Below, piece by piece: positions 1 through 64,000 of a DNA stretch of 64,000 nucleotides. The notes under the pieces were generated by a model. That model had not been told where the DNA came from. It was given only the letters and a program-made list of their open reading frames with translations, and did not search any database. Within the stretch, counting starts at the first letter, position 1, and the number at the start of each line of letters is the position of its first letter. The translations under genes and the position numbers were made by a program. Origin of the DNA: Candidatus Moraniibacteriota bacterium (GTDB taxonomy: Bacteria; Patescibacteriota; Minisyncoccia; Moranbacterales; GCA-2747515); assembly GCA_046116545.1 (NCBI GenBank), contig CP175956.1:1558-65557 (forward strand), in the 5' to 3' direction.

Positions 1-1965
1 GCATAGGTTTCCTGAGGTTGTCCATACGTTATTAAACGTATTATTTGTTGTATCTGCTTGTGGAAATTGTATTACACTGAAACCTAGACCTTTTGTTGTT
101 GGAGCGTTCCAATTTTCTGTTACTTTTGTTGATTCATTGAATTGTGTTAGGTCTGGTATTTCATCTGTATTATTTGAATGTACTAGAGTTGTATTTGATA
201 TTCCATTATCATTTATGATTGATAGGTAATAACCTTGGGTATCATTTGTTGTTACTATACAAGTTGATTGTCCTACTGCTGGAGTTCCTGCTGTTACTAG
301 ACCTGGGTTTGATGTTGTTCCTAGTATTACATCGTAATCTCCTGTTACTCCATCTTTATCGTAACAATCCATTGATAGAGTTGCATTTACTTCTACATTT
401 AGGTTTAGGTCATCTAATCCTGATATTGTTCCATCTCCGTTTACTATGTAAGTTGTTGCGTGGTCTGTTGTGAATGTACATATTCCGTTTGTTACTGTAC
501 ATGTTGTATGTAGAGCTTCTGAACCTTCTGCAGCGCCTTCTTCTCTTGAAAGTACATCCAATATCATTCCATTGTAAGCTTCGCTTACAGTTATTTCCAT
601 TGTTATATCATTAGTAAAGTCTAATGATATTCCTGGTACACCTATTCTTACTGCTCCTACTGCATTTGGTAGATTTACTTGTTCACTTGTTAATGTATTT
701 TCTGTTACAAAGCTTGAGAAATCAAAGTTTTGATTTGTTTGTTCTGTTATTACTGTATTATCTGGGAATATTGCATCTGTTGTGTTTGATTGGAAGGTTA
801 CTTGTACTTGGGTTGTTGTTTGGGTTGTATTATCTATTGTTCCGTTGTCTACTGTTATGTAACCATTATCTACTGATTGTTGCATTTCTGAATTATTTGG
901 ATCTAGGATGACTACCTCTGTAGGTAAAGTTGTAAAATTTGTTTCACTTCCATAACTTGTACCTGCTGAGTTTATCGCTTTTGCTCTCACATAATATGTT
1001 GTATCTGAAATAAGCGAAGTCATGTCACAAGAGTATGTTCCTATTCCTCCCGTTCCTGCCGTACATTCTTGGGTATATGTATTACTAGTTGTTCCCCATT
1101 CTATTAATCTTTCTGGGTTTTCCCCGCCTGTATTTGTTACATTTCCGTTTCCCATTGCTTGAGTTGTTGTTATTGATGTTGTTGCACTTGAATTTATTGA
1201 TGAAATTTGTGCATCATTCTTTATACATCGTATTGACATACCATCAGCTTTAGGATAATCACTACGCCCGACTGTAGTACGTCCTACATCCAAATAACGA
1301 TTCCAAGCATTAGTCCCAGAAACTTCAGATGCAACCCAAAAATTTGCATTACCCCCCCGACTAACAAATGTACCATTTGTTAATCGAACTCCTGCCATCA
1401 AACCTGTAAATCCACTGGAATTATTTCCATTTGACGTAAATAATGATAATTTTGAACCTTGGTCTGTTCCACGATAGCTAGTTGAATCTGCTTGCAGTTG
1501 TGTCATTCCTAAAGCAATTTCCATTGTTTTATATTCTGTATCAGTAGGAATATGCCAATCCGTTGGACAAATTCCTTGATTTTCATCAGGAACAATACAT
1601 GTTACAGTATTACATGAACTTGATAATGCATTTGCCTCTGCCCAAGTATACAATCCACCCTCAACATCACATGAAGAAGCATCATAACACCATTTTTGAA
1701 CTGAACTTGGATCATTAAGGACTGGTATAGGATCAGATGGCATTGTTGAACCATTTGCCAGAATTACACCAACATCAAGATTTTCTTTAAACCAACATTG
1801 TGTACCAATTTGGATAGTTTGATAATTATCACCTCCATAAAATACTGTGTCTGTACCACATTCAAATGCCTGCACATCATTCATTGTCCCAAAAAAAATA
1901 AAAAGTCCAGTTACTATTAAAATACCCAAACCTGCCTCTTTTTTTGAAATGCTATTTTTTTTCAT
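1..1965 (-). CDS. Large secreted surface protein with an N-terminal FISUMP-like domain. It is partial: the C-terminus runs off the window start.
   Basis: ATG at 1965. Translation gives a signal peptide MKKNSISKKEAGLGILIVTGLFIFFGT, then CGTDTVFYGGDNYQTIQIGTQCWFKENL (the Fibrobacter-succinogenes-paralogous-domain signature QxWxxENL), then Thr/Asn/Gly-rich beta-rich sequence. The 3' ~900 nt are ~90% identical to 35238-36135. Confidence 0.6.
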   Translation of the reverse strand, partial: MKKNSISKKEAGLGILIVTGLFIFFGTMNDVQAFECGTDTVFYGGDNYQTIQIGTQCWFKENLDVGVILANGSTMPSDPIPVLNDPSSVQKWCYDASSCDVEGGLYTWAEANALSSSCNTVTCIVPDENQGICPTDWHIPTDTEYKTMEIALGMTQLQADSTSYRGTDQGSKLSLFTSNGNNSSGFTGLMAGVRLTNGTFVSRGGNANFWVASEVSGTNAWNRYLDVGRTTVGRSDYPKADGMSIRCIKNDAQISSINSSATTSITTTQAMGNGNVTNTGGENPERLIEWGTTSNTYTQECTAGTGGIGTYSCDMTSLISDTTYYVRAKAINSAGTSYGSETNFTTLPTEVVILDPNNSEMQQSVDNGYITVDNGTIDNTTQTTTQVQVTFQSNTTDAIFPDNTVITEQTNQNFDFSSFVTENTLTSEQVNLPNAVGAVRIGVPGISLDFTNDITMEITVSEAYNGMILDVLSREEGAAEGSEALHTTCTVTNGICTFTTDHATTYIVNGDGTISGLDDLNLNVEVNATLSMDCYDKDGVTGDYDVILGTTSNPGLVTAGTPAVGQSTCIVTTNDTQGYYLSIINDNGISNTTLVHSNNTDEIPDLTQFNESTKVTENWNAPTTKGLGFSVIQFPQADTTNNTFNNVWTTSGNLC

Positions 1966-2103
1966 ATTTATATTTTAGCTTTTTGTTTTATAGATTTAAT
2001 TATATCATGAAAACCATTTTATGTTTAATTTTTGTTTAATAAATTTAAAAAATAATATCATTGTAAGATGTTATTTTCATAGGCTCTAACTATGTCTAGC
2101 AAA

Positions 2104-2130
2104 CTCCGCATCGTGGATGACATTAGAACC
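2104..2130. repeat. 27-bp direct repeat copy 1 (CTCCGCATCGTGGATGAYATTAGAACC)
   Basis: Identical bar one mismatch to 3303-3329. The two copies flank the ICMT-like two-gene module. Confidence 0.7.
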
Positions 2131-2300
2131 TCTTATCAAGCAAACTAAAAACCGTCCCTCAATATATTACTGATAAGACGGCTCCTTTGAAAATTTGCTC
2201 CGAATTTTGGTTAACATTAGGATTAGTCATCTAGAAACAGAAAACCCACCTAGTAGCACAGATGTGTTCTCTGTTTTCTACTGGTGGGCATTATTTAAAA

Positions 2301-2798
2301 TCAGACAACAAATGGAATCCATCTGGCCCTAACTTTTTTGAAGTATACTCTAGCTTCATCACCATGCATTTCCACCAAGTTCTTTTCTTGATAGAGACTT
2401 ATCTTGACTAAAATGAACATTAGAACAAGATAAAGCAGTTGTTGCTTTATTAGTCCAAAACTAAAAAAACCAGCTTTTACATATGGCAATACTTGGACTA
2501 CCTCATGAATATAAGCACTTATAGCCATAATGATTAGACCTCCATAGTAAGGATGTCGCACCAATTTAAATGGTCCTCCAGTCCATACGCCATCTGCTTT
2601 GTCACTGGAACCCTTCCAACCTTTCAAAAAAGTATAGTATATCTGTCCATTTAACGCTAAAGTGACCCCAAATAAGAATATACCCCACTCAATTAAAGAA
2701 AAGTTTTTCCTGTAAGCAAGGCTAATCGCATAAATATAAATGAATTGCATTACAACCGTCCAAAACCAAGTGAAAATTTGTGCTTGTTTTTTTGTCAT
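2301..2798 (-). CDS. Isoprenylcysteine carboxyl methyltransferase (ICMT)/phospholipid methyltransferase family membrane protein
   Basis: 165 aa and multi-TM. Motifs GPFKLVRHPYYGG and C-terminal E..L...G.EARVYFKKVRARWIPFV match the ICMT/PEMT family signature. Confidence 0.65.
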   Translation of the reverse strand: MTKKQAQIFTWFWTVVMQFIYIYAISLAYRKNFSLIEWGIFLFGVTLALNGQIYYTFLKGWKGSSDKADGVWTGGPFKLVRHPYYGGLIIMAISAYIHEVVQVLPYVKAGFFSFGLIKQQLLYLVLMFILVKISLYQEKNLVEMHGDEARVYFKKVRARWIPFVV

Positions 2799-2848
2799 TG
2801 GCTATTACCCCTTTTACAATTGTTCAGTTAAAAAAATTTTATATTTAA

Positions 2849-3082
2849 TTATTGAGTTACTTTCCTGGCAAATTCGAGAATGAAAAAATCAAGAATTTCT
2901 TCCTTATCACCATCAAACCGACACTTCAGCCCAGGAAAAAGAATATCACCATTAACTTTACTCGGATAGAAACTTTTTTCAATAACCTCAAATTGAACAG
3001 TAACCTGTTCACCTTTCTTATTCTGTCCATCCAATTCCAATACTTCTCCAACCTTAATTTCATCAATTTTCATTGCGATCAC
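2849..3082 (-). CDS. Hypothetical small protein, co-oriented and probably co-transcribed with the ICMT-like gene
   Basis: 77-aa ORF located 50 nt upstream of 2798. It sits downstream of a cassette-type promoter with a TATAAT at ~3150. Confidence 0.4.
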   Translation of the reverse strand: MIAMKIDEIKVGEVLELDGQNKKGEQVTVQFEVIEKSFYPSKVNGDILFPGLKCRFDGDKEEILDFFILEFARKVTQ

Positions 3083-3302
3083 CTTATTGTTTTTTCTAAT
3101 AATTTACTCAAAGAGTGATTGTCATATTTCAATAGCTGACATTAAACGCTCTTCAATTGTTAAAGAATATTATACATTTGAGATTTTTCTCAACATCATA
3201 ATATAACATATTACCCATACTTTGTCCATCGGTTCGAATATGCCAAAATTTCCGACTTGGGGTAAAGGGAAAAATCCCCATTTAAAGGGATTTTTTAAGT
3301 TG

Positions 3303-3329
3303 CTCCGCATCGTGGATGATATTAGAACC
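3303..3329. repeat. 27-bp direct repeat copy 2
   Basis: See copy 1. Confidence 0.7.
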
Positions 3330-3394
3330 AATATTTCAAAATCTTTATAAAAAACACCCCAGTATACGTAATACGTATACTGGGGTGGGTTGAA

Positions 3395-5212
3395 TTATTC
3401 TTTAGATTTTTTCATGATTTCAGATTTTTGTTCAGGCGTCATATCTTGCCACTCGGCATCAGCATTTTGACCTTCACGTTTTACAGATGCTTCTGAGCGT
3501 GCTTCTTCAACACGTTCTTCGACACCAATTTGTGCGTCAGTCTTTTGCAAATCTATCTCCAAATTATCAAAAGATGAAATATCCACAACGGAATTTCCAC
3601 CATCATCAAATGATAGCTTCACATTATCATTTGGCTGTGTAATAACAACCTCAGCTGATAAGCCAATACTGGCAGCAAATAACTTATTTTCTTGACCTTC
3701 CACAAAAAAGTAATAGGTCACGCCTGATTTAGTTGGTTCTTGTGCAATGCGTAACACTTTTCCTGTAATAGAATATTGCGTAATACTCACTCCAGGTGCA
3801 ATTGCGTTACCCTTACTTAGTAATGCACGACGATAATTACGCTGTGCTTCACGAGCAGTTGCAGCGACGCCAACAATATTATAATTTTCTACAGATACAA
3901 ATGCCGAGGCCTTTACAAGGCCAGCATCATCCTTGAGCGTCATGAAATATGTTGGACGTCCACCAATATTGTACAGAATTGGAAATGTGGCATGATAGCC
4001 TTTTTCTTGAACTTCTCCTTCAGCAGAGCCTTTCGCAGCTGTTTCAGTTGCTCCTGCCTGACGATACATCTTAGCTTTTTTTGTACGCGTATTAACAAGT
4101 ACAAAACCAACAGTTCCTTCATCAGCGCCATCAGATTGCATTCCTGTATACCAATACGAATGTCCATCATCTCCATAGACCAAAGACATTCCTTTTGTTG
4201 CGTTGAGTACATCTTGATTGGCAAATAATGAATTCCACCAACCATGTACATATTCACCCCAATCATCAAGCTGAGATGTTATAAAACTTTCAGGCTGAAT
4301 ACGATCTACCCAATCAGGTGCGTTTTCAATTGAAAATGATTTAATATCACCTGTTTGAACATCTAGTAAAACAATGCCTGTTGCATTATTTCCACAATAA
4401 CCGACTGCTTTTTCATATGTGGTCACCACATAAAATGGGCGGCCTTCATCGTTAATTTCAAAAGTCCAATCGGTCAAACCAATAGTTGAGTAGCCTCTGT
4501 TATAAATATAACGATGTGGATCGTCACTCCAAAATGCACCTTTGTTATACCGCAATTGGAGCTTCTTCCCATCAATTTTTTGAACCAACTTTACATCATT
4601 CTCATTAGTAGCTGATACTATCACGTAACCAGGCGTACCTGATTTGTGTGAAAACCAACGAAAAAACTTCGAGTGATTAAGTGGTCCAACCCAATACAAT
4701 TGACCTTTAACAGTTTGAATGGACATCTTGCCAATTTCAACACGGCTACCAAGCCCCATATCTTCACCAAGACGCTTATCTGCAAGCTTGACAGCCATAG
4801 CATGATCAACTCTACGAACATGCGACGTATCCACAGGAGCTGTATCCGTAGAGAATACACCTTGTTCAATTGTTCCAATGAGATTACGATACTCATCAGA
4901 ATGAAATCCTGCAAATGATGTGACAAATGGAAGAATAATCAAACCGCCAATTAAACTAAGTGTGCAGATACCTACACCCATACCTAATGCTGTTTTTTGT
5001 CGACCTTCCTCAGTAACCTGAGAAGTGGCTGCAATAAGTCCTCCATTCAAAACCGCAATCCACAACAAATCAACAAAACCAAAAGCAATTACGGGTAATT
5101 GCACCCAAATTACAAATACATTTAAACCAAATAAAACAATACTTGGCCATATTTTACGTGATGCAAAATATGACAAAGCGCCAAAAACTAATCCAAAAAC
5201 TAATCCAGTCAT
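3395..5212 (-). CDS. Hypothetical membrane-anchored protein (about 4 N-terminal TM helices plus a large Trp-rich extracytoplasmic domain)
   Basis: 605-aa ORF with an own promoter (TTGACA-17-TATTAT at ~5290-5320 on the minus strand) and a strong palindromic terminator at 3357-3385. Its GC is visibly higher than the neighbouring genes. Confidence 0.5.
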   Translation of the reverse strand: MTGLVFGLVFGALSYFASRKIWPSIVLFGLNVFVIWVQLPVIAFGFVDLLWIAVLNGGLIAATSQVTEEGRQKTALGMGVGICTLSLIGGLIILPFVTSFAGFHSDEYRNLIGTIEQGVFSTDTAPVDTSHVRRVDHAMAVKLADKRLGEDMGLGSRVEIGKMSIQTVKGQLYWVGPLNHSKFFRWFSHKSGTPGYVIVSATNENDVKLVQKIDGKKLQLRYNKGAFWSDDPHRYIYNRGYSTIGLTDWTFEINDEGRPFYVVTTYEKAVGYCGNNATGIVLLDVQTGDIKSFSIENAPDWVDRIQPESFITSQLDDWGEYVHGWWNSLFANQDVLNATKGMSLVYGDDGHSYWYTGMQSDGADEGTVGFVLVNTRTKKAKMYRQAGATETAAKGSAEGEVQEKGYHATFPILYNIGGRPTYFMTLKDDAGLVKASAFVSVENYNIVGVAATAREAQRNYRRALLSKGNAIAPGVSITQYSITGKVLRIAQEPTKSGVTYYFFVEGQENKLFAASIGLSAEVVITQPNDNVKLSFDDGGNSVVDISSFDNLEIDLQKTDAQIGVEERVEEARSEASVKREGQNADAEWQDMTPEQKSEIMKKSKE

Positions 5213-5396
5213 GTTTTTCTCCTATTGTAAAAGAATAATTAAATACATCATTACACAAATTGCATGATGATTGAGAATTGTCCCAACGATAAATAATAGC
5301 ACATATTATGCACTATGTCAATCGGTTCAAATGTCATAAAATTTCTAATGTCAAAATAACAGAAAACCCACCAAAGTAGATTTTCTACTGGTGGGT

Positions 5397-5897
5397 TTAT
5401 TTTTTCTTTAAGTAAAATACATCATCACATATTGATGCATCCTGTTTTTGACTAAATCCACAATTCACAAGAACATTTTTACTTCGAACATTCTTCTGAG
5501 ATGTGATGGCATAAATCAGTTGGATTTCCGTTTCATCAAAAACATATTTTATCAATCTATTTACAGATTGTTTAATATATCCTTGCCCTTGATGTCGTTG
5601 ACCAAGCCAATATCCCAGTTCAACAGACAGCTTGTCCTTGTTATTTGGTGTAATATTTATTCCTCCTACAAAAATACTTCCTTCCCAAATGCCCAATCGC
5701 AACCTTTCTGGATTATAAGGCTGAACAATACTCCTGCGAACAGTGTCTGCTGCAGGATACTTATCAGCTGTGATATCACCATATTGACTAAGATGAGCTC
5801 TGCTATCATCTATCAATTGAAATATAACATCAGCATCTTCTGCAATATATTGCTTTAATATGATTCTTGAACCAACTTCAAGAATAACTCTATTCAT
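5397..5897 (-). CDS. GNAT family N-acetyltransferase (RimJ/RimL-like)
   Basis: 166 aa. Motifs RLRLGIWEGSIFVGGINI, LGYWLGQRHQGQGY and NVRSKNVLVNCGF fit the GNAT fold motifs A/B. Confidence 0.65.
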   Translation of the reverse strand: MNRVILEVGSRIILKQYIAEDADVIFQLIDDSRAHLSQYGDITADKYPAADTVRRSIVQPYNPERLRLGIWEGSIFVGGINITPNNKDKLSVELGYWLGQRHQGQGYIKQSVNRLIKYVFDETEIQLIYAITSQKNVRSKNVLVNCGFSQKQDASICDDVFYLKKK

Positions 5898-5925
5898 TGT
5901 GTCACCTCTTTTTCACTAAGGACAT

Positions 5926-6252
5926 CTAAATATTCTTTTGTAAGGGAATATTTTGATAAAAACCAGGATCTCCAGTGTGATCCAACAGTGCCTGCACATA
6001 TTGCTCAGCATATTTATCAACAAGATCATCCCAACTGAATTCTTCAATGACGTAATTATTATCTAATTCTTTCTCCCTAAAATATTGAGCTTTTTTCTCA
6101 TTGGAAAAAATCAAAAGAGATCCATCTCCAGTTGCTACTGTTGCCGTTATCTCTGAATTAGAAATAACACAACAAGGATTAGGATGCGATATAGAAACCT
6201 TTACTTTATCTGTATCAACTAGAAGTCCTGGTCCAACCTGTTTAAAACTCAT
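5926..6252 (-). CDS. Hypothetical protein (cassette gene)
   Basis: 108-aa ORF preceded by the conserved cassette promoter and by an RBS AGGAG. Confidence 0.45.
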   Translation of the reverse strand: MSFKQVGPGLLVDTDKVKVSISHPNPCCVISNSEITATVATGDGSLLIFSNEKKAQYFREKELDNNYVIEEFSWDDLVDKYAEQYVQALLDHTGDPGFYQNIPLQKNI

Positions 6253-6385
6253 TATTATACTCCTCTTGTTAAAGAATGTTTATATATATTTGAGACCTTT
6301 CTCAACACAATAATATAACATATTATCCATACTTTGTCCATTGATTCGAATATGTCAAAATTTCTAGTTTGGAGTAAAATAAAAA

Positions 6386-6418
6386 CCACCACTCAGTCAT
6401 TTGACCAAGGGTGGCATT
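6386..6418 (-). terminator. Repeated terminator hairpin family A (GCCACC-loop-GGTGGC plus U-tract), copy 1
   Basis: A 33-nt exact repeat, CCACCACTCAGTCATTTGACCAAGGGTGGCATT, also at 7952-7984. On the minus strand it is followed by TTTTTATTTT. Confidence 0.55.
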
Positions 6419-6441
6419 TTATACTTTCGATACTTTTTATT

Positions 6442-6873
6442 CTAAGCGTGTTCCTTGAACCCCACTTTACCAATCGCATTTCCAGCAACGGCTTCATCAT
6501 CTTCCTGAGTAAGATTACTGACGCCAATACCGCCAAGGAGATGTCCCTCTTCATCATAAATAGGCACACCTCCTGCCCATGGAACAATACGTTCTATAGC
6601 AATCCCAAGAATTGCAGGAGTGATTTCACCTTCACTGAGCTGGTCTCTAGTCACACTAGTTGGTTTTCCAATCCAAGCGGCTTGCTTAGCTTTCATGCAG
6701 GCTACGTTAGTGGTAAAAAGTCTAACGCCATCCATTACGGACTTGGCAATTTCTGTACCATCACGATTCACGATGACTACTGATGCAACCTTGAACTGGG
6801 TCTTTAATGTTTGTATAGCTGCTGCCATAATCTCTTCTGCTTCATCCGAGGTTAATGAATAAATCTGTCCCAT
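6442..6873 (-). CDS. GlcG/HbpS-like (DUF336) heme-binding family protein
   Basis: 143 aa. Pattern ...AAAIQTLK...GKPTSV...GGVPIYDEEGHLLGGIGVSN..EDDEAVA is typical of the GlcG/DUF336 family. Confidence 0.55.
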   Translation of the reverse strand: MGQIYSLTSDEAEEIMAAAIQTLKTQFKVASVVIVNRDGTEIAKSVMDGVRLFTTNVACMKAKQAAWIGKPTSVTRDQLSEGEITPAILGIAIERIVPWAGGVPIYDEEGHLLGGIGVSNLTQEDDEAVAGNAIGKVGFKEHA

Positions 6874-6890
6874 TTACTTTCTCCTTTAAG

Positions 6891-7145
6891 TTATTGTTGA
6901 GATATTGTTTTTGCCAATTCAGCTAAAATTCTCAATTGATTCACATCTGATCCAAGTGCATTTGCAAACACTTCTTCAATTTCTTCATCTTGCATAATGC
7001 GTTCGGTGCTACCGCCATTGATAAATCCGTTTTGATCAGCTTCCATTTTGGCTCTATCAAGAATTCTAGCTTTAATTACCGGACTCAATGAGTTGCCCAT
7101 TCCTTTATTAGAAATGAACTGCTCTATATTTTTTAAACAATACAT
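6891..7145 (-). CDS. Hypothetical protein (operonic with the GlcG-like gene)
   Basis: 84-aa ORF with its stop only 18 nt upstream of the next start and no intervening cassette. Confidence 0.4.
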   Translation of the reverse strand: MYCLKNIEQFISNKGMGNSLSPVIKARILDRAKMEADQNGFINGGSTERIMQDEEIEEVFANALGSDVNQLRILAELAKTISQQ

Positions 7146-7187
7146 TATCCTATCCCTATAGCTAAGTTATTTTTAAATCAACTAAAA

Positions 7188-7454
7188 TTATTGCTTTAGC
7201 TGAAAAAGACCCTCAACAAATTCAGTGGGAATATCTGTGTATGATTCTGGAAGCTTTTCAGCCTGAAACAAAAGTTCCATTAAGCTCAGCAAGGCATGAT
7301 AAGGTCCCTCTGCACTGCGAAAAATATGTGGATGTTCAACGAGATGATACCTATCCATTTCATTAAAAATAGCAATCTCCCTTGTTGTAACAAAAGTCTC
7401 GCCATCAATCTCAAGTTCATAACCTGGATCTACTTTTTCAGATTTACTTCTCAT
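7188..7454 (-). CDS. Hypothetical protein
   Basis: 88-aa ORF in the cassette array. Confidence 0.4.
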   Translation of the reverse strand: MRSKSEKVDPGYELEIDGETFVTTREIAIFNEMDRYHLVEHPHIFRSAEGPYHALLSLMELLFQAEKLPESYTDIPTEFVEGLFQLKQ

Positions 7455-7494
7455 AATTATCTCTCCATAATTGATTTTAATATAATTAAACTAA

Positions 7495-7818
7495 TTATAT
7501 TTGAGTTTCACGCCACTCTATAACATAATCTTCTGGTTCATCCAAATGATGACGAACTATAATTCCCTTATCACCACTTCGCAAACAAAGCTGAGCTCCT
7601 CGTTGTATTTCAAATGATTTTTCATCATCAGGTGCTTCGTGACATGTAATTGACCCATCAATATGAACACGACAGCTTCCACTTCCCATTTCCCCTAAAT
7701 ACGGACCTTCCACCTCTTCAGATTTATTTGATTGAATTTCTACATCATTACCATAACCGATAGCGGTATCATAACAGAAAGCAATAATTGAAAAAGTAGC
7801 ATTATTGGTAACTTTCAT
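7495..7818 (-). CDS. Hypothetical protein
   Basis: 107-aa ORF preceded by a cassette promoter copy (7860-7950). Confidence 0.4.
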   Translation of the reverse strand: MKVTNNATFSIIAFCYDTAIGYGNDVEIQSNKSEEVEGPYLGEMGSGSCRVHIDGSITCHEAPDDEKSFEIQRGAQLCLRSGDKGIIVRHHLDEPEDYVIEWRETQI

Positions 7819-7951
7819 CTTTTATTCTCCTTTTGTTAAAGAATGTTATTAAAAAAATAATAATTTTCTCAATATACAAATATAGCGTATTTTTTATGTT
7901 TTGTCCATCGGTTCGAATATCACAAAATTTTCGGTTCAAGCTAAAAGAAAG

Positions 7952-7984
7952 CCACCACTCAGTCATTTGACCAAGGGTGGCATT
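7952..7984 (-). terminator. Repeated terminator hairpin family A, copy 2
   Basis: Exact copy of 6386-6418. Confidence 0.55.
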
Positions 7985-8022
7985 ATTACATACAAAAGGT
8001 TTCTTGCTATTGCAATAACTCT

Positions 8023-8400
8023 TCAGGCAGTACCTGTTCTTTCGTCCAAAATAGCAAAAGCTATTGGATATGATTCACGCAGATCTTCAAGGCATTCCAA
8101 CACCTGAGCATTATTCTCATGATCCACATCATTCATCACCTCTTTAATAGAAACAAAAGCACGAACAACAGGATCTAAATCACTTGTATTGTGAGTCTCT
8201 TCTGGTAACACTGCCAACAATACTTCCATGCTAATAAGCGTAGACATAATTACCTTACCGTTCTCTGCAAGATAATCCACTCCTGTTGCAAGAGTATCAC
8301 TATCCATGCCCATATCTTCTGCATAGTCAAAAAAACTATCAATAGCATCAGATAAACTAAGCCCCTTAGAAAGCTTTTCAAATTCTTCCCATTTATTCAC
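8023..8400 (-). CDS. Hypothetical acidic protein
   Basis: 125-aa ORF followed by a terminator hairpin copy (7952-7984). Confidence 0.4.
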   Translation of the reverse strand: MNKWEEFEKLSKGLSLSDAIDSFFDYAEDMGMDSDTLATGVDYLAENGKVIMSTLISMEVLLAVLPEETHNTSDLDPVVRAFVSIKEVMNDVDHENNAQVLECLEDLRESYPIAFAILDERTGTA

Positions 8401-8412
8401 TATAAATTCTCC

Positions 8413-8766
8413 TTATATTTGCCCAAGGGCAGTTGTCGGAATAGGTAAAATCCATACAAATCCTTTGATATCTTGAGCATGCTCACCAAGAGATCTTTGA
8501 ATACCCTGTAGAATAACATTTTTTCTTCCTTCAAGACTTTGAGTTCTGCCTTCAGTAGCTTCAACAATAATCATAATCTGCAAATCACGAGGATTTACAT
8601 CATCGTCAGAGACTTCATCAACATTGACAACTATATTTTTCTTATCAACTTTATAGCTGTCGGTAGACATAGCTGGAGCTACAATCTCTGGAAGTACCTG
8701 AGCAAGACTTCTCACAATTTCATTCATTTGACCATCATTTTTGTACCTTACTTGAACAATCGGCAT
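8413..8766 (-). CDS. Tautomerase-superfamily protein (tandem 4-OT-like beta-alpha-beta units with catalytic Pro1)
   Basis: The start was re-set to the ATG at 8766, preceded by GGAGGAGG. The protein starts MPIVQVRY. Its second half, LQIMIIVEATEGRTQSLEGRKNVILQGIQRSLGEHAQDIKGFVWIL, resembles 4-oxalocrotonate tautomerase ([32 protein letters not shown]...). Confidence 0.45.
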   Translation of the reverse strand: MPIVQVRYKNDGQMNEIVRSLAQVLPEIVAPAMSTDSYKVDKKNIVVNVDEVSDDDVNPRDLQIMIIVEATEGRTQSLEGRKNVILQGIQRSLGEHAQDIKGFVWILPIPTTALGQI

Positions 8767-8767
8767 T

Positions 8768-9112
8768 TCAACCTCCTCCATGGTGATATATTGCATTACG
8801 TCGTCCATACATTGCCATTACAGGAATTGGAAATACCTCATTAAAAGGATGATCCGCTATTTCCAATATTTCGATAATATCGTTACACATACTTTCAAGT
8901 CCTGGTCTATCAAATGTCACAAAGGACTTAGAGTACAAACGAGCCATTACATGCTCTTTAGTATCAGTTGTTTCATCTGTGATAAATGTAACTGTAGTAC
9001 TGTCCTCAGAAGTGTTCAGCTTCTTTGCAAAATATTTTTTCAGTTGTTCACGAATTACAGCTTTCATGTCAGCTTCCTCAATAGTCAATCCTGAAATATC
9101 AACGATTGGCAT
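8768..9112 (-). CDS. Tautomerase-superfamily paralogue
   Basis: The start was re-set to the ATG at 9112 (AAGGAG 8 nt upstream); the tracked start at 9118 is a TTG. The protein starts MPIVDISGLTIEEADMKAVIREQLKKYFAKKL, a 4-OT-like N-terminus with Pro1. The promoter is TTGACA-17-TATATT at 9183-9211. Confidence 0.45.
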   Translation of the reverse strand: MPIVDISGLTIEEADMKAVIREQLKKYFAKKLNTSEDSTTVTFITDETTDTKEHVMARLYSKSFVTFDRPGLESMCNDIIEILEIADHPFNEVFPIPVMAMYGRRNAIYHHGGG

Positions 9113-9294
9113 ATTCAATGCTCCTTTTAAATGTTTTTATTGACTCAAAAAATGAGCATTTATTAAAAAACTACGACGCTTAAATATACTAAAAAAGCAC
9201 TATTTTGTCAATCTAATAAAGATGTGCTAAAAACAAAAAGCCCCAATGTAAGCAGACTTCTTGTCTTTTCTTACATTGGAGCTGATACTATATA

Positions 9295-9630
9295 TCAAGT
9301 TGTGGATATTGGATTAGGGATTCTCCATTCCAATGAGCAAACCATATCATCCTCACCACAAACAGTAAAAAAACTTTGATTACCTTCATCAAGTAACTTT
9401 TCAGCAAATGGCCTGATGGGCTCCACGTCAATGAAAATATAATGATCTGTTTCAACATCACCGATAAGACTATTTCCGCCACCAGGTTTCTCACCATAAG
9501 CACCCTCAATAACTCTTCCATCCCAAATTGTCACACTTACAACTACCGGGCCAGCATCACTTGGGTCAATACAACCAGCACCCATAATATCCAGTAACTG
9601 TCCCATATTTTCTACTTTGTATGTTTTCAT
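9295..9630 (-). CDS. Hypothetical protein (operonic with the 9658-10125 gene)
   Basis: 111-aa ORF starting 28 nt after the upstream stop. Confidence 0.4.
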   Translation of the reverse strand: MKTYKVENMGQLLDIMGAGCIDPSDAGPVVVSVTIWDGRVIEGAYGEKPGGGNSLIGDVETDHYIFIDVEPIRPFAEKLLDEGNQSFFTVCGEDDMVCSLEWRIPNPISTT

Positions 9631-9657
9631 TTTTTCTCCTGTAAAAAGGTTCTCCCG

Positions 9658-10125
9658 TTACTCTTCAACTCCACAAAAAAATCCGGAGCCTGAAGATTTC
9701 ATTGATTTACTGTTAACCATTTCTATATCCAATAATGGATTCCACTGAAAATATTCCAGTGCATCGCGATCTTTCATGTTAGTAACTATCACGATACTTT
9801 TTGGCTTAACTTCTTCTTTTGCCCATCTGTGCCCGCCTATAAACTGGTTAAAACCCGCTTTTAATGCTTCACAGATTTCTTTACGAGTTTTTGTTGTGCG
9901 AGGCATATTATTATACCCTACTGTAAAGAGTTCCAAAATTTCAACAGTTACAAGTTCGCCAGAATTCTCCTGTATTATAAACCCAGGCTTATAAATACGA
10001 GGGAATACATTTTCAGGCTCAATGTCTAATGACTCAATTGAAGAAACCCACGTTTTAATTCCAGTAATTAACTTCAGATTAGTTTCATCTGTAATGACAA
10101 GTCCTTTTAAATCAAAAATTGGCAT
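9658..10125 (-). CDS. Tautomerase-superfamily paralogue (N-terminal MPIFDLKGL...)
   Basis: 155 aa. The N-terminus is paralogous to the 9112 gene. The promoter is TTGACA-17-TATATT at 10198-10226 and there is an RBS GGAGG. Confidence 0.4.
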   Translation of the reverse strand: MPIFDLKGLVITDETNLKLITGIKTWVSSIESLDIEPENVFPRIYKPGFIIQENSGELVTVEILELFTVGYNNMPRTTKTRKEICEALKAGFNQFIGGHRWAKEEVKPKSIVIVTNMKDRDALEYFQWNPLLDIEMVNSKSMKSSGSGFFCGVEE

Positions 10126-10197
10126 TTCTAATTTCCTCCTATAAAATATTTTAATTGACTCAAAAAATGAGTGTTTATTAAAAAACTACAACGTTTA

Positions 10198-10226
10198 AAT
10201 ATACCAAAAAAACATCATTTTGTCAA
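10198..10226 (-). promoter_or_regulatory. Consensus sigma-70 promoter (TTGACA-17-TATATT) of the cassette gene 9658-10125
   Basis: A near-identical promoter copy is at 9183-9211. The -35 is embedded in the conserved block ATATTCGAACCGATTGACAAA. Confidence 0.55.
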
Positions 10227-10499
10227 TCGGTTCGAATATGCCCAAATGTCCGACTTGGGGTAAAAGAAAAAATCCCCATTTAAAGGGATTTTCTTAACCG
10301 CTCCCCGACTCGAGTTAGAACTTTTAAGATCCTTACTCTGTAAGGCTTTTCCAGCTATCGATTTGCACATACTCCAACGCGTCCTGAGCAGACGCAAAAA
10401 GTTACAAAAGTGACACAATATTACACATAAAGTTACAAACCACTGTAACTTACTATCACTAATTAAGTTTTATAAAAATAGATAATAATCTTGATGTGG

Positions 10500-11414
10500 C
10501 TACTTACCTCTTTTGCATCGAGGTGTACGTTTAGCTATATCTGGGACTCCTGGACCCGGAGATATAATGCTTGTTGATTTGACATTTTTAAGCTCGTCGA
10601 CTAATTTTGCCATTGGAATGCCTGTCTTTTTGTGTTTTTCACAAAGATTCGCTATATCCTCTCCCGACATTGTTGTACCTGAATCAGCCATAACTAGTGT
10701 GGAAGTATGTAGCATGGAATCATCATAATCATCAGATCTTACCATATAATCCAGGAGCTCTTCTGGAGACAATTCGTCTAACAATCCTTGCATGCCTACA
10801 CCCTGAACATGATGAATTCCAATTTTATTTATCTTTCCTTCACCTACTGAAAAAGCGAGGTAGTCCTCATCATGAAACGGAATATGAAACCCATTATAAT
10901 TAATTCTTACATTACCATCCACTTTCATCTGAAAATGATAATGTGGTTCCTTGCCTGTTTTTCTGTCGTGGTGTCCATGATAGTCTGATTTCGCACAAGA
11001 AAATGACCATTCTATATTTTTATATTTTATGGTAGTTTCAACTTTTTTATTTGATGATTTCTCCTCAACTAAATCATTAATGTTTTTCATTGGATCTTCC
11101 GCATTTGCTACCCAACGGAGATATGCGTCTATTCTGTGAAAGCTATATTTTTCATATAGCAAAGGAAAATATTTTTTCTTAAAACCTTTTGTTTTGAGAA
11201 ACCAATGCAAACAGGGCTTTTTTACACTAAAATGAGAAAGTTTATATCCACAAATGCTACAATCTCCAGACTTAAGAGCATTCTCCAATTCCAAAAAATC
11301 CTTCTCAGCTTTTGTAATCTCTTTATCATTTTTTTCTCTAATTTCCTCATCACTCATGCTATCTAAAAAATTATTGAGTGCTGCATTTCTTCTTTCTGCT
11401 TCAATCCAATCCAT
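10500..11414 (-). CDS. Hypothetical His/Cys-rich (putative Zn-binding) protein; last gene of a five-gene operon
   Basis: 304 aa. Contains a CSICGYKLSHFSVKKPCLHWF Zn-finger-like motif and His clusters (HGHHDRK, PHYHF, IGIHHVQG). Confidence 0.45.
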   Translation of the reverse strand: MDWIEAERRNAALNNFLDSMSDEEIREKNDKEITKAEKDFLELENALKSGDCSICGYKLSHFSVKKPCLHWFLKTKGFKKKYFPLLYEKYSFHRIDAYLRWVANAEDPMKNINDLVEEKSSNKKVETTIKYKNIEWSFSCAKSDYHGHHDRKTGKEPHYHFQMKVDGNVRINYNGFHIPFHDEDYLAFSVGEGKINKIGIHHVQGVGMQGLLDELSPEELLDYMVRSDDYDDSMLHTSTLVMADSGTTMSGEDIANLCEKHKKTGIPMAKLVDELKNVKSTSIISPGPGVPDIAKRTPRCKRGK

Positions 11415-11432
11415 AAAAAATTATTTTAAAAA

Positions 11433-11984
11433 CTACTTACCAAATATTTCAAAAATGAAACAACCTAATGACAAAATAAATACTAAAACACAAATCCATG
11501 ATGAAATAGTGAAGAACATCAAACCTTTTTTATTTTGCAATTTCTCATTAATCTTTTGAATTTTTTCATCACCTTTCTTTGCACTTCCATAAACTTCAAC
11601 ACCACTCAAAATCAATGTTCCAAAAAAATCTGCAAAATTATTATTTTGCAAAAAATCTTTATTAGAAAAATTCGTCAGCACATCTAAATAAAAATCATTT
11701 TTAATATTATTTACATCTTGCGACAATTCTTTGAATAAACGAATTCTCTTTCTCTCTATTCGAATGATCAAAAACAACAATAAAAGCGATATAATAATAA
11801 CAGAAATAAATCCAATCAATCCCCATTTAACATAACCTGATACGACAAATTCTCCATTGAAAACAAAAACACCAAGTATTGCAGCAGAAATGACTGCCAT
11901 ACTTTTAAATAATTCTCTCTCCTGCTTGATGTTATCACTTTCCAAATCAAATATATGATTTAAGTTTTCTTTCTCACTTCTCAT
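11433..11984 (-). CDS. Hypothetical membrane protein
   Basis: 183 aa with 2-3 predicted TM segments. It starts 19 nt after the stop of the upstream gene. Confidence 0.45.
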   Translation of the reverse strand: MRSEKENLNHIFDLESDNIKQERELFKSMAVISAAILGVFVFNGEFVVSGYVKWGLIGFISVIIISLLLLFLIIRIERKRIRLFKELSQDVNNIKNDFYLDVLTNFSNKDFLQNNNFADFFGTLILSGVEVYGSAKKGDEKIQKINEKLQNKKGLMFFTISSWICVLVFILSLGCFIFEIFGK

Positions 11985-12004
11985 AGTTTACGATCAAATA
12001 ATTA

Positions 12005-13069
12005 TTATTTCCTTTCCCTTTTCAATAGTTCAACAACATCATCTTCACCCTCATAACCTCTTAGTCTCCCTTGTAAAATTCCCATTCTATATGTGATTCC
12101 ATCACTCATCAATCGCCAATTTGTTTTCTTGAGATCTTTCTGAATAATTTTTGTTAATTCCATTCTACTATCAAACTCTTCTCGATCTTTTTTATTGTCC
12201 TGCACTGTAAATGGAATGACTACATTCCGTCCAATCTCTGGCGAAAGAAAATTAAGGTGACCATAATTATTCTTTTTTATTATATCCTTTACCAGTTTCT
12301 CTAATTCAGATACCTTTAATCTTTGTATTTTTTCTACTGCATCATAAATGTCTTTTTGATTCTTTCTTTCCTCGATATCTTTTGATAACTCTTTCCAAGA
12401 TTCCATATCTCTCAAAAACTCTTCTCCATCAGATGCTGATACACAACATTCTGCACGGAGTCTTTCAAATTCTTTTTCCTCTTCTTTTTCTTCTTTTTTT
12501 TCTGAAAGATCTATTTCAATATTTTCCTCATGTCCACACTGTAAACATTTATGTGTTGATTTCAATAATGATTGATTACTATCATCATCTATAACAGTAA
12601 CAGCTCCATTACATTCTATGCATCTAGGATCATATTTCCACAAAGCCCCATCTTCCCAATAGGACTGTCTTTTTTTACACGCATCACACACAAGTAAAAA
12701 TAGGACGGATCTGGTGCCATCTTTTTTATTCATCAGATCTCGTGATTCTTCTTTTAAATTTCTGTTACTACAATCAATACAGGACACATTTGGGATAACG
12801 GTATTCAACAAACGATCATCGCTGTCTTTATCTTTTTCCATCCATTTTGTAATTGTATTATTTCTTCTACCAGCTCTTTCCAATTTCATAATCTCAATCA
12901 ATACCCAGTATGCACGTTTTAATTCCTTATCTTTTTTCTTATCATTTGTTTTTTTAATAGATCTGTATGTATCTGCAATCGACAAACATTCATCTATTGT
13001 TTGTTTATCATATAGTTTTTCGTAATAGGATCGATCTTGCAGATATATAATCATAATCACATTTAGCAA
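12005..13069 (-). CDS. Hypothetical protein with two CxxC...CxxC zinc-ribbon motifs and an acidic coiled-coil
   Basis: 354 aa. Zinc-ribbon motifs CIDC...CDAC and CIEC...CLQC; a KEEKEEEKE-rich helix. Overlaps the upstream gene by 7 nt. Confidence 0.45.
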   Translation of the reverse strand: MLNVIMIIYLQDRSYYEKLYDKQTIDECLSIADTYRSIKKTNDKKKDKELKRAYWVLIEIMKLERAGRRNNTITKWMEKDKDSDDRLLNTVIPNVSCIDCSNRNLKEESRDLMNKKDGTRSVLFLLVCDACKKRQSYWEDGALWKYDPRCIECNGAVTVIDDDSNQSLLKSTHKCLQCGHEENIEIDLSEKKEEKEEEKEFERLRAECCVSASDGEEFLRDMESWKELSKDIEERKNQKDIYDAVEKIQRLKVSELEKLVKDIIKKNNYGHLNFLSPEIGRNVVIPFTVQDNKKDREEFDSRMELTKIIQKDLKKTNWRLMSDGITYRMGILQGRLRGYEGEDDVVELLKRERK

Positions 13070-13983
13070 TTTGAGACAGATTCATGATTGGATGATGCTT
13101 TTTCTGTAAAAAATGTCATATTTCCATTATTATCAATTTCTACAAAAACATCACCATTACTCCTTGTTGTAAGCGTCTTCCCAAAAAAATAATCTTGACT
13201 TTTTAGAGACTTGTATTTAACTCCTTTCGAATGCTCAGCGTATCTTGTTGAAACATCTGTATCATCTTTTTCCGACTCACTCGCTTTTGATAAAATCACT
13301 ATTTCAACATCACCAGTAAGATTAAAAAGTGTCGTTGGAAAACCTGACTTATGTCCGTGGTGAGGTGCGATTAAAATATCCACACCATCCTGCATTGCAT
13401 TTATAAAATTTTGATCATTTTTTGCTAGCCATTCCCAGCCTTCTGTCTCCAAGTCGCCACCAAATAAAATCTTCTTACCACCATATTTGATAAGACGTAT
13501 CATGCTGGAGTTATTTTTCACTTTTTTTGAAAGTTCTTCATTTTTTAAAATTTCGTCTATTCCAATAGAAAACACATTTTCTGGATCAAAACCCCATAAA
13601 ATAGTTTCTGGATTTTTTCCTCTATACTTCTTATCAATAAGTTCTTTATATTCTTCATGGATATTCTCATCTCTGGGAAACTCCTCATACTCTCTCTTAC
13701 AAACAAGGTATGGCTCTAACGCTTCTTTCACTTTTTTTGCATTTCTGACATGATCATCATCAGGGTGTGTAATATGCAACAGAGACAGAGGATACTGTCT
13801 CCCAAATCTCGTCTCATATGGTTTCATCCCCAGCCAATTCTTATAAGTACCATTGATAAAATCCACAGGACATCCCTTTTCAGAATGACTGCCACAATCA
13901 ACCATCAAACCATTTCCATTAGGGCAAACAGCCAAGCTACATGCCGCATTATTAACATCAAACACTATCAATTTTGTACTCAT
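13063..13983 (-). CDS. ComEC/Rec2-like metallo-beta-lactamase-fold hydrolase (putative nuclease)
   Basis: 306 aa. Motifs LIVFDVNNAACSLAVCPNGNGLMVDCGS, LLHITHPDDDH (HxHxDH-type) and ILIAPHHGHKSG are typical of the ComEC C-terminal MBL domain. Confidence 0.65.
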   Translation of the reverse strand: MSTKLIVFDVNNAACSLAVCPNGNGLMVDCGSHSEKGCPVDFINGTYKNWLGMKPYETRFGRQYPLSLLHITHPDDDHVRNAKKVKEALEPYLVCKREYEEFPRDENIHEEYKELIDKKYRGKNPETILWGFDPENVFSIGIDEILKNEELSKKVKNNSSMIRLIKYGGKKILFGGDLETEGWEWLAKNDQNFINAMQDGVDILIAPHHGHKSGFPTTLFNLTGDVEIVILSKASESEKDDTDVSTRYAEHSKGVKYKSLKSQDYFFGKTLTTRSNGDVFVEIDNNGNMTFFTEKASSNHESVSNC

Positions 13984-13985
13984 AT

Positions 13986-14642
13986 TTATTTATTACTTTT
14001 TAAATTTAATAAAACTGTTTTAAAAACAAGTCCCCTAGCAATTCCACGAGTTCGCCACCAAAATAACAGAAAGATAGACAGATTCACTATAACAAGCACC
14101 CAACTATTACTCAAAAATGCAAAAATAGTCAAAAACAAAAATTCAATCATAATTACACGAGAGAATAAATAATTTCTATTCACCACCCTCATTTCTTCCT
14201 GATCACTTACACTCGAATATAACTTCCAAAAAATATCTTGTGATAATTTATCATCTTCTTTTTGTTTTCGAAAAAATGACAAATCAGAATATTCTTTATC
14301 AAAAATTTTCAACTGATTCTTTGGGAAATCCAAAATATGAATAATCTCACCTCTTTGATAATCACTTTTCAAAATAGGATTCTCCTTGTATAAAAAAATA
14401 TGTGATGGTCTTCTACGCTTAAAAAATATATCAACGACCCATTCAAGCGCATGTGCAACAGTCTGCAATAATTCCCCAACAATAAAAGCTGAACAGAAAA
14501 ATAAAAATGTATACAAAAAATCTAGATCTCCTGCAATATGCACTTGATAATTTTTGGCAAAAAAAAGAAAAATAGCAGCAATAAAAAATCCACCAGGCAT
14601 TACACGTATCAAGAGCTCATCAATTGTAAATTTATTAGTCAT
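13986..14642 (-). CDS. Hypothetical membrane protein (first gene of the five-gene operon)
   Basis: 218 aa with N- and C-terminal TM pairs. Its stop lies 3 nt before the MBL gene start. Confidence 0.45.
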   Translation of the reverse strand: MTNKFTIDELLIRVMPGGFFIAAIFLFFAKNYQVHIAGDLDFLYTFLFFCSAFIVGELLQTVAHALEWVVDIFFKRRRPSHIFLYKENPILKSDYQRGEIIHILDFPKNQLKIFDKEYSDLSFFRKQKEDDKLSQDIFWKLYSSVSDQEEMRVVNRNYLFSRVIMIEFLFLTIFAFLSNSWVLVIVNLSIFLLFWWRTRGIARGLVFKTVLLNLKSNK

Positions 14643-14695
14643 ATTCTGTATTAATATTTTTTATCTCGTGGTAAATGGAGATTATTTATTACTTA

Positions 14696-15316
14696 TTAAC
14701 ATAAATCCCCTGGAAGTGATGTCACTACCACCCCTTGTATCACACAATTTTCTGTTAATATAATTGGTTTATGTTTTTTCTTGCTTGACTTCGGACGAAG
14801 AATGACAACTTCATCAGTTTGTTCAAAAAACTTTACTGTTGCCTCATCATTAATCAATGCAACTACTTTGTCTCCTTTTTCCGCAGTTGACTGCTTACGT
14901 ATAAGTAGTAAATCACCTCCATTTATACCTGCAAGATTCATTGAACTTCCCTTTGCTCGCAAGAGAAAATATTCAAAGCCTTTTTTTGCAAGCTTTGTTG
15001 AAACAGGTATTTTTGCTTGAATGTTCTCTTTAGCAAATATTGGTGTCCCACAAGCAACTGAACCTACTAAAGGAATGTCTATTGTGCTTATGGATTGTAT
15101 TGGCTGTGTATTGGTAAGAATAAGACTTCTGCCATTTTTTTTAATCAAATTTGCCTTAATGAGACGATCCACAACCAAACTTGCAGAACGTGGCGATTTG
15201 CCTCCTGTTATTTCATTAATTTCTCGCAAAGAAGGACTCTCTCCATAATGAACAATCCTATTACGAATTAATGCATATGCCTTTTTGTCTTTGTCACTCA
15301 AGTTATTTTTTATCAT
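14696..15316 (-). CDS. LexA/CI-like S24-family transcriptional repressor (prophage-type repressor)
   Basis: N-terminal wHTH (SLREINEITGGKSPRSASLVVDRLIKANLIKK) and a C-terminal S24 peptidase domain (AKGSSMNLAGINGGDLLLIRKQ...GDKVVALINDEATVKFF). It is divergent from the 15400 gene. The start was set at the MIKNN Met. Confidence 0.75.
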   Translation of the reverse strand: MIKNNLSDKDKKAYALIRNRIVHYGESPSLREINEITGGKSPRSASLVVDRLIKANLIKKNGRSLILTNTQPIQSISTIDIPLVGSVACGTPIFAKENIQAKIPVSTKLAKKGFEYFLLRAKGSSMNLAGINGGDLLLIRKQSTAEKGDKVVALINDEATVKFFEQTDEVVILRPKSSKKKHKPIILTENCVIQGVVVTSLPGDLC

Positions 15317-15399
15317 AGTATAAGAAGTATACACTGCCCTATACAAAATTGCAAGCTTCTGCTAGTATGAACATGAATAAATAATCTTCAAAAAACTTT

Positions 15400-16347
15400 A
15401 TGTCAAAAAAAATTCCACAAACTATTGAAAACCAAATAAACACCTACATTCCACAAATACCAGTTGCTTTAAATTCTACATTACCTGATATCACCCTTTT
15501 CAAAGATGTTCATAAGGATATGCAACTAATGCAAACAGCATTAAAACCACAAATGGATTTGCTGCGTAATACAGCAATACAACTATCCAATACCTCAAAC
15601 ACATTTTTAAAACTTGTTGATTTTTCCTATATCACTAAACAACTTACACAACTTCAAAAAGAAAGTGATCGTATTAAAAAAAATATGCGTATTTTTATCT
15701 CTCCCACTTCTATTATCTATCCTCCCGAACCATCAATAGAATATATAGTAGCGCCTCCTCCACCAATTACACTTTCACGCGAACAAGAAGATCGCATTGC
15801 ACAAAAAACTGCAATTTTATTAAGTGAACAACTCAGCCAAGATCACTCCAAAACTGTGCACTCGCTTCCAGAGCCTTTAATTCAACTACCTGCTAATGCT
15901 GTGTGGGAGAATATAGTGATTTCTTTTGAGACTGAAGATAGTGTTGTAATACACTGTAAAAACATGTATTTAGGTAAATACACCGATCTAGATTTATCTT
16001 TCACAAAAAACAAAAGATGCTCCCAATCTTGGCTCTTACTTTATGCTCTTTCTGCGTATGAAGTCAAAGGAGTTGATAGTATAGCTACAGTAAAAACTCT
16101 TGTAGACTCAGGATTTTTTAACAATTCGGCAATAGTTCATGCTACCAGATCTAATCTTGTAAAACACTTAATGAATACTTTTGGAATTCATGACGATCCT
16201 TTTTACAACTATAAAGAATATGGTGGATATAAACCCAAATTTATTCTAAAACCCCTACCTGACCTGCGTGGAAATGGCAATATTCACACACAATCAGGAA
16301 GTCATGATCTAAGAACCGAGAATTATAATGATGACCATCTTTACTAA
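15400..16347 (+). CDS. Hypothetical protein (divergent from the repressor; first gene of the phage-like rightward module)
   Basis: 315-aa ORF followed by an intrinsic terminator at 16348-16377. Confidence 0.45.
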   Translation: MSKKIPQTIENQINTYIPQIPVALNSTLPDITLFKDVHKDMQLMQTALKPQMDLLRNTAIQLSNTSNTFLKLVDFSYITKQLTQLQKESDRIKKNMRIFISPTSIIYPPEPSIEYIVAPPPPITLSREQEDRIAQKTAILLSEQLSQDHSKTVHSLPEPLIQLPANAVWENIVISFETEDSVVIHCKNMYLGKYTDLDLSFTKNKRCSQSWLLLYALSAYEVKGVDSIATVKTLVDSGFFNNSAIVHATRSNLVKHLMNTFGIHDDPFYNYKEYGGYKPKFILKPLPDLRGNGNIHTQSGSHDLRTENYNDDHLY

Positions 16348-16377
16348 AGCTCACTAAAAATTTAGTGAGCTTTTTTA
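16348..16377 (+). terminator. Rho-independent terminator
   Basis: Hairpin AGCTCACTAAAAATTTAGTGAGCT followed by TTTTTT. Confidence 0.6.
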
Positions 16378-16477
16378 TTAGTTCAAGTCATATAAATCCC
16401 TTTATTATGGGATTTTTTTCATTTCACTAAAATTTTAGTATATAGAGTGAAGACTTATTAAATATTAAAACAACCAT

Positions 16478-17764
16478 ATGTCTCAACAACAATTGGTCTG
16501 GTGCACCACAAAGCGCCGTGTTGATGAACTTGTACCTCAAGAGATCAATCCACGTACAATTTCTGACAAGCAAATGTCAGATCTAAAAAAGTCATTGAGG
16601 AAATATAACTTGGTCGAAATTCCTGTTGTGGATTTGGATAACAAAATACTTGCAGGACACCAAAGACTCCTTGCACTAAAAATCCTAGGGCGAGGGACTG
16701 AAACAATTGATGTACGTATTCCTAATCGTGCACTTACTAAAAAAGAATCTGAGCAATATCTCATCGCTAGTAATAAACTTGGTGGCGACTGGGACTACGA
16801 CTTACTCAAACACTTTGATTTAGATATCCTATCAGATGCAGGATTTGATGATATGGAACTTGTCTCGTTTTGGGACAAAGATAATGAATCTATCGATGAT
16901 GATTTTGAAACAACAAAGGAACTAAATAAGATTCATTCCCCTGTCACAAAACGTGGTGACCTTATCATTATGGGAAAACACAAACTTCTTTGTGCAAGTG
17001 CAACTGATCCTGATGCAGTAAAAAATCTTTTTGGAAAAGATAAAGTTGCAATGTATTATAGCGACCCACCTTACAATATTGCTCTTGACTATAACAAAGG
17101 TGTTGGCAATAAAGCAAACTATGGTGGTGATGTTGATGATGATAAATCACCTAAAGACTACAAATTATTTATAAAACAAGCACTAGAAAATGCTATTTCA
17201 GTATCACAAAAAGATCTACACATTTTCATGTGGTGTGATGAAGCTTGGGTATGGGTATTTCAAACTCTCTACAATGACCTTGGTATAAGAAATCGTAGAT
17301 TGAATGTGTGGTTAAAAAATAATGCATCTCCCTGCCCTGATGTCGCATTTAATAAGGTACTTGAATATTGTTGTTATGGCACACTAGGAAAGCCATTTCT
17401 TTCAAAAAACCTTACAAATCTCAATGAAGTAATGAATAGGGATGCTGGTACAGGCAATGACCTACATGATTATGTTACAAATGTCTGGGCAGTAAAACGA
17501 CTAGCTGGTAATAAATATAGTCATCCGACAGAAAAAAATCCTGAACTTCATGAAAAAGCAATTAAACGATGTACAAAACCTGGTGATATTATTTTTGATT
17601 CCTTTTCTGGATCAGCTAGTACCATGATTTGTGCACATCAGCTTGATCGTATTGTATACGCAACAGAGACTTCCGAGGTCTTCTGTGATTTAGCGATTCA
17701 AAGATACGAGAAGCTTACAGGAGATAAAGTAAAAATTATAAAAAAATTCTATGAAGAAAAATAA
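16478..17764 (+). CDS. ParB-like nuclease domain fused to a DNA N6-adenine/N4-cytosine methyltransferase (phage-type DNA modification methylase)
   Basis: 428 aa. The N-terminal ParB/Srx-like region is KILAGHQRLLALKILG. The methyltransferase motif IV is SDPPYN and motif I is FDSFSGSAST (beta-class order IV...I). Confidence 0.75.
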   Translation: MSQQQLVWCTTKRRVDELVPQEINPRTISDKQMSDLKKSLRKYNLVEIPVVDLDNKILAGHQRLLALKILGRGTETIDVRIPNRALTKKESEQYLIASNKLGGDWDYDLLKHFDLDILSDAGFDDMELVSFWDKDNESIDDDFETTKELNKIHSPVTKRGDLIIMGKHKLLCASATDPDAVKNLFGKDKVAMYYSDPPYNIALDYNKGVGNKANYGGDVDDDKSPKDYKLFIKQALENAISVSQKDLHIFMWCDEAWVWVFQTLYNDLGIRNRRLNVWLKNNASPCPDVAFNKVLEYCCYGTLGKPFLSKNLTNLNEVMNRDAGTGNDLHDYVTNVWAVKRLAGNKYSHPTEKNPELHEKAIKRCTKPGDIIFDSFSGSASTMICAHQLDRIVYATETSEVFCDLAIQRYEKLTGDKVKIIKKFYEEK

Positions 17765-18173
17765 ATTAACAAAGCAATTTCTTGAAGAGTTGCGCAAGGT
17801 GCCAATTGTACAAGTTGCTTGTGAAAAAACTGGAATTTCACGCAATAGTGTTTATCGCTGGCGACGTGAAGATAAAAAATTTGCGACACAAATGGATGAA
17901 GCTCTCTCTGATGGTGTTGCCTTCGTAAATGATATGTCAGAAAGCCAACTACTTACCATGATCAAAGAAAAAAATTGGTCAGCAATTAGTTTTTGGTTAA
18001 GACATCGTAATGACAATTACAAAAACAAAGTAGAAATTACTACAAAGGAAGATGTTGAAGAGCTAACACCTTCTCAACAAAAGATTGTGAAGCAAGCTCT
18101 AAAACTTGCATCGCTTAATAAAACTAACTCTATAAATAATTTAAAGAAAAGATATGACAAAAAGAAAAACTAA
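17751..18173 (+). CDS. Phage terminase small subunit (HTH-containing)
   Basis: 140 aa. HTH VACEKTGISRNSVYRWRRE. It overlaps the upstream methylase gene by 14 nt and terL by 20 nt. Confidence 0.55.
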   Translation: MKKNKLTKQFLEELRKVPIVQVACEKTGISRNSVYRWRREDKKFATQMDEALSDGVAFVNDMSESQLLTMIKEKNWSAISFWLRHRNDNYKNKVEITTKEDVEELTPSQQKIVKQALKLASLNKTNSINNLKKRYDKKKN

Positions 18174-19695
18174 TTCAGTGTTACCCACAGCACTGATAAA
18201 CAAAATGATGAAAGACCGTGCAGTACGTACAAGTATTACGAAAGATAGCTTTATGTATTTCTTTCACTTTTACTATGCACATTATGTAAAATATCCAACA
18301 GCCGACTTTCAAAAAGAAATCATGCACCATCTTGAGACAAGTGCAACGGAAAATTTGTATGTGGTTGCTTTTCGTGGATCAGGTAAATCAACAGTTGTAA
18401 CAACTGCTTACCCTATTTGGGCAATACTTGGTAAACAACAAAAAAAGTTTTGTATGATCTTTACACAAACACAGGCACAAGCAAAACAGCACATGATGAA
18501 TATTCGCACGGAGCTTGAAGGTAATGAACTTCTCAAAAGAGACCTTGGACCATTTCAAGAAGAAAGTGATGAATGGGGTTCTCATTCGTTAGTTTTTAAA
18601 AAACACGGTGCACGCATTACAGTTGCTTCTACGGAGCAAAGTATTCGTGGTATCCGTCACAACGAACATCGACCTGATCTTTTTATTTGTGATGATGTTG
18701 AAGACGTACAATCAACTAAAACACGTGAGAGTCGAAATAAAACATATAACTGGTTGCGTGGCGAGGTTGTTCCTGCAGGTGATCGTAATACGAGACTTAT
18801 TATCGTTGGAAATCTACTACATGAAGATTCCCTACTAATGAGAATTAAAGATGAGGTTTCACAAGATAAGGCCGATGGCATATTTAAGTCCTATCCCCTC
18901 CTCGATGACAAGGAACATTGCATATGGCCAGGAAAGTATCCTGATGCTAAAGCATTGGAGAAAGAAAAAAAGAGTGTTGCAAGTGAATTATCTTGGCAAC
19001 GTGAATACCTCTTACGCATTATACCAAGTGATGATCAAGTTATTTATCCAGAATGGCTTCAGTACTATGATGAATTGCCTGGTGAAGATCACAAAGGTTA
19101 CCGTGCAACATATGCGGGAGTAGATCTTGCAATTTCCACAAAGGATTCTGCGGATGATACTGCCATTGTATTTGCTCACATCTATTCTCGATCAGACAAC
19201 CTAAGAATCTACATTCTACCAAATCCTATTGTAAAAAAGATTACATTTCCAGAACAAGTTGATCTTATGAAAGATATTACAAATACTCATCTTTCAGGTG
19301 AAGGTAGTAAGTTATTTGTTGAAAGTGTTGCCTACCAAGAGGCACTACCTCAAATGCTTGAGCATCAAGGAATTAATGCAACAGCCATTAAACCTAAGGG
19401 CGACAAGCGAACACGCCTTGCACTTACATCAACAGCAATAAAATCTGGGATTATTAAGTTTCCACGTAAAGGTTGTAAAAGATTAATTGAACAACTTGTT
19501 GGTTTTGGTGTAGAAAAACATGATGATCTAGCTGATGCATTTTCATTACTCATCAATGCAACAATGGACGAACATTCCAATGAAGGTACTATTCTTCTGT
19601 TTTGGTTAGGTAGTGATGATGACGACGATACACTCTACTGTAGCGACTACGTCGATATGGACAAAAATTGCGATAGAAAGGGTCGACCATTGTAA
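18154..19695 (+). CDS. Phage terminase large subunit (ATPase plus RNaseH-like nuclease)
   Basis: 513 aa. Walker A is FRGSGKST and Walker B is LFICDDVED. Acidic nuclease motifs are GVDLAIS..DDTAIV and HDDLADAF. Confidence 0.8.
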   Translation: MTKRKTNSVLPTALINKMMKDRAVRTSITKDSFMYFFHFYYAHYVKYPTADFQKEIMHHLETSATENLYVVAFRGSGKSTVVTTAYPIWAILGKQQKKFCMIFTQTQAQAKQHMMNIRTELEGNELLKRDLGPFQEESDEWGSHSLVFKKHGARITVASTEQSIRGIRHNEHRPDLFICDDVEDVQSTKTRESRNKTYNWLRGEVVPAGDRNTRLIIVGNLLHEDSLLMRIKDEVSQDKADGIFKSYPLLDDKEHCIWPGKYPDAKALEKEKKSVASELSWQREYLLRIIPSDDQVIYPEWLQYYDELPGEDHKGYRATYAGVDLAISTKDSADDTAIVFAHIYSRSDNLRIYILPNPIVKKITFPEQVDLMKDITNTHLSGEGSKLFVESVAYQEALPQMLEHQGINATAIKPKGDKRTRLALTSTAIKSGIIKFPRKGCKRLIEQLVGFGVEKHDDLADAFSLLINATMDEHSNEGTILLFWLGSDDDDDTLYCSDYVDMDKNCDRKGRPL

Positions 19696-19777
19696 CGCAG
19701 TTCATGTATTTTGCATAGACTTAGCAAAACATACATTCTCTGTCATTAATAGATATATAACAATTTATTAATGATGT

Positions 19778-21076
19778 ATGACGACACAAGAATTATCAAC
19801 AGAAAATATTCGCTATTGCCTATATGCTCGTAAGTCAACTGAATCTGATGAAAAACAAGCTTTATCGATTGAGTCACAAATTAAAGAAATGCTTGCAATT
19901 GCAGAACGTGAAAATCTTAATGTCATTGATATTAGACGTGAATCGCATTCTGCAAAAGATTCTGGGACACGTCCAGTATTTAAAGAACTTTTAGAAGATA
20001 TTCAAAGAGGTCGATATACTGGAATAATAACATGGGCACCTGATCGATTATCTCGTAATGCTGGTGACTTAGGATCTATTGTAGATCTCATGGATGAACA
20101 GAAATTAGCAGAGATTCGTACTTATGGTCAAACATTTAGAAACTCTCCAAATGAAAAATTTCTTTTGATGATTCTTTGTAGTCAAGCAAAGCTTGAAAAT
20201 GACAATAAAAGCATTAATGTCAAACGAGGCTTACGAGCAAAGGTGGAAATGGGCTTATGGCCATCTGTGGCACCTACTGGATATCTAAATATTAAAGAAA
20301 TTGATAAGAAGGGACATGTAAAAATTGATTCTGAACGTGGTCCTATTATAAAAAAAATATTTGAAAAAGTTGCCTATGAAAAGTGGTCTGGAAGGAAGGT
20401 CTATAATTGGTTAAGATTTGAACTTAACTTCAAAACAGCAGCAGGTAACAAAAATTTATCTTTAAGTAATATATATCTTGTACTTCAAAACACTTTCTAC
20501 TATGGTACTTTTGAATATCCTCGTGGAAGTGGTAACTGGTATAAAGGAAAGCATAAGCCTATCATCACCAAAGAGCTATTTGATCAAGTACAAGAGCAAG
20601 TCAAAAGCCAAGCACTTACAGCTCGAAAATCAAAAGAATTTGCATTTACCAAAATTATGATATGTGGACAATGTGGCTCAGGCATATCAGCTGATGAGAA
20701 ATTTAAAAAACTTGCAAGTGGTGATGTTAAAAGATATGTATATTACCTATGTGCAAAATCAAAAGATGTTAATTGCAAAGGGTGTTACACCGAAGAAAAA
20801 GCTCTAATTCAAGAATTTAAAAAACTTGTCGATACAATTGGCATTAATGAAAAAGTTATGCGGGAGAAAATTAAAAAAGAGGTAACTCGAATTAAAAAAT
20901 TTCAACAATCTTTACTTAATATTGAGCAAGATATAAAAATTAGTGAAATTGATATTAAGAACTATGCAAAATTTATATTAAATGACGGTGATCTTTATGA
21001 AAAACGAGAATTACTTGATTGCTTTCAGGGTAAATTAGTATTAAAAGATAAAAAATTAACATTACAAAAAATATGA
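19778..21076 (+). CDS. Large serine recombinase/integrase
   Basis: 432 aa. The resolvase catalytic domain is YARKSTESDEKQ...RLSRN, followed by a recombinase domain and a zinc ribbon (CGQCGSG...C..C). Confidence 0.8.
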   Translation: MTTQELSTENIRYCLYARKSTESDEKQALSIESQIKEMLAIAERENLNVIDIRRESHSAKDSGTRPVFKELLEDIQRGRYTGIITWAPDRLSRNAGDLGSIVDLMDEQKLAEIRTYGQTFRNSPNEKFLLMILCSQAKLENDNKSINVKRGLRAKVEMGLWPSVAPTGYLNIKEIDKKGHVKIDSERGPIIKKIFEKVAYEKWSGRKVYNWLRFELNFKTAAGNKNLSLSNIYLVLQNTFYYGTFEYPRGSGNWYKGKHKPIITKELFDQVQEQVKSQALTARKSKEFAFTKIMICGQCGSGISADEKFKKLASGDVKRYVYYLCAKSKDVNCKGCYTEEKALIQEFKKLVDTIGINEKVMREKIKKEVTRIKKFQQSLLNIEQDIKISEIDIKNYAKFILNDGDLYEKRELLDCFQGKLVLKDKKLTLQKI

Positions 21077-21334
21077 GACCACCCTAAAAATAACTGACAC
21101 ACCCGTATTGAAAAAGTTCTTTTAAAAGTGTATAGTAAAGATACAATTTGAAAAACAGGCCCAACCGCCAATTATGGTGAGTGGTCTGAAAATCCAACCA
21201 AAGCAGTAAACTCCTCGTGAGGATGCCTTTGGTTGGTCATATCTAGGAATAGATATGGAGTCAGAAATGGCTCACCTTGCGGGGAGCTTTTTGTATCTCC
21301 CGCAATTATAATTAACCTAATGCAAATAACGCGT

Positions 21335-22276
21335 ATGAAAAATATACCAAAACCAACACTAATCACTATTGTAATAGCAATATTGCTATTTGTTATCATG
21401 CCAAAAGATGACTTTTTTATGCTGTGGCTGCTTATATTCTTATTTTCATTTTTAATCAGCTGGTTGGCACCTAAAATATTTTATCCTATTTTTGCACACA
21501 AACTATCAAAAGGACTATTGAGAACGGTACTTGGCTTATTGACAGTAGCCTGTTTTGTATTATTTGGAATAACAACAAATATGATTACAGATAATGAACA
21601 AAAAATTAAAAAAGATACTGCCAATATTGCAAGTCAAAAGTCGGAGACACTAATTACAAAAGCTGAAAGTTACATCAATGATAATAATATAGAACAAGCA
21701 ACAGTTGTATTATTAGAAGCTAAAAAATTAGATCCTCGCAATAGCAATGTATCAACTCTCCAAAGAGATATTAATAGACTGCAAGATTCTGATGAAATCA
21801 AAAAAATACTAACAAAAATGTCTGATGATGATTTTAATTTACTAATAGACAACAAATTACTTACGGAATTTCTTGTCAATAAAAAATTAAATGAATTATT
21901 TATTAAAGAATTACAAAATGATGGGAATGCAAGAAAAGATTATGTAATTGAAGCTGAACAAAAAAGAAAAGAGGCTGAAAAAGAGAATCAAGAGAAGGCT
22001 GATGAGGAAGAAAGGCTAAAACGAGAATCAACCCTAGAAAGTCAATTCAGTGCATGGGATGGATCACATAGAAACCTTTCGCGTATGATTAAAGATTCCA
22101 TGAATGATCCAAAAAGTTATGATCATGTGGAAACTAGATATTTTGATATGGAAGATCATCTAGTTGTAATCACTACATTTAGAGGATCAAATGCATTTGG
22201 TGCACTTATAAAAAATACTGTCAAAGCAAAAGTGTCACTAGAAGGTGATGTACTCGAAATCATTGAACAATTTTAA
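21335..22276 (+). CDS. Hypothetical membrane-anchored coiled-coil protein
   Basis: The start was re-set to the ATG at 21335 (MKNIPKPTLITIVIAILLF...). The tracked ORF has a non-coding-looking N-terminal extension over a structured region. Confidence 0.45.
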   Translation: MKNIPKPTLITIVIAILLFVIMPKDDFFMLWLLIFLFSFLISWLAPKIFYPIFAHKLSKGLLRTVLGLLTVACFVLFGITTNMITDNEQKIKKDTANIASQKSETLITKAESYINDNNIEQATVVLLEAKKLDPRNSNVSTLQRDINRLQDSDEIKKILTKMSDDDFNLLIDNKLLTEFLVNKKLNELFIKELQNDGNARKDYVIEAEQKRKEAEKENQEKADEEERLKRESTLESQFSAWDGSHRNLSRMIKDSMNDPKSYDHVETRYFDMEDHLVVITTFRGSNAFGALIKNTVKAKVSLEGDVLEIIEQF

Positions 22277-22372
22277 AAAAATACAATCACTCTATATAAA
22301 CTATATCAAAAGAAGGCTACTCTAAAATGAGTAACCTTCTTTTTTGTTTTATATATCTATATTTAAAAAATA

Positions 22373-23488
22373 TTATACATCAATTTTTTTAACATACTTT
22401 TCAAAAACTGGTTGCATTTTTATTAAACCATCTAGTAAAAATGTAATTATCTCAGCATGATCTTCTGTACTATAAACACTTACTTCATTATTTTGTCGTT
22501 TAATTCGTGAAGTAACTTTGTCTTCCATACGTTCCCATTCCAACTCCAACCCAATCTCTCGCTCTATTTCCTCCTTATATGATTCAAATGCATCAAATAT
22601 TTTTTTATTTTCTTCCTTTTTTCCACGATTAATATAAACCTCGTAGCGTGCATATTTCCCAGACACTACAAGACTCATTGATACACCGGACTTTCCTAGT
22701 CCTACAGGAATCCACATTTCAGTTCTTGCTGTTAAATTTTCTGTTAGATGTTTAGTTTGCTCCGTTTTACTTGATGATTCCAGAAATTTTGACCAAAAAG
22801 ATTTTATTTTTTCTTGCCTAGAGCCACGAACCCTCTGACTCAATGTTTCTTTCTTTTGCTTTTCTGCAATCTTAATCATAAATTCTTCTGCATCTTCAAG
22901 TGGAATAATCTGTTTAAAGTCAATAATATAATCTTCTTTGAGTTTATATGGTGTAGCCTTAAAGCACACAATGTCTATCCCATTATTTAAAAGCCACATT
23001 ACAGTCGATGTAACTTCTTTTCTATAGCTACCTGAAACTAAAATCATTCTTTGTGAATAACCTATATTAACTTTTTCAGCATATTCTTCACCATCAAAAA
23101 ATTCTGCTAACATATCCCTTGCACTCTCTTCACAATTTATATCTTCAAGATAATCAGCATATATCATTTCGATATCCTCAATCGATAAACTTGAACAATA
23201 CGACACATATTTCAATGCTTGCCATGTAACGTCTTTTCCCGTGCTATCCAGCTTATTTTCAATAATCACTAAATTACCAGATTTATCTAAGGCTAACAAG
23301 TCCAACCTTTCTTTTGTCTCATCAAATCCTGCAAATTCTTTTTGAATAATTAAGAGTTCTTCTCCAAGGCATGATGGATTTTTTGCTATCCACTCTTGTA
23401 AATTCTTTCGTTCCTTAAATCCAGCCTCTGAAAAAGTTACTGGCGATATTTCATTTAGATCATTATTACTTTTATCTATTATGTACAT
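22373..23488 (-). CDS. PD-(D/E)xK nuclease-fold protein with a C-terminal uncharacterised domain (possibly DUF4268-like), adjacent to the R-M system
   Basis: 371 aa. The N-terminal motif is LDLLALDKSGNLVIIENKLD (D...ExK). Confidence 0.45.
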   Translation of the reverse strand: MYIIDKSNNDLNEISPVTFSEAGFKERKNLQEWIAKNPSCLGEELLIIQKEFAGFDETKERLDLLALDKSGNLVIIENKLDSTGKDVTWQALKYVSYCSSLSIEDIEMIYADYLEDINCEESARDMLAEFFDGEEYAEKVNIGYSQRMILVSGSYRKEVTSTVMWLLNNGIDIVCFKATPYKLKEDYIIDFKQIIPLEDAEEFMIKIAEKQKKETLSQRVRGSRQEKIKSFWSKFLESSSKTEQTKHLTENLTARTEMWIPVGLGKSGVSMSLVVSGKYARYEVYINRGKKEENKKIFDAFESYKEEIEREIGLELEWERMEDKVTSRIKRQNNEVSVYSTEDHAEIITFLLDGLIKMQPVFEKYVKKIDV

Positions 23489-23545
23489 ATTTTTATTTAT
23501 TATATTTTTTATTTATACTAAAAATTCTAAAATCTGATTTGTAAA

Positions 23546-24226
23546 TTAACTTAATATAGCAAATAATTGTGCCATGGTTGGGTGATTTTTATCATAAAAA
23601 TATTCCAACTGCCCTTTTCCATTATCTATTTTTCTCATTAAGAATTCTTTGCTCTCATCTGGTTTTTCTCTTAAATCACAAGTTCTGTCTAGACTTAGCA
23701 ATATATCTATATTTGAATATTCCTCTTTCCCACCGTTTTCATCTTTCAAATAATAAATAACTCCTGTAGAATTATCTATCTCCCAATGAAACCTTTTTAA
23801 AACTGTTTTATGTTTTAGATCAACTTTATATGCAAATAAAATAAATTTCATTTTATCATTCACATGCTTCATTCCTTTTATTCTTGCTATGTCTTTGTCA
23901 TATTTTTTTAAATCACCTCCCGTAGCATTGCTTTTTATTTCAATAACAAATAATACATCTCTTATATCCACTATTTCTTGATTTCCAATTTTTCTAGTTG
24001 GAGCATTGGCATCCAATAAAATACAATCACATTGAGGACTTTGCTTTCCATTTTCATCAACAATAACACCATTGATTGCTCTGTATCTCGGCAATCTTTT
24101 AATAATAACTTCTTTCAGAAAATCCTCCCTAACTTCTCCTCTTGTAAGTTTATGTTCTATAGTTTCTGAAACTTCATATTGAGCTATTAATAAATTTTGT
24201 ATATATTCATCATATTTTCTAAGCAT
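23546..24226 (-). CDS. PD-(D/E)xK restriction-endonuclease-like protein
   Basis: 226 aa. Motif QCDCILLDANAP...VLFVIEIKSNA (D...ExK). Confidence 0.45.
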   Translation of the reverse strand: MLRKYDEYIQNLLIAQYEVSETIEHKLTRGEVREDFLKEVIIKRLPRYRAINGVIVDENGKQSPQCDCILLDANAPTRKIGNQEIVDIRDVLFVIEIKSNATGGDLKKYDKDIARIKGMKHVNDKMKFILFAYKVDLKHKTVLKRFHWEIDNSTGVIYYLKDENGGKEEYSNIDILLSLDRTCDLREKPDESKEFLMRKIDNGKGQLEYFYDKNHPTMAQLFAILS

Positions 24227-24239
24227 AATAATACATAAA

Positions 24240-26717
24240 TTATTGTCCCCAAACTTCAGAGATTTTAGTTTTTAGTTTTTGTTCAAAAATTTCAATGAGT
24301 TTTTTATTTGCATCAACTATTTTTTGTTCTATTTCAATGTCTTCTATAATTTTTTCTTGTATTTTCATTGGAGCTAAAGGAAATTTTAATGTTTTTAAAA
24401 TTCTACCATTGAGCACTGGCATTGTTACACCTCCAGCTTTTTGATTAAGTTGAGAAAAAATCAAATCACTTTGAAAATATTTTTGAAAAAATATCGGCAT
24501 CATTTTTTCTTCATCTAATGTAATTTTTATTAAGCGAGGATTTATAATACCCTTCTCAAATACAGGCGGAACAATAACTATTTTTCCTATAGTTCCAACA
24601 AGGCTAATTAAGATGTCATCAGTCTTTATTTTACAGCTCTCTAATTCTCTAAATTTTTCCTCATCAATATAATAATTGCCGTATGTAAAATCATTCTTAA
24701 TTACGTGTTCTTGTCCATAAATTTTATAACCACTTTTTACATAAAATTCTTTTTTAAGAGAGGATCCAAAAGGTCCTGCTTTCATGGAATGCTTCTTATC
24801 TGATAATAATTTTTCTAGTTCCACCATTTCCCAATCTGGATCAATTTTTATATTTGGTTTCCAGTTTTCTACAACCTGTTTTGCTCCGTCGATAACTTTT
24901 TGATAACCGTCTAATTCTTTGACAATTTGTTTTTGAATTTCAAGAGGTGGAAGTGGGATTTTAATTTTTGCATATTGTGATATCCAATACCTTTTATGAG
25001 TAGAAGAGTTAAAATCTATATTTTTCATCATTAAAAATATAAAATCAATACTAGATAATGTTTTATCTTTTATTTTTAATATTTTCATGGCTGATGATTT
25101 AACCTTAAACGGAAAATCAACAAACTTTGTTGCAGTAGTAAAATCATCAAATATAATAACTGGAAGGTGATCTTCTGAGAAAATTCCATCATTTTCATCT
25201 GTATATCCAAGTAAAAAACTCTTACCAGCAGTTAAAACTGGTATTTTATAATTTTTATTATAGTTAGTTGAGCTAACTATATAATTAGTTGGTTGTTCGT
25301 AATCTAAAACATCTCCCAACTCCACCATCTCCCACTTAACATTAGAATAATCTACAACTTCCCTATATCTATCTCCTATCAGATTATAATCTCCACTTTC
25401 TACGATTTTTGTTTTTTTAATTGCAAAAGCAATAGTTTGATTTTTCTTTACTTTCTGATTCCCTTTCCATTCTCTCAAAATCTCTAAAGCTAATGGTAAA
25501 TCATTTTTATCTGGAGTTTCTCGCCTCTGCGCTCCTAAATCAAAACCATCTTGATTAATTTTTAAAAATAAAATTTCTTTATTCTTTTTTGTAATATCTT
25601 TGTCAAAAAGTAATATTGAGGTCTTTACTCCAGAATAAGGATTAAAAACCCCGGACGGCAATGACACTACTGCATAGAGCCCATCCTCTACCAAATCTTT
25701 ACGGAGTGCTTTATAAGCATTTGCTGATTGAAAAACAACTCCTTCAGGCACGATGATTCCCGCCCGACCTTTTAAACTAAGATGTTCCAAAATATAATCA
25801 ACAAAAAGAACCTCTGCTCTCTTTGCCTTTGATTTAAATTTTGAATGTGGCTCAATCCCACCTTTTGGTGTCATGAATGGCGGGTTGGCTAAAATTACAT
25901 CAAATTCCTCATCCCAATGTTCCGTTTTTGAAATCGTATCATAAACCTTAATATCTGGATTTTTGAACTTATGTAAATATGTATTTACTTTTGCAGTTTT
26001 TACCATATTTGGGTCAATATCGTACCCTGTGATATTTTTATGAATTTTTGACCTTTCTGAAGCTGTTAACGGGGTTTCTTTACCTGTTGGCTTTCCTGTT
26101 TTGTTATCAATGCCATCATGAGCTTCTATAATATGTTTATAGGCAGAAATTAAAAAACCTGCAGTCCCACAGGCTGGGTCTAAAATCCTATCATCTTTTT
26201 TAGGGTCAATAGCCCTTACAATAAAATCAATGATATGTCGTGGTGTTCTAAACTGTCCTGCATCTCCTTGCGACCCCATAATACTGAGCAGATATTCATA
26301 GGCATTTCCAAGCTCTTCCGAATTGTCGTAATCAAACTGGTTTATTTCTGACAAAAATAATCCTAAAATTCGAGGGTCATTAAACGGTAAATATGTATTC
26401 CTAAAAATTGACCTGAAGAGTTCTGGGATTTTTTCACTTTCTGATATTTTTTTAGTTGCTTCTTGATAACGATTTAATTTATCTTGATTTGTCAGTCTCG
26501 TATCCATTAAATTGTGCCAAGAATACTCTTTCAACTCACCCACGAAAAAACTACCTTTTCCATTTGGTAATCTCCTTGCTTCTTCATCCATATCATCCAT
26601 AAATTTATAAATGAGAGCAATGGTTATTTGTTCCACTTGTTGCATTGGATTTGGCAATACTCCTACCAATACTTGTCTTGCCCCATCTATCCTTCTTTTT
26701 GCTTCTGATGTTAACAT
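24240..26717 (-). CDS. hsdM: Type I restriction-modification HsdM-HsdS fusion (N6-adenine methyltransferase plus two target-recognition domains)
   Basis: 825 aa. HsdM motifs are QFRTPRHIIDFIV, DPACGTAGFL (motif I) and LANPPF (motif IV). Two target-recognition-domain repeats each start WEMVELGDVL/WEMVELEKLL, with conserved HsdS blocks PLPPLEIQKQIV and PLAPMKIQEKII. Confidence 0.8.
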   Translation of the reverse strand: MLTSEAKRRIDGARQVLVGVLPNPMQQVEQITIALIYKFMDDMDEEARRLPNGKGSFFVGELKEYSWHNLMDTRLTNQDKLNRYQEATKKISESEKIPELFRSIFRNTYLPFNDPRILGLFLSEINQFDYDNSEELGNAYEYLLSIMGSQGDAGQFRTPRHIIDFIVRAIDPKKDDRILDPACGTAGFLISAYKHIIEAHDGIDNKTGKPTGKETPLTASERSKIHKNITGYDIDPNMVKTAKVNTYLHKFKNPDIKVYDTISKTEHWDEEFDVILANPPFMTPKGGIEPHSKFKSKAKRAEVLFVDYILEHLSLKGRAGIIVPEGVVFQSANAYKALRKDLVEDGLYAVVSLPSGVFNPYSGVKTSILLFDKDITKKNKEILFLKINQDGFDLGAQRRETPDKNDLPLALEILREWKGNQKVKKNQTIAFAIKKTKIVESGDYNLIGDRYREVVDYSNVKWEMVELGDVLDYEQPTNYIVSSTNYNKNYKIPVLTAGKSFLLGYTDENDGIFSEDHLPVIIFDDFTTATKFVDFPFKVKSSAMKILKIKDKTLSSIDFIFLMMKNIDFNSSTHKRYWISQYAKIKIPLPPLEIQKQIVKELDGYQKVIDGAKQVVENWKPNIKIDPDWEMVELEKLLSDKKHSMKAGPFGSSLKKEFYVKSGYKIYGQEHVIKNDFTYGNYYIDEEKFRELESCKIKTDDILISLVGTIGKIVIVPPVFEKGIINPRLIKITLDEEKMMPIFFQKYFQSDLIFSQLNQKAGGVTMPVLNGRILKTLKFPLAPMKIQEKIIEDIEIEQKIVDANKKLIEIFEQKLKTKISEVWGQ

Positions 26718-26721
26718 AATT

Positions 26722-29244
26722 TTATCTGTAAATATTTGTATTTATATAATCTTTTATATACATTGGAATTCTTTCTCCATATTTCTCTGGGATTTCACTC
26801 ATTGAAAGTTTTGAATTTGTTTCTAAAAGTGCATATTCTCCACTATCTATAATAGTTTCTATTTCTTGATCTTCGATATATGTATTAAAGAAATATTTTG
26901 TCTTTGCATAATCTTCTGAGTCTATTTCTAATTCCATTTCTGTTGATCTAAATTTTTCAAATTCACTATCTAATAATTCTGCTTTTGTTTCAAATTTTTC
27001 TTTTTTTCCAAAAGCATAATCTAAGACTTCAGGTATCCTAACTCTTCTATCTAGTCCTAGTGCTTTTTTAATTTTATCAAGATTCATAAAATTATTTGGC
27101 TTATCAAAAACTTCTGTTCTTAAAATTTCTCCTGCTTCTGATTTCCTATTTTCTTCATATAAATCTTTTATTTCTTGATTTTCTTGTATATCCTCTTTTA
27201 TAAATTTAGAAAAAGCTTCTCTGTCTATCCTCATTCCTTCTATGCCAATTTTCACTACATCTTCACTTACAATCTCATCATCTGATTCTAAATCTATTTC
27301 ATCAATTCCTGACCTTGTTTCACCTTCACTGCCTTCTCCTGGTTGTTCTTTTGGAAGTTCCAACTGCTCACCATAATCGAAGTCTTCTTCAAAGTATTCA
27401 TAATTTGCAAAAAAATCAAAAAGGAAGAAATTATCCTTATCTATTTTTTCCACTTCTTTTGTTTCTGGATTTATGTATTTAAAGACATTTTTCCTTGTAC
27501 CACGCCCTTTTATCTGCACAAAATCAGAAGGAGAAAAGATTGGTCTCATTAAAACTACATTTAACAAATTTGGACAGTCATATCCAGTTGTCATCATTCC
27601 AACAGTAACGGCTATCCTTGTCCTACTTGTTCTGTAGCCCTCTTTAAATTTACTGATACCATTCAATCTATCATTTGAAAAATCAACTGTCATTTGCTGA
27701 GCATCTTTTACATGTGAGGTCACCTGTACAGCAAAATCTGACTCATATTTTTCTGGCCATTTCTGCATTGCCATTTTATTTAAAATATTTGTAATTTTTG
27801 CAGCATGATTTTGACTGACTGTAAAAATTATTCCTTTTCCTATTTCACCACTAACTGGATCTCTTTTTGCTCTATCTAAAAAAACCTTACAAAATTGAAT
27901 ATTAGTTTTTTCGTTAAAAAACCTCCTTTCAAAACTCCTTCCAAAAAAAGTTTCTTCTTGATGCTCACCGCTTTCATCTACTGTATGTACCGAATAACCC
28001 TCCTCCGATAAAAGTTCAGTCGTTATTTCTGTTCTAATATCCAAAAGATAGGGATTTACTAAATATTCTGGAACACCATCAGATAAACTAAACTTATATG
28101 TTGGATCACCTGACTCACATCCAAAAGTTTTATAGGTATCCAAAAGTTGCCTTCTTTCAAAAGCTCTTTGTGAATTTTTTGTTTTTTCAGAATCAATTCC
28201 TTTCAAGTAATCTTTTGGTGTAGCTGTTAACCCAAGTTTATAACCAATAAAATACTCAAAAACAGCTCTGGCATTTCCACTAATTGATCTATGTGATTCA
28301 TCTGATATTACAAACTCAAAATCAGTTGGGGAAAATTCTTTTTTATATCTATCATTTACTGCCAAGCTTTGCACAGTTGTAATAACTATTTGTGCATTTC
28401 TCCACGTTTCTTTATTTTCTTTATAAACTGCAATTTGATAATCTTTTTCAAGATATTCCTTGAAAGCTTTTTTTGCTTGATCTTCAAGCTCTAGTCTATC
28501 AACTAAAAATAAGATTCTTTTTGCATTTCCAGTTTTCAGAAATAACTTTGAAATAGCCGCAGTTGTTAGAGTCTTTCCTGTACCAGTTGCCATTTCTAAA
28601 AGGTATCTAGTTTTTCCTTCCTTCGCTGCTTTTTGAATAGCGTGAACCGACTCAATTTGATAATCTCTTAAAATCTTAATTCCTGATGCTGACAAAAGAT
28701 CTGTTTTTTCTTCTTCTGAACCATTTACCCAAACTGGATTATTATGAAAATTTGAATCTTGAGATAGAGCCACATAATCTTCTCCAACATCTTCTGAAGA
28801 TAAACTTTCAGGATTTGGATTATACTCACTAAATTCAATTAGAGAATCTTGTGTTGGAAATTTAATTATTATTTCAGGATTTCCTTTTTGTATATCCCAT
28901 AAATAATGAATATTACCATTTGATAAAATAATATATCTAGCATGATTATCTCTTGCATAATATCTAGCTTGTCCTTTAGCACTTAAAGGATTTATATTCT
29001 CTCTTTTTGCCTCTAGAACAACAAGGGCTTTACCATCTTGATCTAAGAGAAGGTAATCAATAGACCCATTTGTTACATTTTCAAAATCATCTCCTTGATT
29101 ATCAACATCTTCCTTTTTTATTTTAACGTTAGCCTCAAGCTGAATATTAGCTGGTCCATTTTCATCATCAAAAAAACGCCAACCTGCATCTTCAAGTAGC
29201 GTGTTTATCTTGATACGCGCCTGTGCTTCTTTATTATTTGCCAT
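26722..29244 (-). CDS. hsdR: Type I restriction enzyme R subunit (HsdR)
   Basis: 840 aa. The N-terminal PD-(D/E)xK is DYLLLD...VLEAKRE. SF2 helicase motifs are EMATGTGKT and DESHR. It lies 5 nt upstream of hsdM-S. Confidence 0.8.
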   Translation of the reverse strand: MANNKEAQARIKINTLLEDAGWRFFDDENGPANIQLEANVKIKKEDVDNQGDDFENVTNGSIDYLLLDQDGKALVVLEAKRENINPLSAKGQARYYARDNHARYIILSNGNIHYLWDIQKGNPEIIIKFPTQDSLIEFSEYNPNPESLSSEDVGEDYVALSQDSNFHNNPVWVNGSEEEKTDLLSASGIKILRDYQIESVHAIQKAAKEGKTRYLLEMATGTGKTLTTAAISKLFLKTGNAKRILFLVDRLELEDQAKKAFKEYLEKDYQIAVYKENKETWRNAQIVITTVQSLAVNDRYKKEFSPTDFEFVISDESHRSISGNARAVFEYFIGYKLGLTATPKDYLKGIDSEKTKNSQRAFERRQLLDTYKTFGCESGDPTYKFSLSDGVPEYLVNPYLLDIRTEITTELLSEEGYSVHTVDESGEHQEETFFGRSFERRFFNEKTNIQFCKVFLDRAKRDPVSGEIGKGIIFTVSQNHAAKITNILNKMAMQKWPEKYESDFAVQVTSHVKDAQQMTVDFSNDRLNGISKFKEGYRTSRTRIAVTVGMMTTGYDCPNLLNVVLMRPIFSPSDFVQIKGRGTRKNVFKYINPETKEVEKIDKDNFFLFDFFANYEYFEEDFDYGEQLELPKEQPGEGSEGETRSGIDEIDLESDDEIVSEDVVKIGIEGMRIDREAFSKFIKEDIQENQEIKDLYEENRKSEAGEILRTEVFDKPNNFMNLDKIKKALGLDRRVRIPEVLDYAFGKKEKFETKAELLDSEFEKFRSTEMELEIDSEDYAKTKYFFNTYIEDQEIETIIDSGEYALLETNSKLSMSEIPEKYGERIPMYIKDYINTNIYR

Positions 29245-29378
29245 ATACCACTAATTTATATCAATATTCCCATTGTACTCCTCTATTCAAAAAAATTCCA
29301 GGATTTACATGAACTTTAATACAAAAAAAACTACTTTATAAAAGTAGTCTTTCGTATGCTAGTCGTGCTAGCACAAGA

Positions 29379-29453
29379 TGGCTCCGAGAGTCGGATTCGA
29401 ACCGACGACCAATTGGTTAACAGCCAACTGCTCTACCGCTGAGCTACCTCGGA
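29379..29453 (-). tRNA. tRNA-Asn (anticodon GTT), CCA encoded
   Basis: Manual cloverleaf: acceptor TCCGAGG/TCTCGGA, D-arm GCTC-AGCGGTA-GAGC, anticodon loop CTGTTAA, T-arm GTCGG-TTCGAAT-CCGAC, 3' end GCCA. A terminator hairpin follows at 29328-29355. Confidence 0.85.
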
Positions 29454-29584
29454 ATATATTTATTCTTTAGCTACAGATATGATTATAAGGTAAAAATAAA
29501 AATTTTGCAAGCGTTTATTATTTATTATTTTTATAATTTATTTACAAATAAAAACACCTATAATTTCATTAAAATTATAGGTGT

Positions 29585-30565
29585 TTACTCTACAGTCCTC
29601 CAATCATGTTTGAGCATTTTATTTAAACTGCTCAAATGTGTTTGTAAATAATTTTGCGCGTATTGTTCCAAATCATTTGTATTCAAATTTGGTTCAATAT
29701 CTACAAAACCTCTTGAAATCTGTTTCAATAACTGCTTAGCAATAATCCAAGCGTGTTTTTCTCTCCAGATATAATGTTGTAACAATTTAGACATAACATC
29801 TGTTTCACTTTGAAAAAAGAAATTATTATTTTTCAATGAAAGAATTGCATTTTCTGATAATGCATTTTGTACGTCATTGCCTAATGTACAATCACTATAA
29901 TGAACTAATGATATTTTTGAAGAATACTTACTCAAAACATCATTGAATTCGATAATATTATTCAGTGAATTATTATTGAAATCCATATTATCAACGGCCA
30001 ACTTAATACACGAAATAGTTTGTGTTTCATGTGGCCAGATCATAGCTTGCCATACATGTACAATTTCATGCATCATGCTAAACATATTGCCTGGAATTGT
30101 GATGTCTTTATAGACTATAACTCCTGCACCATTGCTATTGGTGTGATTAGTATAAAACCTATTGCAAAATTCATTACCAATATGACAGTCATATCCTTCT
30201 AATAACTTTTCTCTCCAGGCTATAGCGATATGAGATGTTTCAATATTAGATAATATTTGTGGCAAAAAAATGTAGTTTCCCAGCAGTAGTTGTAATAAAT
30301 CCAACATCTTACCATCTCTTTCCCTCTTTATCCAAAGAAATGATACTGGTTTATTTCCAAAAAAAATATATTCAATAATTTGAAAATGACCCATATCATA
30401 CACTAAAACTTTTTCGGTTAAATCAGGTTTTTCATTACCTTTTAAAATACTGTTCACTCTATGCTTGGCGCTATTGCCCACTTCTTCATATCTAGTATTT
30501 TGACGCACTAGACATAACTTCGCATTCACCGAACTACACAATAATCTTCTCATTGCTGTAATCAT
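29585..30565 (-). CDS. Hypothetical HExxH-motif protein (putative metallopeptidase-like)
   Basis: 326-aa ORF containing HEIVHVWQ. Confidence 0.35.
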   Translation of the reverse strand: MITAMRRLLCSSVNAKLCLVRQNTRYEEVGNSAKHRVNSILKGNEKPDLTEKVLVYDMGHFQIIEYIFFGNKPVSFLWIKRERDGKMLDLLQLLLGNYIFLPQILSNIETSHIAIAWREKLLEGYDCHIGNEFCNRFYTNHTNSNGAGVIVYKDITIPGNMFSMMHEIVHVWQAMIWPHETQTISCIKLAVDNMDFNNNSLNNIIEFNDVLSKYSSKISLVHYSDCTLGNDVQNALSENAILSLKNNNFFFQSETDVMSKLLQHYIWREKHAWIIAKQLLKQISRGFVDIEPNLNTNDLEQYAQNYLQTHLSSLNKMLKHDWRTVE

Positions 30566-30759
30566 ATCCGACGCCTCCGTTAGTTATTTTTATAATTGTT
30601 AAAATACAAATAACTACTTACGATACATCAATATTACAATTTTGTCAATACCCTGGAGAATGCTGGATGATTTCAACTTAACTATTTTACTTAAATATAA
30701 CCAAAAAAAATAGACCCTTACTAAAGGTCTATTTTTATAAAAACTTTTTTAACTAAATG

Positions 30760-31296
30760 CTATTTATTATAATTTTGTAATATATACTCAATAACATTAT
30801 CTTTCTCATTTTCTCCACTTAGCATACTCTCAATTTCCACTTCATTATCTTCACAATATTTTTTCATTGCTGTAATTTGATTATGAATATCAGCTAAATT
30901 GCCTTCTTTTATAAGATTTTCACTTATTTCTATTTCAACTTTTTCGACTATGTCAGATACTAGCACACCTACTTCATTAAGATTAGTAAGATCATCTCCG
31001 ACATTTTCAACTGTATTACCTCCCAATCCTTCCACAATTTTTTGTATATTTTGTTCTTCAGATTCTACTATTTTATTAGCCTCAACTTCAGAACTATCTT
31101 CAGACAATACCACCTCTTTATTTCCATCTTCTAAATCGGCATGTCTCAATTCTGCTTGTTTTAATACTGTCTCATCTAGTGCCATATTACCCTCAGATGT
31201 TTCTGTTTTTGTAGATAAAACTTCATTTGCAAACTTATCTACATCTGCTTTAAAATTATCAGCTGATATTGTTATTGGTTCTTCTCCAATTCCCAT
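30760..31296 (-). CDS. Hypothetical highly acidic protein
   Basis: 178-aa Glu/Asp-rich ORF immediately upstream of rpoD. Confidence 0.4.
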   Translation of the reverse strand: MGIGEEPITISADNFKADVDKFANEVLSTKTETSEGNMALDETVLKQAELRHADLEDGNKEVVLSEDSSEVEANKIVESEEQNIQKIVEGLGGNTVENVGDDLTNLNEVGVLVSDIVEKVEIEISENLIKEGNLADIHNQITAMKKYCEDNEVEIESMLSGENEKDNVIEYILQNYNK

Positions 31297-31316
31297 AATT
31301 TTATTATTAATATTTA

Positions 31317-32597
31317 TTAGTAATCTCTCAATTTATTTACTCCATCATTGTCACGAATCTTTTCCAACGCTTTTGCTTCGATTTGACGAATACGTTCACG
31401 AGTAACTCCAAATTCTTGTCCCACTTCTTCAAGTGTATGAGTAACACCGTCCTCAAGTCCAAATCTTATTTGTAAAATCTTTTGTTCTCTTGGTGATAGG
31501 TCTTCCAACACTTCTCCGATATGTTCTGTAAGTAATGTTCTAGATGCTCCTTGTTGTGGCGCTATTGATTCTGTATCTTCTATGAAATCTCCTAATACAC
31601 TATCATCATCACTGTCTCCGACTGAAGTTTCCAGTGATACAGTATCTTGGGAAATTTTTTGGATATGACGAACCTTATCAATATCGAGATCCATTTCAGC
31701 TGCAACTTCCTCAGGCATTGGCTCACGACCAAGCTCCTGAACAAGACGCCTCACAATTTGCATATACTTATTAATTGTCTCAACCATGTGCACTGGTATA
31801 CGTATGGTACGAGATTGATCAGCTAATGCACGAGTGATAGCTTGTCGTATCCACCAAGTAGCATATGTAGAAAATTTATAACCTTTGTGATAATCAAATT
31901 TTTCTACTGCACGAAAAAGTCCAATATTTCCCTCTTGTATTAAATCAAGAAGTGACAAATTTGTCGAACGCCCAACATATTTTTTTGCAATAGATACCAC
32001 AAGTCTTAGATTTGCTTCTGTAAGCTGTTGTCTCGCAGCCTCATCACCTGCTTCTATAGCCTTTGCAATGGTAACCTCTTCTTCGCGTGTAAGTAGTGGA
32101 GTTCGTCCAATTTCCTTCAAATACATTTGAACCAAATCTGCTGTATTACTTTCAGCTGCAGCTGCCTCTTCAACCAAAAGAACATCTTTTTTCTTTTGGA
32201 TTTTTTTACCTTTTTTACTTCTAGTATCTTGTTGTGGTTCAACTTGCAATATATCATCAGAGTTCACAATATCAATACCAAAATCCTCCAAACTTTCATA
32301 AAATGCCTCCAATCCACCAACATCTTTTTCAATGTTTGGCATTGCATGCATCATCTCATCCTCAGTTACAAACCCTCTTTTCCTACCAAGTTCCATTAAT
32401 TTCGCCAAAGGTTCTGGCATTTTACTTTTTGTCCCATGTTTTCTTGTTGCTTTTTTCGTAGTTTTCTTAGTTACTTTCTTTGTAGTTTTCTTTACTGCTT
32501 TTTTCGTAGTTTTCTTAGTTACTTTCTTTACTGCTTTTTTCGTAGTTTTCTTAGTTACTTTCTTTACTGCTTTTTTCGTAGTTTTCTTTTTTGTCAT
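31317..32597 (-). CDS. rpoD: RNA polymerase sigma-70 factor RpoD with a Lys-rich repetitive N-terminal extension
   Basis: Regions 2-4 are present: [56 protein letters not shown] and a region 4 [27 protein letters not shown]. The N-terminus is ([13 protein letters not shown])x3 from 45-bp tandem DNA repeats at 32437-32590. Confidence 0.9.
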
Positions 32598-32606
32598 TTC
32601 TTTAAT

Positions 32607-34397
32607 TTAGTTACTTATTACTTGTTGTGACAATTTACTTATTTGCTCTAATATTTTTTTCTGAGTCTCATAATCTCCATTAGCTTCTGCTTCATCCATT
32701 TTACCTACCAACATTTCAATTTTTCGCTTATTTAAATTTTCTGTAGCAATTGAAATGTAAGTTTCTGTGTCTTCTATCGGACTTCCACCATCTTCATGTT
32801 CTATTTCATATTTTTGTTGCATCAACATCGCTGACTTATACAAGTTTTCCCTATTACTATCTTTACTAACAAATTCTCCTACAGAAAAATTACATTGGGG
32901 ACCTTCTCTCATGAGTGCATTTATATTTTTTTGATCTATTACCTGGCCGTATCTTTCTTTATTTTTATAAACATGTTCCCAAACATGTGGATAAGCCATC
33001 ATCATCAAGATTATTGACTTATAGATTCTTTGCATTTGTGATTGCTCAGCCTTAGTTAATTTTGGTTCATATTGATTTTTTACAGCATTCACAGGCTCAC
33101 TAGATTTTTCTTCCATTATTTTTTTTACAGAATTACTAACCAATCTTTTTTCAACATCAAATTCATCAGCACACTTCATTATCCATTCTTCTCTTTCAAT
33201 ATCATTTACAATACTTGCTATTATTTCTGATATATCTTCTACAGCTTCTCTTTTTCCATGTGGATCATTTATGTTATATTTTTCTTTTGCTATGTCTATA
33301 AATACATCAATTGCATTTTTTGCATTTTTTATAATATTCCTTAATTCCTCTGGACTTTCTTTTGCTATATCAGCAGCATCCTTTCCTTCGCTGAGTAATA
33401 TCATTGATAACTGCACATCAGCATCTAGACAAAATAATGCGCTTCTACGAGCTGCAACTTGTCCCGCCTCATCAGCATCAAAAAATAATATGAAATGATT
33501 TGTATATCTTTTTAAAATTTTTATATGTTCATCTGTCATGGCTGTTCCAGATACTGCGATTGTATTTTGAATACCTGACTCAAATGCCGCTATTACATCC
33601 ATATTTCCTTCTACTACCACGACAGCATTTTCTTGCTTTATAATTTGCTTTGCATGATCTATTCCATACAACACTGCACTCTTATGATACAAATATGTTT
33701 CTGGTGTATTTATATATTTTGCTTGTGATTCATCATCGCCTGGCAACACTCTAGAAGTGAATCCTATCACACGACCAAGTGCATCACTTATTGGAAATAT
33801 TATTCGTTTTCGAAATCTATCATAATATGAACCTCTATCACTCTTTATTATAGACCCTGTTTGCTCTATGATTTTATCATCAAATCCATTTTTCTTTAAA
33901 AAATCATTCAAGTAATTCCATCCATCTGGTGCAAATCCCAATCTAAACTTTTTTATCACTTCATCACTAAGTCCACGATTTTGTAAATATGGCAATGCTT
34001 TTTCATTCCCACTTCCGTCCCATAATTGTTTTTCATAAAACCTTGCCGTTAATTCCAAAGCATTAAATAATTTCTTTTTATTATCTTGATTTTCACTATT
34101 TCCTTTTGTGAAATTATTTTGCAACTCAACTCCAGATTTCTCAGCTAACAATACAAGAACCTCATGAAATCCCATACTTTCCATTTCCATCACAAAACTA
34201 AAAATATCTCCACCCTGTCCACATCCAAAACAATGGTAGAACTGTTTTTCTTCATTTACATTAAATGAAGGAGTCTTTTCTTGATGAAAAGGACAGCAAG
34301 CCTTAAAAGCACTTCCAGCCTTTGTCAATTTTACATACTCACCTACGACATCAACGATATTTGTTCGCAATTTTATTAATTCGATATCTGAATCCAT
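32607..34397 (-). CDS. dnaG: DNA primase DnaG
   Basis: The zinc-binding domain is CPFHQEKTPSFNVNEEKQFYHCFGCGQGGD and the TOPRIM domain is VVVEGNMDVIA...LFFDADEAGQ. It sits upstream of rpoD (dnaG-rpoD operon arrangement). Confidence 0.9.
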   Translation of the reverse strand: MDSDIELIKLRTNIVDVVGEYVKLTKAGSAFKACCPFHQEKTPSFNVNEEKQFYHCFGCGQGGDIFSFVMEMESMGFHEVLVLLAEKSGVELQNNFTKGNSENQDNKKKLFNALELTARFYEKQLWDGSGNEKALPYLQNRGLSDEVIKKFRLGFAPDGWNYLNDFLKKNGFDDKIIEQTGSIIKSDRGSYYDRFRKRIIFPISDALGRVIGFTSRVLPGDDESQAKYINTPETYLYHKSAVLYGIDHAKQIIKQENAVVVVEGNMDVIAAFESGIQNTIAVSGTAMTDEHIKILKRYTNHFILFFDADEAGQVAARRSALFCLDADVQLSMILLSEGKDAADIAKESPEELRNIIKNAKNAIDVFIDIAKEKYNINDPHGKREAVEDISEIIASIVNDIEREEWIMKCADEFDVEKRLVSNSVKKIMEEKSSEPVNAVKNQYEPKLTKAEQSQMQRIYKSIILMMMAYPHVWEHVYKNKERYGQVIDQKNINALMREGPQCNFSVGEFVSKDSNRENLYKSAMLMQQKYEIEHEDGGSPIEDTETYISIATENLNKRKIEMLVGKMDEAEANGDYETQKKILEQISKLSQQVISN

Positions 34398-34691
34398 ATT
34401 TTCCCCAAAAAATTATAAGCTTTAATATCAAAAATCTGTATTTACTATATACTACACTCTAACTAAGTATTTTATTTCACTTTTGTTTTATTGATCTTCT
34501 TTATTGCCAAAAATCTTTTTTCCCAATAATGTAAAATTATATATGTAATAGATAATGCTCCCACAATCATAAATAATGATATTTTTCCATTCAATATTAC
34601 AAGAAATAGCAAACTACTTAAAAAAATTATAACAATTTTCAATACTGCGTAAATTTTTTTTCTAATATCCATATGCCAGAAAACTTTACAA

Positions 34692-34716
34692 TAAAACCAC
34701 CTAAGTAGGTGGTTTT
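34692..34716 (-). terminator. Intrinsic terminator hairpin downstream of tRNA-Pro
   Basis: AAAACCACCTAAGTAGGTGGTTTTTT. Confidence 0.55.
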
Positions 34717-34725
34717 TTAATATTG

Positions 34726-34796
34726 TCGGAGTACAGAGATTTGAACTCTGACTAAAACGTCCCAAACGTCTCGTGCTACCATTACACTATACTCCG
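34726..34796 (-). tRNA. tRNA-Pro (anticodon TGG), CCA not encoded
   Basis: Manual fold: acceptor CGGAGTA/TACTCCG, D-arm GTGT-AATGGTA-GCAC, anticodon stem AGACG/CGTTT with loop TTTGGGA, T-arm CAGAG-TTCAAAT-CTCTG. The tracked ORF 34472-34765 overlapping it is spurious. Confidence 0.8.
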
Positions 34797-35038
34797 CTCT
34801 TTTATAAGCTACTGCAAGTAATATAATTACATTGCATAAATATCATAATACTACATATACTAAAAAAATCAAGGCTTATTCAAAATATTGCACTTCAACA
34901 AAAAAAACTATCCTTATGCTAGTTTTTTATTATTGGCGGGACATAACTGAACGACATTCAAACTTCTTTCATAAAAAATAGTCACTTGAGTAAATCTTAT
35001 ACAGTGACAGATTTGGTAAAAAATAACTAATCTTTGTA

Positions 35039-38011
35039 TTACTGCCAAAACCCACTAGCATCAGAAGTAGCCGTATAAGTAACAGACCCTGTATAAACTC
35101 CTGAAGGTTGTGATGGTGATACATCAACTTTGTAACATACATCAGTTGTTGATGAAGTTGAATTATATGCTGTATGAGCTGCTACCACCTGAGCTGTTTG
35201 TGGTACACCTGCGTAATCAGCGTCATCGGATGTTATTCCTTCTTCGCAAAGGTTTCCTGAGGTTGTCCATATATTATTAAACGTATTATTTGTTGTATCT
35301 GCTTGTGGGAATTGTATTACACTGAATCCTAGACCTTTTGTTGTTGGAGCGTTCCAAGATTCTGTTACTTTTGTTGTTTGATCAAATTGTGTTAGGTCTG
35401 GTATTTCATCTGTATTATTTGAATGTACTAGAGTTGTATTTGAAGCTCCATTATCATTTATCATTGACAGGTAATAACCTTGGGTATCATTTGTTGTTAC
35501 TATACAAGTTGATTGTCCTACTGCGGGAGTTCCTGCTATTACTATTCCTGGATTTGCTATTGTTCCTAGTATTACATCATAATCTCCTGTTGATCCATCT
35601 TTATCGTAACAATCCATTGATAGAGTTGCATTTACTTCTACGTTTAGGTTTAGGTCATCTAATCCTGATATTGTTCCATCTCCGTTTACAATGTAAGTTG
35701 TTGCATGGTTTGTTGTGAATGTACATATTCCGTTTGTTACTGTACATGTTGTATGGGTATTCCATGTACTACTTCCTTCTAGTTGTGAAAGGACTTCTAG
35801 TTCCATATCATTGTAAGCTTCGCTTACAGTTATTTCCATTGTTATATCATTTGAGAAGGTTAGGTTTTCATTTGGTATACCTAATCTTACTGCTCCTACT
35901 GCATTTGGATGATCTCCTCTTTCTTCATTTAATGTATTTTGGGTTATGAAGTTTTCAAAGTTGAAGTTTCCATTTAATGCTTCTGTTATCACTGTATTAT
36001 TTGGGAATATTGCATTTGTTGTATTTGATTGGAAGGTTACTTGCACTTGGGTTGTTGTTTGGGTTGTGTTATCTATTTCCGTTGTCTACTGTTATGTAAC
36101 CATTATCCACTGATTGTTGCATTTCTGAATTGTTTGGGTCATTTATTTCTACTTCTGTTAATTCTTCATATTGTATTGATACATCATTTAATATTGGAGA
36201 ATTTAATCCATCTGTTGATGATAGAATTACTTTATATTGAAAGTATTGATCATTTACTCCATCTTTTTGTGTATCATCTATTGATTCTGTTCCTGTTGGA
36301 TCTGTGAAGTATGTTGTTCCACTACAATCTGTTCCACACCAATTTGTCCATGTGCTTCCGTCACTTGAAGTTCTTAATTGGAATTTAATATCTGTATTTT
36401 GGTTTAGTGTTTCACTCCATGAAATACTATTTATTTTATTTAATGAATCCTCTGAGTTATATATACTTGATATTAATTCTTCTTCTTGATTTAACGTGTA
36501 GTTTATTTCTATATTATCTAATTCTGGAGTTACTGTATTGTCTGTTGTTGATAGGCTTGATGCAAAGTCTATTGTTCCTTGAGTGAAAACTTGAGACCAT
36601 TCACTATTTGTTAATGCTTCTATAGAAGTTTTATCCATTCCGTTTGTTTCTATATCTCCTATATTAGAAGTTATCCATGCACTACCATTCCAGTATTTCC
36701 ATGTTGTTTTATTATCAAAAGAAACTAATTGTTTTATATTTGTATTTACTGGAGTTGTTTGAGTTATTGTTACTCCTTGCATACTTTGCCACGCTGTTGT
36801 GTTTGTTTGTGAGTTTGTATCTGTTGTTACGTAGTATGGGGTTGTTGGGTATGTTGGGTTTGATGAGTATCTTACTATTACTACTCCTGAGCCTCCTGCA
36901 CCACCAACTTTTACAGCTCCTGAAGCACCGCTTCCACCACCGCCACCACCGCCAGTATTTGCCATTCCTGCTACACCTATATAAGATCCTCATCACCACC
37001 TCCACCAATTGGTGCTATACCAGGTCTAACACCATGTCCACCACCTCCACCACCACTAGCAAACCAACCATTTTCACCCACATCAATACCAAAAACACTA
37101 CTATAATCAACTCCTGTACCACCAGGCCCTCCCCAATAAGTTGAGTATGCCGCTCCACCAACACCACCCGCTCCACCACCTCCACCTGCACCAACTTCAC
37201 GAGTTCCATTATTGTACGCTCTCCCACCGTTGCTTCCAAAACCACCACTTACACTACTTGGCTGTTCGCCTACACCACCGATATTTCCATATCTAGATCC
37301 ACCTCCGCCTGATCCTCCAGCACCTCCAGCTGCTCCAAATACCGCTCTCCCGCCGCCAAGAGCAGTGCTGCCATAAAAAACACTATCAACTCCATTTACA
37401 CCATTCCAACCACCATTACCTCCATTTCCAACTGACACAAGGTGCGAGCCATTTAAAATATTTTGATTTTGTTCGTAAACTACCCCACCTGCTCCTCCAC
37501 CACCACTACCTCCACGACTATCATCTCCTGCAGCACCTCCACCACCTCCAGCAACAACTAAAAAATCGACATCACCTGGAGCTGTAACCTCAAATGTCCC
37601 AGCTGAAGAAAATTCATGAACTTTATAATCTCCTACTGTAGTTATTGTTCCACCTGTTGCAACTAATGAACTTCCATGCAATTCCACCATTCCACCATCA
37701 AAATCAGTACCATCAGTTGCATTTTCCTGAATGTAATCAGCTTCCGTATTAAAATCTATATTTGCGCTATATACATTATTCAATTGAATATCTGTTGTAT
37801 TTAATATTTTTGCATCAGAACTACTAAATTCACTCCAACCTGTTTGATTTGAAGTATTATTTGCAGTATTAACTGATTGTCCTGTTGTCCAATCTGTTTG
37901 ATTAAAAGTTGATGGAGCTGCTTGTACTATTTGAGCATTGCCAACCATACTTAGTACAAGTGTACAAACAGTCAAAAAAGACAGCATCTTTTTAAATATA
38001 TTATTTTTCAT
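35039..38011 (-). pseudogene. Paralogue of the FISUMP-type large secreted surface protein (Gly-rich then Thr/Asn-rich), split into three ORFs by two frame disruptions; either a pseudogene or assembly errors
   Basis: ORFs 36977-38011 (signal peptide MKNNIFKKMLSFLTVCTLVLSMVGNA plus GGxGG repeats), 36069-36965 (starts MANTGGGGGGGSG) and 35039-36046 are contiguous and collinear with gene 1-1965. A 2-bp deletion relative to copy 1 (ctattgttccg versus ctatttccg at ~36085) causes the 36046/36069 break. A second frame change is at ~36966-36976. Confidence 0.6.
35238..36135. repeat. Roughly 0.9-kb dispersed repeat: the 3' coding module of the surface protein gene, ~90% identical to 1-900
   Basis: Direct visual alignment, e.g. 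ggtttcctgaggttgtccata[c/t][g/a]ttattaaacgtattatttgttgtatctgcttgtgg in both copies. Confidence 0.85.
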
Positions 38012-38154
38012 TTTTTTGTTTTAATTTTTCATTTTACAATTTTCATTGTATCATACATGATTATATTTGCAAAAAATGCTTTGGCTTTTTTGCCAAATAT
38101 TGTTATTTTAAAATAATACACTTAGTTACAACATCTACATATCTAAAATATACA

Positions 38155-39141
38155 TTATTTACTTTTTTTCAAATAATATATTTTTGGCTCTTTATCCATA
38201 TTTACAGTACTGCCCCACTCTCTATTAATTTCTGATATTCTTTTGATAATATCACCGTCAAGGAATGAAGGGTCTACAATTCTAGACTTAACAATGATTT
38301 GTTCACAATTGCTTTCACCTTTTTTGCAAATATTAATCTCTGAATTATTCATATACTCCCATAATTCTGCTAATTTTTTGTCATTTGCTAAGTGTTTGTT
38401 TATTTGATTAATCACTTCTTTATCTGTAACAAATAAGTCCGTGTGTGTTATATAATTCCTCTTTGCTGCATATTTAATCCAATCACTAGTTCGTTTAAAC
38501 ATTGCCGCTGTTTCTTTATTTGAGTAATATATATCATTTAATTTTTTAAAAAGTTTTGCATATTTAAATGCTGCTTCATAACTATTAAATACCCATTCAT
38601 TATTATTAACTTTTAAATTATCCAAAAAGTAATCTATTTTATCTGTATTCATTTTGATATAATGAAAAGCGCCTCTCAAAGAATAATCAATCCTATCAGC
38701 ACATAAATCAGGTAATTCATTTTCTTGTAGTGGAAAGTTATTTTCATTTAAAATATAATCAACATCATAATTATATTTTTTTAAAATCTCTGGAATTTTT
38801 GTTTGTCTTACAAAATCTTCAAATATATCATCTTGATAATTATGATCAGCTCCTCTACCAGAATCAAAAACATAATCAGCTGTATGTGAAAAAGCACTGT
38901 GAGATATATCATGTATCAATCCAGCAATTTGCTCTTCTATTGATGCTCCAAATTTTTTAAGCAAAATATAGCAACCTACAGAGTGTTCAAATCTCGAATG
39001 TTTTGTGCCTGGGAAATACACATCAAAATAACCTGCCTGATCAATGCCTATCAACCTTTGAAAATCAGAAGATTCTATAATTTCAATAATAACTTTTTCA
39101 GTTATATTAATCTTTCCGTAAATTTTATCTGTATATTTCAT
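38155..39141 (-). CDS. HD-domain phosphohydrolase
   Basis: 328 aa. Motifs HSRFEHSVGCY and LIHDISHSAFSH (H...HD) resemble dNTP-triphosphohydrolase-like HD proteins. Confidence 0.65.
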   Translation of the reverse strand: MKYTDKIYGKINITEKVIIEIIESSDFQRLIGIDQAGYFDVYFPGTKHSRFEHSVGCYILLKKFGASIEEQIAGLIHDISHSAFSHTADYVFDSGRGADHNYQDDIFEDFVRQTKIPEILKKYNYDVDYILNENNFPLQENELPDLCADRIDYSLRGAFHYIKMNTDKIDYFLDNLKVNNNEWVFNSYEAAFKYAKLFKKLNDIYYSNKETAAMFKRTSDWIKYAAKRNYITHTDLFVTDKEVINQINKHLANDKKLAELWEYMNNSEINICKKGESNCEQIIVKSRIVDPSFLDGDIIKRISEINREWGSTVNMDKEPKIYYLKKSK

Positions 39142-39186
39142 AAAAAATAAATCCGAGCTTTCACTCGGATTTTATAAATACTCCAA

Positions 39187-39459
39187 TTATTCTACAACAG
39201 CTATTAAATCTTCATTTTTAACCATAACGTATTCTTCATTGTCAATTTTAATTTCTTCACCACCATATTTTTTAAACATCACAACCTGTCCTTTTGTTAC
39301 AGATATTTTTTCATCATTTCCAATCTCCATAACTTTGCCCTGTTGTGATTTTTCTTCTGTTACTGTGTCAGGAATATAAAGACCTGAGGCAGTTTTTGTT
39401 TCTGGAGTAACTGGTTTAACTAATACATTGTCTCCTAATGGTGTAACTTTTGTACTCAT
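39187..39459 (-). CDS. groES: Co-chaperonin GroES (no groEL adjacent)
   Basis: 90 aa. MSTKVTPLGDNVLVKPVTPETKTASGLYIPDT...GQVVMFKKYGGEEIKIDNEEYVMVKNEDLIAVVE. The promoter is TTGACC-16-TATAAT at 39494-39521. Confidence 0.85.
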   Translation of the reverse strand: MSTKVTPLGDNVLVKPVTPETKTASGLYIPDTVTEEKSQQGKVMEIGNDEKISVTKGQVVMFKKYGGEEIKIDNEEYVMVKNEDLIAVVE

Positions 39460-39575
39460 AAATATATTAAATAATACTTAATTAACTTAAATTATTATAG
39501 CAAACATCAACACTCGGTCAAGTTATATGAAAAGGTTCACATACACACTGTGTAGATGAACCTTACTTTTTGACA

Positions 39576-39821
39576 CTAAAAACATGACCCTAAAATCCGC
39601 CTATTACAAGAACAATTATCATTTGAACATCCAAAACATGCCCACACATCTTCAGTAGTCGCATTATCTATACATTTTTTAGATATATCCATGCAACTCA
39701 GTGGTACAAAAACATCACTATGTATCGGTTGTACAAATGATTCAAGTTCCTTTTCATTGATTACTGCAAATGCATCATTCATTGCAATTCTCCTCAAAAG
39801 CTTTTGGAATTTTGATATCAA
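39576..39821 (-). CDS. Hypothetical small Cys-rich protein
   Basis: 81-aa ORF 5 nt downstream of the protease gene. It is followed by the terminator IR AAGGTTCATCTACAC-AGT-GTGTATGTGAACCTTTT at ~39540-39572. Confidence 0.35.
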   Translation of the reverse strand: MISKFQKLLRRIAMNDAFAVINEKELESFVQPIHSDVFVPLSCMDISKKCIDNATTEDVWACFGCSNDNCSCNRRILGSCF

Positions 39822-39826
39822 ATTTT

Positions 39827-41092
39827 TTACTGCCCTATCTTTTCTAACATTATTTCAATAGCCTTGTCAAGTTGTGGATCTGTTTCATTCTTATAATCCT
39901 CACTTGTATATTCAATTTCTACATCTGGCTTAATCCCAATTTCATTTATCTGCTCTCCACTTGGAGTTAACCATTTAGCAACTGTTATTTTTGCTGCAGT
40001 TGATGAACTAGTTGGCACTAATTCTTGAACCGAACCTTTTCCAAATGATTGCTTGCCCACTATTGTCACATCATCACGATTATCTCTGAGTGCTCCAGCA
40101 AGAATCTCTGACGCACTAGCACTTCCTTCATTTATGAGTATCACTACAGGTGTTTTTTCAAATGGGTGTGCACCTGTTGTATATAAATTAGTTCTATTAT
40201 CTTGTGCATCTTCTTCCATTACCACAACAGCATTACTTGGTAAAAATTTACTTGCTACAACTACTGCCGTATGCAATATCCCGCCTGGATCATTTCTTAC
40301 ATCAAGTATAATTCCTTTTGATTCTTTCTGTCTTATTTGTGCAATTATCTTATTAAATTCTTTTATAGTATCTTCACCAAACTGCATCAACTTAACATGA
40401 GCTATATCATTATCTAAAAATTCAACACGTATACTATCAATATGAATAGTATCCCTTATAACAGTTATGTCTTTTGTCTCAGTATTTTCACCTTCCAATC
40501 TAAAAATCTTTAAATGCAATTCAGTTCCTTTTTCCCCTCGCATTTTCTTAACAGCCTCATCTATAGTTAGATCAGCAGTAGTTTCACCTTCAATTTCAAT
40601 AACCTTATCGCCAGCTCGTAAGCCCGCAATTTGAGCTGGTGATTCTTCTAGTGGCGTAATTATAGTTAATATATTATCCTTAATACCAACTTCAGCTCCT
40701 ATACCTTCAAAACTTCCATTCAATTCTTCATTCAATGCTGCGAATTGTTCTTCATCTAAAAAAGTGGTATATGGATCACCTGTTGCACTAAGCATTCCAT
40801 CAATTGCTCCATTTATCATGTCTTGTGCTTCCAAGGTATCATGATCAACATATTTTTCCTTCACTAAATCCCACACATCCCAAAACAATGTGAAATCGAC
40901 TTCTTCATTTCCAGCCTTATTTTCAATAACCGCCAAGTCAAAAGGCACTGGAGCTGCTTGCTGCTTTTTGCCAATGCTAAACCCTACTATAAAAAATATA
41001 GCTGAGAAAAAAATGGCTGAGAAAACTATCAGAATACGTGATGAACCTTTTTTTGTATTTTGTATATTAAAATCTTGCTCAAATTGTTTCAT
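39827..41092 (-). CDS. Carboxy-terminal processing peptidase (S41 family, CtpA-like) with a PDZ domain and an N-terminal membrane anchor
   Basis: 421 aa. S41 motifs LINEGSASASEILAGAL and GKQSFGKGSVQ; a PDZ domain is present. Confidence 0.8.
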   Translation of the reverse strand: MKQFEQDFNIQNTKKGSSRILIVFSAIFFSAIFFIVGFSIGKKQQAAPVPFDLAVIENKAGNEEVDFTLFWDVWDLVKEKYVDHDTLEAQDMINGAIDGMLSATGDPYTTFLDEEQFAALNEELNGSFEGIGAEVGIKDNILTIITPLEESPAQIAGLRAGDKVIEIEGETTADLTIDEAVKKMRGEKGTELHLKIFRLEGENTETKDITVIRDTIHIDSIRVEFLDNDIAHVKLMQFGEDTIKEFNKIIAQIRQKESKGIILDVRNDPGGILHTAVVVASKFLPSNAVVVMEEDAQDNRTNLYTTGAHPFEKTPVVILINEGSASASEILAGALRDNRDDVTIVGKQSFGKGSVQELVPTSSSTAAKITVAKWLTPSGEQINEIGIKPDVEIEYTSEDYKNETDPQLDKAIEIMLEKIGQ

Positions 41093-41101
41093 AAAAATAT
41101 A

Positions 41102-41923
41102 TTAATATAATGTTTTAGTAGTTTTTGGTGCAGGCCGGTTTTTGTATTTCTTGAAATATTTTATTCCACTTGAAATATGTACCCACGTTAATTTATTGAA
41201 TAATAATCCTTTAAGTCCACCTTTAGCACTTCCTTTTCCATAAAAATGGAACATGGTTATTTGTGGATTATAACACACGATAAATCCCTTTTCCCAAAAT
41301 CTCCTACACCAGTCCACATCTTCCATGTACATGAAAAAGATATTATCCATTTTCCCAACTTTTTCCATGGCACTTTTCCGCACAAACATCGCACTCCCAA
41401 TCACCCAATCAACTGGATATGGTTCATCTTTTCTGATATCTTCCATTTCAAAATTGGCTAAATGTTTTTTTGCAAATTCAAAATTCTTGAGAAATGTCCT
41501 GCGATACAAAATGGTTTGTGGCTCATAAAACCTAAATCTAGTATTCTCATATTTACCATTAAAGTTTTTTTGCTTCGGACCAGCAAGACCTACTTTTGGA
41601 TGAGCATCCATAAATTTTATAAAATCTCCAACTGTATCTTTTTCCAAAACTGTATCAAAGTTTATAAAAAATATATATTCACCAGTAGCTTTTTCAATAC
41701 ATGCATTAACCATTTTTCCAAAACCCACATTTTCTTCATGTGGTATAAAAATAACATCTGGAAAATCCTCTTTCATCATCATTTTTGTATCCTCACCAGT
41801 CTCTCCATCCGCAACTATTGCCTCATAGTCAAAATCAGCACAATATTTTTGCACTGATTTGAGACAAAGTGATAACATCTCAGGATTTTTATAGCTTTGT
41901 ACTGCAATAGAAACTTTTGGCAT
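41102..41923 (-). CDS. Family 2 glycosyltransferase
   Basis: 273 aa. VSIAVQSYKNPEMLSLCL...IVADGETGEDT, a GT-A DxD-type protein. Confidence 0.75.
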   Translation of the reverse strand: MPKVSIAVQSYKNPEMLSLCLKSVQKYCADFDYEAIVADGETGEDTKMMMKEDFPDVIFIPHEENVGFGKMVNACIEKATGEYIFFINFDTVLEKDTVGDFIKFMDAHPKVGLAGPKQKNFNGKYENTRFRFYEPQTILYRRTFLKNFEFAKKHLANFEMEDIRKDEPYPVDWVIGSAMFVRKSAMEKVGKMDNIFFMYMEDVDWCRRFWEKGFIVCYNPQITMFHFYGKGSAKGGLKGLLFNKLTWVHISSGIKYFKKYKNRPAPKTTKTLY

Positions 41924-41934
41924 TGTAATGCTAA

Positions 41935-43113
41935 CTAAATTATACTTGCAAACATTTCACGAATCTTATCATAGGTATCTCCTCTTGGCATAAGTATATA
42001 CCCTCTTTCATCTCCTTCATGAGAATAAAGAAGTCCTTCTTCTGAATTTTCAAGCACCTTATGCTCTACCTGCATATTAGTATCCATTTTTTGATACAAA
42101 TCAAAGAATCTTTGCATTTCCCACAATTCCATATCTGTATTCATATTCCCACTAACTGCTCCAAACAACTCTTGCACTTTCCCAAAATCAGTTAAGACAC
42201 CCATTGAAAGAGCTTTCTTTTTTATTTGACCTATAACATCCTGTTGTCTACGTGCTCTATCAAAATCACTTGATGTAGTTCTAGCTCGTACATAGCAAAG
42301 CGCTTTTTCTCCATCCAAAATTGAAATACCTGCTGGCACAGTAAATACTCCACCACACTCTTCTGTTTCATTATAACAAAGCGGATATTGAGCAACTACT
42401 TTCCCTCTATGATCTATCTTTGATTCAAAATTTCCACTCTTTACAGTAAATACTCCACCATTGGCACCATCACAAACTTTTTCTTCATGAAATTGTATTG
42501 GTTCAATAAATTGCTCTGCTAAATCAACCTCAACTCCACCTAGAGTATCCACAACCTCTTTGAATCCTGCAAAATTAACTTCTGCTCCATAATGAATTCT
42601 CTGACCAGTTATGTCTTCAAGGACTTGTTTCATTGCCTCAATTCCTTGTCCATCGCCTTTTTCTTCTCCATAGTGATATACACTATTGATTTTCATATTT
42701 GATGTTGTTCCTGGCATCGTCACATACAAGTCACGAGGCACTGAAACCATCGATGCCTTATAAGTATCATCACCTTCTGGATTTTCTTGTTTTTTGATAC
42801 TCACTACCATTATAGTATCCGCAAGAGTTCCTCCACCAGCAACGCCCTTACCACGCATTCCTAGAAACATTATATTGATACGTCCTTCTTCCTCACCATC
42901 AAGTTTATTTTCAACCATCGGCAAACTTTTTGCAATAGAACCTAATATATTACTATTTGGAGCTACTTTATCAATAACTTTCACAGCAGCAAATGCACAA
43001 CCTCCCAACAAAAAAACAACTATCACTGAGATAATAATCCATTTCTTTTTATTTCCACCATCTTTATATTTGGAACTATAATTCGTTGATGTTCCTGCCC
43101 TTTTTCTCATCAT
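41935..43113 (-). CDS. LytR-CpsA-Psr (LCP) family cell-envelope phosphotransferase
   Basis: 392 aa. N-terminal TM segment followed by the LCP domain (NIMFLGMRGKG...DTIMVVSI...VSVPRDLYV). Confidence 0.7.
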   Translation of the reverse strand: MMRKRAGTSTNYSSKYKDGGNKKKWIIISVIVVFLLGGCAFAAVKVIDKVAPNSNILGSIAKSLPMVENKLDGEEEGRINIMFLGMRGKGVAGGGTLADTIMVVSIKKQENPEGDDTYKASMVSVPRDLYVTMPGTTSNMKINSVYHYGEEKGDGQGIEAMKQVLEDITGQRIHYGAEVNFAGFKEVVDTLGGVEVDLAEQFIEPIQFHEEKVCDGANGGVFTVKSGNFESKIDHRGKVVAQYPLCYNETEECGGVFTVPAGISILDGEKALCYVRARTTSSDFDRARRQQDVIGQIKKKALSMGVLTDFGKVQELFGAVSGNMNTDMELWEMQRFFDLYQKMDTNMQVEHKVLENSEEGLLYSHEGDERGYILMPRGDTYDKIREMFASII

Positions 43114-43132
43114 ATTAATATATTACTAAAAA

Positions 43133-44260
43133 CTAAATTGATAAATAAATTTCCTTCATTTTTTCAGCTGACTTTTTCCATGAAAATTTATTTTGTTGCT
43201 CTGCCGAAGCACTTAAAGTCACTTCTCTTATATTATCATTAACCAAAGCATCATACAATGTTTTCATGCATTGGTCAATGTCACACGGATCAAAATATAA
43301 AACCCCTGCACCACCAACTTCTCTATGTGGAGCAATGTCACTTGCCACAACAAGTGTATCTGCCTTAAATGCTTCTAATATTGGCACACCAAATCCCTCG
43401 TATAATGATGGAAATGCAAATACTTGTGCATTTTCAAATATGCTGAATTTATCTATTTCGTCCACGTAACCAGTAAAAATAACCTTTTCTTTTATTTCTG
43501 GGTATTTATCAATTGACTGTTGAATCTCATTATCAAAATTATGTGATTTTTTACCGACAAGTACAAGATTTATATCTTCAATTTCTTTATCTACTAATTG
43601 TGCAAAAGCATCTACAAGAAATGGGATGTTTTTACGTGGTTGCATTGTCCCAAGTGCTAAAATATATTTTTTTGGTAAATTATACTTTTTTTGTATGATG
43701 CTATAGTCCTGTCCTGTTCTCTCAATACTAACTGCATTATGTACTACAGCAATCTTTTCTGCTGGTATTTTATAGTATTTTATAATTTCATCCTTTGTGA
43801 ATTGTGATACTGCAATAATTTTATCAGATTTATTTAGAGCTCGTGGTATAAGGTGATTAAGAAAAAAAGCATCTTTTTTTGAAATTAATTCTTTATGCAC
43901 TTTAAAAGAAATATCATGAATGTGCGTAACAATTTTTGTATCAACTGGAACAAAAAATGGAATTATATATTGTGTATGATAAATGTCTATACATTCTTGT
44001 ATACAATACCTAGACACCTTATATCCATTCCACAAAAACTTATTTCCACTACCTAGCTGAACAATCGTGAAGTTTTTCTTATTTTCTATACCAAACTTCT
44101 TTACAATTTCGGTAATTTCATCATGACTTCTATTGTCTATAAGTAATCTATAATCATTTTCATCATCGATAAGTGCAAGGCTCCGAACCAACTCAAAAAA
44201 CACTACCTCATCACCGGTGCGCCCCTTACCAATATTTCGTATATCTATTGCTATTTTCAT
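43133..44260 (-). CDS. Family 4 (GT-B) glycosyltransferase
   Basis: 375 aa. C-terminal EX7E-type motif FPSLYEGFGVPILEAF. Confidence 0.75.
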   Translation of the reverse strand: MKIAIDIRNIGKGRTGDEVVFFELVRSLALIDDENDYRLLIDNRSHDEITEIVKKFGIENKKNFTIVQLGSGNKFLWNGYKVSRYCIQECIDIYHTQYIIPFFVPVDTKIVTHIHDISFKVHKELISKKDAFFLNHLIPRALNKSDKIIAVSQFTKDEIIKYYKIPAEKIAVVHNAVSIERTGQDYSIIQKKYNLPKKYILALGTMQPRKNIPFLVDAFAQLVDKEIEDINLVLVGKKSHNFDNEIQQSIDKYPEIKEKVIFTGYVDEIDKFSIFENAQVFAFPSLYEGFGVPILEAFKADTLVVASDIAPHREVGGAGVLYFDPCDIDQCMKTLYDALVNDNIREVTLSASAEQQNKFSWKKSAEKMKEIYLSI

Positions 44261-44268
44261 AAACTTTT

Positions 44269-44829
44269 TTATTTCAAAAATTCACTAATTTTTTGATTTA
44301 ACTGTTTATAGTCTACATTATCAAAATTTGTTGTATCTACCTCAATTAATTCTCCTGGGATATCTAATGCCTTATTTTTACCTCCAGTATTTTCTACAAT
44401 TTCTAAATTTTCATTATCCATATGTCCCTTATGACGACTATTTTTTACATTTCTATTGTCCCATCTTTTTTCAAATCTCTCACGTATTATGTTTTTTTGT
44501 GCATAAAAATTAAATTGTAAAAACTCACAGTCATATTTTTCCATTTTTTTATTCAAAACATTGCTAGCAAATTCTCTATCAAAATTACCTTCAATAACAT
44601 GTGCAACATCTGTACGCATCAATTGCTCTGTGATTTCATATAATAATTCAAAACTAGCCATACCAAATTTACGACTAAGATCTCTATTTTCTACACCAAC
44701 ATAATCAAATAAAAGCTCTTTGAGTGAATCTTTTGAAAATAAAGGTAAATTGAACTTGTTCCCAACTTTTTGAGCAAATACTGTTTTACCTGAAGCTGGT
44801 ACACCTGTAACAACAATAATCTTTGACAT
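44269..44829 (-). CDS. P-loop NTPase/kinase-like protein (AAA-type small kinase)
   Basis: 186 aa. Walker A IIVVTGVPASGKT. Confidence 0.55.
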   Translation of the reverse strand: MSKIIVVTGVPASGKTVFAQKVGNKFNLPLFSKDSLKELLFDYVGVENRDLSRKFGMASFELLYEITEQLMRTDVAHVIEGNFDREFASNVLNKKMEKYDCEFLQFNFYAQKNIIRERFEKRWDNRNVKNSRHKGHMDNENLEIVENTGGKNKALDIPGELIEVDTTNFDNVDYKQLNQKISEFLK

Positions 44830-44927
44830 TCTTTTATAATTAAATATCTATTATTCACTATACCAAATTTTTTACAAAAAAGAAAAACAGGATTGCATGT
44901 TATACAATCCCGTTTATTTAAAAAGTT

Positions 44928-45230
44928 CTACCACACTCTAATCATATTAGGAACTGACCCTTTTAATCGCAACTCTTTTGCTGTTTCTGCTGTAAACTGT
45001 TGCCGTATGATTCCCGACTGTACACTACGTGCACAAAATGGACGTGAACCGCCAATGCCCGATTCGATGATGCATTGATGAATTGAGCCTCCAATAAATA
45101 CATCAACTTCCGCACCATGCAATAAACTATCTTTTGGCGTTGCTTTATCAATGCCAGATCCAACTATGCTTTGATGCACACTATTCCTGTGAAAAATAGA
45201 TTCTTGATTACATGATAATCTTCCTGACAT
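44928..45230 (-). CDS. Hypothetical beta-helix repeat protein (hexapeptide/bactofilin-like pattern); possibly a fragment
   Basis: 100 aa with a hexad periodicity: IVGSGI DKATPK DSLLHG AEVDVF IGGSIH QCIIES GIGGSR. Confidence 0.25.
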   Translation of the reverse strand: MSGRLSCNQESIFHRNSVHQSIVGSGIDKATPKDSLLHGAEVDVFIGGSIHQCIIESGIGGSRPFCARSVQSGIIRQQFTAETAKELRLKGSVPNMIRVW

Positions 45231-45279
45231 TATAACTACCTCCTTTTGTAGAGTTATATATCATTTTTTAGAATTGATA

Positions 45280-45552
45280 CTACCTAGATAACTTCATACT
45301 CAAAGCCTCACCTCCACTAAGCATTCTTGCAACTTCTTCACTAAAAAGCACAATTACTTCTCCACTCTCCAAAGATCTAACTTGAAATGCTGGTGGGTGA
45401 GTGCATTTTTTATGTTTTTGAACTCTCTCTGAGCTATTAATACCTAGCTCAATTACACATTGTTGTGAAACATTACCATTTGAAACAATAACTTCTTTAC
45501 CTACTAAATTTACACATGCAAAATCTATCATTATGACAAATCTCCTGTACAA
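45280..45552 (-). CDS. Hypothetical beta-helix repeat protein (paralogous pattern QCVIELGINSS), possibly a fragment
   Basis: 90 aa. LVGKEV IVSNGN VSQQCV IELGIN. Confidence 0.25.
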   Translation of the reverse strand: MYRRFVIMIDFACVNLVGKEVIVSNGNVSQQCVIELGINSSERVQKHKKCTHPPAFQVRSLESGEVIVLFSEEVARMLSGGEALSMKLSR

Positions 45553-45594
45553 CCTTTTTTAATAAGAACTACGTTTTTAATGTAATTAATTATG

Positions 45595-47145
45595 CTACAT
45601 TTTCCTCAAAATTGCAATGCTTCCAAAAAATACCCAAACAAATCCAAGTAATAAACCTGCATTAAATAAATTTGGCACAATTATTGCAACAACTCCGAGT
45701 AATGCAAAGATTGCAACTGATTTCTCCCTCATATTTGTAGATATTTTCAAAACTTTAATTGCGAAGATGCTAACTGTACAAAAAAACATTATTAACATTA
45801 TTACTCCCAGAATACCTATAGATAGTGTTGTTTCCAAAAATATATTACTGGCATTCAGAGGTGTACCACTCTCATCATTGCCAAGTATTTTGTTACTACT
45901 TCCCCATCCATATCCGAACCATGGCTTTAACTTAATTTTTTCTAATACCTGATTATATACATCTGTTCGGACCGATATATTTGGATCTATTCTATGTATT
46001 TTTATCACCTCATTTCCAATTGATATTTCACTATCTATTTCCTCCAAGTTTATATGTCGACAATTATATTGCGTCAACTCACTCACATCATTAATTTTTG
46101 TAGGGATAGTGCCTTGTGCCTGTCCATTAGATACACAAGAAATAGTAATTTCTTGTAATCCCGTGTTTGTACTTTGTAATCTATTTCCAAGTTCAAATGT
46201 AGTTAAGCTAAATGCAAATACGATAATTAAACCAAGTAGTGCAGTACTAAAAATCCAAAATACGTGCTTAGCAAATAACTTATACTTTTTCTGAAAAAAC
46301 AACATGATGCCATAAACTATTATGACTGCAGCTACACCAACCCAAGCACTACGAGCAACAGTAATTATAAGTGCTGTGAAAAAAATAGTCATTGTCCCAA
46401 ACAGTGCAATATCAAAAAATTTCCAAATATGTTTGTGATACGTGTTGTAATACAAATAAGCTAACGCTGTCGCAATTAAAAATACAATATAAACACCTAG
46501 CCAATCAGGTTCTGCAAATGTTGCATTTGGTCGTCCTGGCATAATTTCCATATGATTTCCACCAGATTTATACAAAATATTTTGTGCTATAGCATACAAA
46601 CTAATAACAACTCCACTAGAAATTATTATCGGAAATAATGCTAATATATCTTTTTTATTTCTTACAAAAATTCTTGTTATGTAGTACAGAAATGCAAAAG
46701 AAGCTACTACAATAGTTTGTTTTGCAGAAGCTTGCGTGTCTATAAATAAAATATTAATAAAACCAATTAAAACAAAAAGTCCTATAAACGTATCAAAAAT
46801 ATTCCAAAGCATAAATCGCTGCATGGAATTCCCAACTGCCTTACGAAGTACGACAGCAACGAAAAGAATCACCCCAATCAATTGATAAGGTCTCACCATC
46901 AAATCAATATTGTTTGTGGAGATATCTATTATTTCAAGTGGTATAACTCCCACGAAAAGTACAAAAGCAATAATAGGATTGTATAGAGCAACAGCAAATA
47001 TAACAGCAACTGCTATCGAAAATTCAATCAAAGAAATACTACTGAGAAATCCAAAATGATACAAAAAAATCAAACCTGCAACAACAATTACATTTGCAAC
47101 AGTTAATATTCTCTTGTGTGATGTTAATATATTCATTATTGACAA
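45595..47145 (-). CDS. Polytopic membrane protein, O-antigen ligase/polymerase (Wzy_C)-like
   Basis: 516 aa with >=10 TM helices and a large external loop containing PWFGYGWGSS, in a glycosylation locus. Confidence 0.5.
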   Translation of the reverse strand: MSIMNILTSHKRILTVANVIVVAGLIFLYHFGFLSSISLIEFSIAVAVIFAVALYNPIIAFVLFVGVIPLEIIDISTNNIDLMVRPYQLIGVILFVAVVLRKAVGNSMQRFMLWNIFDTFIGLFVLIGFINILFIDTQASAKQTIVVASFAFLYYITRIFVRNKKDILALFPIIISSGVVISLYAIAQNILYKSGGNHMEIMPGRPNATFAEPDWLGVYIVFLIATALAYLYYNTYHKHIWKFFDIALFGTMTIFFTALIITVARSAWVGVAAVIIVYGIMLFFQKKYKLFAKHVFWIFSTALLGLIIVFAFSLTTFELGNRLQSTNTGLQEITISCVSNGQAQGTIPTKINDVSELTQYNCRHINLEEIDSEISIGNEVIKIHRIDPNISVRTDVYNQVLEKIKLKPWFGYGWGSSNKILGNDESGTPLNASNIFLETTLSIGILGVIMLIMFFCTVSIFAIKVLKISTNMREKSVAIFALLGVVAIIVPNLFNAGLLLGFVWVFFGSIAILRKM

Positions 47146-47291
47146 ATTATTTAAAATATAGTATATTTATCTGTTAGTATTTTAACATAAACGTTCAGTA
47201 AAGAAAATCTTTACCTAAACACATACAATAACATTTATTATATATTAATCTACTATTCTAACGAATTAGAATATATCTTAAGGAGCTTGAA

Positions 47292-47654
47292 ATGAAATTG
47301 CTAACACCTACAGATTTATTTCAGAAAAAACAGGAAGAAAAGATGTTTACAATAGTGAGTGGACTTAGTTCCAGCATCAACACCGAACTTGAGATTGCAT
47401 TTGATGAAAATTCTCTTAAGAAGATTGATATGAAAGAAATTACGGCTAAAGTTGATATCAATTCACCAGTAAACGAACTGCAACCACTTAGAGAATCTAT
47501 TACTCTTACTATCAAAGCTATTTGTGAAGAAAGTGAATGGGTTATCATTCCCTACGTAGAAATCTTTATCAACCCTGGACCAAACGGCTATAAATCTTCA
47601 ACAATTACTCTGAGAGGCAATTTCAGACCGAAATCAACCACATTAGATAAATAA
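47292..47654 (+). CDS. Hypothetical protein
   Basis: 120-aa ORF with an RBS AAGGAG 6 nt upstream. Confidence 0.45.
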   Translation: MKLLTPTDLFQKKQEEKMFTIVSGLSSSINTELEIAFDENSLKKIDMKEITAKVDINSPVNELQPLRESITLTIKAICEESEWVIIPYVEIFINPGPNGYKSSTITLRGNFRPKSTTLDK

Positions 47655-47724
47655 CATAAAACCAGCACACATTACACAATAATTGTATTAATGTCCCTGC
47701 TGGTTTTTTATTTATCTTTAAGTA

Positions 47725-47758
47725 GCAACTAGGTCGCTAAACCTAGCGACCTAGTTGC
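47725..47758. repeat. Perfect 15-bp-stem hairpin (GCAACTAGGTCGCTA-aacc-TAGCGACCTAGTTGC) in a convergent intergenic region
   Basis: Seen directly in the sequence. It has no flanking U-tract on either strand. Confidence 0.6.
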
Positions 47759-47848
47759 TGTATTGCTATAATATTTCAACACGCAAAACAATCTTTATGC
47801 CATGAAGGTCGACACTGGGTTGGACCTTGTCCTAAATATCTTTAATTA

Positions 47849-47918
47849 TGTAGGGACGCCCCTTGTGGGTGTCCTAGTTGTTACAATAAAAAAGACAGGC
47901 ACAAGACCTGTCACTACA
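47849..47918. repeat. 70-bp element with 10-bp terminal inverted repeats (TGTAG[G/T]GAC[G/A]...TGTCACTACA) and two internal hairpins, copy 1 (MITE/REP-like)
   Basis: About 85% identical to 58223-58294; intergenic. Confidence 0.7.
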
Positions 47919-47943
47919 TTCTATATCACTAATAAGTTTTATC

Positions 47944-48384
47944 TTACCAACCACACTCACTATAATATTTCTTATCTTTCATGCCATCGATTGCTTGTCT
48001 TATATATGGTATAACATTCTCTGGAAGATTATCTATATCAAACCACTCTAAATCATCACATTTTGTTGGTTCTTTATTTACAATTTCACCTTGCCATTTT
48101 TTTGCAACAAAAAACACATCCACTCTTTCATTATTTCCCTGAGTACCTGAATCACGATGCATTGTGTGAACTACTTTTGCATCCTCAGGCTCTACCAATA
48201 CACCAATTTCTTCCTCTATTTCTCTCACAACACATTGTGTAAAGTTTTCTCCTAAATCTACATGTCCAGCTGGTAAAGAATAATTACCATCTTCATATCC
48301 AGTATTAAAACGTCTCAACAATAAAGTCTTATTTTCTTTTAATAACATCATATAAGATGCTGGAATATTTGAATGTCTCTTTTT
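47944..48384 (-). CDS. Nudix hydrolase
   Basis: Nudix box GHVDLGENFTQCVVREIEEEIGV. The start was set at the internal Met (MVKKRHSN) to avoid overlapping the upstream GT gene. Confidence 0.8.
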   Translation of the reverse strand, partial: KKRHSNIPASYMMLLKENKTLLLRRFNTGYEDGNYSLPAGHVDLGENFTQCVVREIEEEIGVLVEPEDAKVVHTMHRDSGTQGNNERVDVFFVAKKWQGEIVNKEPTKCDDLEWFDIDNLPENVIPYIRQAIDGMKDKKYYSECGW

Positions 48385-48394
48385 TACCATAATT

Positions 48395-49549
48395 TTATTT
48401 TCCACACATAATATCACAAATTCCAGATATAAATCCATCCCAAGAAAATTGTTTTGATCTTTCTTTTCCTGCCAGACTCATCTTCTTTAATTTTTCATCA
48501 TCCTTTAATAGTTCTTCCATTTTATCACAAAGCAACTGGTCATCATGCTCTACATATTCCACTGCATCACCACCTACCTCAGCTAATGAAGAATTATTTG
48601 CTGTTAATACTGGAGTCCCCACATTCATTGCTTCTAGTACTGGCATTCCAAATCCTTCATATTTTGATGGAAAGACAAACAGCTTTGCGCCTTTATACAA
48701 TGATGGTAAATCTTCTTGTGGTACAAATCCTAAAATTTCAACCTTATTTTCAATTCCTAAATCTTTTACGATTTTTTCAACATCTGTTACAAGTGGTGCT
48801 AGCTGTGGCATTAATTTTCCACTCACAACCAACTTAGGCATATTTTCATCTTTTTCAATCAACAATTTATATGCTCGCAAAACTCTATCAACATCCTTTC
48901 TCATTTCAAGTCCACCTCCATAATAAATATAACCTTTTTCTAATTTATATTTATCCATAGCCTTTTCTAATTTTTCATCAGATATTTCTTCTAGAAAAAT
49001 TGGATCAATAGCAATCGGCTCAACTGCTATTTTTGCAGCTTTTATGTTTAACTTTGTTTCTAAATCAGTTTTTGTATGTTCTGAAACAGTTATTATCTTA
49101 TTTGAAGAATACATTCCCTTCTCCACAAATTGCCAATACATTTTTTTACGCAAGTTATTCAAATATTCAGGAAAAATATGTGGTATCACATCATGCACGA
49201 TCATCACATGTTTCATATCAGTATATTTAATAACAGTTGCTGATTGATACATACTCAATAATACATCACAACCATCTTGCCTAGCTCTACGTGGCAACCA
49301 ATATTTTTCCCACAATAATTTACGAAATAAATCATCTCGCTTATATACTCTTGGCAAAAATTTTCTCTTATAAAAGTTCTTTGGCAAATCGATATCACAA
49401 CTATCTTCACAATAAACAAAAAATTTATGATTTTTCATCGACTTATCCTCTTCCGCTTTACGGGCAATTTCATGTAAAACATGAGTGGTAACTTGTCCAA
49501 TTCCAGTATATTGCTTACGCAAAAACGAAGCATTAATTCCTATATTCAT
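48395..49549 (-). CDS. Family 4 (GT-B) glycosyltransferase
   Basis: Motif FPSKYEGFGMPVLEAMNVGTPV. The start was re-set to the ATG at 49549 (MNIGINASFL), which is preceded by an RBS GGGGG. Confidence 0.75.
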   Translation of the reverse strand: MNIGINASFLRKQYTGIGQVTTHVLHEIARKAEEDKSMKNHKFFVYCEDSCDIDLPKNFYKRKFLPRVYKRDDLFRKLLWEKYWLPRRARQDGCDVLLSMYQSATVIKYTDMKHVMIVHDVIPHIFPEYLNNLRKKMYWQFVEKGMYSSNKIITVSEHTKTDLETKLNIKAAKIAVEPIAIDPIFLEEISDEKLEKAMDKYKLEKGYIYYGGGLEMRKDVDRVLRAYKLLIEKDENMPKLVVSGKLMPQLAPLVTDVEKIVKDLGIENKVEILGFVPQEDLPSLYKGAKLFVFPSKYEGFGMPVLEAMNVGTPVLTANNSSLAEVGGDAVEYVEHDDQLLCDKMEELLKDDEKLKKMSLAGKERSKQFSWDGFISGICDIMCGK

Positions 49550-49726
49550 ATACCCCCAATAATTAACTAATTTAATTTCACAAATACAGATACTATCATT
49601 ATATAACAATAGTAGCAAGTAAGAAAGGTATATAAAAGATTGATTGTTTTACATTTATATAGTAGTCTTATTTCAAATGTATCCTAAATAGTAACTTTAA
49701 CAATACAAAAAAGGAGTGTCCACAAC

Positions 49727-50242
49727 ATGCTAACTTTAATAAATAGTTTTAATGTTTTACGTTTGGATAATTTTTTATTACGAACCACAAAAATCATGGC
49801 TAATAAAATTACTAAACTAACTGGCTTAAATAACTTTCAGATATCATCGTTATGTATGTTATTAGCAATTCCAGTTATGTATATTGGATCAACATCCGCT
49901 TACTATATTCTTAAAATTTCAGGAGTCACGCCATTACAAGTAGCGCAGATAAACATAACATTTACAATCATTATATTATTTTTCACTTTAATGGTTGTTG
50001 CAACAAATTGGATAACTGAGAGGTCTCACAATAAAGGTGATGACTTTCTCCTTGGGTCTGCACCTATTTACCGATACATGTGGTTATTTACAAGTATCTT
50101 TGGAGCAATGATGACTATTGCTATTTGGTGTCTATGCAAAGAATTTAGCCTCGTACATTATTTCTTTACTGTACTTACAATTACTTTTGCAATAGCTATG
50201 TATTTTACACACTGCAATAACTATTTTATTGATGAAGTTTAA
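49727..50242 (+). CDS. Hypothetical membrane protein
   Basis: 171 aa with 4 TM helices and an RBS AAGGAG. Confidence 0.45.
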   Translation: MLTLINSFNVLRLDNFLLRTTKIMANKITKLTGLNNFQISSLCMLLAIPVMYIGSTSAYYILKISGVTPLQVAQINITFTIIILFFTLMVVATNWITERSHNKGDDFLLGSAPIYRYMWLFTSIFGAMMTIAIWCLCKEFSLVHYFFTVLTITFAIAMYFTHCNNYFIDEV

Positions 50243-50356
50243 ATTATGATATAACACAAAGTCCTATAGGGAACCACCTACAGGACTTTTTTTATTTGTC
50301 AAAAAAACTATATGATATATACTACTGGGTAGCTTAATAAGTTATCAAATTTAATT

Positions 50357-51631
50357 ATGAAAAAACAAACTGTAGCAGTTATTGGACTTGGTTATGTTGG
50401 ACTTCCTCTTGCTGTACGAACTCAAGAACGTGGCTATAATGTAATTGGAATTGAACTTGATGAAAAAAAAGTTGAACTTATCAATAAACAAGAGTCTCCT
50501 ATAGAAGAAGAATATTTATATGAAAATTTACCCAAATTTCCTATCAAAGCAACTAGCGATGCGAAGGAAATTAAAAAAGCAGATATTATTCTTATTTGTG
50601 TTCCCACTCCAGTGGACGCGTCTTACAGTCCCGATCTTGGACCAGTGCGAGGTGCTTGCGAAATGACTGCAAATAATTTGAAAAAAGGAGCTTTGGTTGT
50701 ACTTGAATCAACCGTAAACCCTGGTGTATCTGAAGAGGTTGTTCGTCCAATATTTGAAGCACATGGATTTAAAATTGGGACAGATGTTTTCATTGCGCAT
50801 TGCCCTGAGCGTATTAACCCAGGTGACCCTGTGTGGAATGTCACAAATATCCCTAGAGTTGTTGGAGCCTTCACAAAAAAAGGACTCACAAAAGCCACTG
50901 ATTTTTATGAATCAATAATAGATGGTGCAATTCGTCCAATGAAACATATTCGAGAAGCTGAAGCTGTTAAAGTTGTAGAAAACTCTTTCCGTGATGTAAA
51001 TATTGCTTTTGTAAACGAACTTGCAAAATCTTTTGATGCACTTGATATTGATGTAAAAGATGTAATTGATGGAGCTAGTACAAAACCATTTGCATTTATG
51101 CCTCACTACCCTTCTTGTGGTATTGGTGGTCATTGTATACCTGTTGATCCTTACTATTTAATAGAACGTGCAAAACAAGCTGGCTTTGACCATAAATTTC
51201 TAAGAACATCTCGTACAATAAATAATTCAATGCCCGAATATACAGTAGAACTATTACAAGATAAATTAAATGAGGTGAAGATGCCTCTAAATGGAACTAA
51301 TGTTGGCATACTAGGGATTGCATACAAAGCAAATGTTGATGATGACAGAGAGTCTCCTTACTATGATATTGTAAAAGCATTGGAGGGTCATGGAGCAAAA
51401 GTTCATTCATTTGATCCACACATCAAAGAAAAATCATCTGTTAAAACTCTTGCAACACTCTTGAAAAAATCAGATGCTATAATACTTGTTACAAATCACA
51501 GAGAATTTGAAGATGTGAATGGAGCACTTCTTAAAAAGAATGGTATTAAGGTAATAATTGATGGAAAGAATATCCTTGATAAGAAAGACATTGAAAAAAA
51601 TAAGGTTATTTACAAAGGAATTGGACGATAA
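50357..51631 (+). CDS. Nucleotide-sugar 6-dehydrogenase (UDP-glucose/UDP-ManNAc dehydrogenase family)
   Basis: 424 aa. N-terminal Rossmann motif VAVIGLGYVGLPLAV, a catalytic Cys region and the C-terminal UDPG_MGDP_dh domain. An intrinsic terminator lies at 51655-51684. Confidence 0.8.
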   Translation: MKKQTVAVIGLGYVGLPLAVRTQERGYNVIGIELDEKKVELINKQESPIEEEYLYENLPKFPIKATSDAKEIKKADIILICVPTPVDASYSPDLGPVRGACEMTANNLKKGALVVLESTVNPGVSEEVVRPIFEAHGFKIGTDVFIAHCPERINPGDPVWNVTNIPRVVGAFTKKGLTKATDFYESIIDGAIRPMKHIREAEAVKVVENSFRDVNIAFVNELAKSFDALDIDVKDVIDGASTKPFAFMPHYPSCGIGGHCIPVDPYYLIERAKQAGFDHKFLRTSRTINNSMPEYTVELLQDKLNEVKMPLNGTNVGILGIAYKANVDDDRESPYYDIVKALEGHGAKVHSFDPHIKEKSSVKTLATLLKKSDAIILVTNHREFEDVNGALLKKNGIKVIIDGKNILDKKDIEKNKVIYKGIGR

Positions 51632-51654
51632 TTGTAGTGCTTCCAAAAAATACT

Positions 51655-51684
51655 GGCGAACATATCATAATGTTCGCCTTTTAT
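51655..51684 (+). terminator. Rho-independent terminator
   Basis: GGCGAACATATCATAATGTTCGCC followed by TTTTATTT. Confidence 0.6.
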
Positions 51685-52095
51685 TTACTAATATCATCTT
51701 CACTTAACTACACTTCACCAAAATCAGTAGCAAAAATATATTTTAAAACTTCACACCTCCTCCCTTTTGAAGGGGAGGTACCCGACAGGGTGGAGGGGTT
51801 AGAATGATGACAATAAACTTTATTTTAGCAAAGTCCCCTCTGTCCTACGGACATCTCCCCCTTTAAAAATGGGAGAGGTTAGTTGAAAATGGTATAAAAA
51901 AGAAAAAACCAACCTTTCATAGGAAAGGTTGGTTAGGAGGGCTGATTGTCACAGACATTGCACTAAACTCTAACTAGAGATGAGACGCAAAAAATGCGAA
52001 AAAGGAGGAGACACATTTTCTGCAAGCAGAGCTTTGTGTGTGCTGTTTCCTTACGACTACCAGCTGTGAACAAAGTATATAGCAAATTAAACATT

Positions 52096-52123
52096 TTGTC
52101 AAGTGTTTATACTAGTGTATAAT
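52096..52123 (+). promoter_or_regulatory. Sigma-70-type promoter for the GT2 gene
   Basis: TTGTCA-16-TATAAT about 80 nt upstream of the ATG at 52204. Confidence 0.5.
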
Positions 52124-52203
52124 GTAGACAATGACCTATAATTGATGTATACTACATCAATTCAATACTGACTAAAAATATATCTAATTATTAGAGAAAA
52201 TTC

Positions 52204-53160
52204 ATGAAATTGATTATAAATATACCAGCATACAATGAATCTGAGGCAATTGGTAAGACTATAAAAAACTTACCTCGAGACTTCGATGGAATTGATGAAG
52301 TATTAGTTCAAGTTGTTGATGATGGCTCAAAGGATGGTACTGCTGATATTTCCAGAGAGGCTGGTGCAGATATCGTAATATCACATTCAACTAACAGACG
52401 TCTTGGTGAAGTGTTTAATACTGCTGTTGAAAGTGCTTTGGAAAATGGTGCTGATATTATGGTAAATATCGATGCTGATGGTCAATTTGATTCTGGAGAA
52501 ATTGTATCTTTACTAAAACCAATTTTTGATGGAAAAGCTGATATGACCGTTGGTGATAGATTCAAAGCTGGAAGTGCTGACGGAATACCAGTTATAAAAA
52601 ATACACTAAACAAACTTGGTGCCAAAATTGTTGGTAAGTTTCTAAATACAGAAATTGATGATTTAACTTGTGGCTTCCGAGCACATAATCGTGAAACCTT
52701 ACTTAAACTAAATAAAGTTAGTGGCTTCACGTATACTCAAGAAACTATAATTGATGCCATTGGTAAAAATCTTAAAATCACATGGGTACCTGTAACTGTA
52801 AAGTATTTTGAAGGACGGCAGTCACGTGTTGTTAAAAGTGTATGGAAATTCGTAAATAATAGTGCAAAAATTATTATAAAAGCAATGAGAGATGTACGGC
52901 CAATGAAATTCTTTGGTATTCCTGGGGTTATAATCATGACTGCTGCATTCATCACATTTACAATTTTCTTGATTTTGTATATTCCAGAGTTACACGTGAC
53001 ACCTTATAGAAATTACTTATTCACTTCAATTGCCCTACTACTCGTTGGTATGCAATTTCTAATATTTGCACTTATCGCTGATATGATCAAATCAAACAGA
53101 CAACTAACTGAAGATATGATGTATCAGATTAAAAAGCAAAAATACGAACAAAAAAAATAA
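52204..53160 (+). CDS. Family 2 glycosyltransferase (polyprenyl-phosphate sugar transferase, DPM1-like) with C-terminal TM helices
   Basis: 318 aa. Motifs INIPAYNESEAIGKT...VVDDGSKDGT...DADGQ. Confidence 0.8.
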   Translation: MKLIINIPAYNESEAIGKTIKNLPRDFDGIDEVLVQVVDDGSKDGTADISREAGADIVISHSTNRRLGEVFNTAVESALENGADIMVNIDADGQFDSGEIVSLLKPIFDGKADMTVGDRFKAGSADGIPVIKNTLNKLGAKIVGKFLNTEIDDLTCGFRAHNRETLLKLNKVSGFTYTQETIIDAIGKNLKITWVPVTVKYFEGRQSRVVKSVWKFVNNSAKIIIKAMRDVRPMKFFGIPGVIIMTAAFITFTIFLILYIPELHVTPYRNYLFTSIALLLVGMQFLIFALIADMIKSNRQLTEDMMYQIKKQKYEQKK

Positions 53161-53268
53161 CCGCAGCTACACATATGTGTTTGCTACGGTTATATACCTA
53201 ACTTATCATTCATCTCCACTACCACAATAACTAGCAACGGACTCTTTTAATTATTTAGCCTCTCGCTC

Positions 53269-53850
53269 TTAGTTTTGGTTTTCATAAAACTCATCTATAG
53301 CTTCTAATCCTTCTTTATGTGCCACATTGAATTCAAGAAGAGAATGTGTATTCAACGGAATTAAATTAGAAGTTACAGTACGCTTATGAAAGTCTTGAAA
53401 AGCTCGCAGTACACCAATTAATTTTTCCAAGTTTTCCTGAACAGCTTCATACGAGCTCTTTGCTGATTCTTTTTCTAAAGCAGGTAGATTCATGTATGCA
53501 TTAAGAAATGCTCTCAAGATCGATTTAAACTCTTCTTCTATCGAAATCAACACATCAGACTGAACGCCTTCATTCATAAAATTCAGCATGTTTTGCTCTA
53601 CAGCTCCCATATGTCGCTGAAACGACTCCATATTAGATGTAACGATATGGTCACTTCCGTCAATAGCCTTATCAAAGGTCTTTTGCAACAACGATATTGC
53701 TGCATCAACAAGCTTAACATTATGCCTCACACGAATACACTCATTGGTCTTTGCTAACATATTTACTGCACGTATTGCAATCCACGTTGATCCCACGAAA
53801 CCACCTGCCAATATTATTAGCACTATCTTATATGTATTTTCTTCAATCAT
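53269..53850 (-). CDS. Hypothetical membrane-anchored helical protein
   Basis: 193-aa ORF with an N-terminal TM helix. Confidence 0.4.
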   Translation of the reverse strand: MIEENTYKIVLIILAGGFVGSTWIAIRAVNMLAKTNECIRVRHNVKLVDAAISLLQKTFDKAIDGSDHIVTSNMESFQRHMGAVEQNMLNFMNEGVQSDVLISIEEEFKSILRAFLNAYMNLPALEKESAKSSYEAVQENLEKLIGVLRAFQDFHKRTVTSNLIPLNTHSLLEFNVAHKEGLEAIDEFYENQN

Positions 53851-53955
53851 CTCAATTTCTCCTTATTAAGATAAATTTTATAAATATATGCTACACTTAT
53901 TTATGTAACATTTTCTTAAAAGAACAACTGATTATCATAACATTAAATCTTCATT

Positions 53956-55047
53956 ATGTCAATATCTCAAAAAAATAATCTTAAAATCTTATTTATTTCT
54001 AGAGCGTATCCACCGGTAGTTGGTGGGATTGAAAATCAAAATTATGAACTTTCTCAGTGGCTACCCAAGATAACTCCAACAAAAACAATTGCCAATACAC
54101 ATGGTAAAAAGTTTTTACCTTTTTTCTTAATTCGACTATTTGCGACACTCCCCTTTACCGCATCAAAATATGATGTGATTCTTTTGGGTGATGGAGTATT
54201 AGGAATAGTTTCTTGGTGGATCAAACTTTTTAACAAGCAAACAAAGATTGCTTGTATTGTGCATGGTCTTGATTTAACTTATAAAAATACCTTCTATCAA
54301 AAATATTGGGTTAATAAATTCATACCCACTTGCGACAAATTAATTGCTGTTGGAAATCAAACAATCATAGAAGGTGTAGCTCGTGGCATTAATAAAGATA
54401 AATTCACATTCATACCTAATGGTGTTCATCCTGAAAAATTCATTCATGATGATATTGATAGAAATGAAATATTCAATATTATTGGCAATGAGTACAGGGA
54501 TAAAAAAATACTTCTAACTTTTGGAAGACTAGCTCGCAGAAAAGGTGTTGCATGGTTTATTAGAAACGTATTACCTAATTTATCTGATGATATTACTTAC
54601 ATTGTTGCTGGCACTGGACCAGATAAAGAAAATATAGAAAATGCTATACAAGAAAACCACTTGCAAAAAAGAGTTATTATGATGGGCTATGTTGATGATG
54701 CTACACGCGACAAAATCTTTGCTGGTGCAGATTTATTTATACAAGCAAATATCAAGGTTGAAGGAGATATGGAAGGTTTCGGTATTAGTGTTATTGAATC
54801 AGGTGTAAGTGGAATCCCTGTCCTAGCATCAAGGCTTGAAGGATTGAAAGATGCCATAAACGATGGTAAAAATGGTATCCAAGTTGAAGCTGAAAATCCT
54901 GATGATTGGGAAAATAAAATAACACATGCTCTTTCTGATGATTTTAATAGAAAAGAATTTGGCTTAACTGCAAGAAAATATATTGTGGAAAATTTAAGTT
55001 GGGATAAAGTTTCAAAGCTTTATTATACAATACTAAAAAGCATATAA
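53956..55047 (+). CDS. Family 4 (GT-B) glycosyltransferase
   Basis: 363 aa. Motif EGDMEGFGISVIESGVSGIPVLAS. Confidence 0.75.
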   Translation: MSISQKNNLKILFISRAYPPVVGGIENQNYELSQWLPKITPTKTIANTHGKKFLPFFLIRLFATLPFTASKYDVILLGDGVLGIVSWWIKLFNKQTKIACIVHGLDLTYKNTFYQKYWVNKFIPTCDKLIAVGNQTIIEGVARGINKDKFTFIPNGVHPEKFIHDDIDRNEIFNIIGNEYRDKKILLTFGRLARRKGVAWFIRNVLPNLSDDITYIVAGTGPDKENIENAIQENHLQKRVIMMGYVDDATRDKIFAGADLFIQANIKVEGDMEGFGISVIESGVSGIPVLASRLEGLKDAINDGKNGIQVEAENPDDWENKITHALSDDFNRKEFGLTARKYIVENLSWDKVSKLYYTILKSI

Positions 55048-55106
55048 AAAAAGGTCGATAATATTATTATCGACCTTCATCATCTAACGCTTTTTTTCAA
55101 TACTAC

Positions 55107-55505
55107 TCAATAACCTGGAGGAGCTGCTACAATGACATATCCTCCACTTGACACTGGTTGATAGTAGACACCATCGGAAACGATGTATGTCGTATTTTGC
55201 ACCACCACGGTATTGTGTCTTGGTGGCAATGTTGCAATAGCTGTTCCTATTACAATTCCTGTCGCAATACCCATTCCAACCCTTGCTACTGGATGCATGC
55301 CATGTCTATAATACCTATCGTTATGCCTGTGCCTATTACCATTCCTGTTCACATTAACATTCACATTTTTATTCACATTTCTGTTAACATTTACATTTTT
55401 ATTTCTATTGCCACGACCATCTCTGCGTGCACTTGCAAAACCAGCACTAGTAACAACAAATATAATAATAAGAACGGTTGCCACACTTTTTTTATACTTA
55501 ATCAT
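55107..55505 (-). CDS. Small secreted protein with an (NVN)n repeat and a C-terminal Gly/Ala/Ile-zipper segment
   Basis: 132 aa. The signal peptide is MIKYKKSVATVLIIIFVVTSAGFASA, followed by NRNKNVNVNRNVNKNVNVNVNRNGN and then GMGIATGIVIGTAIA. Confidence 0.45.
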   Translation of the reverse strand: MIKYKKSVATVLIIIFVVTSAGFASARRDGRGNRNKNVNVNRNVNKNVNVNVNRNGNRHRHNDRYYRHGMHPVARVGMGIATGIVIGTAIATLPPRHNTVVVQNTTYIVSDGVYYQPVSSGGYVIVAAPPGY

Positions 55506-55552
55506 CTCCTTCTCCTTTTTTTATGTAATGATTATTTTTTAAAATATAGCTT

Positions 55553-56083
55553 CTATATTATGTGAATAAAATCGAGCACACCTTTTAAACGTGGATCTTC
55601 CTTTGCTTGTTTCAAATCTGCAACATACAATTTGTCCTGCTCGTTACATTTGCCACTTATTCGGCTATGGTTAATCCAAGTGCACCCATTTGGGACGCTT
55701 AGATCATCTCCTGTATAAATGCAATTTATACCTACATCTTTGCACCACTTAGCAAATCCGTAAAAACCTTCTCTATACGTTTCAGAATCCTCAAGAACAA
55801 CTGATATTGTTGAAAATAATACTGGAAACACATGAGAGATTCCCACTTGCTTATTTCTCTCATATTTTTTCAAGGCTATACCCGTTGAACTACTTGGAAA
55901 AACCTTCAGAACATCACAAAGTACAATTGCTTGATCTGACATTAAATGACTTCTCATTAAATACAAGCTTTTGTCACCACATTCATACGACCCAATAATA
56001 TCAACCATTGGACTTTGTCCACTCATATTAATATTTCGAACAGCATCAAGAAAACAATTTTCTTGCAATACAGAGTTACTCAT
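55553..56083 (-). CDS. Hypothetical Cys-containing protein, possibly a papain-like/C39-like peptidase (weak)
   Basis: The start was re-set to MSNSVL, where AGGAGG lies 8 nt upstream. Contains GSYECGDKSLYLM. Confidence 0.3.
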   Translation of the reverse strand: MSNSVLQENCFLDAVRNINMSGQSPMVDIIGSYECGDKSLYLMRSHLMSDQAIVLCDVLKVFPSSSTGIALKKYERNKQVGISHVFPVLFSTISVVLEDSETYREGFYGFAKWCKDVGINCIYTGDDLSVPNGCTWINHSRISGKCNEQDKLYVADLKQAKEDPRLKGVLDFIHII

Positions 56084-56237
56084 AATACACACCTCCTAGT
56101 GTATTTTATTTATAAAAATGTTATACTATTTTTAAGGCACTAATTGAATAAATTAGCATATTTAACACTAAAAGTCAATCGTAATTCGCACCTAGAAGTA
56201 CCTACTAGGGTCGATTCTAGATTGTACATTACTCTGC

Positions 56238-58220
56238 ATGAACGAATTCTTATTACAACAATTACTATTTATCTCAGTTACATTTGGACTACTCATTATT
56301 CCAGGATGGTTTTTTTTAATTGCCTTTTTCAATAAAGACAAATTTGCGACTCTTGAAAAACTAATTCTAAGTGTTCCTATTAGTTTTTCTATTATAACTT
56401 TATCTGTAATTACGATAAATGCTTTCGGTATTTCTTTGACAAAGCAAAATCTATTTATAACATTTATTTCAATTATTACTCCCCTCATCTTAATATCACT
56501 TTTCAAAAAACATGCAAAATTAACCTCAAATAAGGATATATTCAACTTTTCAAAAAAACAAACTCTTCTAATAGTTGTATTGATAGTTTTTACAATTATT
56601 TCAAAGGGTATATTCCTTACTAACACCATTTTCCCAACAGCAACAGACCTTGGACATCATATGTTTTGGGTTGAAAAAATTACAGTTGATGCGCAATTGC
56701 CAACTTATGAAAAAATTAAAATTGATCCAGAAACAAATATATTTACTCCGCCAGAACATATTGCTGACTTCATAGTTGGAGAACATATTATTTTTGCGGT
56801 CATTAAAACTTTTACCAATCAGTCTATCGTAAGCACCTTTCCATCACTGGTGTTATTTATTGTAAATATATTTACAATTCTAATGATGTTTATATTGACT
56901 AGAAGATTTTTTTCTTCTTATAGATATGGGGCTGAAATAGCTATTTTAACATTACTTTTCATAGGTCCTCTTTGGGCTATTAGCGGTGCTGGTGCAAAAT
57001 TTGTAAGTGGTGGAGTTGTAGGGAATCTGCTAGGCAACCTACTTATACCAACCATACTTTATTTCATATATCGAGCACACAAAGATAATAGTTCTATGTT
57101 ACTAGTTCCAGCAATTATAACCATAACAGCTCTTGCATACACACATCACTTAAGTGCTTTTATTTTTGGTTATATTTTTATTTTTAGCGTTTTAGGACTT
57201 GCCTTTTTTAATAGAGATGGATTCACTACCTACAAAAAGATTTTTTCTTTACTAAAAAATCCATATATCATTCCACTACTAATTCTAGCTATAACTTCAC
57301 TTCTATTTTTAGCTCCTCCGTCTTATCTAGATAGAGATGCCATAAGTTCATCAATTGGAGCACCTAGTAAATCAACTCGTACAGGAGTTCCCTTCACGCA
57401 ACTCATGCATATGTTAGGTGAAGCTCGTTTTGTATTTGGATTAATTGGACTTCTTATATTCACTACTTTTTATACACTTAGACGATTTGGTTACAAAAAA
57501 CTAATCAATATTGGCAAAAAAGATAATCCAACAAATATTTATGGTGTTGCCTTTTTATTTGGTTGGGGTTGGGCATTATTACTTATGAGTTTAGTGCCAC
57601 AATTACTAAAAGTAAATATAATATCAACCAGAATTGCTACTTACGGAGCATTTCCACTTGCAATTTTCTCTGCATTTGCAATCATGTGGATTATTAATAT
57701 CATACTAAATGAAAAGAGGAAAACTGTTATTTTGCCTCAATTTTTACTTTTATCTTTCTTATTTATAATAATCACATTTACATTTGTAAGTGGTTTGCAT
57801 GATAATGCCACAAGTTTAAATGATGCTCCAAAAACAAATAAAGCACTGCAGACATTCCATTCAGGAGAATATATGAGTGAAAAGTTTAAAGAAAATATTA
57901 GTAAAAATAATTTTTGGTTAGTAAAAGATCATAACCACATAACATCTGATACATGGCTAAAAGTATTTTTTGCAGATGATTATTCATTCCCATTGTCACG
58001 TAGCTATTTCAAACGATATGAAACAAATCCAAACCGCGAAATATGTACAAGAGAAATGATATCAAATCCAGATTCAGAGTTTGCCATTACTTGTTTTCAA
58101 AATCTAAATGTCCATGCAGTTTTAGTAAATACAGATGAAGACGAAGGTCAATTCAAATCAAATGATAATTTCTACAGAATTTATCAAAATGATGAATTAA
58201 GCTTGTTTATAAAAAAATAG
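56238..58220 (+). CDS. Large polytopic membrane protein (putative GT-C-type glycosyltransferase or polysaccharide polymerase-like)
   Basis: 660 aa with about 13 TM helices and a C-terminal soluble domain, in the envelope glycosylation locus. Confidence 0.4.
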   Translation: MNEFLLQQLLFISVTFGLLIIPGWFFLIAFFNKDKFATLEKLILSVPISFSIITLSVITINAFGISLTKQNLFITFISIITPLILISLFKKHAKLTSNKDIFNFSKKQTLLIVVLIVFTIISKGIFLTNTIFPTATDLGHHMFWVEKITVDAQLPTYEKIKIDPETNIFTPPEHIADFIVGEHIIFAVIKTFTNQSIVSTFPSLVLFIVNIFTILMMFILTRRFFSSYRYGAEIAILTLLFIGPLWAISGAGAKFVSGGVVGNLLGNLLIPTILYFIYRAHKDNSSMLLVPAIITITALAYTHHLSAFIFGYIFIFSVLGLAFFNRDGFTTYKKIFSLLKNPYIIPLLILAITSLLFLAPPSYLDRDAISSSIGAPSKSTRTGVPFTQLMHMLGEARFVFGLIGLLIFTTFYTLRRFGYKKLINIGKKDNPTNIYGVAFLFGWGWALLLMSLVPQLLKVNIISTRIATYGAFPLAIFSAFAIMWIINIILNEKRKTVILPQFLLLSFLFIIITFTFVSGLHDNATSLNDAPKTNKALQTFHSGEYMSEKFKENISKNNFWLVKDHNHITSDTWLKVFFADDYSFPLSRSYFKRYETNPNREICTREMISNPDSEFAITCFQNLNVHAVLVNTDEDEGQFKSNDNFYRIYQNDELSLFIKK

Positions 58221-58222
58221 TT

Positions 58223-58294
58223 TGTAGTGACACCCCTTGTGGGTGTCATAACAGTAATTCAATAACAAAGACAGGCACAAGACCTGTCACTACA
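58223..58294. repeat. 70-bp terminal-inverted-repeat element, copy 2
   Basis: TGTAGTGACACCCCTTGTGGGTGTCA...AGACAGGCACAAGACCTGTCACTACA. Confidence 0.7.
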
Positions 58295-58299
58295 AAAAT

Positions 58300-58644
58300 A
58301 TGAAATCACAATATATAATAATCCTAACAATAATAATCGCACTAGTATCTAGCATGCTCTTGTTAGCAAAAATAGAAGAAGATCAACGTACAAACAATCA
58401 AGATTTCTGGAGTATTTATTTTGTGGATCCATTAGGAAGTTCTAATGATTTTATAATAGATAACAAATCACCTGAAACAAAAATATTTCACTACGACATA
58501 ATAATCGATGAAAATATAGTAAACTCTAATGACATAGAAATTGAAAAAAATAATATCAAAACAGTAGAAATAGATGATGAATATAAAAATATACTAATAA
58601 AAGCATCTGTAGAAACAGATAGTAAGGAAATTTATAAAAAATAA
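58300..58644 (+). CDS. Hypothetical membrane-anchored protein
   Basis: 114-aa ORF with an N-terminal TM helix. Confidence 0.35.
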   Translation: MKSQYIIILTIIIALVSSMLLLAKIEEDQRTNNQDFWSIYFVDPLGSSNDFIIDNKSPETKIFHYDIIIDENIVNSNDIEIEKNNIKTVEIDDEYKNILIKASVETDSKEIYKK

Positions 58645-58689
58645 AAAAGTGATATTGCAATTTTGCAATATCACTTCACTCAAACCTTA

Positions 58690-59154
58690 TCACTCTTTCT
58701 GACGCATTACCCATGCAGCTCCATTTAACCATTCCTCTGATGGAAAATCGTCTATTTCTTCATTAAAACACTCTGAATCGATAGATTGCTCCCAATAGGC
58801 ACGCATCAAATATAGAACTCTCCTGTCATCTTTACTCCATGGATGTTCTCCTTCACTGATAAAAACTTCATTCATTAAAGCGTTAATCCGCTCAGTCTTT
58901 GTTAATATGACATTAGGAAACTCTTCATCATCTCCCTCAAGTCTATGAAACAAGTCTTGCATAGCCACTTTACTCATATATTTAGAGGCCATTTGTTTTA
59001 TCTGACAACTATCATCTTTAGACCGTAGCAATATCTCAACTTCTGAAAGTGTAAGTAGCGTATCCTCATCTGAGCTAGCTAAACATACACCTACGGTACC
59101 ATAAATCAGCATAAACACTGCCAAAACTACTTCAAACATCCTTTTCCCACTCAT
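58690..59154 (-). CDS. Hypothetical secreted protein
   Basis: 154-aa ORF with a signal-peptide-like N-terminus. Confidence 0.4.
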   Translation of the reverse strand: MSGKRMFEVVLAVFMLIYGTVGVCLASSDEDTLLTLSEVEILLRSKDDSCQIKQMASKYMSKVAMQDLFHRLEGDDEEFPNVILTKTERINALMNEVFISEGEHPWSKDDRRVLYLMRAYWEQSIDSECFNEEIDDFPSEEWLNGAAWVMRQKE

Positions 59155-59438
59155 TCAATTTCCTCCTTTCTTTTTTTAAATTCTTTCAACCATAATTTGG
59201 GAAATAACTTTATCCACACCATCGTTAGGACAGATAGAAAACTTATAATAAAAATCCACATGTATTCCCATGGAACCTTCTTGAATGTTTTAATCGCCAA
59301 TGACCAGACAATACTCAAAATACTAATGATAATTGTAAAGCATATTATTAACACGGGTGCTAATAATATATCTAACAACCAAAATGCAGTAGTATTATCC
59401 ATGTAACCCTCCTTTTTCATTGTTAATTTACTACTCAC
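59151..59438 (-). CDS. Hypothetical small membrane protein
   Basis: 95 aa with 2 TM helices; overlaps the downstream gene by 4 nt. Confidence 0.35.
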   Translation of the reverse strand: MSSKLTMKKEGYMDNTTAFWLLDILLAPVLIICFTIIISILSIVWSLAIKTFKKVPWEYMWIFIISFLSVLTMVWIKLFPKLWLKEFKKRKEEIE

Positions 59439-59584
59439 ACTTCACTCCAAAATGGAACTCAACGATTAATACTGTCATGATTTATATCCCATGTCAAGAC
59501 ATTTATTATTAAAATTAAAAAAAAGCAATTTGATAATTTTTATCAAATTGCTTTTGCACACTAACATCTTTTGACTCTTCTTAA

Positions 59585-59794
59585 TCATTGCTTCAACTTA
59601 CCTTCGTTAGAAGTATTTTTCTCTTTAATCATACCCTCAGCAAGGCAGATAAATCCACCAATAATACAAACGAGACCTGTTACCAATAGCATATTTTCAA
59701 ACATAGTCTCATTCTGTGTAACTGCACCAACAATGAATGATCCACAAAATACAAGAAGCATTACAATAACTGCAATTTTACCAAACATAGCCAA
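59585..59794 (-). CDS. Hypothetical small membrane protein
   Basis: 69 aa with 2 TM helices. Confidence 0.3.
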   Translation of the reverse strand: MAMFGKIAVIVMLLVFCGSFIVGAVTQNETMFENMLLVTGLVCIIGGFICLAEGMIKEKNTSNEGKLKQ

Positions 59795-59811
59795 TTCTCC
59801 ATCATTTAATT

Positions 59812-60051
59812 TTAACCAAATTGCGCCAAATACATTCCGACATCTTTTGGCTCTTTAACTGTATTTTCCTCATCAAAAAATACATCGCAAAATAGTGTTA
59901 CTGCCCCATAAAGTGATACAGATATAAAACATATCATAAACATAGAAACATAATAATCCCAAAGTAAACTACTAAATAATACTATTAGCACTTTCACTCC
60001 AGCACACCACAATACATATGCAATAAAAAGTTTTATTATTTTTTCCAACAT
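59812..60051 (-). CDS. Hypothetical small membrane protein
   Basis: 79 aa with 2 TM helices. Confidence 0.3.
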   Translation of the reverse strand: MLEKIIKLFIAYVLWCAGVKVLIVLFSSLLWDYYVSMFMICFISVSLYGAVTLFCDVFFDEENTVKEPKDVGMYLAQFG

Positions 60052-60221
60052 AATACTTTCCTCTCTAGTGAATTTTTCACATCACATGAATCATTATCTC
60101 CAACTTCCTGAGAAGTTGAATCAGCTCCATCTTTCCAACAGTATTTAATTGTCAGGAGTATTCCTACAATCCATACTGCTACATATATCAAAAATTTTAT
60201 TGTAACTATTCCATCAGGCAT
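60036..60221 (-). CDS. Hypothetical small membrane protein
   Basis: 61 aa with 1 TM helix. Confidence 0.25.
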   Translation of the reverse strand: MPDGIVTIKFLIYVAVWIVGILLTIKYCWKDGADSTSQEVGDNDSCDVKNSLERKVLCWKK

Positions 60222-60300
60222 ATTCCACTCCCTTTTTTAAGGTTCCTGTGTTATTATTCTTTTAAGGTACGATGTTTAAATATAGCATATTTTACACTTT

Positions 60301-61464
60301 ATGTCAAGTATAGAAAACTCATCTCAAATACGAAAAAATATTCTTTTTGTCACACGACCTCTATCTCCTCCATGGGATGAGGCTAGTAAAAACTTTGCTT
60401 ATAATTTGGCATGTAATATTACAAATCATAACATTACAATTTTAGTTGATGAATATATTGATGATGCTCCAAAGAACATTATCCAAAAAAAGATTTATTC
60501 AAATAACCATTTTTCATTCTTACAAAAAGTGCGTCTTTTAAGATATCTCAAAAAACATACGGAAGAATTCGATGTTGTGCATTTATTATTTACTCCAACA
60601 AAACTAAATAGCTGGTTGATGAAAAAAATATTACATCGTAGAGACGCGATTAATCGCGTCTCTCCCCAGCCACAAATTGTACAGACAGTAGCTACTCTAA
60701 GAGATGACTTATATTCAAAAGAAGAATTACAAGAAATGCTATTTGGTGATACTGTTGTCACATATTCCAAATGGGCTAACAACAAACTAAATATTCTTGA
60801 CTTTACTAATGCAAAACAAATTTATCCAGGTTTCAATTTATCAAAATATATCCCGACTGAAAAAAGTACGTCTTTAATGAAAAAATGGAATATCTCAAAA
60901 GATAATTTTGTAGTTACTTACCCGGGTGAATTTGTACGACTTGGGGCTACTGATACTATAGTTGAAGCATTTATTAAACTATGGAATAACCCCTCAAATG
61001 CACATATAAAATATTTATGTGCTTGCAGAATTAAAAATGAAAAAGATGCCCGGAAAAAACAAGAAGTTATAGAAAAAATAACTGCTGCTGGATATATTGA
61101 TAAAGTTTATTTCACTGATACTTTTTCTGATATGAATGCAGTGTATAATTTATCTGATACGGTCATTTTCCCTGTTGAAAATATGAATGGAAAATTTGAT
61201 GTGCCACTTGCAATGATAGAGCCTTACGCATGTAAAAAACCAGTTATAGCATCTGATCTCGAATTATTCAAAGAGTTTTCCAGTAATGAAATAAATGTTA
61301 TAATACCTGGAGCAAATTCCGATGCACTTATTGATGCAATTTTAAAATTAGAAAAAAATCCTGAAAAAAGAAAGTTACTTGGTGAGAATGCATTTACATT
61401 TGCACATGAAACATTTAATATAGAACGAGTAGCAACTGAATATACTGAAATTTATAATAGATAA
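60301..61464 (+). CDS. GT-B fold glycosyltransferase (group 1-like)
   Basis: 387 aa. The C-terminal half has a GT1-like pattern (DTVIFPVENMNGKFDVPLAMIEPYACKKPVIASD). Confidence 0.6.
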   Translation: MSSIENSSQIRKNILFVTRPLSPPWDEASKNFAYNLACNITNHNITILVDEYIDDAPKNIIQKKIYSNNHFSFLQKVRLLRYLKKHTEEFDVVHLLFTPTKLNSWLMKKILHRRDAINRVSPQPQIVQTVATLRDDLYSKEELQEMLFGDTVVTYSKWANNKLNILDFTNAKQIYPGFNLSKYIPTEKSTSLMKKWNISKDNFVVTYPGEFVRLGATDTIVEAFIKLWNNPSNAHIKYLCACRIKNEKDARKKQEVIEKITAAGYIDKVYFTDTFSDMNAVYNLSDTVIFPVENMNGKFDVPLAMIEPYACKKPVIASDLELFKEFSSNEINVIIPGANSDALIDAILKLEKNPEKRKLLGENAFTFAHETFNIERVATEYTEIYNR

Positions 61465-61480
61465 TCAATCAACCAATATT

Positions 61481-62998
61481 ATGAGCGATTCAACAAATAA
61501 ATATAAGAAAAATACAACAAAATTATCAGAACATCAATCAGATTTCAAAACAGATAAAATGAAAGTTCCTGCAAGATATTTCATGAGTGATGATCTTCTA
61601 CCGGACGAAGAAACATTTGCAAAATCAGAAGACATCGCTTCAAATGACGGCTTATTTCGTCATACAGTTGCTATGCCTGATGTTTCATCAAAGCCAGGTC
61701 GCAAAAATGCTTCTGGTACAACAATTGTTTCTGACGAATATATATTACCTCAAGTAAATGATTCTGATCCTAACTGTGGAATGCGTTTGGTAAAAACAAA
61801 TCTTCATGAAAATAATATCACAGAAGATGAAATACAAATGCTATTTGAACAACTTGTTCCAGCAGTTCCTACAAAAGCTTATGTGGGAACCAAGGTTCCT
61901 TTTGATGTAGTTACTGATATATGTCGCAAAGGGACTAGTGCTGCAATTGACTATTTAGACATTAAGACAAAAAATGAACTAGAAAATACTCAAAATGGAG
62001 GAAACTTCTTTAGCGAAAAATTATCTCGTCAAGATATTTTTGATGTGATCCCAAAGCTTTATTTACATATCGCAAAATACCGACTTGGACTACTAGGTGC
62101 TGCGGGAAATCATTTCTTAGACCTCATGAAAGTTACAGATATAGTTGATGAAGAAAACGCTAAAAAATTAGGTGTCCAAAAAGGTCAGTATTTATTCATG
62201 ATTCATACAGGATCAGGAATTCTTGGACAATATACAATGTATACACACACAGCAAAAAAACGAGAACATTTATCTCAATCGCTAATGGTTACACTTGGTA
62301 AAATGACATTCAATTCTCGTAAAAAAGATGTGTACAATGAAATGCAAAAAGCAATCAAAAAGCATATGGCTGGTGATGATTCATTACTTAAATATGATGC
62401 TAATGGACCAGATGGAAAACTATATATGACAGCACGAGCAGCTGCAAGTAACTTTGGAACAGCAAATCGCGCAACTATTACTCATAATATAAATAAAACA
62501 ATACAAGCAACTTTAAATAGAGATCCAGACTTAGATTTAATCTATGACATGCCACACATCTCTATAACCAATGAAAATCACTTTGGTGAAGATGTATGGG
62601 TTCACCGTTCAAACACATCTAGAGCTTACGGACCAAGTAAAATGGGTCACCATCCAATTTACAAAGAAACTGGAGAACCTGCATTCATCCCTTCATCAAT
62701 GAGCACCGATGCTTTTATCTGCGTAGGAACAGACGATAATGCAGAAAGCTTTTACTCAGCACCCCATGGCACAGGAAAAGGTGTAAATAGTGATGAAAAA
62801 GAAATATCAAACAAAGAAGAATTATTCGCTAAAATGGAAGAAAAAGGAGTACATTTGTACAACGCTAAATCATCAATAGTCTTGAACCAAGACTCAGCAA
62901 GATACAAAAATATTGGAAAAGTAATTGAGGGAGTCGAAGCAAATGGAATCGCAAAAGTAGTAGCAAAAATGCAACCAGTTAGTGTTATTGTGTATTAA
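61481..62998 (+). CDS. Divergent RtcB-family RNA ligase-like protein
   Basis: 505 aa. RtcB motifs present: DPNCGMRL, AAGNHF, MIHTGSGILG, ITHNINK, SAPHGTGKG. The N-terminal PDxHxGYG metal motif is degenerate (PDVSSKPG). Confidence 0.65.
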   Translation: MSDSTNKYKKNTTKLSEHQSDFKTDKMKVPARYFMSDDLLPDEETFAKSEDIASNDGLFRHTVAMPDVSSKPGRKNASGTTIVSDEYILPQVNDSDPNCGMRLVKTNLHENNITEDEIQMLFEQLVPAVPTKAYVGTKVPFDVVTDICRKGTSAAIDYLDIKTKNELENTQNGGNFFSEKLSRQDIFDVIPKLYLHIAKYRLGLLGAAGNHFLDLMKVTDIVDEENAKKLGVQKGQYLFMIHTGSGILGQYTMYTHTAKKREHLSQSLMVTLGKMTFNSRKKDVYNEMQKAIKKHMAGDDSLLKYDANGPDGKLYMTARAAASNFGTANRATITHNINKTIQATLNRDPDLDLIYDMPHISITNENHFGEDVWVHRSNTSRAYGPSKMGHHPIYKETGEPAFIPSSMSTDAFICVGTDDNAESFYSAPHGTGKGVNSDEKEISNKEELFAKMEEKGVHLYNAKSSIVLNQDSARYKNIGKVIEGVEANGIAKVVAKMQPVSVIVY

Positions 62999-63059
62999 AA
63001 CAAAAAAAAGCTCAATGCGTATTCACACATTGAGCTTCATTCATATACATCTATAACCT

Positions 63060-63464
63060 CTATTGAAGTTGATGTATAGGAGTTTGGGGTACAAATTGTA
63101 AAGACTTCCTGATATCTTCACCAGTAATCTTTCTCACATTCAACTTGGTTGTATCCATTTTTTCAAGCTTTATACCTTTCAAGGTAGATTCCTCTTGCTG
63201 AGCATCTGGATTTATCCAATTTGACCCAGAACAATCCTGAATAAAATTTTCGATACTCTGTCCATTTATTTCACTAACTTCCAAGTTCTTAATTTTCAGA
63301 GTTCTAACCATTATTGCATCATGCACATCTTCATCATTTTTTTTAGTTGGGCTCAATATAATAGCGGTACTCACAACCCCAATAACTAAACCTAAAATAA
63401 AAGAAAGAACTAAAGCATTTTTATCCATGTCAATCTCCTTTTTTTTAAAAAAACTACTTTTCAT
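63060..63464 (-). CDS. Hypothetical membrane-anchored protein
   Basis: 134-aa ORF with an N-terminal TM helix. Confidence 0.4.
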   Translation of the reverse strand: MKSSFFKKKEIDMDKNALVLSFILGLVIGVVSTAIILSPTKKNDEDVHDAIMVRTLKIKNLEVSEINGQSIENFIQDCSGSNWINPDAQQEESTLKGIKLEKMDTTKLNVRKITGEDIRKSLQFVPQTPIHQLQ

Positions 63465-63549
63465 TGTGTTAAATACAACGGTGAATTATAACACCTTTTA
63501 TTAGTTTTGTCAATAGCAAAGAGCCCCTCAAAGTGCTATACTAGCTTAA

Positions 63550-64000
63550 TGAGAATCATATCAATTTCAGGACTCGATGGTTCTGGTAAATCAACTCAAA
63601 TACAATTATTACAAGAATACTTTGAAAATAATAACAAAAAAGTATTCTATTTTCATGCTGTTGAGTTTTCTATTGCAAATAGATTGTCATTGCGAGGAGG
63701 TACGACGAAGCAATCCCCCTCAGCTATTGATAATTCTACTGAGATTGCCACGTCGCTAAACGCTCCTCGCAATGACAATACTAATATCACAAAAGCATCT
63801 TGGTTAAAAATTCAATTGCGCAAAATTGCACTGCTAATTGATATTTTTCGATTTAAATCACTTGTTAAGAAATTAGACCAGGATAATTACAATTATATTC
63901 TTACAGATAGATATTTTTACGATATGATTGTGAATATCACATATCTTTCAAAAAAAGATTATAAGCCATTTTTTTTATCAAAAATAACTGTTCCCAATTA
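63550..64000 (+). CDS. Thymidylate-kinase-like P-loop kinase (partial; runs off the window end) containing an embedded 95-bp inverted-repeat element
   Basis: MRIISISGLDGSGKSTQ (Walker A) ... ILTDRYFYD (DRY motif). Not in the ORF track because no stop falls in the window. Confidence 0.5.

Follow-up and report, generated by a model that had tools for sequence, protein, structure and literature searches.

Terminator-promoter blocks repeated between accessory genes in a probable genomic island of a Candidatus Moraniibacteriota bacterium

Genes and transcription units

The window analysed here is a 64-kb stretch from the chromosome of a small, uncultured Candidatus Moraniibacteriota (CPR) bacterium, with a genomic G+C content of ~33%. 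Near its left end lies an array of minus-strand genes that runs from ~10437 down to ~2100 and continues beyond the window, extending past both of the ends (5213 and 10300) that an earlier, sequence-only reading had given it. The G+C content of the array (35-37%) is slightly above that of most other parts of the window, which range from 28-38% and mostly fall at 30-34%. The array belongs to a probable island positioned downstream of dnaG-rpoD-tRNA-Asn that contains a recombinase, a restriction-modification system and remnants of phage. The tRNA-Asn gene (29382-29453, minus strand) has the same orientation as the array, and the flexible region begins on its 3' side. Adjoining the array is a phage-derived module (14696-21076) encoding an S24/CI-like repressor (14696-15346, minus strand), a ParB-DNA methylase (16478-17764), small and large terminase subunits (17751-18173 and 18154-19695), and a large serine recombinase (19778-21076). 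The same four-gene order is found in the IMG/VR contig L039, and the module is absent from the relative L041.

Between 3074 and 10322 a composite block occurs six times, always on the minus strand, and its copies precede 14 genes arranged in six short operons of 2, 3, 4, 2, 1, and 2 genes. Operon structure is deduced from gene spacing, the internal gaps being ~0-50 nt and free of blocks, and the expectation of one gene per cassette did not survive. Unit 1 (9295-10125) consists of g12 (9658-10125, 155 aa, starting MPIF, tautomerase-like) and the orphan g11 (9295-9630, 111 aa). Unit 2 (8023-9112) contains g10 (8768-9112, MPIVD), g9 (8413-8766, MPIVQ), both with a predicted tautomerase fold, and the orphan g8 (8023-8400). 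Unit 3 (6442-7818) is the longest in gene number, with g7 (7495-7818), g6 (7188-7454), g5 (6891-7145), and the GlcG/HbpS-like g4 (6442-6873, PF03928, 7.9e-23); its proteins had no matches in PHROG or PADLOC. Unit 4 (5397-6252) pairs the orphan g3 (5926-6252) with g2, a GNAT acetyltransferase (5397-5897, PF13302, 3.6e-19), and the GNAT and GlcG assignments thus stand as first made. Unit 5 (3355-5212) is the single gene g1 (3395-5212), whose 605-aa product has N-terminal membrane segments and no family match, followed by a strong predicted terminator of its own (3355-3387, -26 kcal/mol). Unit 6 (2104-3073) encodes the 74-aa g0 (2849-3073) together with a membrane protein of 165 aa (2301-2798), and ends in a hairpin C-like terminator (2244-2289) and two of the 'boxes' described below (2198-2224 and 2104-2130), with no promoter block.

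The three MPI proteins had been proposed to be Pro1 tautomerases, and structure prediction and profile comparison bear this out, placing each in the tautomerase superfamily either by a predicted fold or by homology to a protein with that fold. For g10, Pro1 is invariant among 23 homologues, and the AF2 model (pLDDT 91.5) is matched by Foldseek to MIF, cis-CaaD, Cg10062, CHMI, and 4-OT. The predicted structure of g9 (pLDDT 78), named a PptA-type tautomerase by JGI, matches cis-CaaD and 4-OT at E 1e-5. In the g12 family Met1-Pro2 is invariant, and hhalign links it to the g10 family with 91% probability (E 9e-7).

A composite block and its mosaic copies

Each block is ~170-200 nt long and is composed of a terminator hairpin, an A/T tract, the 14-mer ATATTCGAACCGAT, a -35 hexamer, 17 nt, a -10 hexamer, a leader, and a Shine-Dalgarno (SD) sequence. 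The predicted promoters are of sigma-70 type and near-consensus (T[T/G]GACA, 17 nt, TATATT) and frequently have an extended TG; the hairpins have predicted folding energies between -11.5 and -26 kcal/mol, with z values from -2.3 to -7.4. These predicted promoters and terminators probably fire. The 14-mer abuts the -35 hexamer in five of the six window blocks and in relatives, and is the best-conserved 14-mer of the block, with a column conservation of 95%, above that of the two hexamers.

Upstream of the first block is a conserved non-coding lead-in of ~170 nt (10259-10437, minus strand) that contains GTAACTTT repeats and ends in a 'box' (GGTTCTAAT...CGGAGC[A/C]A, located in front of B-type hairpins) and hairpin B. 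Mean identity of the lead-in with L012 and L041 is 82%, it has no match in Rfam, and a small ORF within it is interrupted by a stop codon in L012. Block P1 (10126-10322; E 2.9e-47) comprises the box (10300-10321), hairpin B (10266-10292), ATATTCGAACCGAT, predicted -35 TTGACA (10221-10226) and -10 TATATT (10198-10203) hexamers, a class I leader, and GGAGG. In P2 (9113-9265), a terminator (9232-9265) is followed by -35 TTGACA (9206-9211), the -10 (9183-9188), and a class I leader, and the ATATTCGAACCGAT/CATATTCGAACCGAT half is missing; P2 shares with P1 only the 93 nt from the -35 to the ATG (87%). P3 (7819-7992) has hairpin A (7952-7981), ATATTCGAACCGAT, -35 TGGACA (7902-7907), -10 (7879-7884), and a class II leader that has lost its inverted repeat. 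P4 (6253-6423) has hairpin A (6386-6415), -35 (6335-6340), -10 (6312-6317), a TGAGA-N4-TCTCA 5' hairpin (6291-6304), and an anti-SD-like element, ATTCTTTAACAA. P5 (5213-5398; E 6e-25), with hairpin C (5364-5398), ATTTGAACCGAT, -35 TTGACA (5316-5321), and -10 TATTAT (5293-5298), is the most diverged copy, its 5' hairpin being degenerate and its leader carrying a 22-nt insertion. P6 (3074-3335; E 3e-46) has a box (3302-3328), hairpin B (3268-3295), ATATTCGAACCGAT, -35 (3223-3228), -10 (3200-3205), a 5' hairpin (3179-3192), and a long leader. Two further members, P7 and P8 (L002 17151-17340 and 18402-18591), were found with the nhmmer block profile beyond the left end of the window, bringing the family to eight.

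The recurrence of one block upstream of six starts had been noted from the letters and was upheld, the copy at 9112 being the half block P2. With up to three mismatches, ATTCGAACCGATKGACAAA occurs five times in the 64 kb, on the minus strand only (3221, 5314, 6333, 7900, and 10219, each upstream of one of these starts), as compared to 0.02 times in shuffled sequence. The block profile recovers all six regions (E 1e-20 to 1e-47) with no further match in the window, and the six blocks account for the six best -35/17 nt/-10 matches (10-11 of 12 positions) over 14.7 kb of the array strand. In pairwise comparison, the upstream regions are 80-93% identical across alignments of 50-138 nt (P6 and P7 at 90% over 138 nt), and no pair of the downstream coding sequences is alignable over the first 150 nt. 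Because the block scan covered 64 kb plus 3 kb of the 1.29-Mb genome, the block is a candidate for being island-specific.

At least three hairpin families recur, rather than the two first recognised. Hairpin A is indeed an exact 30-nt duplicate (6386-6415 and 7952-7981; -20.5 and -20.7 kcal/mol), and the two block-associated copies of hairpin B (3272-3296 and 10270-10294) are 96% identical. A third supposed B copy, at 16398-16425, fared less well, the hairpin there (16394-16415) being 80% like B with no block beside it. Hairpin C (CCCACCAGTAG...GGTGGG) is found at 5364-5398, at 2244-2289, and outside the window. The TGAGA-N4-TCTCA inverted repeat, once taken for an operator shared by all copies, has only two exact copies among the six blocks (3179-3192 and 6291-6304); the 5212 copy is degenerate, the 7818 block has lost it, and the 10125 and 9112 blocks have CTCA-N6-TGAG in its place. 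Since it is positioned at the predicted 5' end of the transcript, and the changes in the 5212 copy preserve G.U pairing, an RNA 5' hairpin is the better fit. The element common to five of the six blocks is instead ATATTCGAACCGAT, and common control through this 14-mer and a putative factor that would bind it is plausible.

The copies are mosaics. The 5' half of P1 resembles P6 and P7 (89-93%) and its 3' half resembles P2 (81-87%), with the switch at the -35. By segment, the hairpins of P1, P6, and P7 are 93-100% identical and P3 and P4 share hairpin A exactly, the UP/-35 segment is 57-91% identical among all blocks except P2, and spacer, -10, and leader split into two classes. Class I leaders precede tautomerase-like genes, and class II leaders open with a 6-bp 5' hairpin.

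Array content in relatives

Comparison with relatives revealed turnover of genes around the blocks, in line with the earlier suggestion that the array was built by recombination. In L012, the lead-in, box, and hairpin (84% over the aligned part) and the P1 block (segments 78-97%) are kept, followed by unrelated genes. In L041 (rpoD 90% aa identity), the P2 block (82%) is followed by a non-homologous 131-aa gene and then g9 (81% aa), the swapped segment extending exactly from the start codon to ~40 nt before g9; synteny of L041 with the window stops at tRNA-Asn, with the other side syntenic and the island content strongly different. An ORF in L013 is a deletion chimera of g10 (nt 1-44) and g5 (nt 158-240), fused across a microhomology of 12 nt. 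The strains L027, L028, and L029, 92-98% identical, carry a related array (in L027 likewise downstream of tRNA-Asn) and differ by three gene-sized indels, with two junctions within terminator T-tracts.

Other observations temper this picture. The same-species contigs are 99.9-100% identical, so no strain-level turnover of the window's own array was seen. The genes g10-g9-g12 travel together in L037 and L038, which makes this part of the array a conserved operon and not a set of free cassettes. In L013 and L027/L028, where the rearrangement junctions are clearest, they coincide with microhomologies and terminator tails and fall outside the promoter block. Orthologously placed blocks of L012, L013, and L041 show 80-88% identity, and because similarity between species (78-88%) is about that among copies inside the genome, much of the conservation could stem from purifying selection on a regulon, with no need for recent mobility.

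Origin of the array and kindred systems

Such a fixed regulon, in which recognition by a single transcription factor, or by a special sigma/UP interaction, maintains the likeness of the blocks in old, stable, co-regulated operons, would leave block similarity uninformative about mobility. The conservation of ATATTCGAACCGAT above the hexamers, the similarity at orthologous positions, and the invariance of the array within the species are consistent with it. However, similarity over 138 nt of spacer, hairpin, and leader exceeds what a binding site needs, P1 switches partners at the -35, relatives carry differing cargo behind the same block, and no regulator was identified, the motif being absent from the divergent promoter region of the S24/CI-like repressor; the regulon alone is an unlikely explanation. 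It is similarly doubtful that the array forms part of a prophage or phage satellite as its early or moron region, with the blocks as early promoters of PeSL type in the strict, phage-borne sense. The array is slightly G+C-richer than most of the window and adjoins the module on the repressor's strand, the module is conserved in L039, and L021 has a serine recombinase of 60% identity at a distance of 6 kb from the g10 homologue. Yet L041 has the lead-in, blocks, and g9- and g12-like genes but none of the phage module, no array protein matches PHROGs, and block or array DNA was not found in IMG/VR or GenBank phages. Moreover, the terminase is not followed by portal, capsid, or tail genes, which leaves the phage incomplete.

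More improbable still is serial accretion of box-bounded units by a recombinase at tRNA-Asn, with the box as a relic or active tRNA 3'-end attachment site, similar to the tandem accretion of integrative elements or CIMEs. The box, with a terminator behind it, is laid out as the 3' end of a tRNA gene (T-loop, 5 nt, 7 nt, N, CCA), as judged against tRNA-Asn, tRNA-Pro, and their terminators, and has the orientation of tRNA-Asn. Two-box-flanked units occur in L012 and L013, lone boxes terminate unit 6, the box is kept ahead of differing hairpins in L030 and L041, and related arrays also lie downstream of tRNA-Asn. Against this, the 3' 25-mer of tRNA-Asn is matched at 16/25, a level that shuffled windows reach about once each, and four of the six window blocks have no box. 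Junctions were observed at microhomologies, and no tyrosine integrase is near the array, the sole recombinase being the large serine recombinase 10 kb away. As for chance resemblance among A/T-rich promoters, the genome is ~33% G+C and a generic promoter scan yields 66 sites versus 63.6 in shuffles, but this is refuted, to near certainty, by block-to-block alignments at E 1e-8 to 1e-51, the motif excess, and the confinement of profile matches to the array.

The array is thus best read as a block family resembling putative mobile promoters (PMPs) and PeSL cassettes, downstream of tRNA-Asn and beside a phage-derived module, and the region is probably a flexible accessory-gene island cut into units by a propagated promoter-terminator family and remodelled by recombination. 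Copies of one composite block would split the island into at least eight short transcription units. The intrinsic terminator of each block would end the upstream unit and insulate the next, the A/T tract and 14-mer would abut a sigma-70-type promoter, and the block would also supply one of the two leader classes and a strong SD sequence. Being mutually similar, the blocks may serve as portable homology; recombination in and among them, in addition to short-homology events at gene/terminator boundaries, would duplicate, delete, and swap genes, and we infer that block-to-block recombination is the actual route.

Other known arrangements share features with the array. Integron and superintegron arrays also consist of one-directional, small, diverse, often orphan genes with a recurring 100-200 nt element between them. 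The array differs in having, as first reported, no IntI or attC-like site (no R''/L''-L'/R' symmetry or GTTRRRY core), in units with their own promoters as opposed to the integron Pc, and in several multigene units. The morons of temperate phages, reportedly described by Juhala and by Hendrix and their colleagues in 2000, likewise are accessory genes with their own promoter and terminator beside phage genes; a promoter sequence common to different morons is not normally known, and prophage membership of the array is putative. Additive flexible genomic islands (said to be treated by Lopez-Perez and colleagues in 2013) and ICE/CIME accretion (reportedly by Bellanger and colleagues in 2011) have in common with the array the location 3' of a tRNA gene, strong content differences between relatives such as L041, and the recombinase, restriction-modification system, and phage remnants, but clear tRNA-derived att repeats were not demonstrated here, the match being at shuffle level.

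Close likenesses include the PeSL (promoter-early stem-loop) cassettes that occupy hyperplastic regions of T4-type phage genomes (Arbiol et al. 2010, PMC2839356; Comeau et al. 2014, PMC4122927). These too combine a stem-loop terminator, an A/T-rich tract, a sigma-70-type promoter, and an SD sequence, are repeated between small, mostly orphan genes in a variable part of the genome, and are linked to insertions, deletions, and replacements among relatives. PeSLs, however, are ~100 nt long and belong to T4-like phages, whereas the blocks are longer, have two conserved leader classes, and reside in a bacterial (CPR) chromosome; their hairpin is invariably upstream of the promoter, a 14-mer beside the -35 is conserved above the hexamers, some copies have the tRNA-3'-end-like box, and the units are operons of 1-4 genes. 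The array also falls within the operational definition of PMPs (upstream alignment of ≥50 nt at ≥80%, downstream coding sequences non-aligning; Matus-Garcia, Nijveen and van Passel 2012, PMC3488235), as an eight-member family that is found in other genomes as well (L012, L013, and L041). PMP families are usually scattered over the genome and mostly have two members (PMC3488235), whereas the copies here are clustered in one island and include terminators. Gene shuffling via shared repeats has been proposed for both PeSL cassettes (PMC2839356, PMC4122927) and PMPs (PMC3488235). Terminator-promoter blocks are a known way to wire and shuffle accessory genes, but one that is apparently undescribed in Candidatus Moraniibacteriota.

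Composite blocks and the units they head

The gene array on the minus strand (about 2100-10437) is divided by six composite blocks, P1 (10126..10322) to P6 (3074..3335). Read 5' to 3' on that strand, a full block consists of a box motif (GGTTCTAAT...CGGAGCAAC), a terminator hairpin, CTTTTACCCCAAGTCGGAAATTTTGG, CATATTCGAACCGAT, T[T/G]GACA, 17 nt, TATATT, a leader and AGGAG. The sequence-only reading had claimed that an upstream block recurs, and this is borne out: the motif ATTCGAACCGATKGACAAA (up to 3 mismatches) is present in 5 copies, all on the minus strand and all 5' of the gene starts singled out in that reading, as against 0.02 in shuffles, and an nhmmer profile of ten copies matches the six upstream regions (E 1e-20 to 1e-47) but no other part of the 64 kb. 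A repeat search likewise returned families of 93-129 nt at 72-87% identity. The best-conserved 14 columns (95%), ATATTCGAACCGAT, rank above the promoter hexamers. In a 14.7-kb scan, the top six matches to -35/17 nt/-10 on the minus strand are the six blocks themselves, four of them with an extended TG, and the generic promoter count of the whole region is that of shuffles. The hairpins fold with energies of -11.5 to -26 kcal/mol. Small ORFs (53-67 aa) that overlap the blocks or the lead-in, a stretch 5' of the first block, were rejected as genes, as they span hairpin and promoter, differ in frame between copies and are broken in L012, a contig from a relative.

The proposal of one gene per cassette does not fit the gene arrangement, as the six blocks precede 14 genes in units of one to four, and the gaps within units (0-50 nt) contain no block. 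With the genes numbered so that g12 lies nearest P1, the predicted units are g12-g11; g10-g9-g8; g7-g6-g5-g4 (GlcG); g3-g2 (GNAT); g1 alone (605 aa); and g0 with a 165-aa gene. Units hold 1-4 genes, and a near-consensus predicted promoter stands in front of each. The array extends beyond the left edge of the window, past a Fib_succ_major surface protein gene, to blocks P7 and P8 in contig L002, which carries the same DNA. The surface protein gene (1-1970, minus strand, running off the left end) has an 88.7%-identical paralogous segment of 1.1 kb at 35040-36137.

Per-segment identities and pairwise blastn indicate that modules have been reassorted between blocks. Hairpin B is shared by P1, P6, P7 and P8 (83-100% identity) and hairpin A by P3 and P4 (an exact 30-nt copy); a third family, hairpin C, is found at 5364-5398, at 2244-2289 and again in L002, so that the recurrent terminators are not limited to two. 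The segment of spacer, -10 and leader falls into class I (P1, P2) and class II (P3, P4, P6, P7 and, loosely, P5). For instance, P1 resembles P6 and P7 as far as the -35 (89-93%), and resembles P2 from the -35 on (81-87%), P2 having lost its upstream half.

Such an arrangement is suggestive of promoter propagation. The operational test for putative mobile promoters asks for upstream DNA alignable over at least 50 nt at 80% identity or more, with downstream coding DNA that is not alignable (Matus-Garcia et al., PMC3488235). Several pairs of upstream blocks align by blastn to this extent: P1-P2 (93 nt, 87%), P1-P6 (73 nt, 93%), P1-P7 (79 nt, 92%), P4-P6 (113 nt, 84%), P6-P7 (138 nt, 90%) and P3-P8 (52 nt, 83%). 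Behind the blocks, no pair of first-150-nt coding segments aligns at E 1e-4, and the sole distant paralogues among the downstream proteins are g12 and g10 (28% identity). The genes upstream of the blocks also all differ (304-aa, g11, g8, GlcG, GNAT and 605-aa), and a repeat search of 1-20000 found no family longer than 40 nt outside the intergenic blocks. The array thus resembles putative mobile promoters in that upstream DNA aligns between non-homologous flanking coding sequences, and by these operational criteria several block pairs qualify as predicted propagated promoters.

The inverted repeat TGAGA-N4-TCTCA had been taken for an operator shared by all units. Within the window it is exact only in P6 and P4 (it is exact also in P7), begins at the predicted +1 and folds as a 6-bp 5'-terminal hairpin. 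In P5 an A-to-G change retains G.U pairing, from which we infer that the repeat would act as a 5' hairpin of the transcript more than as a DNA operator. Common regulation would plausibly operate through the 14-mer beside the -35, and not through the inverted repeat, by way of a putative factor. A conserved ATTCTTTAACAA could pair with the Shine-Dalgarno sequence; its z-scores are weak, and the pairing is therefore only a lead. Rfam gave no match over the array, either at gathering or at E<=1, and the class I leader thus matches neither a known riboswitch nor a known leader. The reverse complement of the 14-mer beside the -35 (ATCGGTTCGAATAT) has 11 contiguous nucleotides (TCGGTTCGAAT) in common with the T-arm of tRNA-Asn (3221-3239 and paralogues versus 29395-29411), an identity that may be coincidental given the near-palindrome GGTTCGAACC. 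Of the earlier observation as a whole, the repeats stand, but the one-gene-per-cassette layout, the two-hairpin scheme and the shared inverted repeat do not.

Gene turnover in relatives

The same DNA is present in several metagenome assemblies at 99.9-100% identity, and these same-species contigs thus provide no strain variation. Among relatives, turnover is evident as the same block before other cargo (L012), as a gene swap (L041) and as a deletion fusion (L013). In the case of L012, the 170-nt lead-in, box and hairpin are retained at 84% and a promoter block of the P1 type is present (78-97% by segment), and behind this block lie unrelated genes, followed by another box and hairpin. L013 carries one unit between two boxes, adjoining secA; its first ORF joins nt 1-44 of g10 to nt 158-240 of g5 across a 12-nt microhomology, indicating that an ancestor had g10 to g5 in the window's order and has since lost about 2 kb.

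In L041 (dnaG 74% and rpoD 90% at the amino acid level), synteny with the window holds as far as tRNA-Asn, beyond which this relative is without about 17 kb of the window (type I restriction-modification, DUF4268, DUF6602, serine recombinase, terminases, ParB-methylase and repressor) and keeps remnants of that region. After the remnants come the lead-in, a 268-aa gene where the window has g12-g11, and a P2-type block at 82%, behind which a non-homologous 131-aa gene replaces g10 and is followed by g9 (81%) and a g12-like gene. Replacement begins at the start codon and ends about 40 nt short of g9, which points to the leader as one of the homology arms. A more distant array, likewise downstream of tRNA-Asn, is found in L027, L028 and L029, strains of 92-98% identity that differ by three gene-sized indels, with two junctions within terminator T-tracts.

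No block of the window's kind lies upstream of the more distant g10 homologues (L021, L023, L025 and L027-L029), and an exact-pattern scan of IMG/VR for the -35-proximal motif found none. The one match in GTDB genomes was discarded as chance, lying inside a Parabacteroides gene. JGI metagenomes yielded 9 matches; L012 and L013 alone are real. The remaining seven (L014-L020) have no block similarity past the motif, L015-L017 and L020 being copies of a single unrelated sequence. L030, a more distant relative of 43% G+C with a g10 homologue, has its own, different repeated intergenic blocks (1462-1526 / 2827-2891; 2279-2309 / 2978-3008 / 3381-3411) and hairpins, and reuse of regulatory blocks may, judging from these repeats, be general in such arrays.

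Cargo proteins and chromosomal setting

The assignments of a GNAT (PF13302) and a GlcG/HbpS-like protein (PF03928) were confirmed, as was the placing of the three proteins that start MPI in the tautomerase superfamily, g10 and g9 by predicted fold and g12 by homology to g10. All 23 homologues of g10, a protein whose exact NCBI record reads hypothetical protein, retain Met1-Pro2; the AF2 model of g10 (pLDDT 91.5) matches MIF, cis-CaaD/Cg10062, CHMI and 4-OT in Foldseek. For g9, named a PptA-type tautomerase by JGI, the model (pLDDT 78) has the same matches at E 5e-6 to 1e-4, and Met1-Pro2 is N-terminal in 5/6 homologues; no sequence similarity between g9 and g10 was found. The g12 family, with Met1-Pro2 invariant in 11 homologues, is homologous to the g10 family (hhalign 91%, E 9e-7). 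On these models, g10 and g9 have a predicted beta-alpha-beta fold with two units per chain of roughly 115 aa, and g12 would share it by homology to g10. Neither Pfam (E 0.1) nor sequence searches of the PDB matched any of the three to a tautomerase. The three co-occur in relatives, for instance in the order g10-like, g9-like, 112-aa gene, g12-like, 115-aa gene (L037), or g10-like then g12-like (L038). This co-travelling trio of divergent Pro1 tautomerase-like proteins represents a small family without a curated model. The remaining array proteins received no Pfam, PHROG or PADLOC assignment.

The window is a segment of bacterial chromosome (about 33% G+C) with dnaG, rpoD, LCP-type wall transferases, glycosyltransferases, RtcB and genes for tRNA-Asn and tRNA-Pro. 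The array adjoins a phage-derived module of an S24/CI-like repressor, ParB-methylase, small and large terminases and a large serine recombinase. The order of ParB-DNA methylase, small terminase, large terminase and large serine recombinase (16478-21076) is kept at 25-46% amino acid identity in IMG/VR UViG_2785511067 (8186-12723, next to tRNA-Ser). In the window the terminase is followed by neither a portal nor a capsid gene, and in the IMG/VR contig the recombinase again comes directly after the terminase; the module may be a satellite-like or degraded element. L041 is without it, and the array can thus exist independently of the module. Array proteins and blocks were absent from phage collections (PHROGs, IMG/VR, GenBank phages): megablast and blastn of GenBank phages with the array gave no match, nor did a further scan of viral sequences with the hairpin-B/UP pattern.

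Directly 3' of the recombinase gene is a match to the Rfam LOOT RNA (RF03000; 21158-21273, plus strand; 67.9 bits, gathering score 46.4) that overlaps the start of a 347-aa ORF call. Between recombinase and tRNA-Asn, a defence-type cluster (21233-29244) encodes DUF4268/NucS-like and DUF6602 proteins and a type I restriction-modification system comprising an M+S fusion subunit and an R subunit; of this cluster L041 retains only about 75 nt, at the start of the R gene region. The anticodon loop of the L041 tRNA-Asn (5465-5766) is split by a group I intron (RF00028, 73.8 bits), and the window's tRNA-Asn (29382-29453) has no intron.

Integrons, box-bounded units and promoter cassettes

An integron-like array of one-gene cassettes had been suggested, together with the absence of an integron integrase and attC-like site. 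The absence was confirmed: Pfam found no Phage_integrase domain in the sizeable ORFs from 2301 to 29244, where the only recombinase is the large serine recombinase (19778-21076), and the elements between units are terminator plus promoter, with no attC. Integron cassettes are mostly promoterless and single-gene, whereas here each unit of 1-4 genes has a predicted promoter; in addition, the box begins GTTCTAA, not RRRY, whereas attC is an imperfect palindrome ending in GTTRRRY. Lacking IntI and attC, and with a promoter in each unit, the array is not an integron.

Alternatively, units bounded by boxes (box, terminator, promoter, genes, terminator, next box) could be cassettes mobilised by site-specific recombination at the box. 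The box (GGTTCTAAT...CGGAGC(A/C)A) is found in the window at 2104-2130, 2198-2224, 3302-3328 and 10300-10321, and elsewhere in P7 and P8 of L002, in L012, in L013 (2112-2138, 2783-2809), in L030 (about 313-345) and in L041 (9411-9442). It lies invariably directly 5' of a terminator hairpin, regardless of hairpin type, delimits some units, and has the layout of a tRNA gene 3' end followed by a terminator; the array is on the 3' side of the tRNA-Asn gene, with content that varies between relatives. The box is found in only 2/6 blocks of the window, and its match to the tRNA-Asn 3' end (16/25) is at chance level. A tRNA T-arm fold for the box was rejected for want of a complementary 5' strand. 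MITE-like inverted ends, formed by the box and the -35-proximal element, were likewise set aside, the 11-nt inverted match resting on the near-palindrome GGTTCGAACC and being absent from four blocks. Mobilisation at the box is improbable, as is site-specific accretion at tRNA-Asn via the box. Were the units such cassettes, they would constitute a CPR integron-like capture system made of other parts, without IntI or attC and with a promoter per cassette.

Preceding block P1 is the lead-in (10259-10437, minus strand; L012 1515-1700; L041 8245-8425), about 170 nt of non-coding DNA that is 82-84% conserved in three genomes and matches nothing in Rfam. A small RNA that ends at hairpin B is one possible role, and a binding region for a protein another. 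Across the window, its GTAACTTT repeats have the frequency expected by chance.

The best-supported reading is of a propagated terminator-promoter-leader family, whose blocks would both punctuate a flexible island and serve as recombination homology. Of the earlier interpretation, a recombination-built array with common blocks is supported, but neither one gene per cassette nor the operator. By analogy, the blocks would work most like the promoter-early stem-loop (PeSL) cassettes of T4-type phages (PMC2839356, PMC4122927). Like these, they are intergenic composites of a predicted sigma-70-type promoter, an A/T-rich upstream tract and a stable stem-loop, concentrated in a variable region, upstream of orphan genes and at positions where relatives differ by an indel or a replacement. 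PeSL cassettes are early promoters of T4-type myoviruses, whereas the window is bacterial chromosome (dnaG, rpoD, tRNAs).

Bacteria of the CPR/Patescibacteria have tiny genomes and few recognisable regulators, and we know of no genetic tools for them. The value of the array lies in its CPR lineage and in its specific, testable cis-elements. The 14-mer beside the -35, like the box, offers a defined sequence with which a binding factor or recombinase can be sought. The block family is a candidate portable expression signal for these bacteria, and marks an entry site of new accessory genes, here the 3' side of tRNA-Asn. It would extend the idea of regulatory cassettes as recombination handles from T4-type phages to a very different lineage.

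Follow-up and report, generated by a model that had tools for sequence, protein, structure and literature searches.

A likely mosaic cargo operon, probably under SOS control, at a probable defence hotspot of a CPR mobile element

Defence genes can be co-transcribed with a prophage repressor, as in the cI-rexAB arrangement of lambda, and Rousset et al. reportedly described in 2022 the P2 and P4 defence hotspots of E. coli temperate phages and satellites. The CPR bacteria (Patescibacteria) are ultra-small and account for a large, mostly uncultured share of bacterial diversity, and their immunity and mobile elements are little known. Among candidate defence systems, the PADLOC candidate PDC-M48 consists of a small transmembrane (TM) protein, PDC-M48A, and a metallo-beta-lactamase (MBL) hydrolase, PDC-M48B, and was predicted through guilt-by-embedding in BREX, DISARM or type I restriction-modification (RM) loci as one of 145 PDC candidates in all (bioRxiv 10.1101/2024.01.29.577857). 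Our literature search found no paper mentioning PDC-M48, and 6A-MBL was found only as a known jumbo-phage defence.

Here, we analysed five minus-strand genes, designated A to E, in a 64,000-nt stretch of a Candidatus Moraniibacteriota genome (the window). An ORF check and the public gene calls for the source contig GCA_008633345.1, a Candidatus Moraniibacteriota MAG that contains the same five genes, bore out their coordinates as given in an earlier note on this DNA (Table 1); gene C is called there from ATG 13054 with a length of 349 aa. We consider it fairly likely that the repressor (lysogeny) region of a CPR integrative element carries these five genes as a mosaic cargo operon, with A+B, C, D and E as separate modules. 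The operon probably occupies a defence hotspot of this mobile element and is probably SOS-controlled.

Table 1. Features of the operon and of the divergent block, with positions counted from the first nucleotide of the window
Feature	Position	Strand	Basis
Non-coding segment (~10289-10417) followed by terminator-like hairpin and U-run (10262-10291); end of slot 2 and of the operon	10262..10417	-	
E, 304-aa stand-alone zinc-binding protein, slot 2 cargo	10500..11414	-	
D, 183-aa membrane protein of a rare orphan family, slot 2 cargo	11433..11984	-	homologue contexts
C, 349-aa proposed backbone gene between two cargo slots	12005..13054	-	
B, 306-aa cytosolic MBL-fold hydrolase, ComEC-like subgroup	13063..13983	-	PADLOC PDC-M48B
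A, 218-aa membrane protein, 4 predicted TM helices, soluble loop of ~90 aa; partner of B	13986..14642	-	hydropathy
LexA-like S24 autoprotease repressor, heads the transcription unit	14696..15346	-	TIGR00498, Peptidase_S24
Divergent backbone block, overall	16478..21273	+	Pfam + Rfam
ParB-N6/N4 methylase	16478-17764	+	Pfam
TerS-like HTH	17751-18173	+	Pfam
TerL-like	18154-19695	+	Pfam, borderline
Large serine recombinase	19778-21076	+	Pfam
LOOT RNA	21158-21273	+	Rfam

The intergenic gaps measure 2 nt (A-B), +8 nt (B-C, or -7 nt if a TTG start is used), 20 nt (C-D) and 18 nt (D-E). Because gaps of at most 20 nt separate 41% of the same-strand neighbour pairs in this compact window, the tight spacing of A to E proves no functional link; four such short gaps in a row have a probability of about 0.03 if gaps are independent, which is only mildly unusual. 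The S24 repressor gene lies 53 nt upstream of A on the same strand, and the transcription unit probably starts with this gene (14696-15316/15346, the likely true start being ATG 15316), one gene before A, and probably ends at the hairpin and U-run after E (-14.7 kcal/mol, z -2.46). No terminators were found inside the operon, which appears to be co-transcribed. A promoter scan of this AT-rich DNA returned 35 sites against 31 expected, and a search around the S24 gene and around A revealed no LexA-box-like palindromic operator. The S24 gene scored 122.9 bits against the TIGR00498 lexA model (cut-off 110.95) and matched Peptidase_S24 at 5e-25, and its predicted product has the GSSM serine and TVKFF lysine of a Ser-Lys dyad as well as a VAC-G cleavage site, as would be expected of a self-cleaving LexA/S24 repressor. 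Homologues of the S24 gene head cargo operons in five other fetched loci (L094, L105, L107, L192 and L202) and in 11 loci with C homologues.

The surroundings of the operon are as first described: a ParB-type methylase and RM genes lie nearby, together with an array of small cassettes and a gene of the NucS/PD-(D/E)xK-like DUF4268 type. The placement of the locus in a mobile island beside a repressor, a location for defence or cargo genes, was supported. With 22.3 bits, the TerL-like gene falls just short of the cut-off (22.6), the TerS match is borderline too, and neither capsid nor tail genes were found. We therefore describe the element, which belongs to a Candidatus Moraniibacteriota (CPR) genome and spans at least ~11 kb, as integrative and possibly derived from a prophage or a satellite in nature; its mobility is suggested by gene content (the serine recombinase and the borderline TerL/TerS genes).

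We propose that the backbone of this element would comprise the large serine recombinase, the TerL/TerS-like genes, the ParB-type methylase, the LexA-like S24 repressor and gene C. Slot 1 would then extend from the repressor to C, holding the A+B cassette here, and slot 2 from C to the conserved non-coding end segment, holding D and E. In two related elements, L010 and L202, the backbone genes are 79-98% identical to those of the window, and the end segment (~10289-10417) is common to both despite different cargo. L202 shares the same backbone (79-86% identity) and a C homologue at 71% identity but has other genes in the places of A-B and D-E, and its DNA homology to the window does not extend beyond the backbone, C and the end segment; in L173, too, this backbone and C are accompanied by other cargo. 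Conserved backbone genes thus flank a variable segment on both sides, and the cargo differs between otherwise similar elements (L202, L173 and L010), as expected of a hotspot.

We also examined 80 loci that carry a C homologue. In 53 of them, C is preceded by a same-strand gene no more than 60 nt away (often 0-10 nt), yet this gene is hypervariable. According to Pfam and PADLOC, these 53 genes include a BsuBI/PstI restriction endonuclease (REase), KAP NTPase, NERD, Schlafen/AlbA_2, SMODS cyclase, Cap15, AbiEii-type AAA_21, caspase/CHAT, Shedu, SspH, QatA, PifA, mad8 and PDC-S18/S28/S02, so that slot 1 is rich in known defence genes, again as expected of a hotspot. Divergently oriented backbone genes are located upstream of C in 43 of the 80 loci; for another 21 to 24, the run of same-strand cargo extends to, or almost to, the limit of the DNA that was fetched, and in ~13 there is no recognisable backbone gene nearby. 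Downstream of C, we found integrases or housekeeping genes.

Gene C is present in 267 species genomes, mostly of Patescibacteria. Its product combines a helical hairpin, two zinc-ribbon beta domains, a coiled coil and a ferredoxin-like (PilO/GspL-like) C-terminal domain, and the zinc-binding signature noticed earlier was confirmed as four CxxC pairs (C92/95, C123/126, C145/148 and C170/173) that are invariant across homologues. Fold searches with C returned generic matches only (the PilO/GspL-like ferredoxin domain, helical bundles and TFIIS/NrdR-like zinc ribbons). For E, the predicted zinc motif was likewise confirmed as an invariant C52xxC55...C68xH70, accompanied by invariant C140/H148/H158/H160 and a basic C-terminal tail. 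The E family is widespread, with more than 700 protein clusters ranging from CPR bacteria to P2-like prophages, and 8 additional independent contexts have an E homologue on its own; members usually lie in defence islands or prophage-like regions and sometimes among housekeeping genes. No solved structural relative of E was found, a tblastn search of plasmids with E gave nothing, and neither did a blastn search of phages with the whole region. A PHYHFQM motif prompted us to consider E as an HUH endonuclease, but an HUH fold with a catalytic Tyr helix was not found; a weak PADLOC match to NsnC (E 0.009) was taken as chance. Both C and E thus represent families that yield confident models and are conserved, with no functional or structural relative found. 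We tentatively entertain, as possibilities of low probability, two readings that are compatible with each other. In one, C would be a CPR-specific general partner or organiser of defence cargo, co-transcribed at the 3' end of inserted defence genes, where it would sense infection or control or scaffold diverse effectors. In the other, E would by itself constitute a new immune or exclusion system of one gene, with a previously unseen zinc-binding fold.

Another proposal for C, which we regard as rather unlikely, is that it does not belong passively to the backbone but is transcribed together with, and acts as general partner (sensor, regulator or scaffold) of, any upstream effector. It would then provide a plug-in defence chassis of CPR bacteria, and A+B would serve as effectors in a system that depends on C. 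The close same-strand position of C behind hypervariable, defence-rich genes in 53 of 80 loci would fit this proposal, as would its occurrence behind type I RM operons with embedded genes (HsdR-YgjP-X-C) and a domain composition that suits binding or oligomerisation over catalysis. Between the window and L010, C is 54% identical, compared with 89% for B and 81% for E, which is expected of a specificity determinant. However, many of the upstream cargoes are complete, self-sufficient known systems (a CBASS cyclase with Cap15; an REase with its MTase), A+B is found without C in at least 16 loci, and the position of C is fixed relative to the backbone genes, as for a flanking core gene.

We also considered that the genes serve the life cycle of the element and not host defence: on induction, for instance, B would degrade the DNA of the host or of competitors, whereas A and D would act as holin-like or exclusion membrane proteins, and C and E would have replication or regulatory roles. 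This is unlikely: A+B, D and E are absent from the closely related backbones of L202 and L173 and are therefore dispensable for the element, relatives of B are embedded beside RM genes in Bacteroidota and occur on plasmids, and E is also found among housekeeping genes. Such a role would be in keeping with a mobile element that has terminase-like genes and a self-cleaving repressor, and membrane proteins together with a nuclease could suit lysis or host takeover. A few IMG/VR viral contigs, P2-like prophages among them, do contain relatives of C and E, whereas a tblastn search of 50,697 GenBank phage records with C and E gave no match.

The earlier note had put forward all five proteins as a candidate for one new multi-component anti-phage (or anti-defence) system. 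We examined their co-occurrence by using phmmer, jackhmmer and a D-family profile on ~190 fetched loci, and across these only A and B co-occur. A, D and E were all missing from the 80 loci with C homologues, which had just 2 distant MBLs, and the 80 loci with B homologues contained no C, D or E. The D family has only 17 representatives among 1.84 billion proteins; D homologues occur in unrelated cargo contexts (L190 and L192), and the D-family profile matched nothing in the C, B and E loci outside the two closest elements. The complete A-E set was found only in the window and in L010/L011, and identity to L010 is itself a mosaic: 98% for the TerS-like gene, 95% for A, 92% for the methylase, 89% for B and 81% for E, falling to 67% for D, 54% for C and 29% for S24. 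The genes are thus unlinked in relatives, an outcome that the earlier note had named in advance as refuting its proposal. A single system would be in line with the tight spacing, the lack of an internal terminator, the single terminator after E and the retention of the whole set in a second element (L010/L011). We nevertheless judge it very unlikely: the set is kept in one close relative only, at 54-95% identity, dozens of loci have C, E, D or A+B in the absence of the rest, L202 has other genes in place of A-B and D-E behind the same backbone and C, and tight spacing is common in this genome. What stood of the earlier interpretation is that the genes are truly tightly arranged at a defence or cargo location; what the co-occurrence data contradict is that they are one system.

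A+B is the only conserved pair of the five and a mobile two-gene cassette. In at least 16 metagenome loci, in each of which B is at least 55% identical, a homologue of A immediately precedes B (gap -20 to +7 nt), and none was found without B. A itself has no match in Pfam, PADLOC, NCBIfam or PHROGs. The earlier identification of B as a stand-alone ComEC-type MBL hydrolase was supported, the quoted motifs (H70xxH73xD75xD77H78 and H208H209GH211) being invariant in 35 homologues from CPR bacteria and Bacteroidota. B matches the PDC-M48B model PDLC04675 at 7.3e-23 (79 bits, residues 4-286 on profile positions 6-279 of 291), with weaker matches to LmuA, RTasMBL, 6A-MBL, Avs1a and the ComEC C-terminal domain; judged by these motifs and matches, it is a probable DNase effector, and both its nuclease activity and any anti-phage effect are predictions. 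A membrane partner is always present beside B, but the type is interchangeable: A, a 4-TM family, a patatin-like protein with 2 TM helices, or true PDC-M48A. The 4-TM family, for which hhalign against A was not significant, is located downstream of B in 16 loci and upstream of a more distant MBL in L053. In L158, a B homologue (48% identity) is paired with true PDC-M48A (1.9e-46) downstream of HsdR, and on a Methylocystis plasmid, a pair of a TM protein and an MBL adjoins a restriction enzyme. The MBL hydrolase of candidate PDC-M48 thus has no fewer than four unrelated membrane partners, which suggests that a membrane sensor and a nuclease are combined in a modular way. That A+B is a split ComEC-like DNA-uptake device with a housekeeping role in competence would fit the polytopic nature of A and the ComEC C-terminal MBL motifs of B (TIGR00361, 8.8e-7). 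It is nevertheless extremely improbable and was excluded: neither protein matches the Competence (PF03772) channel domain, the ComEC match of B reaches only 27 bits against a cut-off of 190 and covers residues 144-253 only, and the pair is patchy across phyla and found on mobile islands.

For the mosaic cargo operon, we envisage that the S24 repressor would hold expression low and would cleave itself upon RecA activation, so that DNA damage or infection would raise expression of the operon. A might sense or transduce a membrane or infection cue, or tether B, and B might degrade phage DNA or the DNA of the cell itself (abortive infection), with C, D and E working independently of A+B. Overall, the locus reveals an element family with a recognisable backbone in which C marks a slot for very diverse defence systems in hundreds of genomes. 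Looking upstream of C is therefore a practical handle for mining new defence genes of CPR bacteria, and C and E are flagged as two conserved families without a functional or structural relative.

In comparison with known systems, B belongs to the same ComEC-like MBL subgroup as the hydrolases of Avs1a (AVAST type 1), 6A-MBL, LmuA and RTasMBL, with matches that are weak but consistent. Membership in Avs1, 6A-MBL, Lamassu or DRT was rejected: scores were far below the cut-offs (37 versus 220 bits for 6A-MBL and 17 versus 420 bits for Avs1a), and a STAND NTPase, an ATPase, an SMC-like LmuB and a reverse transcriptase are absent from the operon. The closest likeness is to PDC-M48, of which A+B would be a variant: both are translationally coupled two-gene cassettes of a membrane protein and a ComEC-type MBL hydrolase, and B matches PDLC04675 over its full length, as a PDC-M48B protein should. 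In contrast, A (218 aa, 4 TM, upstream of B) has no PADLOC match to PDC-M48A at E <1, and hhalign of the A family against PDC-M48A-like proteins gave E 0.04 with a probability of 1%. B reaches 79 bits compared with 403 bits (L131) and 271 bits (L071) for true members, and the cassette here is carried in a cargo slot of a CPR mobile element. The arrangement resembles cI-rexAB in that a repressor is followed by same-strand accessory genes including a membrane protein, and S24-headed cargo operons recur (L094, L105, L192 and L202); it differs in that there is no sequence relationship, the repressor is of the LexA-type S24 class and co-transcription here is inferred. The P2 and P4 hotspots differ in host, which here is a member of the Patescibacteria, and in backbone, which here consists of the serine recombinase, the TerL/TerS-like genes, the ParB-type methylase, S24 and C; moreover, the cargo here is apparently co-transcribed with the repressor and is flanked by a gene, C, of no assigned function. 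As in those hotspots, a conserved backbone flanks the slot, and the content varies between similar elements and is rich in known defence genes.

The earlier note had described five consecutive, tightly packed minus-strand genes (A to E), and these are present both in the ORF list and in the public gene calls, where the source contig GCA_008633345.1 carries identical genes A-E and NCBI labels the proteins as Candidatus Moraniibacteriota (Patescibacteria/CPR). The motifs that it cited were all found and are invariant among homologues. The intergenic gaps, from A through E, are 2, +8 (or -7), 20 and 18 nt. Because 41% of the same-strand neighbour pairs in the whole compact window are separated by 20 nt or less, this spacing by itself says little about whether the genes form a functional unit. 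Upstream of the block, 53 nt away on the same strand, lies a LexA-like S24 repressor gene (TIGR00498, 122.9 bits, above the cut-off), a search for a convincing terminator within A-E found none, and a hairpin followed by a U-run is located 3' of E. We infer that S24-A-B-C-D-E is likely co-transcribed as one unit.

Coordinates of genes, RNAs and other features in the window and in related loci (L-numbers)
Feature	Locus	Coordinates	Strand	Description
A	window	13986-14642	minus	218 aa (six-frame ORF list)
B	window	13063-13983	minus	306 aa (six-frame ORF list)
C	window	12005-13069	minus	354 aa from TTG start; public gene calls: ATG at 13054, 349 aa
D	window	11433-11984	minus	183 aa (six-frame ORF list)
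E	window	10500-11414	minus	304 aa (six-frame ORF list)
Hairpin and U-run	window	about 10262-10291		3' of E
Non-coding segment	window	10268-10417 (homology with L202); 10289-10417 (shared by three elements)	minus	downstream of E
Non-coding segment	L202	12848-12998
Non-coding segment	L010	about 8990-9127
ORF	window	15400-16347	plus	315 aa
Extra 1.3 kb	window	21077-22375		relative to L202
LOOT RNA	window	21158-21273	plus	Rfam RF03000
LOOT RNA	L023	1654-1792		Rfam RF03000
LOOT RNA	L193	2108-2244		Rfam RF03000
LOOT RNA	L014	9200-9321		Rfam RF03000
Cassette-array repeats	window	3143-3306, 6255-6418, 7822-7984, 9121-9213, 10136-10304
DUF4268-recombinase junction	L202	1244-1262
DUF2188 gene	L192	1097-1324
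DUF2188 gene	L010	4463-4702
MBL array	L131	2305-8547		gut metagenome

We scanned one genome per GTDB species for C, which gave relatives in 267 stretches, and examined the best 80 of these 267 loci. No A, D or E homologue was detected in these 80 loci by phmmer, and the only metallo-beta-lactamase (MBL) genes were two distant ones. Conversely, none of the 80 loci retrieved from metagenomes with a B alignment contained C, D or E. Among the loci examined, the full A-E set occurs only in one close relative (L010/L011), in which the S24 gene is inverted relative to the window and protein identities form a mosaic (TerS-like 98%, A 95%, methylase 92%, B 89%, E 81%, D 67%, C 54% and S24 29%). Because the 80 C loci lack A, D and E, the 80 B loci lack C, D and E, and both E and D are found elsewhere, the proposal of a single five-gene system is unsupported; that of defence-type cargo on a mobile island is supported.

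The structure of this island became apparent from a comparison with L202, a related locus in which the DUF4268 gene and the backbone genes for the serine recombinase, the TerL-like and TerS-like proteins and the ParB-type methylase are 79-86% identical to those of the window, and S24 and C share 51% and 71% identity, respectively. The slot before C contains a Ymh-domain gene and a 208-aa gene in L202, and the slot after C a 900-aa helicase gene. DNA homology between the two elements in this region is confined to the backbone with its DUF4268 neighbour, to exactly the C gene (12006-13039) and to a non-coding segment of about 150 nt 3' of E, which is also kept in L010. The arrangement seen in L202 recurs in L173, a contig from IMG/VR. 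From the L202, L010 and L173 comparisons, we therefore conclude that an integrative element is present in the window, with one cargo slot on either side of C. Slot 1, between repressor and C, is occupied by A+B, and slot 2, between C and the non-coding segment, by D and E. Homologues of the window methylase, TerS-like, TerL-like and recombinase genes lie farther upstream of and divergent from C in 43 of the 80 C loci; of the remaining 37, 21 to 24 have a same-strand cargo run that extends to, or almost to, the edge of the fetched DNA.

The non-coding segment, in a stretch of about 130 nt just 3' of slot 2 (10289-10417), contains strict-identity blocks, e.g., CTGTGTCAC.TTTGTAACTTTTT and GTTC.AACTCGAGT.GGGGAGC, in three elements that differ in cargo. 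It has no Rfam match, and three sequences are too thin a basis for judging covariation; it could represent the element end, an att-proximal site or a small RNA. On the other side of the block, a 315-aa ORF without a family match is divergent from the S24 gene, and because L010 and L202 have unrelated genes in its place (of 152 aa and 278 aa, respectively), it marks another variable position beside the repressor.

In 53 of the best 80 of 267 C loci, C is immediately preceded on its own strand, at a distance of at most 60 nt, by a gene that is hypervariable. Pfam and PADLOC matches at this position include BsuBI/PstI restriction enzymes, KAP NTPases, NERD, Schlafen/AlbA_2, SMODS cyclase, Cap15, AbiEii-type ATPase, caspase/CHAT, Shedu, SspH, QatA, PifA, mad8, several phage defence candidates (PDC) and type I HsdR-YgjP strings. 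Downstream of C, we found integrases, a few defence-like genes and ordinary housekeeping genes. C is 54% identical between the window and L010 elements, compared to 81-89% for the flanking genes, and this strong divergence, together with the tight coupling to cargo, would speak for C as a possible functional partner of the cargo. Some CPR genomes possess two C copies with different cargo before each (L015/L018 and L025/L028, both contigs of a pair belonging to the same MAG), which points to several elements or slots of this kind in a genome.

The S24 protein has a LexA DNA-binding domain, a Ser (GSSM) and Lys (TVKFF) dyad and, as in UmuD, a Cys-Gly cleavage site. RecA-dependent derepression of the cargo operon would be the natural prediction; a search for an operator palindrome yielded none. 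Cargo operons headed by S24 were also found in L094, L105/L107, L192 and L202, and in 11 of the C loci. A small DUF2188 gene heads the cargo string in L192, between repressor and cargo, and directly precedes A in L010, in which S24 is oriented divergently; a 73-aa ORF between S24 and A in L094 is probably another DUF2188 gene, and the window lacks such a gene.

Among the profiles, PADLOC candidate PDC-M48B fits B best (7.3e-23, over the full length), followed by weaker matches to LmuA, RTasMBL, 6A-MBL, the ComEC C-terminal domain and Avs1a, and the protein is an MBL-fold hydrolase of the ComEC-like subgroup. A is polytopic (four TM helices are predicted, together with a soluble loop of about 90 residues) and matched no family in profile searches. 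In at least 16 loci, namely all those with a B identity of at least 55%, an A homologue lies directly 5' of B (gap -20 to +7 nt). CPR bacteria, Bacteroidales and Flavobacteriales have B homologues with more than 50% identity, and more distant relatives occur on plasmids of Proteobacteria and haloarchaea. A membrane-protein neighbour is always present beside B, although its identity varies: it is A, a 4-TM family unrelated to A (3' of B in 16 loci; in L053, 5' of an MBL that is more distant), a patatin-like protein with two TM helices, or, in L158-L160, a true PDC-M48A (1.9e-46) that follows an HsdR gene. On a Methylocystis plasmid, a 200-aa polytopic protein overlaps the MBL gene start, adjoined by a restriction endonuclease and a toxin-antitoxin pair.

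PDC systems are single- or multi-gene candidates predicted from their embedding in BREX, DISARM and type I RM loci and described by their authors as untested (bioRxiv 10.1101/2024.01.29.577857). Because A+B matches the PDC-M48B component and not PDC-M48A, it is a variant rather than a member, and we classify it as a new partner variant of this known candidate type. Judging from the ComEC-type metal site, the constant pairing with a membrane protein and the genes found nearby, the membrane partner may sense or tether, and the MBL would cut DNA. In gut metagenome locus L131 and similar loci (L113-L140), the gene string reads AbiLi-like ATPase, MBL (PDC-M48B, 1.8e-121), patatin-like 2-TM protein, B homologue, 4-TM protein, MBL, so that three MBL paralogues are interleaved with membrane proteins; these B homologues resemble ones labelled Bacteroidales by NCBI.

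D is a membrane protein of a very small family (17 representatives among 1.84 billion proteins), with homologues in the cargo strings S24-DUF2188-CD-NTase-Cap15-x-D (L192) and HARE-HTH-D-DUF5677 (L190). E homologues of about 50% identity occur alone in independent contexts: adjoining helicase, AIPR and MmeI-type genes (L004) or type I-like RM and Schlafen-type genes (L007), immediately 3' of a YgjP-like gene (L009), within a Thoeris-like TIR island (L196), on a different serine-recombinase element (L193), amid housekeeping genes (L005, L199) and in P2-like prophage regions (IMG/VR). That E is a single-gene defence and/or C a functional partner of the cargo we consider, in one joint estimate, rather unlikely.

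In the window and in three related CPR loci, a LOOT RNA (55-74 bits) is found beside the gene for the large serine recombinase; in L014, it lies between this gene and the C homologue. This points to a link of the orphan LOOT motif with these recombinases or with the element ends. In the window, the LOOT RNA lies together with a 347-aa ORF without a family match in extra DNA between recombinase and DUF4268 (NucS/PD-(D/E)xK-like) genes, which abut in L202. The cassette array named in the earlier note contains repeated modules of about 100-130 nt between small minus-strand ORFs. Each module combines a terminator-like hairpin with an RBS and a promoter-like site (TTGACA-17-TATATT); an integron-type integrase was not seen.

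The main value of the locus lies in a recognisable CPR element with a C-marked cargo slot, in the modular combination of an MBL with a membrane partner, and in the orphan families C and E, which are confidently folded in models. Defence hotspots of mobile elements are a known kind of arrangement, as in P2 and P4. The overall arrangement here is of this kind but differs from P2 and P4 in its Patescibacteria host, in its backbone and in the flanking gene C, which has no assigned function.

Follow-up and report, generated by a model that had tools for sequence, protein, structure and literature searches.

Candidate phage satellites with their own terminase in tRNA-associated islands of Patescibacteria

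The locus analysed here raises the question of what a phage-type repressor, a DNA packaging operon and a large serine recombinase do together in a patescibacterial genome, next to no gene for a phage particle. The window (the whole 64-kb stretch of DNA, in whose numbering all coordinates are given) had been described in an initial annotation as carrying an S24 repressor, a ParB-methyltransferase, the small and large terminases (TerS and TerL) and a serine recombinase (SR), with no portal, capsid, tail or lysis genes. These five genes and the divergent early gene were all recovered exactly where they had been placed, with profile matches far beyond chance, and the second statement held as well: neither the island nor the larger ORFs scanned across the rest of the window yielded a portal, capsid, tail or lysis gene, and ten other delimited islands gave no such match either. 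When all proteins of 83 loci were compared by BLAST with phage portal, protease, capsid, adaptor and tail proteins, only two marginal short matches were obtained, and the contiguous portal, major capsid, tail and lysis genes that accompany the terminase of an intact prophage are absent from the window and from related loci. Likewise, no ORF of the window island has a Pfam, PHROG or PADLOC match to a primase, helicase or initiator, and none is conserved family-wide. Judging from gene content and comparative genomics, we somewhat favor the view that the window island is a helper-dependent phage satellite with its own terminase; in the phylum Patescibacteria, the islands of this family would most likely be the first candidates for phage satellites.

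The packaging operon lies on the forward strand and begins with the gene of an N6/N4 DNA methyltransferase that bears a ParB/Srx-like domain at its N-terminus (16478-17764; N6_N4_Mtase, 8e-24). The whole protein matches PHROG 498 (5e-78), its residues 11-148 match the ParB-like PHROG 620 (4e-24), and the GHQR and DPPY motifs are present. This gene directly precedes TerS in 78 of 83 related loci, and a methyltransferase is also found upstream of TerL in the true phages L096 and L113. TerS (17751-18173), which is of the HTH type with an N-terminal HTH, matches PHROG 4044 (1.9e-10) and PHROG 4102 (1.1e-6), and TerL (18154-19695) is intact and matches PHROG 38 (7e-79), the Pfam Terminase_6N and 6C matches being just under the curated cut-offs. 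The Walker A (GSGKST), Walker B and nuclease Asp residues of TerL are invariant in 15 relatives, and the terminase identity of both subunits withstood the profile search. Relative to L097, a sister element with a TerL identity of 98%, dN/dS amounts to 0.036 for TerL, 0.023 for TerS, 0.022 for SR and 0.10 for the methyltransferase, and TerL is split in only two of 83 loci.

On the reverse strand, upstream of this operon, a LexA/CI-type autocleaving repressor is encoded (14696-15346; Peptidase_S24, 5.4e-25, with a weak match to the winged-helix LexA_DNA_bind); its true start is probably the ATG at 15316. The protein has an Ala-Gly cleavage site (VACG), the serine of a GSSM motif and a downstream lysine completing the Ser-Lys dyad, as expected for LexA/CI S24 proteins, and an S24 repressor adjoins the module in 53 loci. 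In L097 it is replaced by a different S24 and DUF2188 module; by this comparison of sequences, the immunity module is swapped between the two elements. The divergent early gene (15400-16347, forward strand) fills a variable slot of the family, which is occupied by unrelated genes (c5, c9, c39) in other elements. Its 315-aa product is an ORFan without family or PDB matches, whose sole homolog among 5.8 billion proteins is itself. The overlapping genes had been taken as the sign of one transcript. The overlaps do exist (14 nt between the methyltransferase and TerS, 20 nt between TerS and TerL), but the module is probably not a single transcript from the repressor region onward, because two terminator-like hairpins on the forward strand (16346-16373 and 16394-16415 in a terminator scan) split the early gene from the methyltransferase-TerS-TerL operon in the gap at 16346-16415. 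The same gap carries a different, conserved 22-bp hairpin followed by a U tract in at least 15 related loci.

A close relative of this TerL is encoded by 188 GTDB species representatives, and 80 loci were examined. At least 80 species-level Patescibacteria genomes share the core order (S24 repressor, small variable gene, methyltransferase, TerS, TerL, optional cargo, SR), with median identities to the window's proteins of 76% for TerL and 75% for TerS. Proteins 75-85% identical to this TerL form more than 100 clusters, in which every taxon-named one is from Patescibacteria, whereas identity to any deposited phage TerL does not exceed 27%. Family-wide conservation is restricted to the five core genes and a small c5 protein (~138 aa); gene clusters beyond the core each occur in at most 15 loci and the unannotated genes vary between islands. 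Several MAGs harbor two copies, and in one of them the common part consists solely of the core and the left-end genes; moreover, cores and SR modules are mosaic. On this comparative evidence, the family is a widespread and well-conserved set of mobile islands of ~12-19 kb, specific to Patescibacteria/CPR, and no description of it was found in the literature searched. The nearest phage relatives of TerL, sought to place the element, are phage contigs with only 36-46% identity, in which a portal gene adjoins TerL (L094, L096, L108, L110, L113); L096 also encodes a protease, a major head protein, an adaptor and a tail protein. Temperate prophages of ~44 kb are reported from Paceibacteria MAGs including nzgw467 (PMC12455944), and the related locus L018 sits in this same MAG.

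The window island spans roughly 19 kb, from ~10300 to ~29400, at a tRNA-Asn gene. Its left end had been proposed near 10.3 kb, in agreement with the homology to L097, which starts sharply and exactly at 10300, the DNA further left being unrelated; the sequence GCTCCCCGACTCGAGTTAGAAC (10300-10321) at this edge is a candidate attL only. The right end, in contrast, does not lie at ~21.1-21.3 kb as first thought: the island continues through defense genes up to the tRNA-Asn(GTT) gene (29379-29453, reverse strand), the likely integration target, whose 3' end points toward the island. Three features make up the attR region (29330-29402) as read from the sequence: the terminator hairpin of the tRNA, the palindrome GTGCTAGCAC at 29365-29374, and the tRNA-Asn 3' end. 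Four related loci (L004, L011, L014, L044) have the palindrome CTCGTGCTAGCACGAG, or one close to it, directly against the 3' end of their tRNA. A search for att direct repeats gave no long exact repeat in the window, and 10300-10321 matches the 3' part of tRNA-Asn (29381-29402) at 16 of 22 positions in a by-eye reading with no formal test. Since there is only this match and no long attL/attR repeat, the window copy may be fixed in place. Such repeats do bound six related islands, where they measure 15-29 nt and contain the tRNA end; one further repeat, of 17 nt, stops 21 nt before the tRNA, and the repeats of three more pairs are just 12-14 nt. Sizes range from 12.2 to 18.8 kb among the ten delimited islands, and at least five tRNA species serve as targets. 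In 28 related loci, as in the window, the nearest tRNA gene on the right lies on the minus strand and hence presents its 3' end to the island; in no locus is this a plus-strand gene. Locus L001 carries a related island with different cargo at the same tRNA-Asn/rpoD site. Together, these positions suggest discrete integration of the family at tRNA genes. Metagenome scans detected neither an empty site nor an attP junction of the window type, and no circular contig was seen.

The enzyme expected to act at these sites is the large serine recombinase (19778-21076, forward strand), which combines Resolvase (PF00239, 2.6e-21), Recombinase (PF07508, 2.7e-13) and Zn_ribbon_recom (PF13408, 3.4e-5) domains, the last just below its curated cut-off (24.6 versus 25.3 bits). 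Its YARKS catalytic serine motif and Cys clusters complete the features of a large serine recombinase. The island has no other recombinase, and tyrosine recombinases were found neither there nor in the ten other delimited elements. For 16 of 28 cases, SR kinship follows the target tRNA (chance expectation, 3.5), and for tRNA-Glu the target is tracked by SR in five of five cases and by TerL in two of five. The common cores of related islands, 12-29 nt at tRNA 3' ends, are longer than usual for large serine recombinases; direct repeats of up to 29 nt at tRNA ends would more usually be associated with a tyrosine than with a serine integrase. Upstream of the SR gene, an imperfect palindrome at 19703-19736 had been put forward as a candidate att site. 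The palindrome is present (19705-19735, with a conserved core TTGCATAGACTTAGCAAAAC at 19711-19730), but its att role was rejected: in the integrated island it stands intact next to the SR gene and hence cannot be the attP of this integration. A TTAGCA(A/G)A motif precedes 41 of 67 SR genes, be the preceding element TerL, LOOT or cargo, and the core travels with the SR gene irrespective of the upstream neighbor; it looks like an SR promoter/operator region.

Downstream of SR, a LOOT RNA (Rfam RF03000) was detected at 21158-21273 on the forward strand (67.9 bits for a gathering score of 46.4), preceded by a promoter-like site (21108-21136; 10 of 12 positions matching). Four related loci score 70.5-85.7 bits, and a search with our own model recovered this RNA in 44 of 90 sequences, i.e. 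the window and 43 related ones. It nearly always lies no more than a few kb downstream of TerL, usually adjoining SR, and the adjoining gene shares its orientation in all but a few cases. Covariation is strong, with 89.8% of the cells paired and 24 of 28 pairs changed on both sides; in one helix it involves almost exclusively Watson-Crick pairs. The gene that follows in the window, gene X (21320-22276, forward strand), had been considered a host-like membrane protein. Its product is indeed probably a membrane protein, with a hydrophobic N-terminus, a charged helical middle and a C-terminal PHROG 3403 domain, but it occupies a conserved slot of the element behind the LOOT RNA: the L001 gene occupying this slot shows 45% identity to it, and elsewhere the slot holds DUF4352, SNase nuclease or other proteins. 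The orphan LOOT RNA can thereby be assigned to a host phylum and to a constant genomic setting.

Defense genes are located on both arms of the window island. The left arm, on the reverse strand, encodes a metallo-beta-lactamase-fold protein that is a PDC-M48B-like candidate defense gene (13063-13983; Lactamase_B, 1.1e-6; PADLOC PDC-M48B, 7.3e-23). It also comprises a 304-aa Cys/His-rich protein without Pfam, PHROG or PADLOC matches (10500-11414), within the stretch that L097 has in common with the window (nucleotide identity, 80%), and two proteins of 183 aa (11433-11984) and 218 aa (13986-14642) that match none of the families searched and are probably membrane proteins, given hydrophobic stretches seen by eye in their translations rather than by transmembrane prediction. 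The zinc-ribbon protein c8 (12005-13069) recurs near the left end of the family, with conserved Cys pairs, and 13 related loci have it on the left side of the repressor gene; its 329 homologs are from Patescibacteria wherever named, and its AlphaFold model (pLDDT 90) has no fold match in the PDB. The right arm, also on the reverse strand, encodes a PDC-S11 candidate defense protein, nuclease-like with a DUF4268 domain in Pfam (22373-23488; PADLOC, 1.5e-136), a NucC-like PD-(D/E)xK nuclease with DUF6602 (23546-24226; family and defense profile matches) and a type I restriction-modification (RM) system (24240-29244) made of a fused HsdM-HsdS (24240-26717) and HsdR (26722-29244). Across islands the cargo is mostly defensive, including type I and III RM, CBASS, Thoeris, reverse transcriptases, PDC candidates and Sie-like proteins.

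From these features, a life cycle can be proposed. While integrated, the island provides the cell with the defense genes in the variable slots of its two arms. The LexA-like autocleaving repressor facing the divergent early gene points to a switch whose release is probably triggered by DNA damage or a signal from a helper phage. SR, as the sole recombinase and one whose kinship tracks the tRNA target, would then excise the island from the 3' end of tRNA-Asn; the gene adjoining this integrase is the membrane-protein gene led by the LOOT RNA. The ParB-methyltransferase/TerS/TerL operon, lying behind the terminators, would probably be switched on late, via read-through or a helper factor. TerS may recognize the island's own DNA, and TerL would pump it into procapsids of a co-resident tailed phage. 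The helper would likely belong to the lineage in which a related methyltransferase-TerS-TerL operon is followed by the portal gene and, in some cases, next by protease and capsid genes.

Several alternatives must be weighed against this satellite model. The initial annotation had hesitated between a deletion remnant and a satellite or PICI-like element, and only the latter has fared well. That a complete temperate phage lost its portal-to-lysis genes and that the rest is decaying is suggested by the phage-like gene order, by the phage relatives of the packaging module and by the lack of a clean attL/attR repeat in the window copy. However, the same capsid-less architecture in at least 80 species-level genomes, the intact core genes under strong purifying selection (dN/dS 0.02-0.10) and the 15-29 nt att repeats of six islands contradict this for the family and make it very unlikely overall, and independent deletions would not repeatedly bring TerL against the same SR and LOOT cassette. 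A complete virus whose capsid genes hide among unannotated ORFs is extremely unlikely: many island ORFs lack a family match and the c8 fold has no PDB counterpart, but beyond the five core genes and c5 nothing is conserved family-wide, the islands measure only 12-19 kb and most annotatable non-core genes are for defense.

More serious, although still unlikely, is the idea of a domesticated packaging module, GTA-like or serving as a lateral-transduction platform, in which a host-kept and largely vertical methyltransferase-TerS-TerL operon packages adjacent chromosomal DNA, defense islands included, the capsid genes being those of another genomic locus or of whatever phage is resident. TerL and TerS are at least as conserved as housekeeping proteins (TerL, RpoD and DnaG are 81, 85 and 65% identical in L001, and 77, 71 and 41% identical in L026), no replication module is recognized and the cargo lies downstream along the direction of the terS-terL operon. 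Synonymous sites are also saturated between the window and L001 copies at their shared tRNA-Asn/rpoD site, which is compatible with long vertical residence. On the other hand, the islands occupy many different tRNA genes and are flanked by direct repeats, several MAGs have two copies, cores and SR modules are mosaic, an integrase and an SOS-type repressor favor an autonomous element, and capsid genes are absent within the one 64-kb window that was scanned. In a related and comparably doubtful scenario, the operon would not parasitize a phage at all but be the Patescibacteria's own packaging engine, moving adjacent defense islands between the cells of these genome-reduced episymbionts in borrowed or host-encoded capsids, and the SR and LOOT site would be a cassette-exchange hotspot rather than simply an integrase locus; such a hotspot would account for the near-exclusive Watson-Crick covariation of one LOOT helix. 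The terminase might instead be mainly an anti-phage weapon of an integrative defense island, mis-packaging or cutting invader DNA or titrating portals, with no role in transfer. The overwhelmingly defensive cargo agrees with this, and known satellites (SaPI, PLE) disturb helper packaging through their own packaging proteins. Yet interference and self-packaging are compatible in those satellites, and the strongly constrained TerS, TerL and ParB-methyltransferase operon, the integrase and the att sites fit self-transfer better, so that we hold this reading to be quite improbable.

The existence of parasites of the viruses of ultra-small parasitic bacteria was called unknown in 2025 (bioRxiv 10.1101/2025.02.15.638363). 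If the islands are satellites, they would add a third layer to a nested parasitism of satellite, phage, epibiont and host. Their gene set, a full terminase without capsid or recognized replication genes, would be new among known satellite families, and they would be a main vehicle of defense systems (RM, CBASS, Thoeris, reverse transcriptases) in genomes of ~1 Mb. The family also supplies serine integrases with readable tRNA att sites, and its TerL, 75-85% identical across many lineages, is a marker to find such islands in metagenomes.

Among known systems, the PICIs (e.g. SaPIs) resemble these islands in being integrated at a fixed site with a size of 12-19 kb, in the master repressor opposite a divergent early gene, in the presence of an integrase, in having their own TerS without virion or lysis genes and in accessory genes benefiting the host. 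The islands differ from them by a serine instead of a tyrosine integrase, placed after the packaging genes and not at the repressor end, by the absence of a recognizable primase/replication module, by their own TerL and ParB-methyltransferase, and by a LexA-type self-cleaving repressor, a LOOT RNA cassette and a patescibacterial host. The cf-PICIs do encode both TerS and TerL, but their gene set extends to a capsid protein, a portal, a protease and head-tail connectors, tails alone being borrowed, whereas the islands have none of these genes. The PLEs of Vibrio cholerae are satellites with a large serine recombinase as integrase (PMC6002521). They share with the islands a strong anti-phage effect and the absence of capsid genes, and are set beside them by description, not by sequence relationship; unlike the islands, they have a replication initiator and no TerL, integrate in a repeat element instead of a tRNA gene and need a helper protein for excision. 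P4 possesses a replication module, whereas none was recognized in the islands. Tycheposons and marine virion-encapsidated integrative elements (VEIMEs) are similar in their tRNA-gene targets, streamlined genomes and variable cargo, and some are satellite-like. They mostly use tyrosine recombinases and often carry replication genes, and we know of none described with a methyltransferase-TerS-TerL-serine recombinase core. Finally, the temperate tailed phages represented by the IMG/VR contigs L096 and L113 have a homologous methyltransferase-TerS-TerL operon in the same order, with TerL 36-46% identical; there the portal gene comes after TerL, in some phages with genes for protease, major capsid, adaptor and tail behind it, whereas in the islands this place is taken by SR and cargo.

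The terminase and integrase genes of the window are part of a capsid-less island that recurs in many Patescibacteria. The ORF positions and gene identities proposed in the initial annotation are upheld by Pfam, PHROG and sequence motifs. Pfam cut-offs are passed by the S24 repressor (14696-15346, minus strand), which carries a LexA-type Ala-Gly site and the Ser/Lys dyad, by the N6/N4 methyltransferase, and by the large serine recombinase (SR; 19778-21076, plus strand), in which the YARKS serine motif is present. PHROG profiles back the large terminase TerL (7e-79), the small terminase TerS and the ParB-like N-terminus of the methyltransferase (MTase), and TerL has the expected terminase motifs, its ATPase and nuclease motifs being invariant among relatives. 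Portal, capsid, tail and lysis genes are indeed absent from the window island, and the approximately 35 larger ORFs scanned elsewhere in the window encode defence, housekeeping or cell-envelope functions or match no family, with no virion gene among them.

When one genome was scanned for each species, 188 genomes held a close relative of TerL. The TerL of the window shares 75-85% identity with more than 100 protein clusters, every taxon-named one of which comes from a Patescibacteria (CPR) MAG, and its identity to any deposited phage terminase is at most 27%. We read 80 loci, and ORFs were called and clustered in the related loci. The fixed core consists of five genes, namely TerL (83 loci), ParB-MTase (78), SR (66), TerS (66) and S24 (53), in the order S24 (minus strand), one small variable gene, MTase, TerS, TerL, zero to seven cargo genes, SR and further cargo. 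The next-commonest cluster is the small protein of the variable slot (32 loci), and no other occurs in more than 15. The core genes are under strong purifying selection: relative to the sister element L097, whose TerL is 98% identical, dN/dS is 0.036 for TerL, 0.023 for TerS, 0.022 for SR and 0.10 for MTase. TerL and TerS are the best conserved (median identity to the window 76% and 75%), equalling or topping RpoD and DnaG wherever both are comparable. A capsid-less layout that recurs so often cannot be put down to chance deletion. Of the two alternatives first envisaged, the deletion remnant is thus contradicted by recurrence and purifying selection, while the satellite-like element is retained. 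Outside the core, the 315-aa early protein of the window (15400-16347, plus strand) has no homologue except itself and no PDB or family match, and a profile search against the PDB returned nothing for the small early-slot protein of cluster c5. The zinc-ribbon protein of cluster c8 (12005-13069, minus strand) gave only zinc-ribbon noise in profile searches against PDB sequences, no solved fold corresponded to its confident AlphaFold model (pLDDT 90), and some of its homologues are found also outside islands.

Five IMG/VR contigs (L094, L096, L108, L110 and L113) encode a TerL 36-46% identical to that of the window, directly followed by a portal fused to a head-morphogenesis domain. L096 has the homologous MTase-TerS-TerL order and then a protease, a major head protein, an adaptor and a tail protein; L113 also has the protease and the major head protein. 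The proteins of the 83 island loci do not resemble these structural proteins, apart from two marginal short BLAST matches, and the phage-derived packaging module therefore ends exactly at the TerL/portal junction. These sequence comparisons firmly indicate a phage origin for the module.

They likewise point clearly to integration of the family at tRNA genes. The first tRNA to the right of TerL lies on the minus strand, its 3' end toward the island, in 28 related loci and in the window; a plus-strand tRNA comes first in none. These tRNAs are specific for Gln, Glu, Asn, Ser, His, Trp and Lys. In six islands (L004, L011, L014, L043, L044, L072) the boundaries are formed by direct repeats, 15-29 nt long, in which the tRNA 3' end is included, a 17-nt repeat stops 21 nt short of the tRNA in L068, and the repeat pairs are only 12-14 nt in L002, L009 and L035; these ten repeat-delimited islands span 12.2-18.8 kb. 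In several islands a 16-bp palindrome (CTCGTGCTAGCACGAG or a near variant) directly adjoins the tRNA end, and the window holds a partial copy (GTGCTAGCAC, 29365-29374). SR is the sole recombinase found in the window island and ten other delimited islands; a hidden tyrosine integrase was considered and rejected, as no tyrosine recombinase was found in the same set. The tRNA target is tracked better by SR relatedness than by TerL relatedness: for instance, tRNA-Glu islands have mutually closest SRs in 5 of 5 cases, versus 2 of 5 for TerL. Two copies within one MAG are alike solely in their left-end genes and between the MTase and the SR end. ARAGORN calls a tRNA-Ser with the unusual anticodon ACT beside L034 (19264-19351), L038 (18869-18958), L048 (11551-11640) and L072 (17188-17277), and a tRNA-Ser(GCT) adjoins it in L034, L048 and L072; the ACT call may be a real tRNA or an artefact arising at the integration junction.

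In the window, homology to L097 begins sharply at 10300 (GCTCCCCGACTCGAGTTAGAAC), the DNA to the left being unrelated, and the more distant relative L001 has a related island with different cargo at the same tRNA-Asn/rpoD/dnaG site; the island is therefore placed at about 10300-29400. Read by eye, the 22-mer at 10300 matches the 3' part of tRNA-Asn at 16 of 22 positions. The search for att repeats advised by the initial annotation, by exact matching (12 nt or longer) and by local alignment of the tRNA-Asn region with the left 16.5 kb, gave nothing that scored above shuffled controls and no long exact repeat, so that a candidate left att site is all that can be proposed. Metagenome scans gave no match to an empty site (left flank joined to tRNA-Asn) or to an excised-circle junction (right-end palindrome joined to the left terminus), and none of 27 short contigs checked had the terminal overlap of a circular contig. 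The small minus-strand genes at 5.9-10.2 kb were considered as hidden structural genes and rejected: they have no PHROG or Pfam match, lie outside the block shared with L097 and have relatives in no related locus. Between the small minus-strand genes left of the island there is a repeated intergenic unit (3143-3306, 6255-6418, 7822-7984, 9121-9213 and 10136-10304; 66-87% identical) with, by eye, minus-strand promoter-like hexamers and a short hairpin, whose last copy stops at about the island start. Just outside the left island end of L097 (about 2150-2200), CCACTCCGAGAGTCAGACTTACC resembles by eye the 3' half of tRNA-Asn and may have been left behind by a previous integration at a tRNA-Asn; ARAGORN called no tRNA in this stretch.

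Two other repeats were observed in the window. Positions 1-761 recur 35.2 kb downstream (35246-36000, 76-94% identity) inside an ORF at 35039-36046 (minus strand); these are probably paralogous genes, and the repeat may extend past the window edge. Twelve tandem copies of a 12-nt unit (32415-32612) lie at the 5' end of rpoD (31317-32597, minus strand) and would give the sigma factor a repetitive, charged extension at its N-terminus.

The palindrome upstream of the integrase, first put forward as an att site, spans 19705-19735. Its core TTGCATAGACTTAGCAAAAC and a downstream CTGTCATTAAT box precede SR in most loci, whatever adjoins upstream. The att-site reading is rejected because the palindrome stays conserved next to the SR gene in integrated islands; we regard it as a predicted promoter/operator. 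The early gene and the packaging operon are set apart by two terminator-like hairpins (16346-16415). At the same position, a 22-bp hairpin that includes G-U pairs is conserved, together with a U tract, in at least 15 related loci (alignment A9: L011 8192-8304, L014 8174-8286, L042 8169-8283 and 12 more); just ahead of it, between c5 and the methyltransferase, is a highly conserved, TAGAAT-containing box (GCGTAGTAAAAAGTAGAATAG). This region matched no Rfam family at the gathering threshold in L011, L019 and L042. The hairpin with its U tract looks like a promoter-proximal terminator, possibly an anti-termination target, and the arrangement suggests that late expression may be under anti-termination.

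Rfam identified a LOOT RNA (RF03000) at 21158-21273 (plus strand), between SR and the next gene, gene X (21320-22276, plus strand). LOOT was found in four of the seven related loci scanned with Rfam and, with a covariance model built from the Rfam matches, in 44 of 90 sequences searched, with no match among the true phages searched. Besides the window, it occurs in L002 (12273-12397) and L042 (12161-12284), both on the minus strand, in L019 (13006-13122), in L023 (12992-13115) and in 38 other related sequences. It lies nearly always within a few kb downstream of TerL, usually beside SR, in two main layouts (SR> LOOT> X> or <X <LOOT SR>), and the adjoining gene is co-oriented in all but a few loci. 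Covariation is strong, with 89.8% of cells paired and a score of 0.74 versus 0.23 for shuffles and at most 0.11 for slid controls, in an alignment fitted to the model, which favours the structure. The 10-bp helix 3 (about 21203-21212 with 21236-21245; alignment A3 columns 99-112 with 149-160) shows nearly only Watson-Crick changes, with three G-U pairs in about 420 cells, whereas neighbouring helices have many; a symmetric site in double-stranded DNA, for example one bound by the adjacent recombinase, would likewise be compatible with this pattern. LOOT, hitherto not known outside environmental sequences, is classed by Rfam as an sRNA, but its position would better suit a 5' leader. The gene that it leads is variable, several looking membrane or secreted: gene X of the window is probably a membrane protein, and in other islands its place is taken by DUF4352, SNase nuclease or other proteins.

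The islands carry defence cargo. In the left arm of the window island (10.5-14.6 kb), the recurrent c8 gene is accompanied by genes for an MBL protein of PDC-M48B-like type and for two proteins that are probably membrane-bound, and PDC-S11, a type I RM system and a NucC-like nuclease are encoded in the right arm (22.4-29.2 kb); the same slots elsewhere hold CBASS, Thoeris, type I/III RM, reverse transcriptase, SNase nuclease and Sie-like proteins. Despite 98% identical TerL, the immunity regions of the window (14648-16519: S24 on the minus strand and the 315-aa ORFan) and L097 (6667-8366: DUF2188 on the minus strand, S24 on the plus strand and a 152-aa gene) are unrelated, and nucleotide identity is 80% in the left arm and 92% in the right; the elements are thus mosaic. 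In L104 (4616-11155; ENA contig k141_42068), an HNH endonuclease gene (115 aa) lies upstream of the MTase-TerS-TerL operon, c8 is the immediate neighbour of S24 where the island ends, and the approximately 4.6 kb available past TerL contains no serine recombinase. An HNH beside a terminase usually accompanies cos-type packaging, and the family may therefore hold differing packaging strategies.

The gene set of the islands and the selection acting on it are direct observations, and their best-supported reading, which we hold with modest confidence, is that of a satellite that depends on a helper but brings its own terminase. Such an island would be induced, excised by SR and packaged as DNA into the capsids of a helper phage, itself of presumptive identity. 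The satellite reading is weakened by the lack of a recognised replication module in the islands and of any excision signal in metagenome scans or contig-end checks, and also by the saturated synonymous divergence between the window and L001 copies. That the islands are instead a domesticated, largely vertically inherited packaging module seems unlikely, and stays viable because the copies of the window and L001 at the same tRNA-Asn site show such divergence. Slightly less probable is that interference with phage packaging is the main role, a function not exclusive with transfer. A decayed prophage, at odds with the recurrence and selection that speak against deletion, is poorly supported and very improbable, and so is a cryptic complete virus, the least probable of these readings.

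In the literature searched we found no description of the island family. According to a 2025 preprint, satellites of CPR phages are unknown (bioRxiv 10.1101/2025.02.15.638363), and a survey of Patescibacteria MAGs published in 2025, which covers the MAG holding the related locus L018, reported 'prophages' and genomic islands with no mention of terminases, recombinases, tRNAs or satellites (PMC12455944). Among known systems, the island is not a cf-PICI, since it has no capsid genes. A serine integrase is a feature that it shares with PLEs. The island works most like PICIs, from which it differs in its serine-type integrase and in having no recognised replication module.
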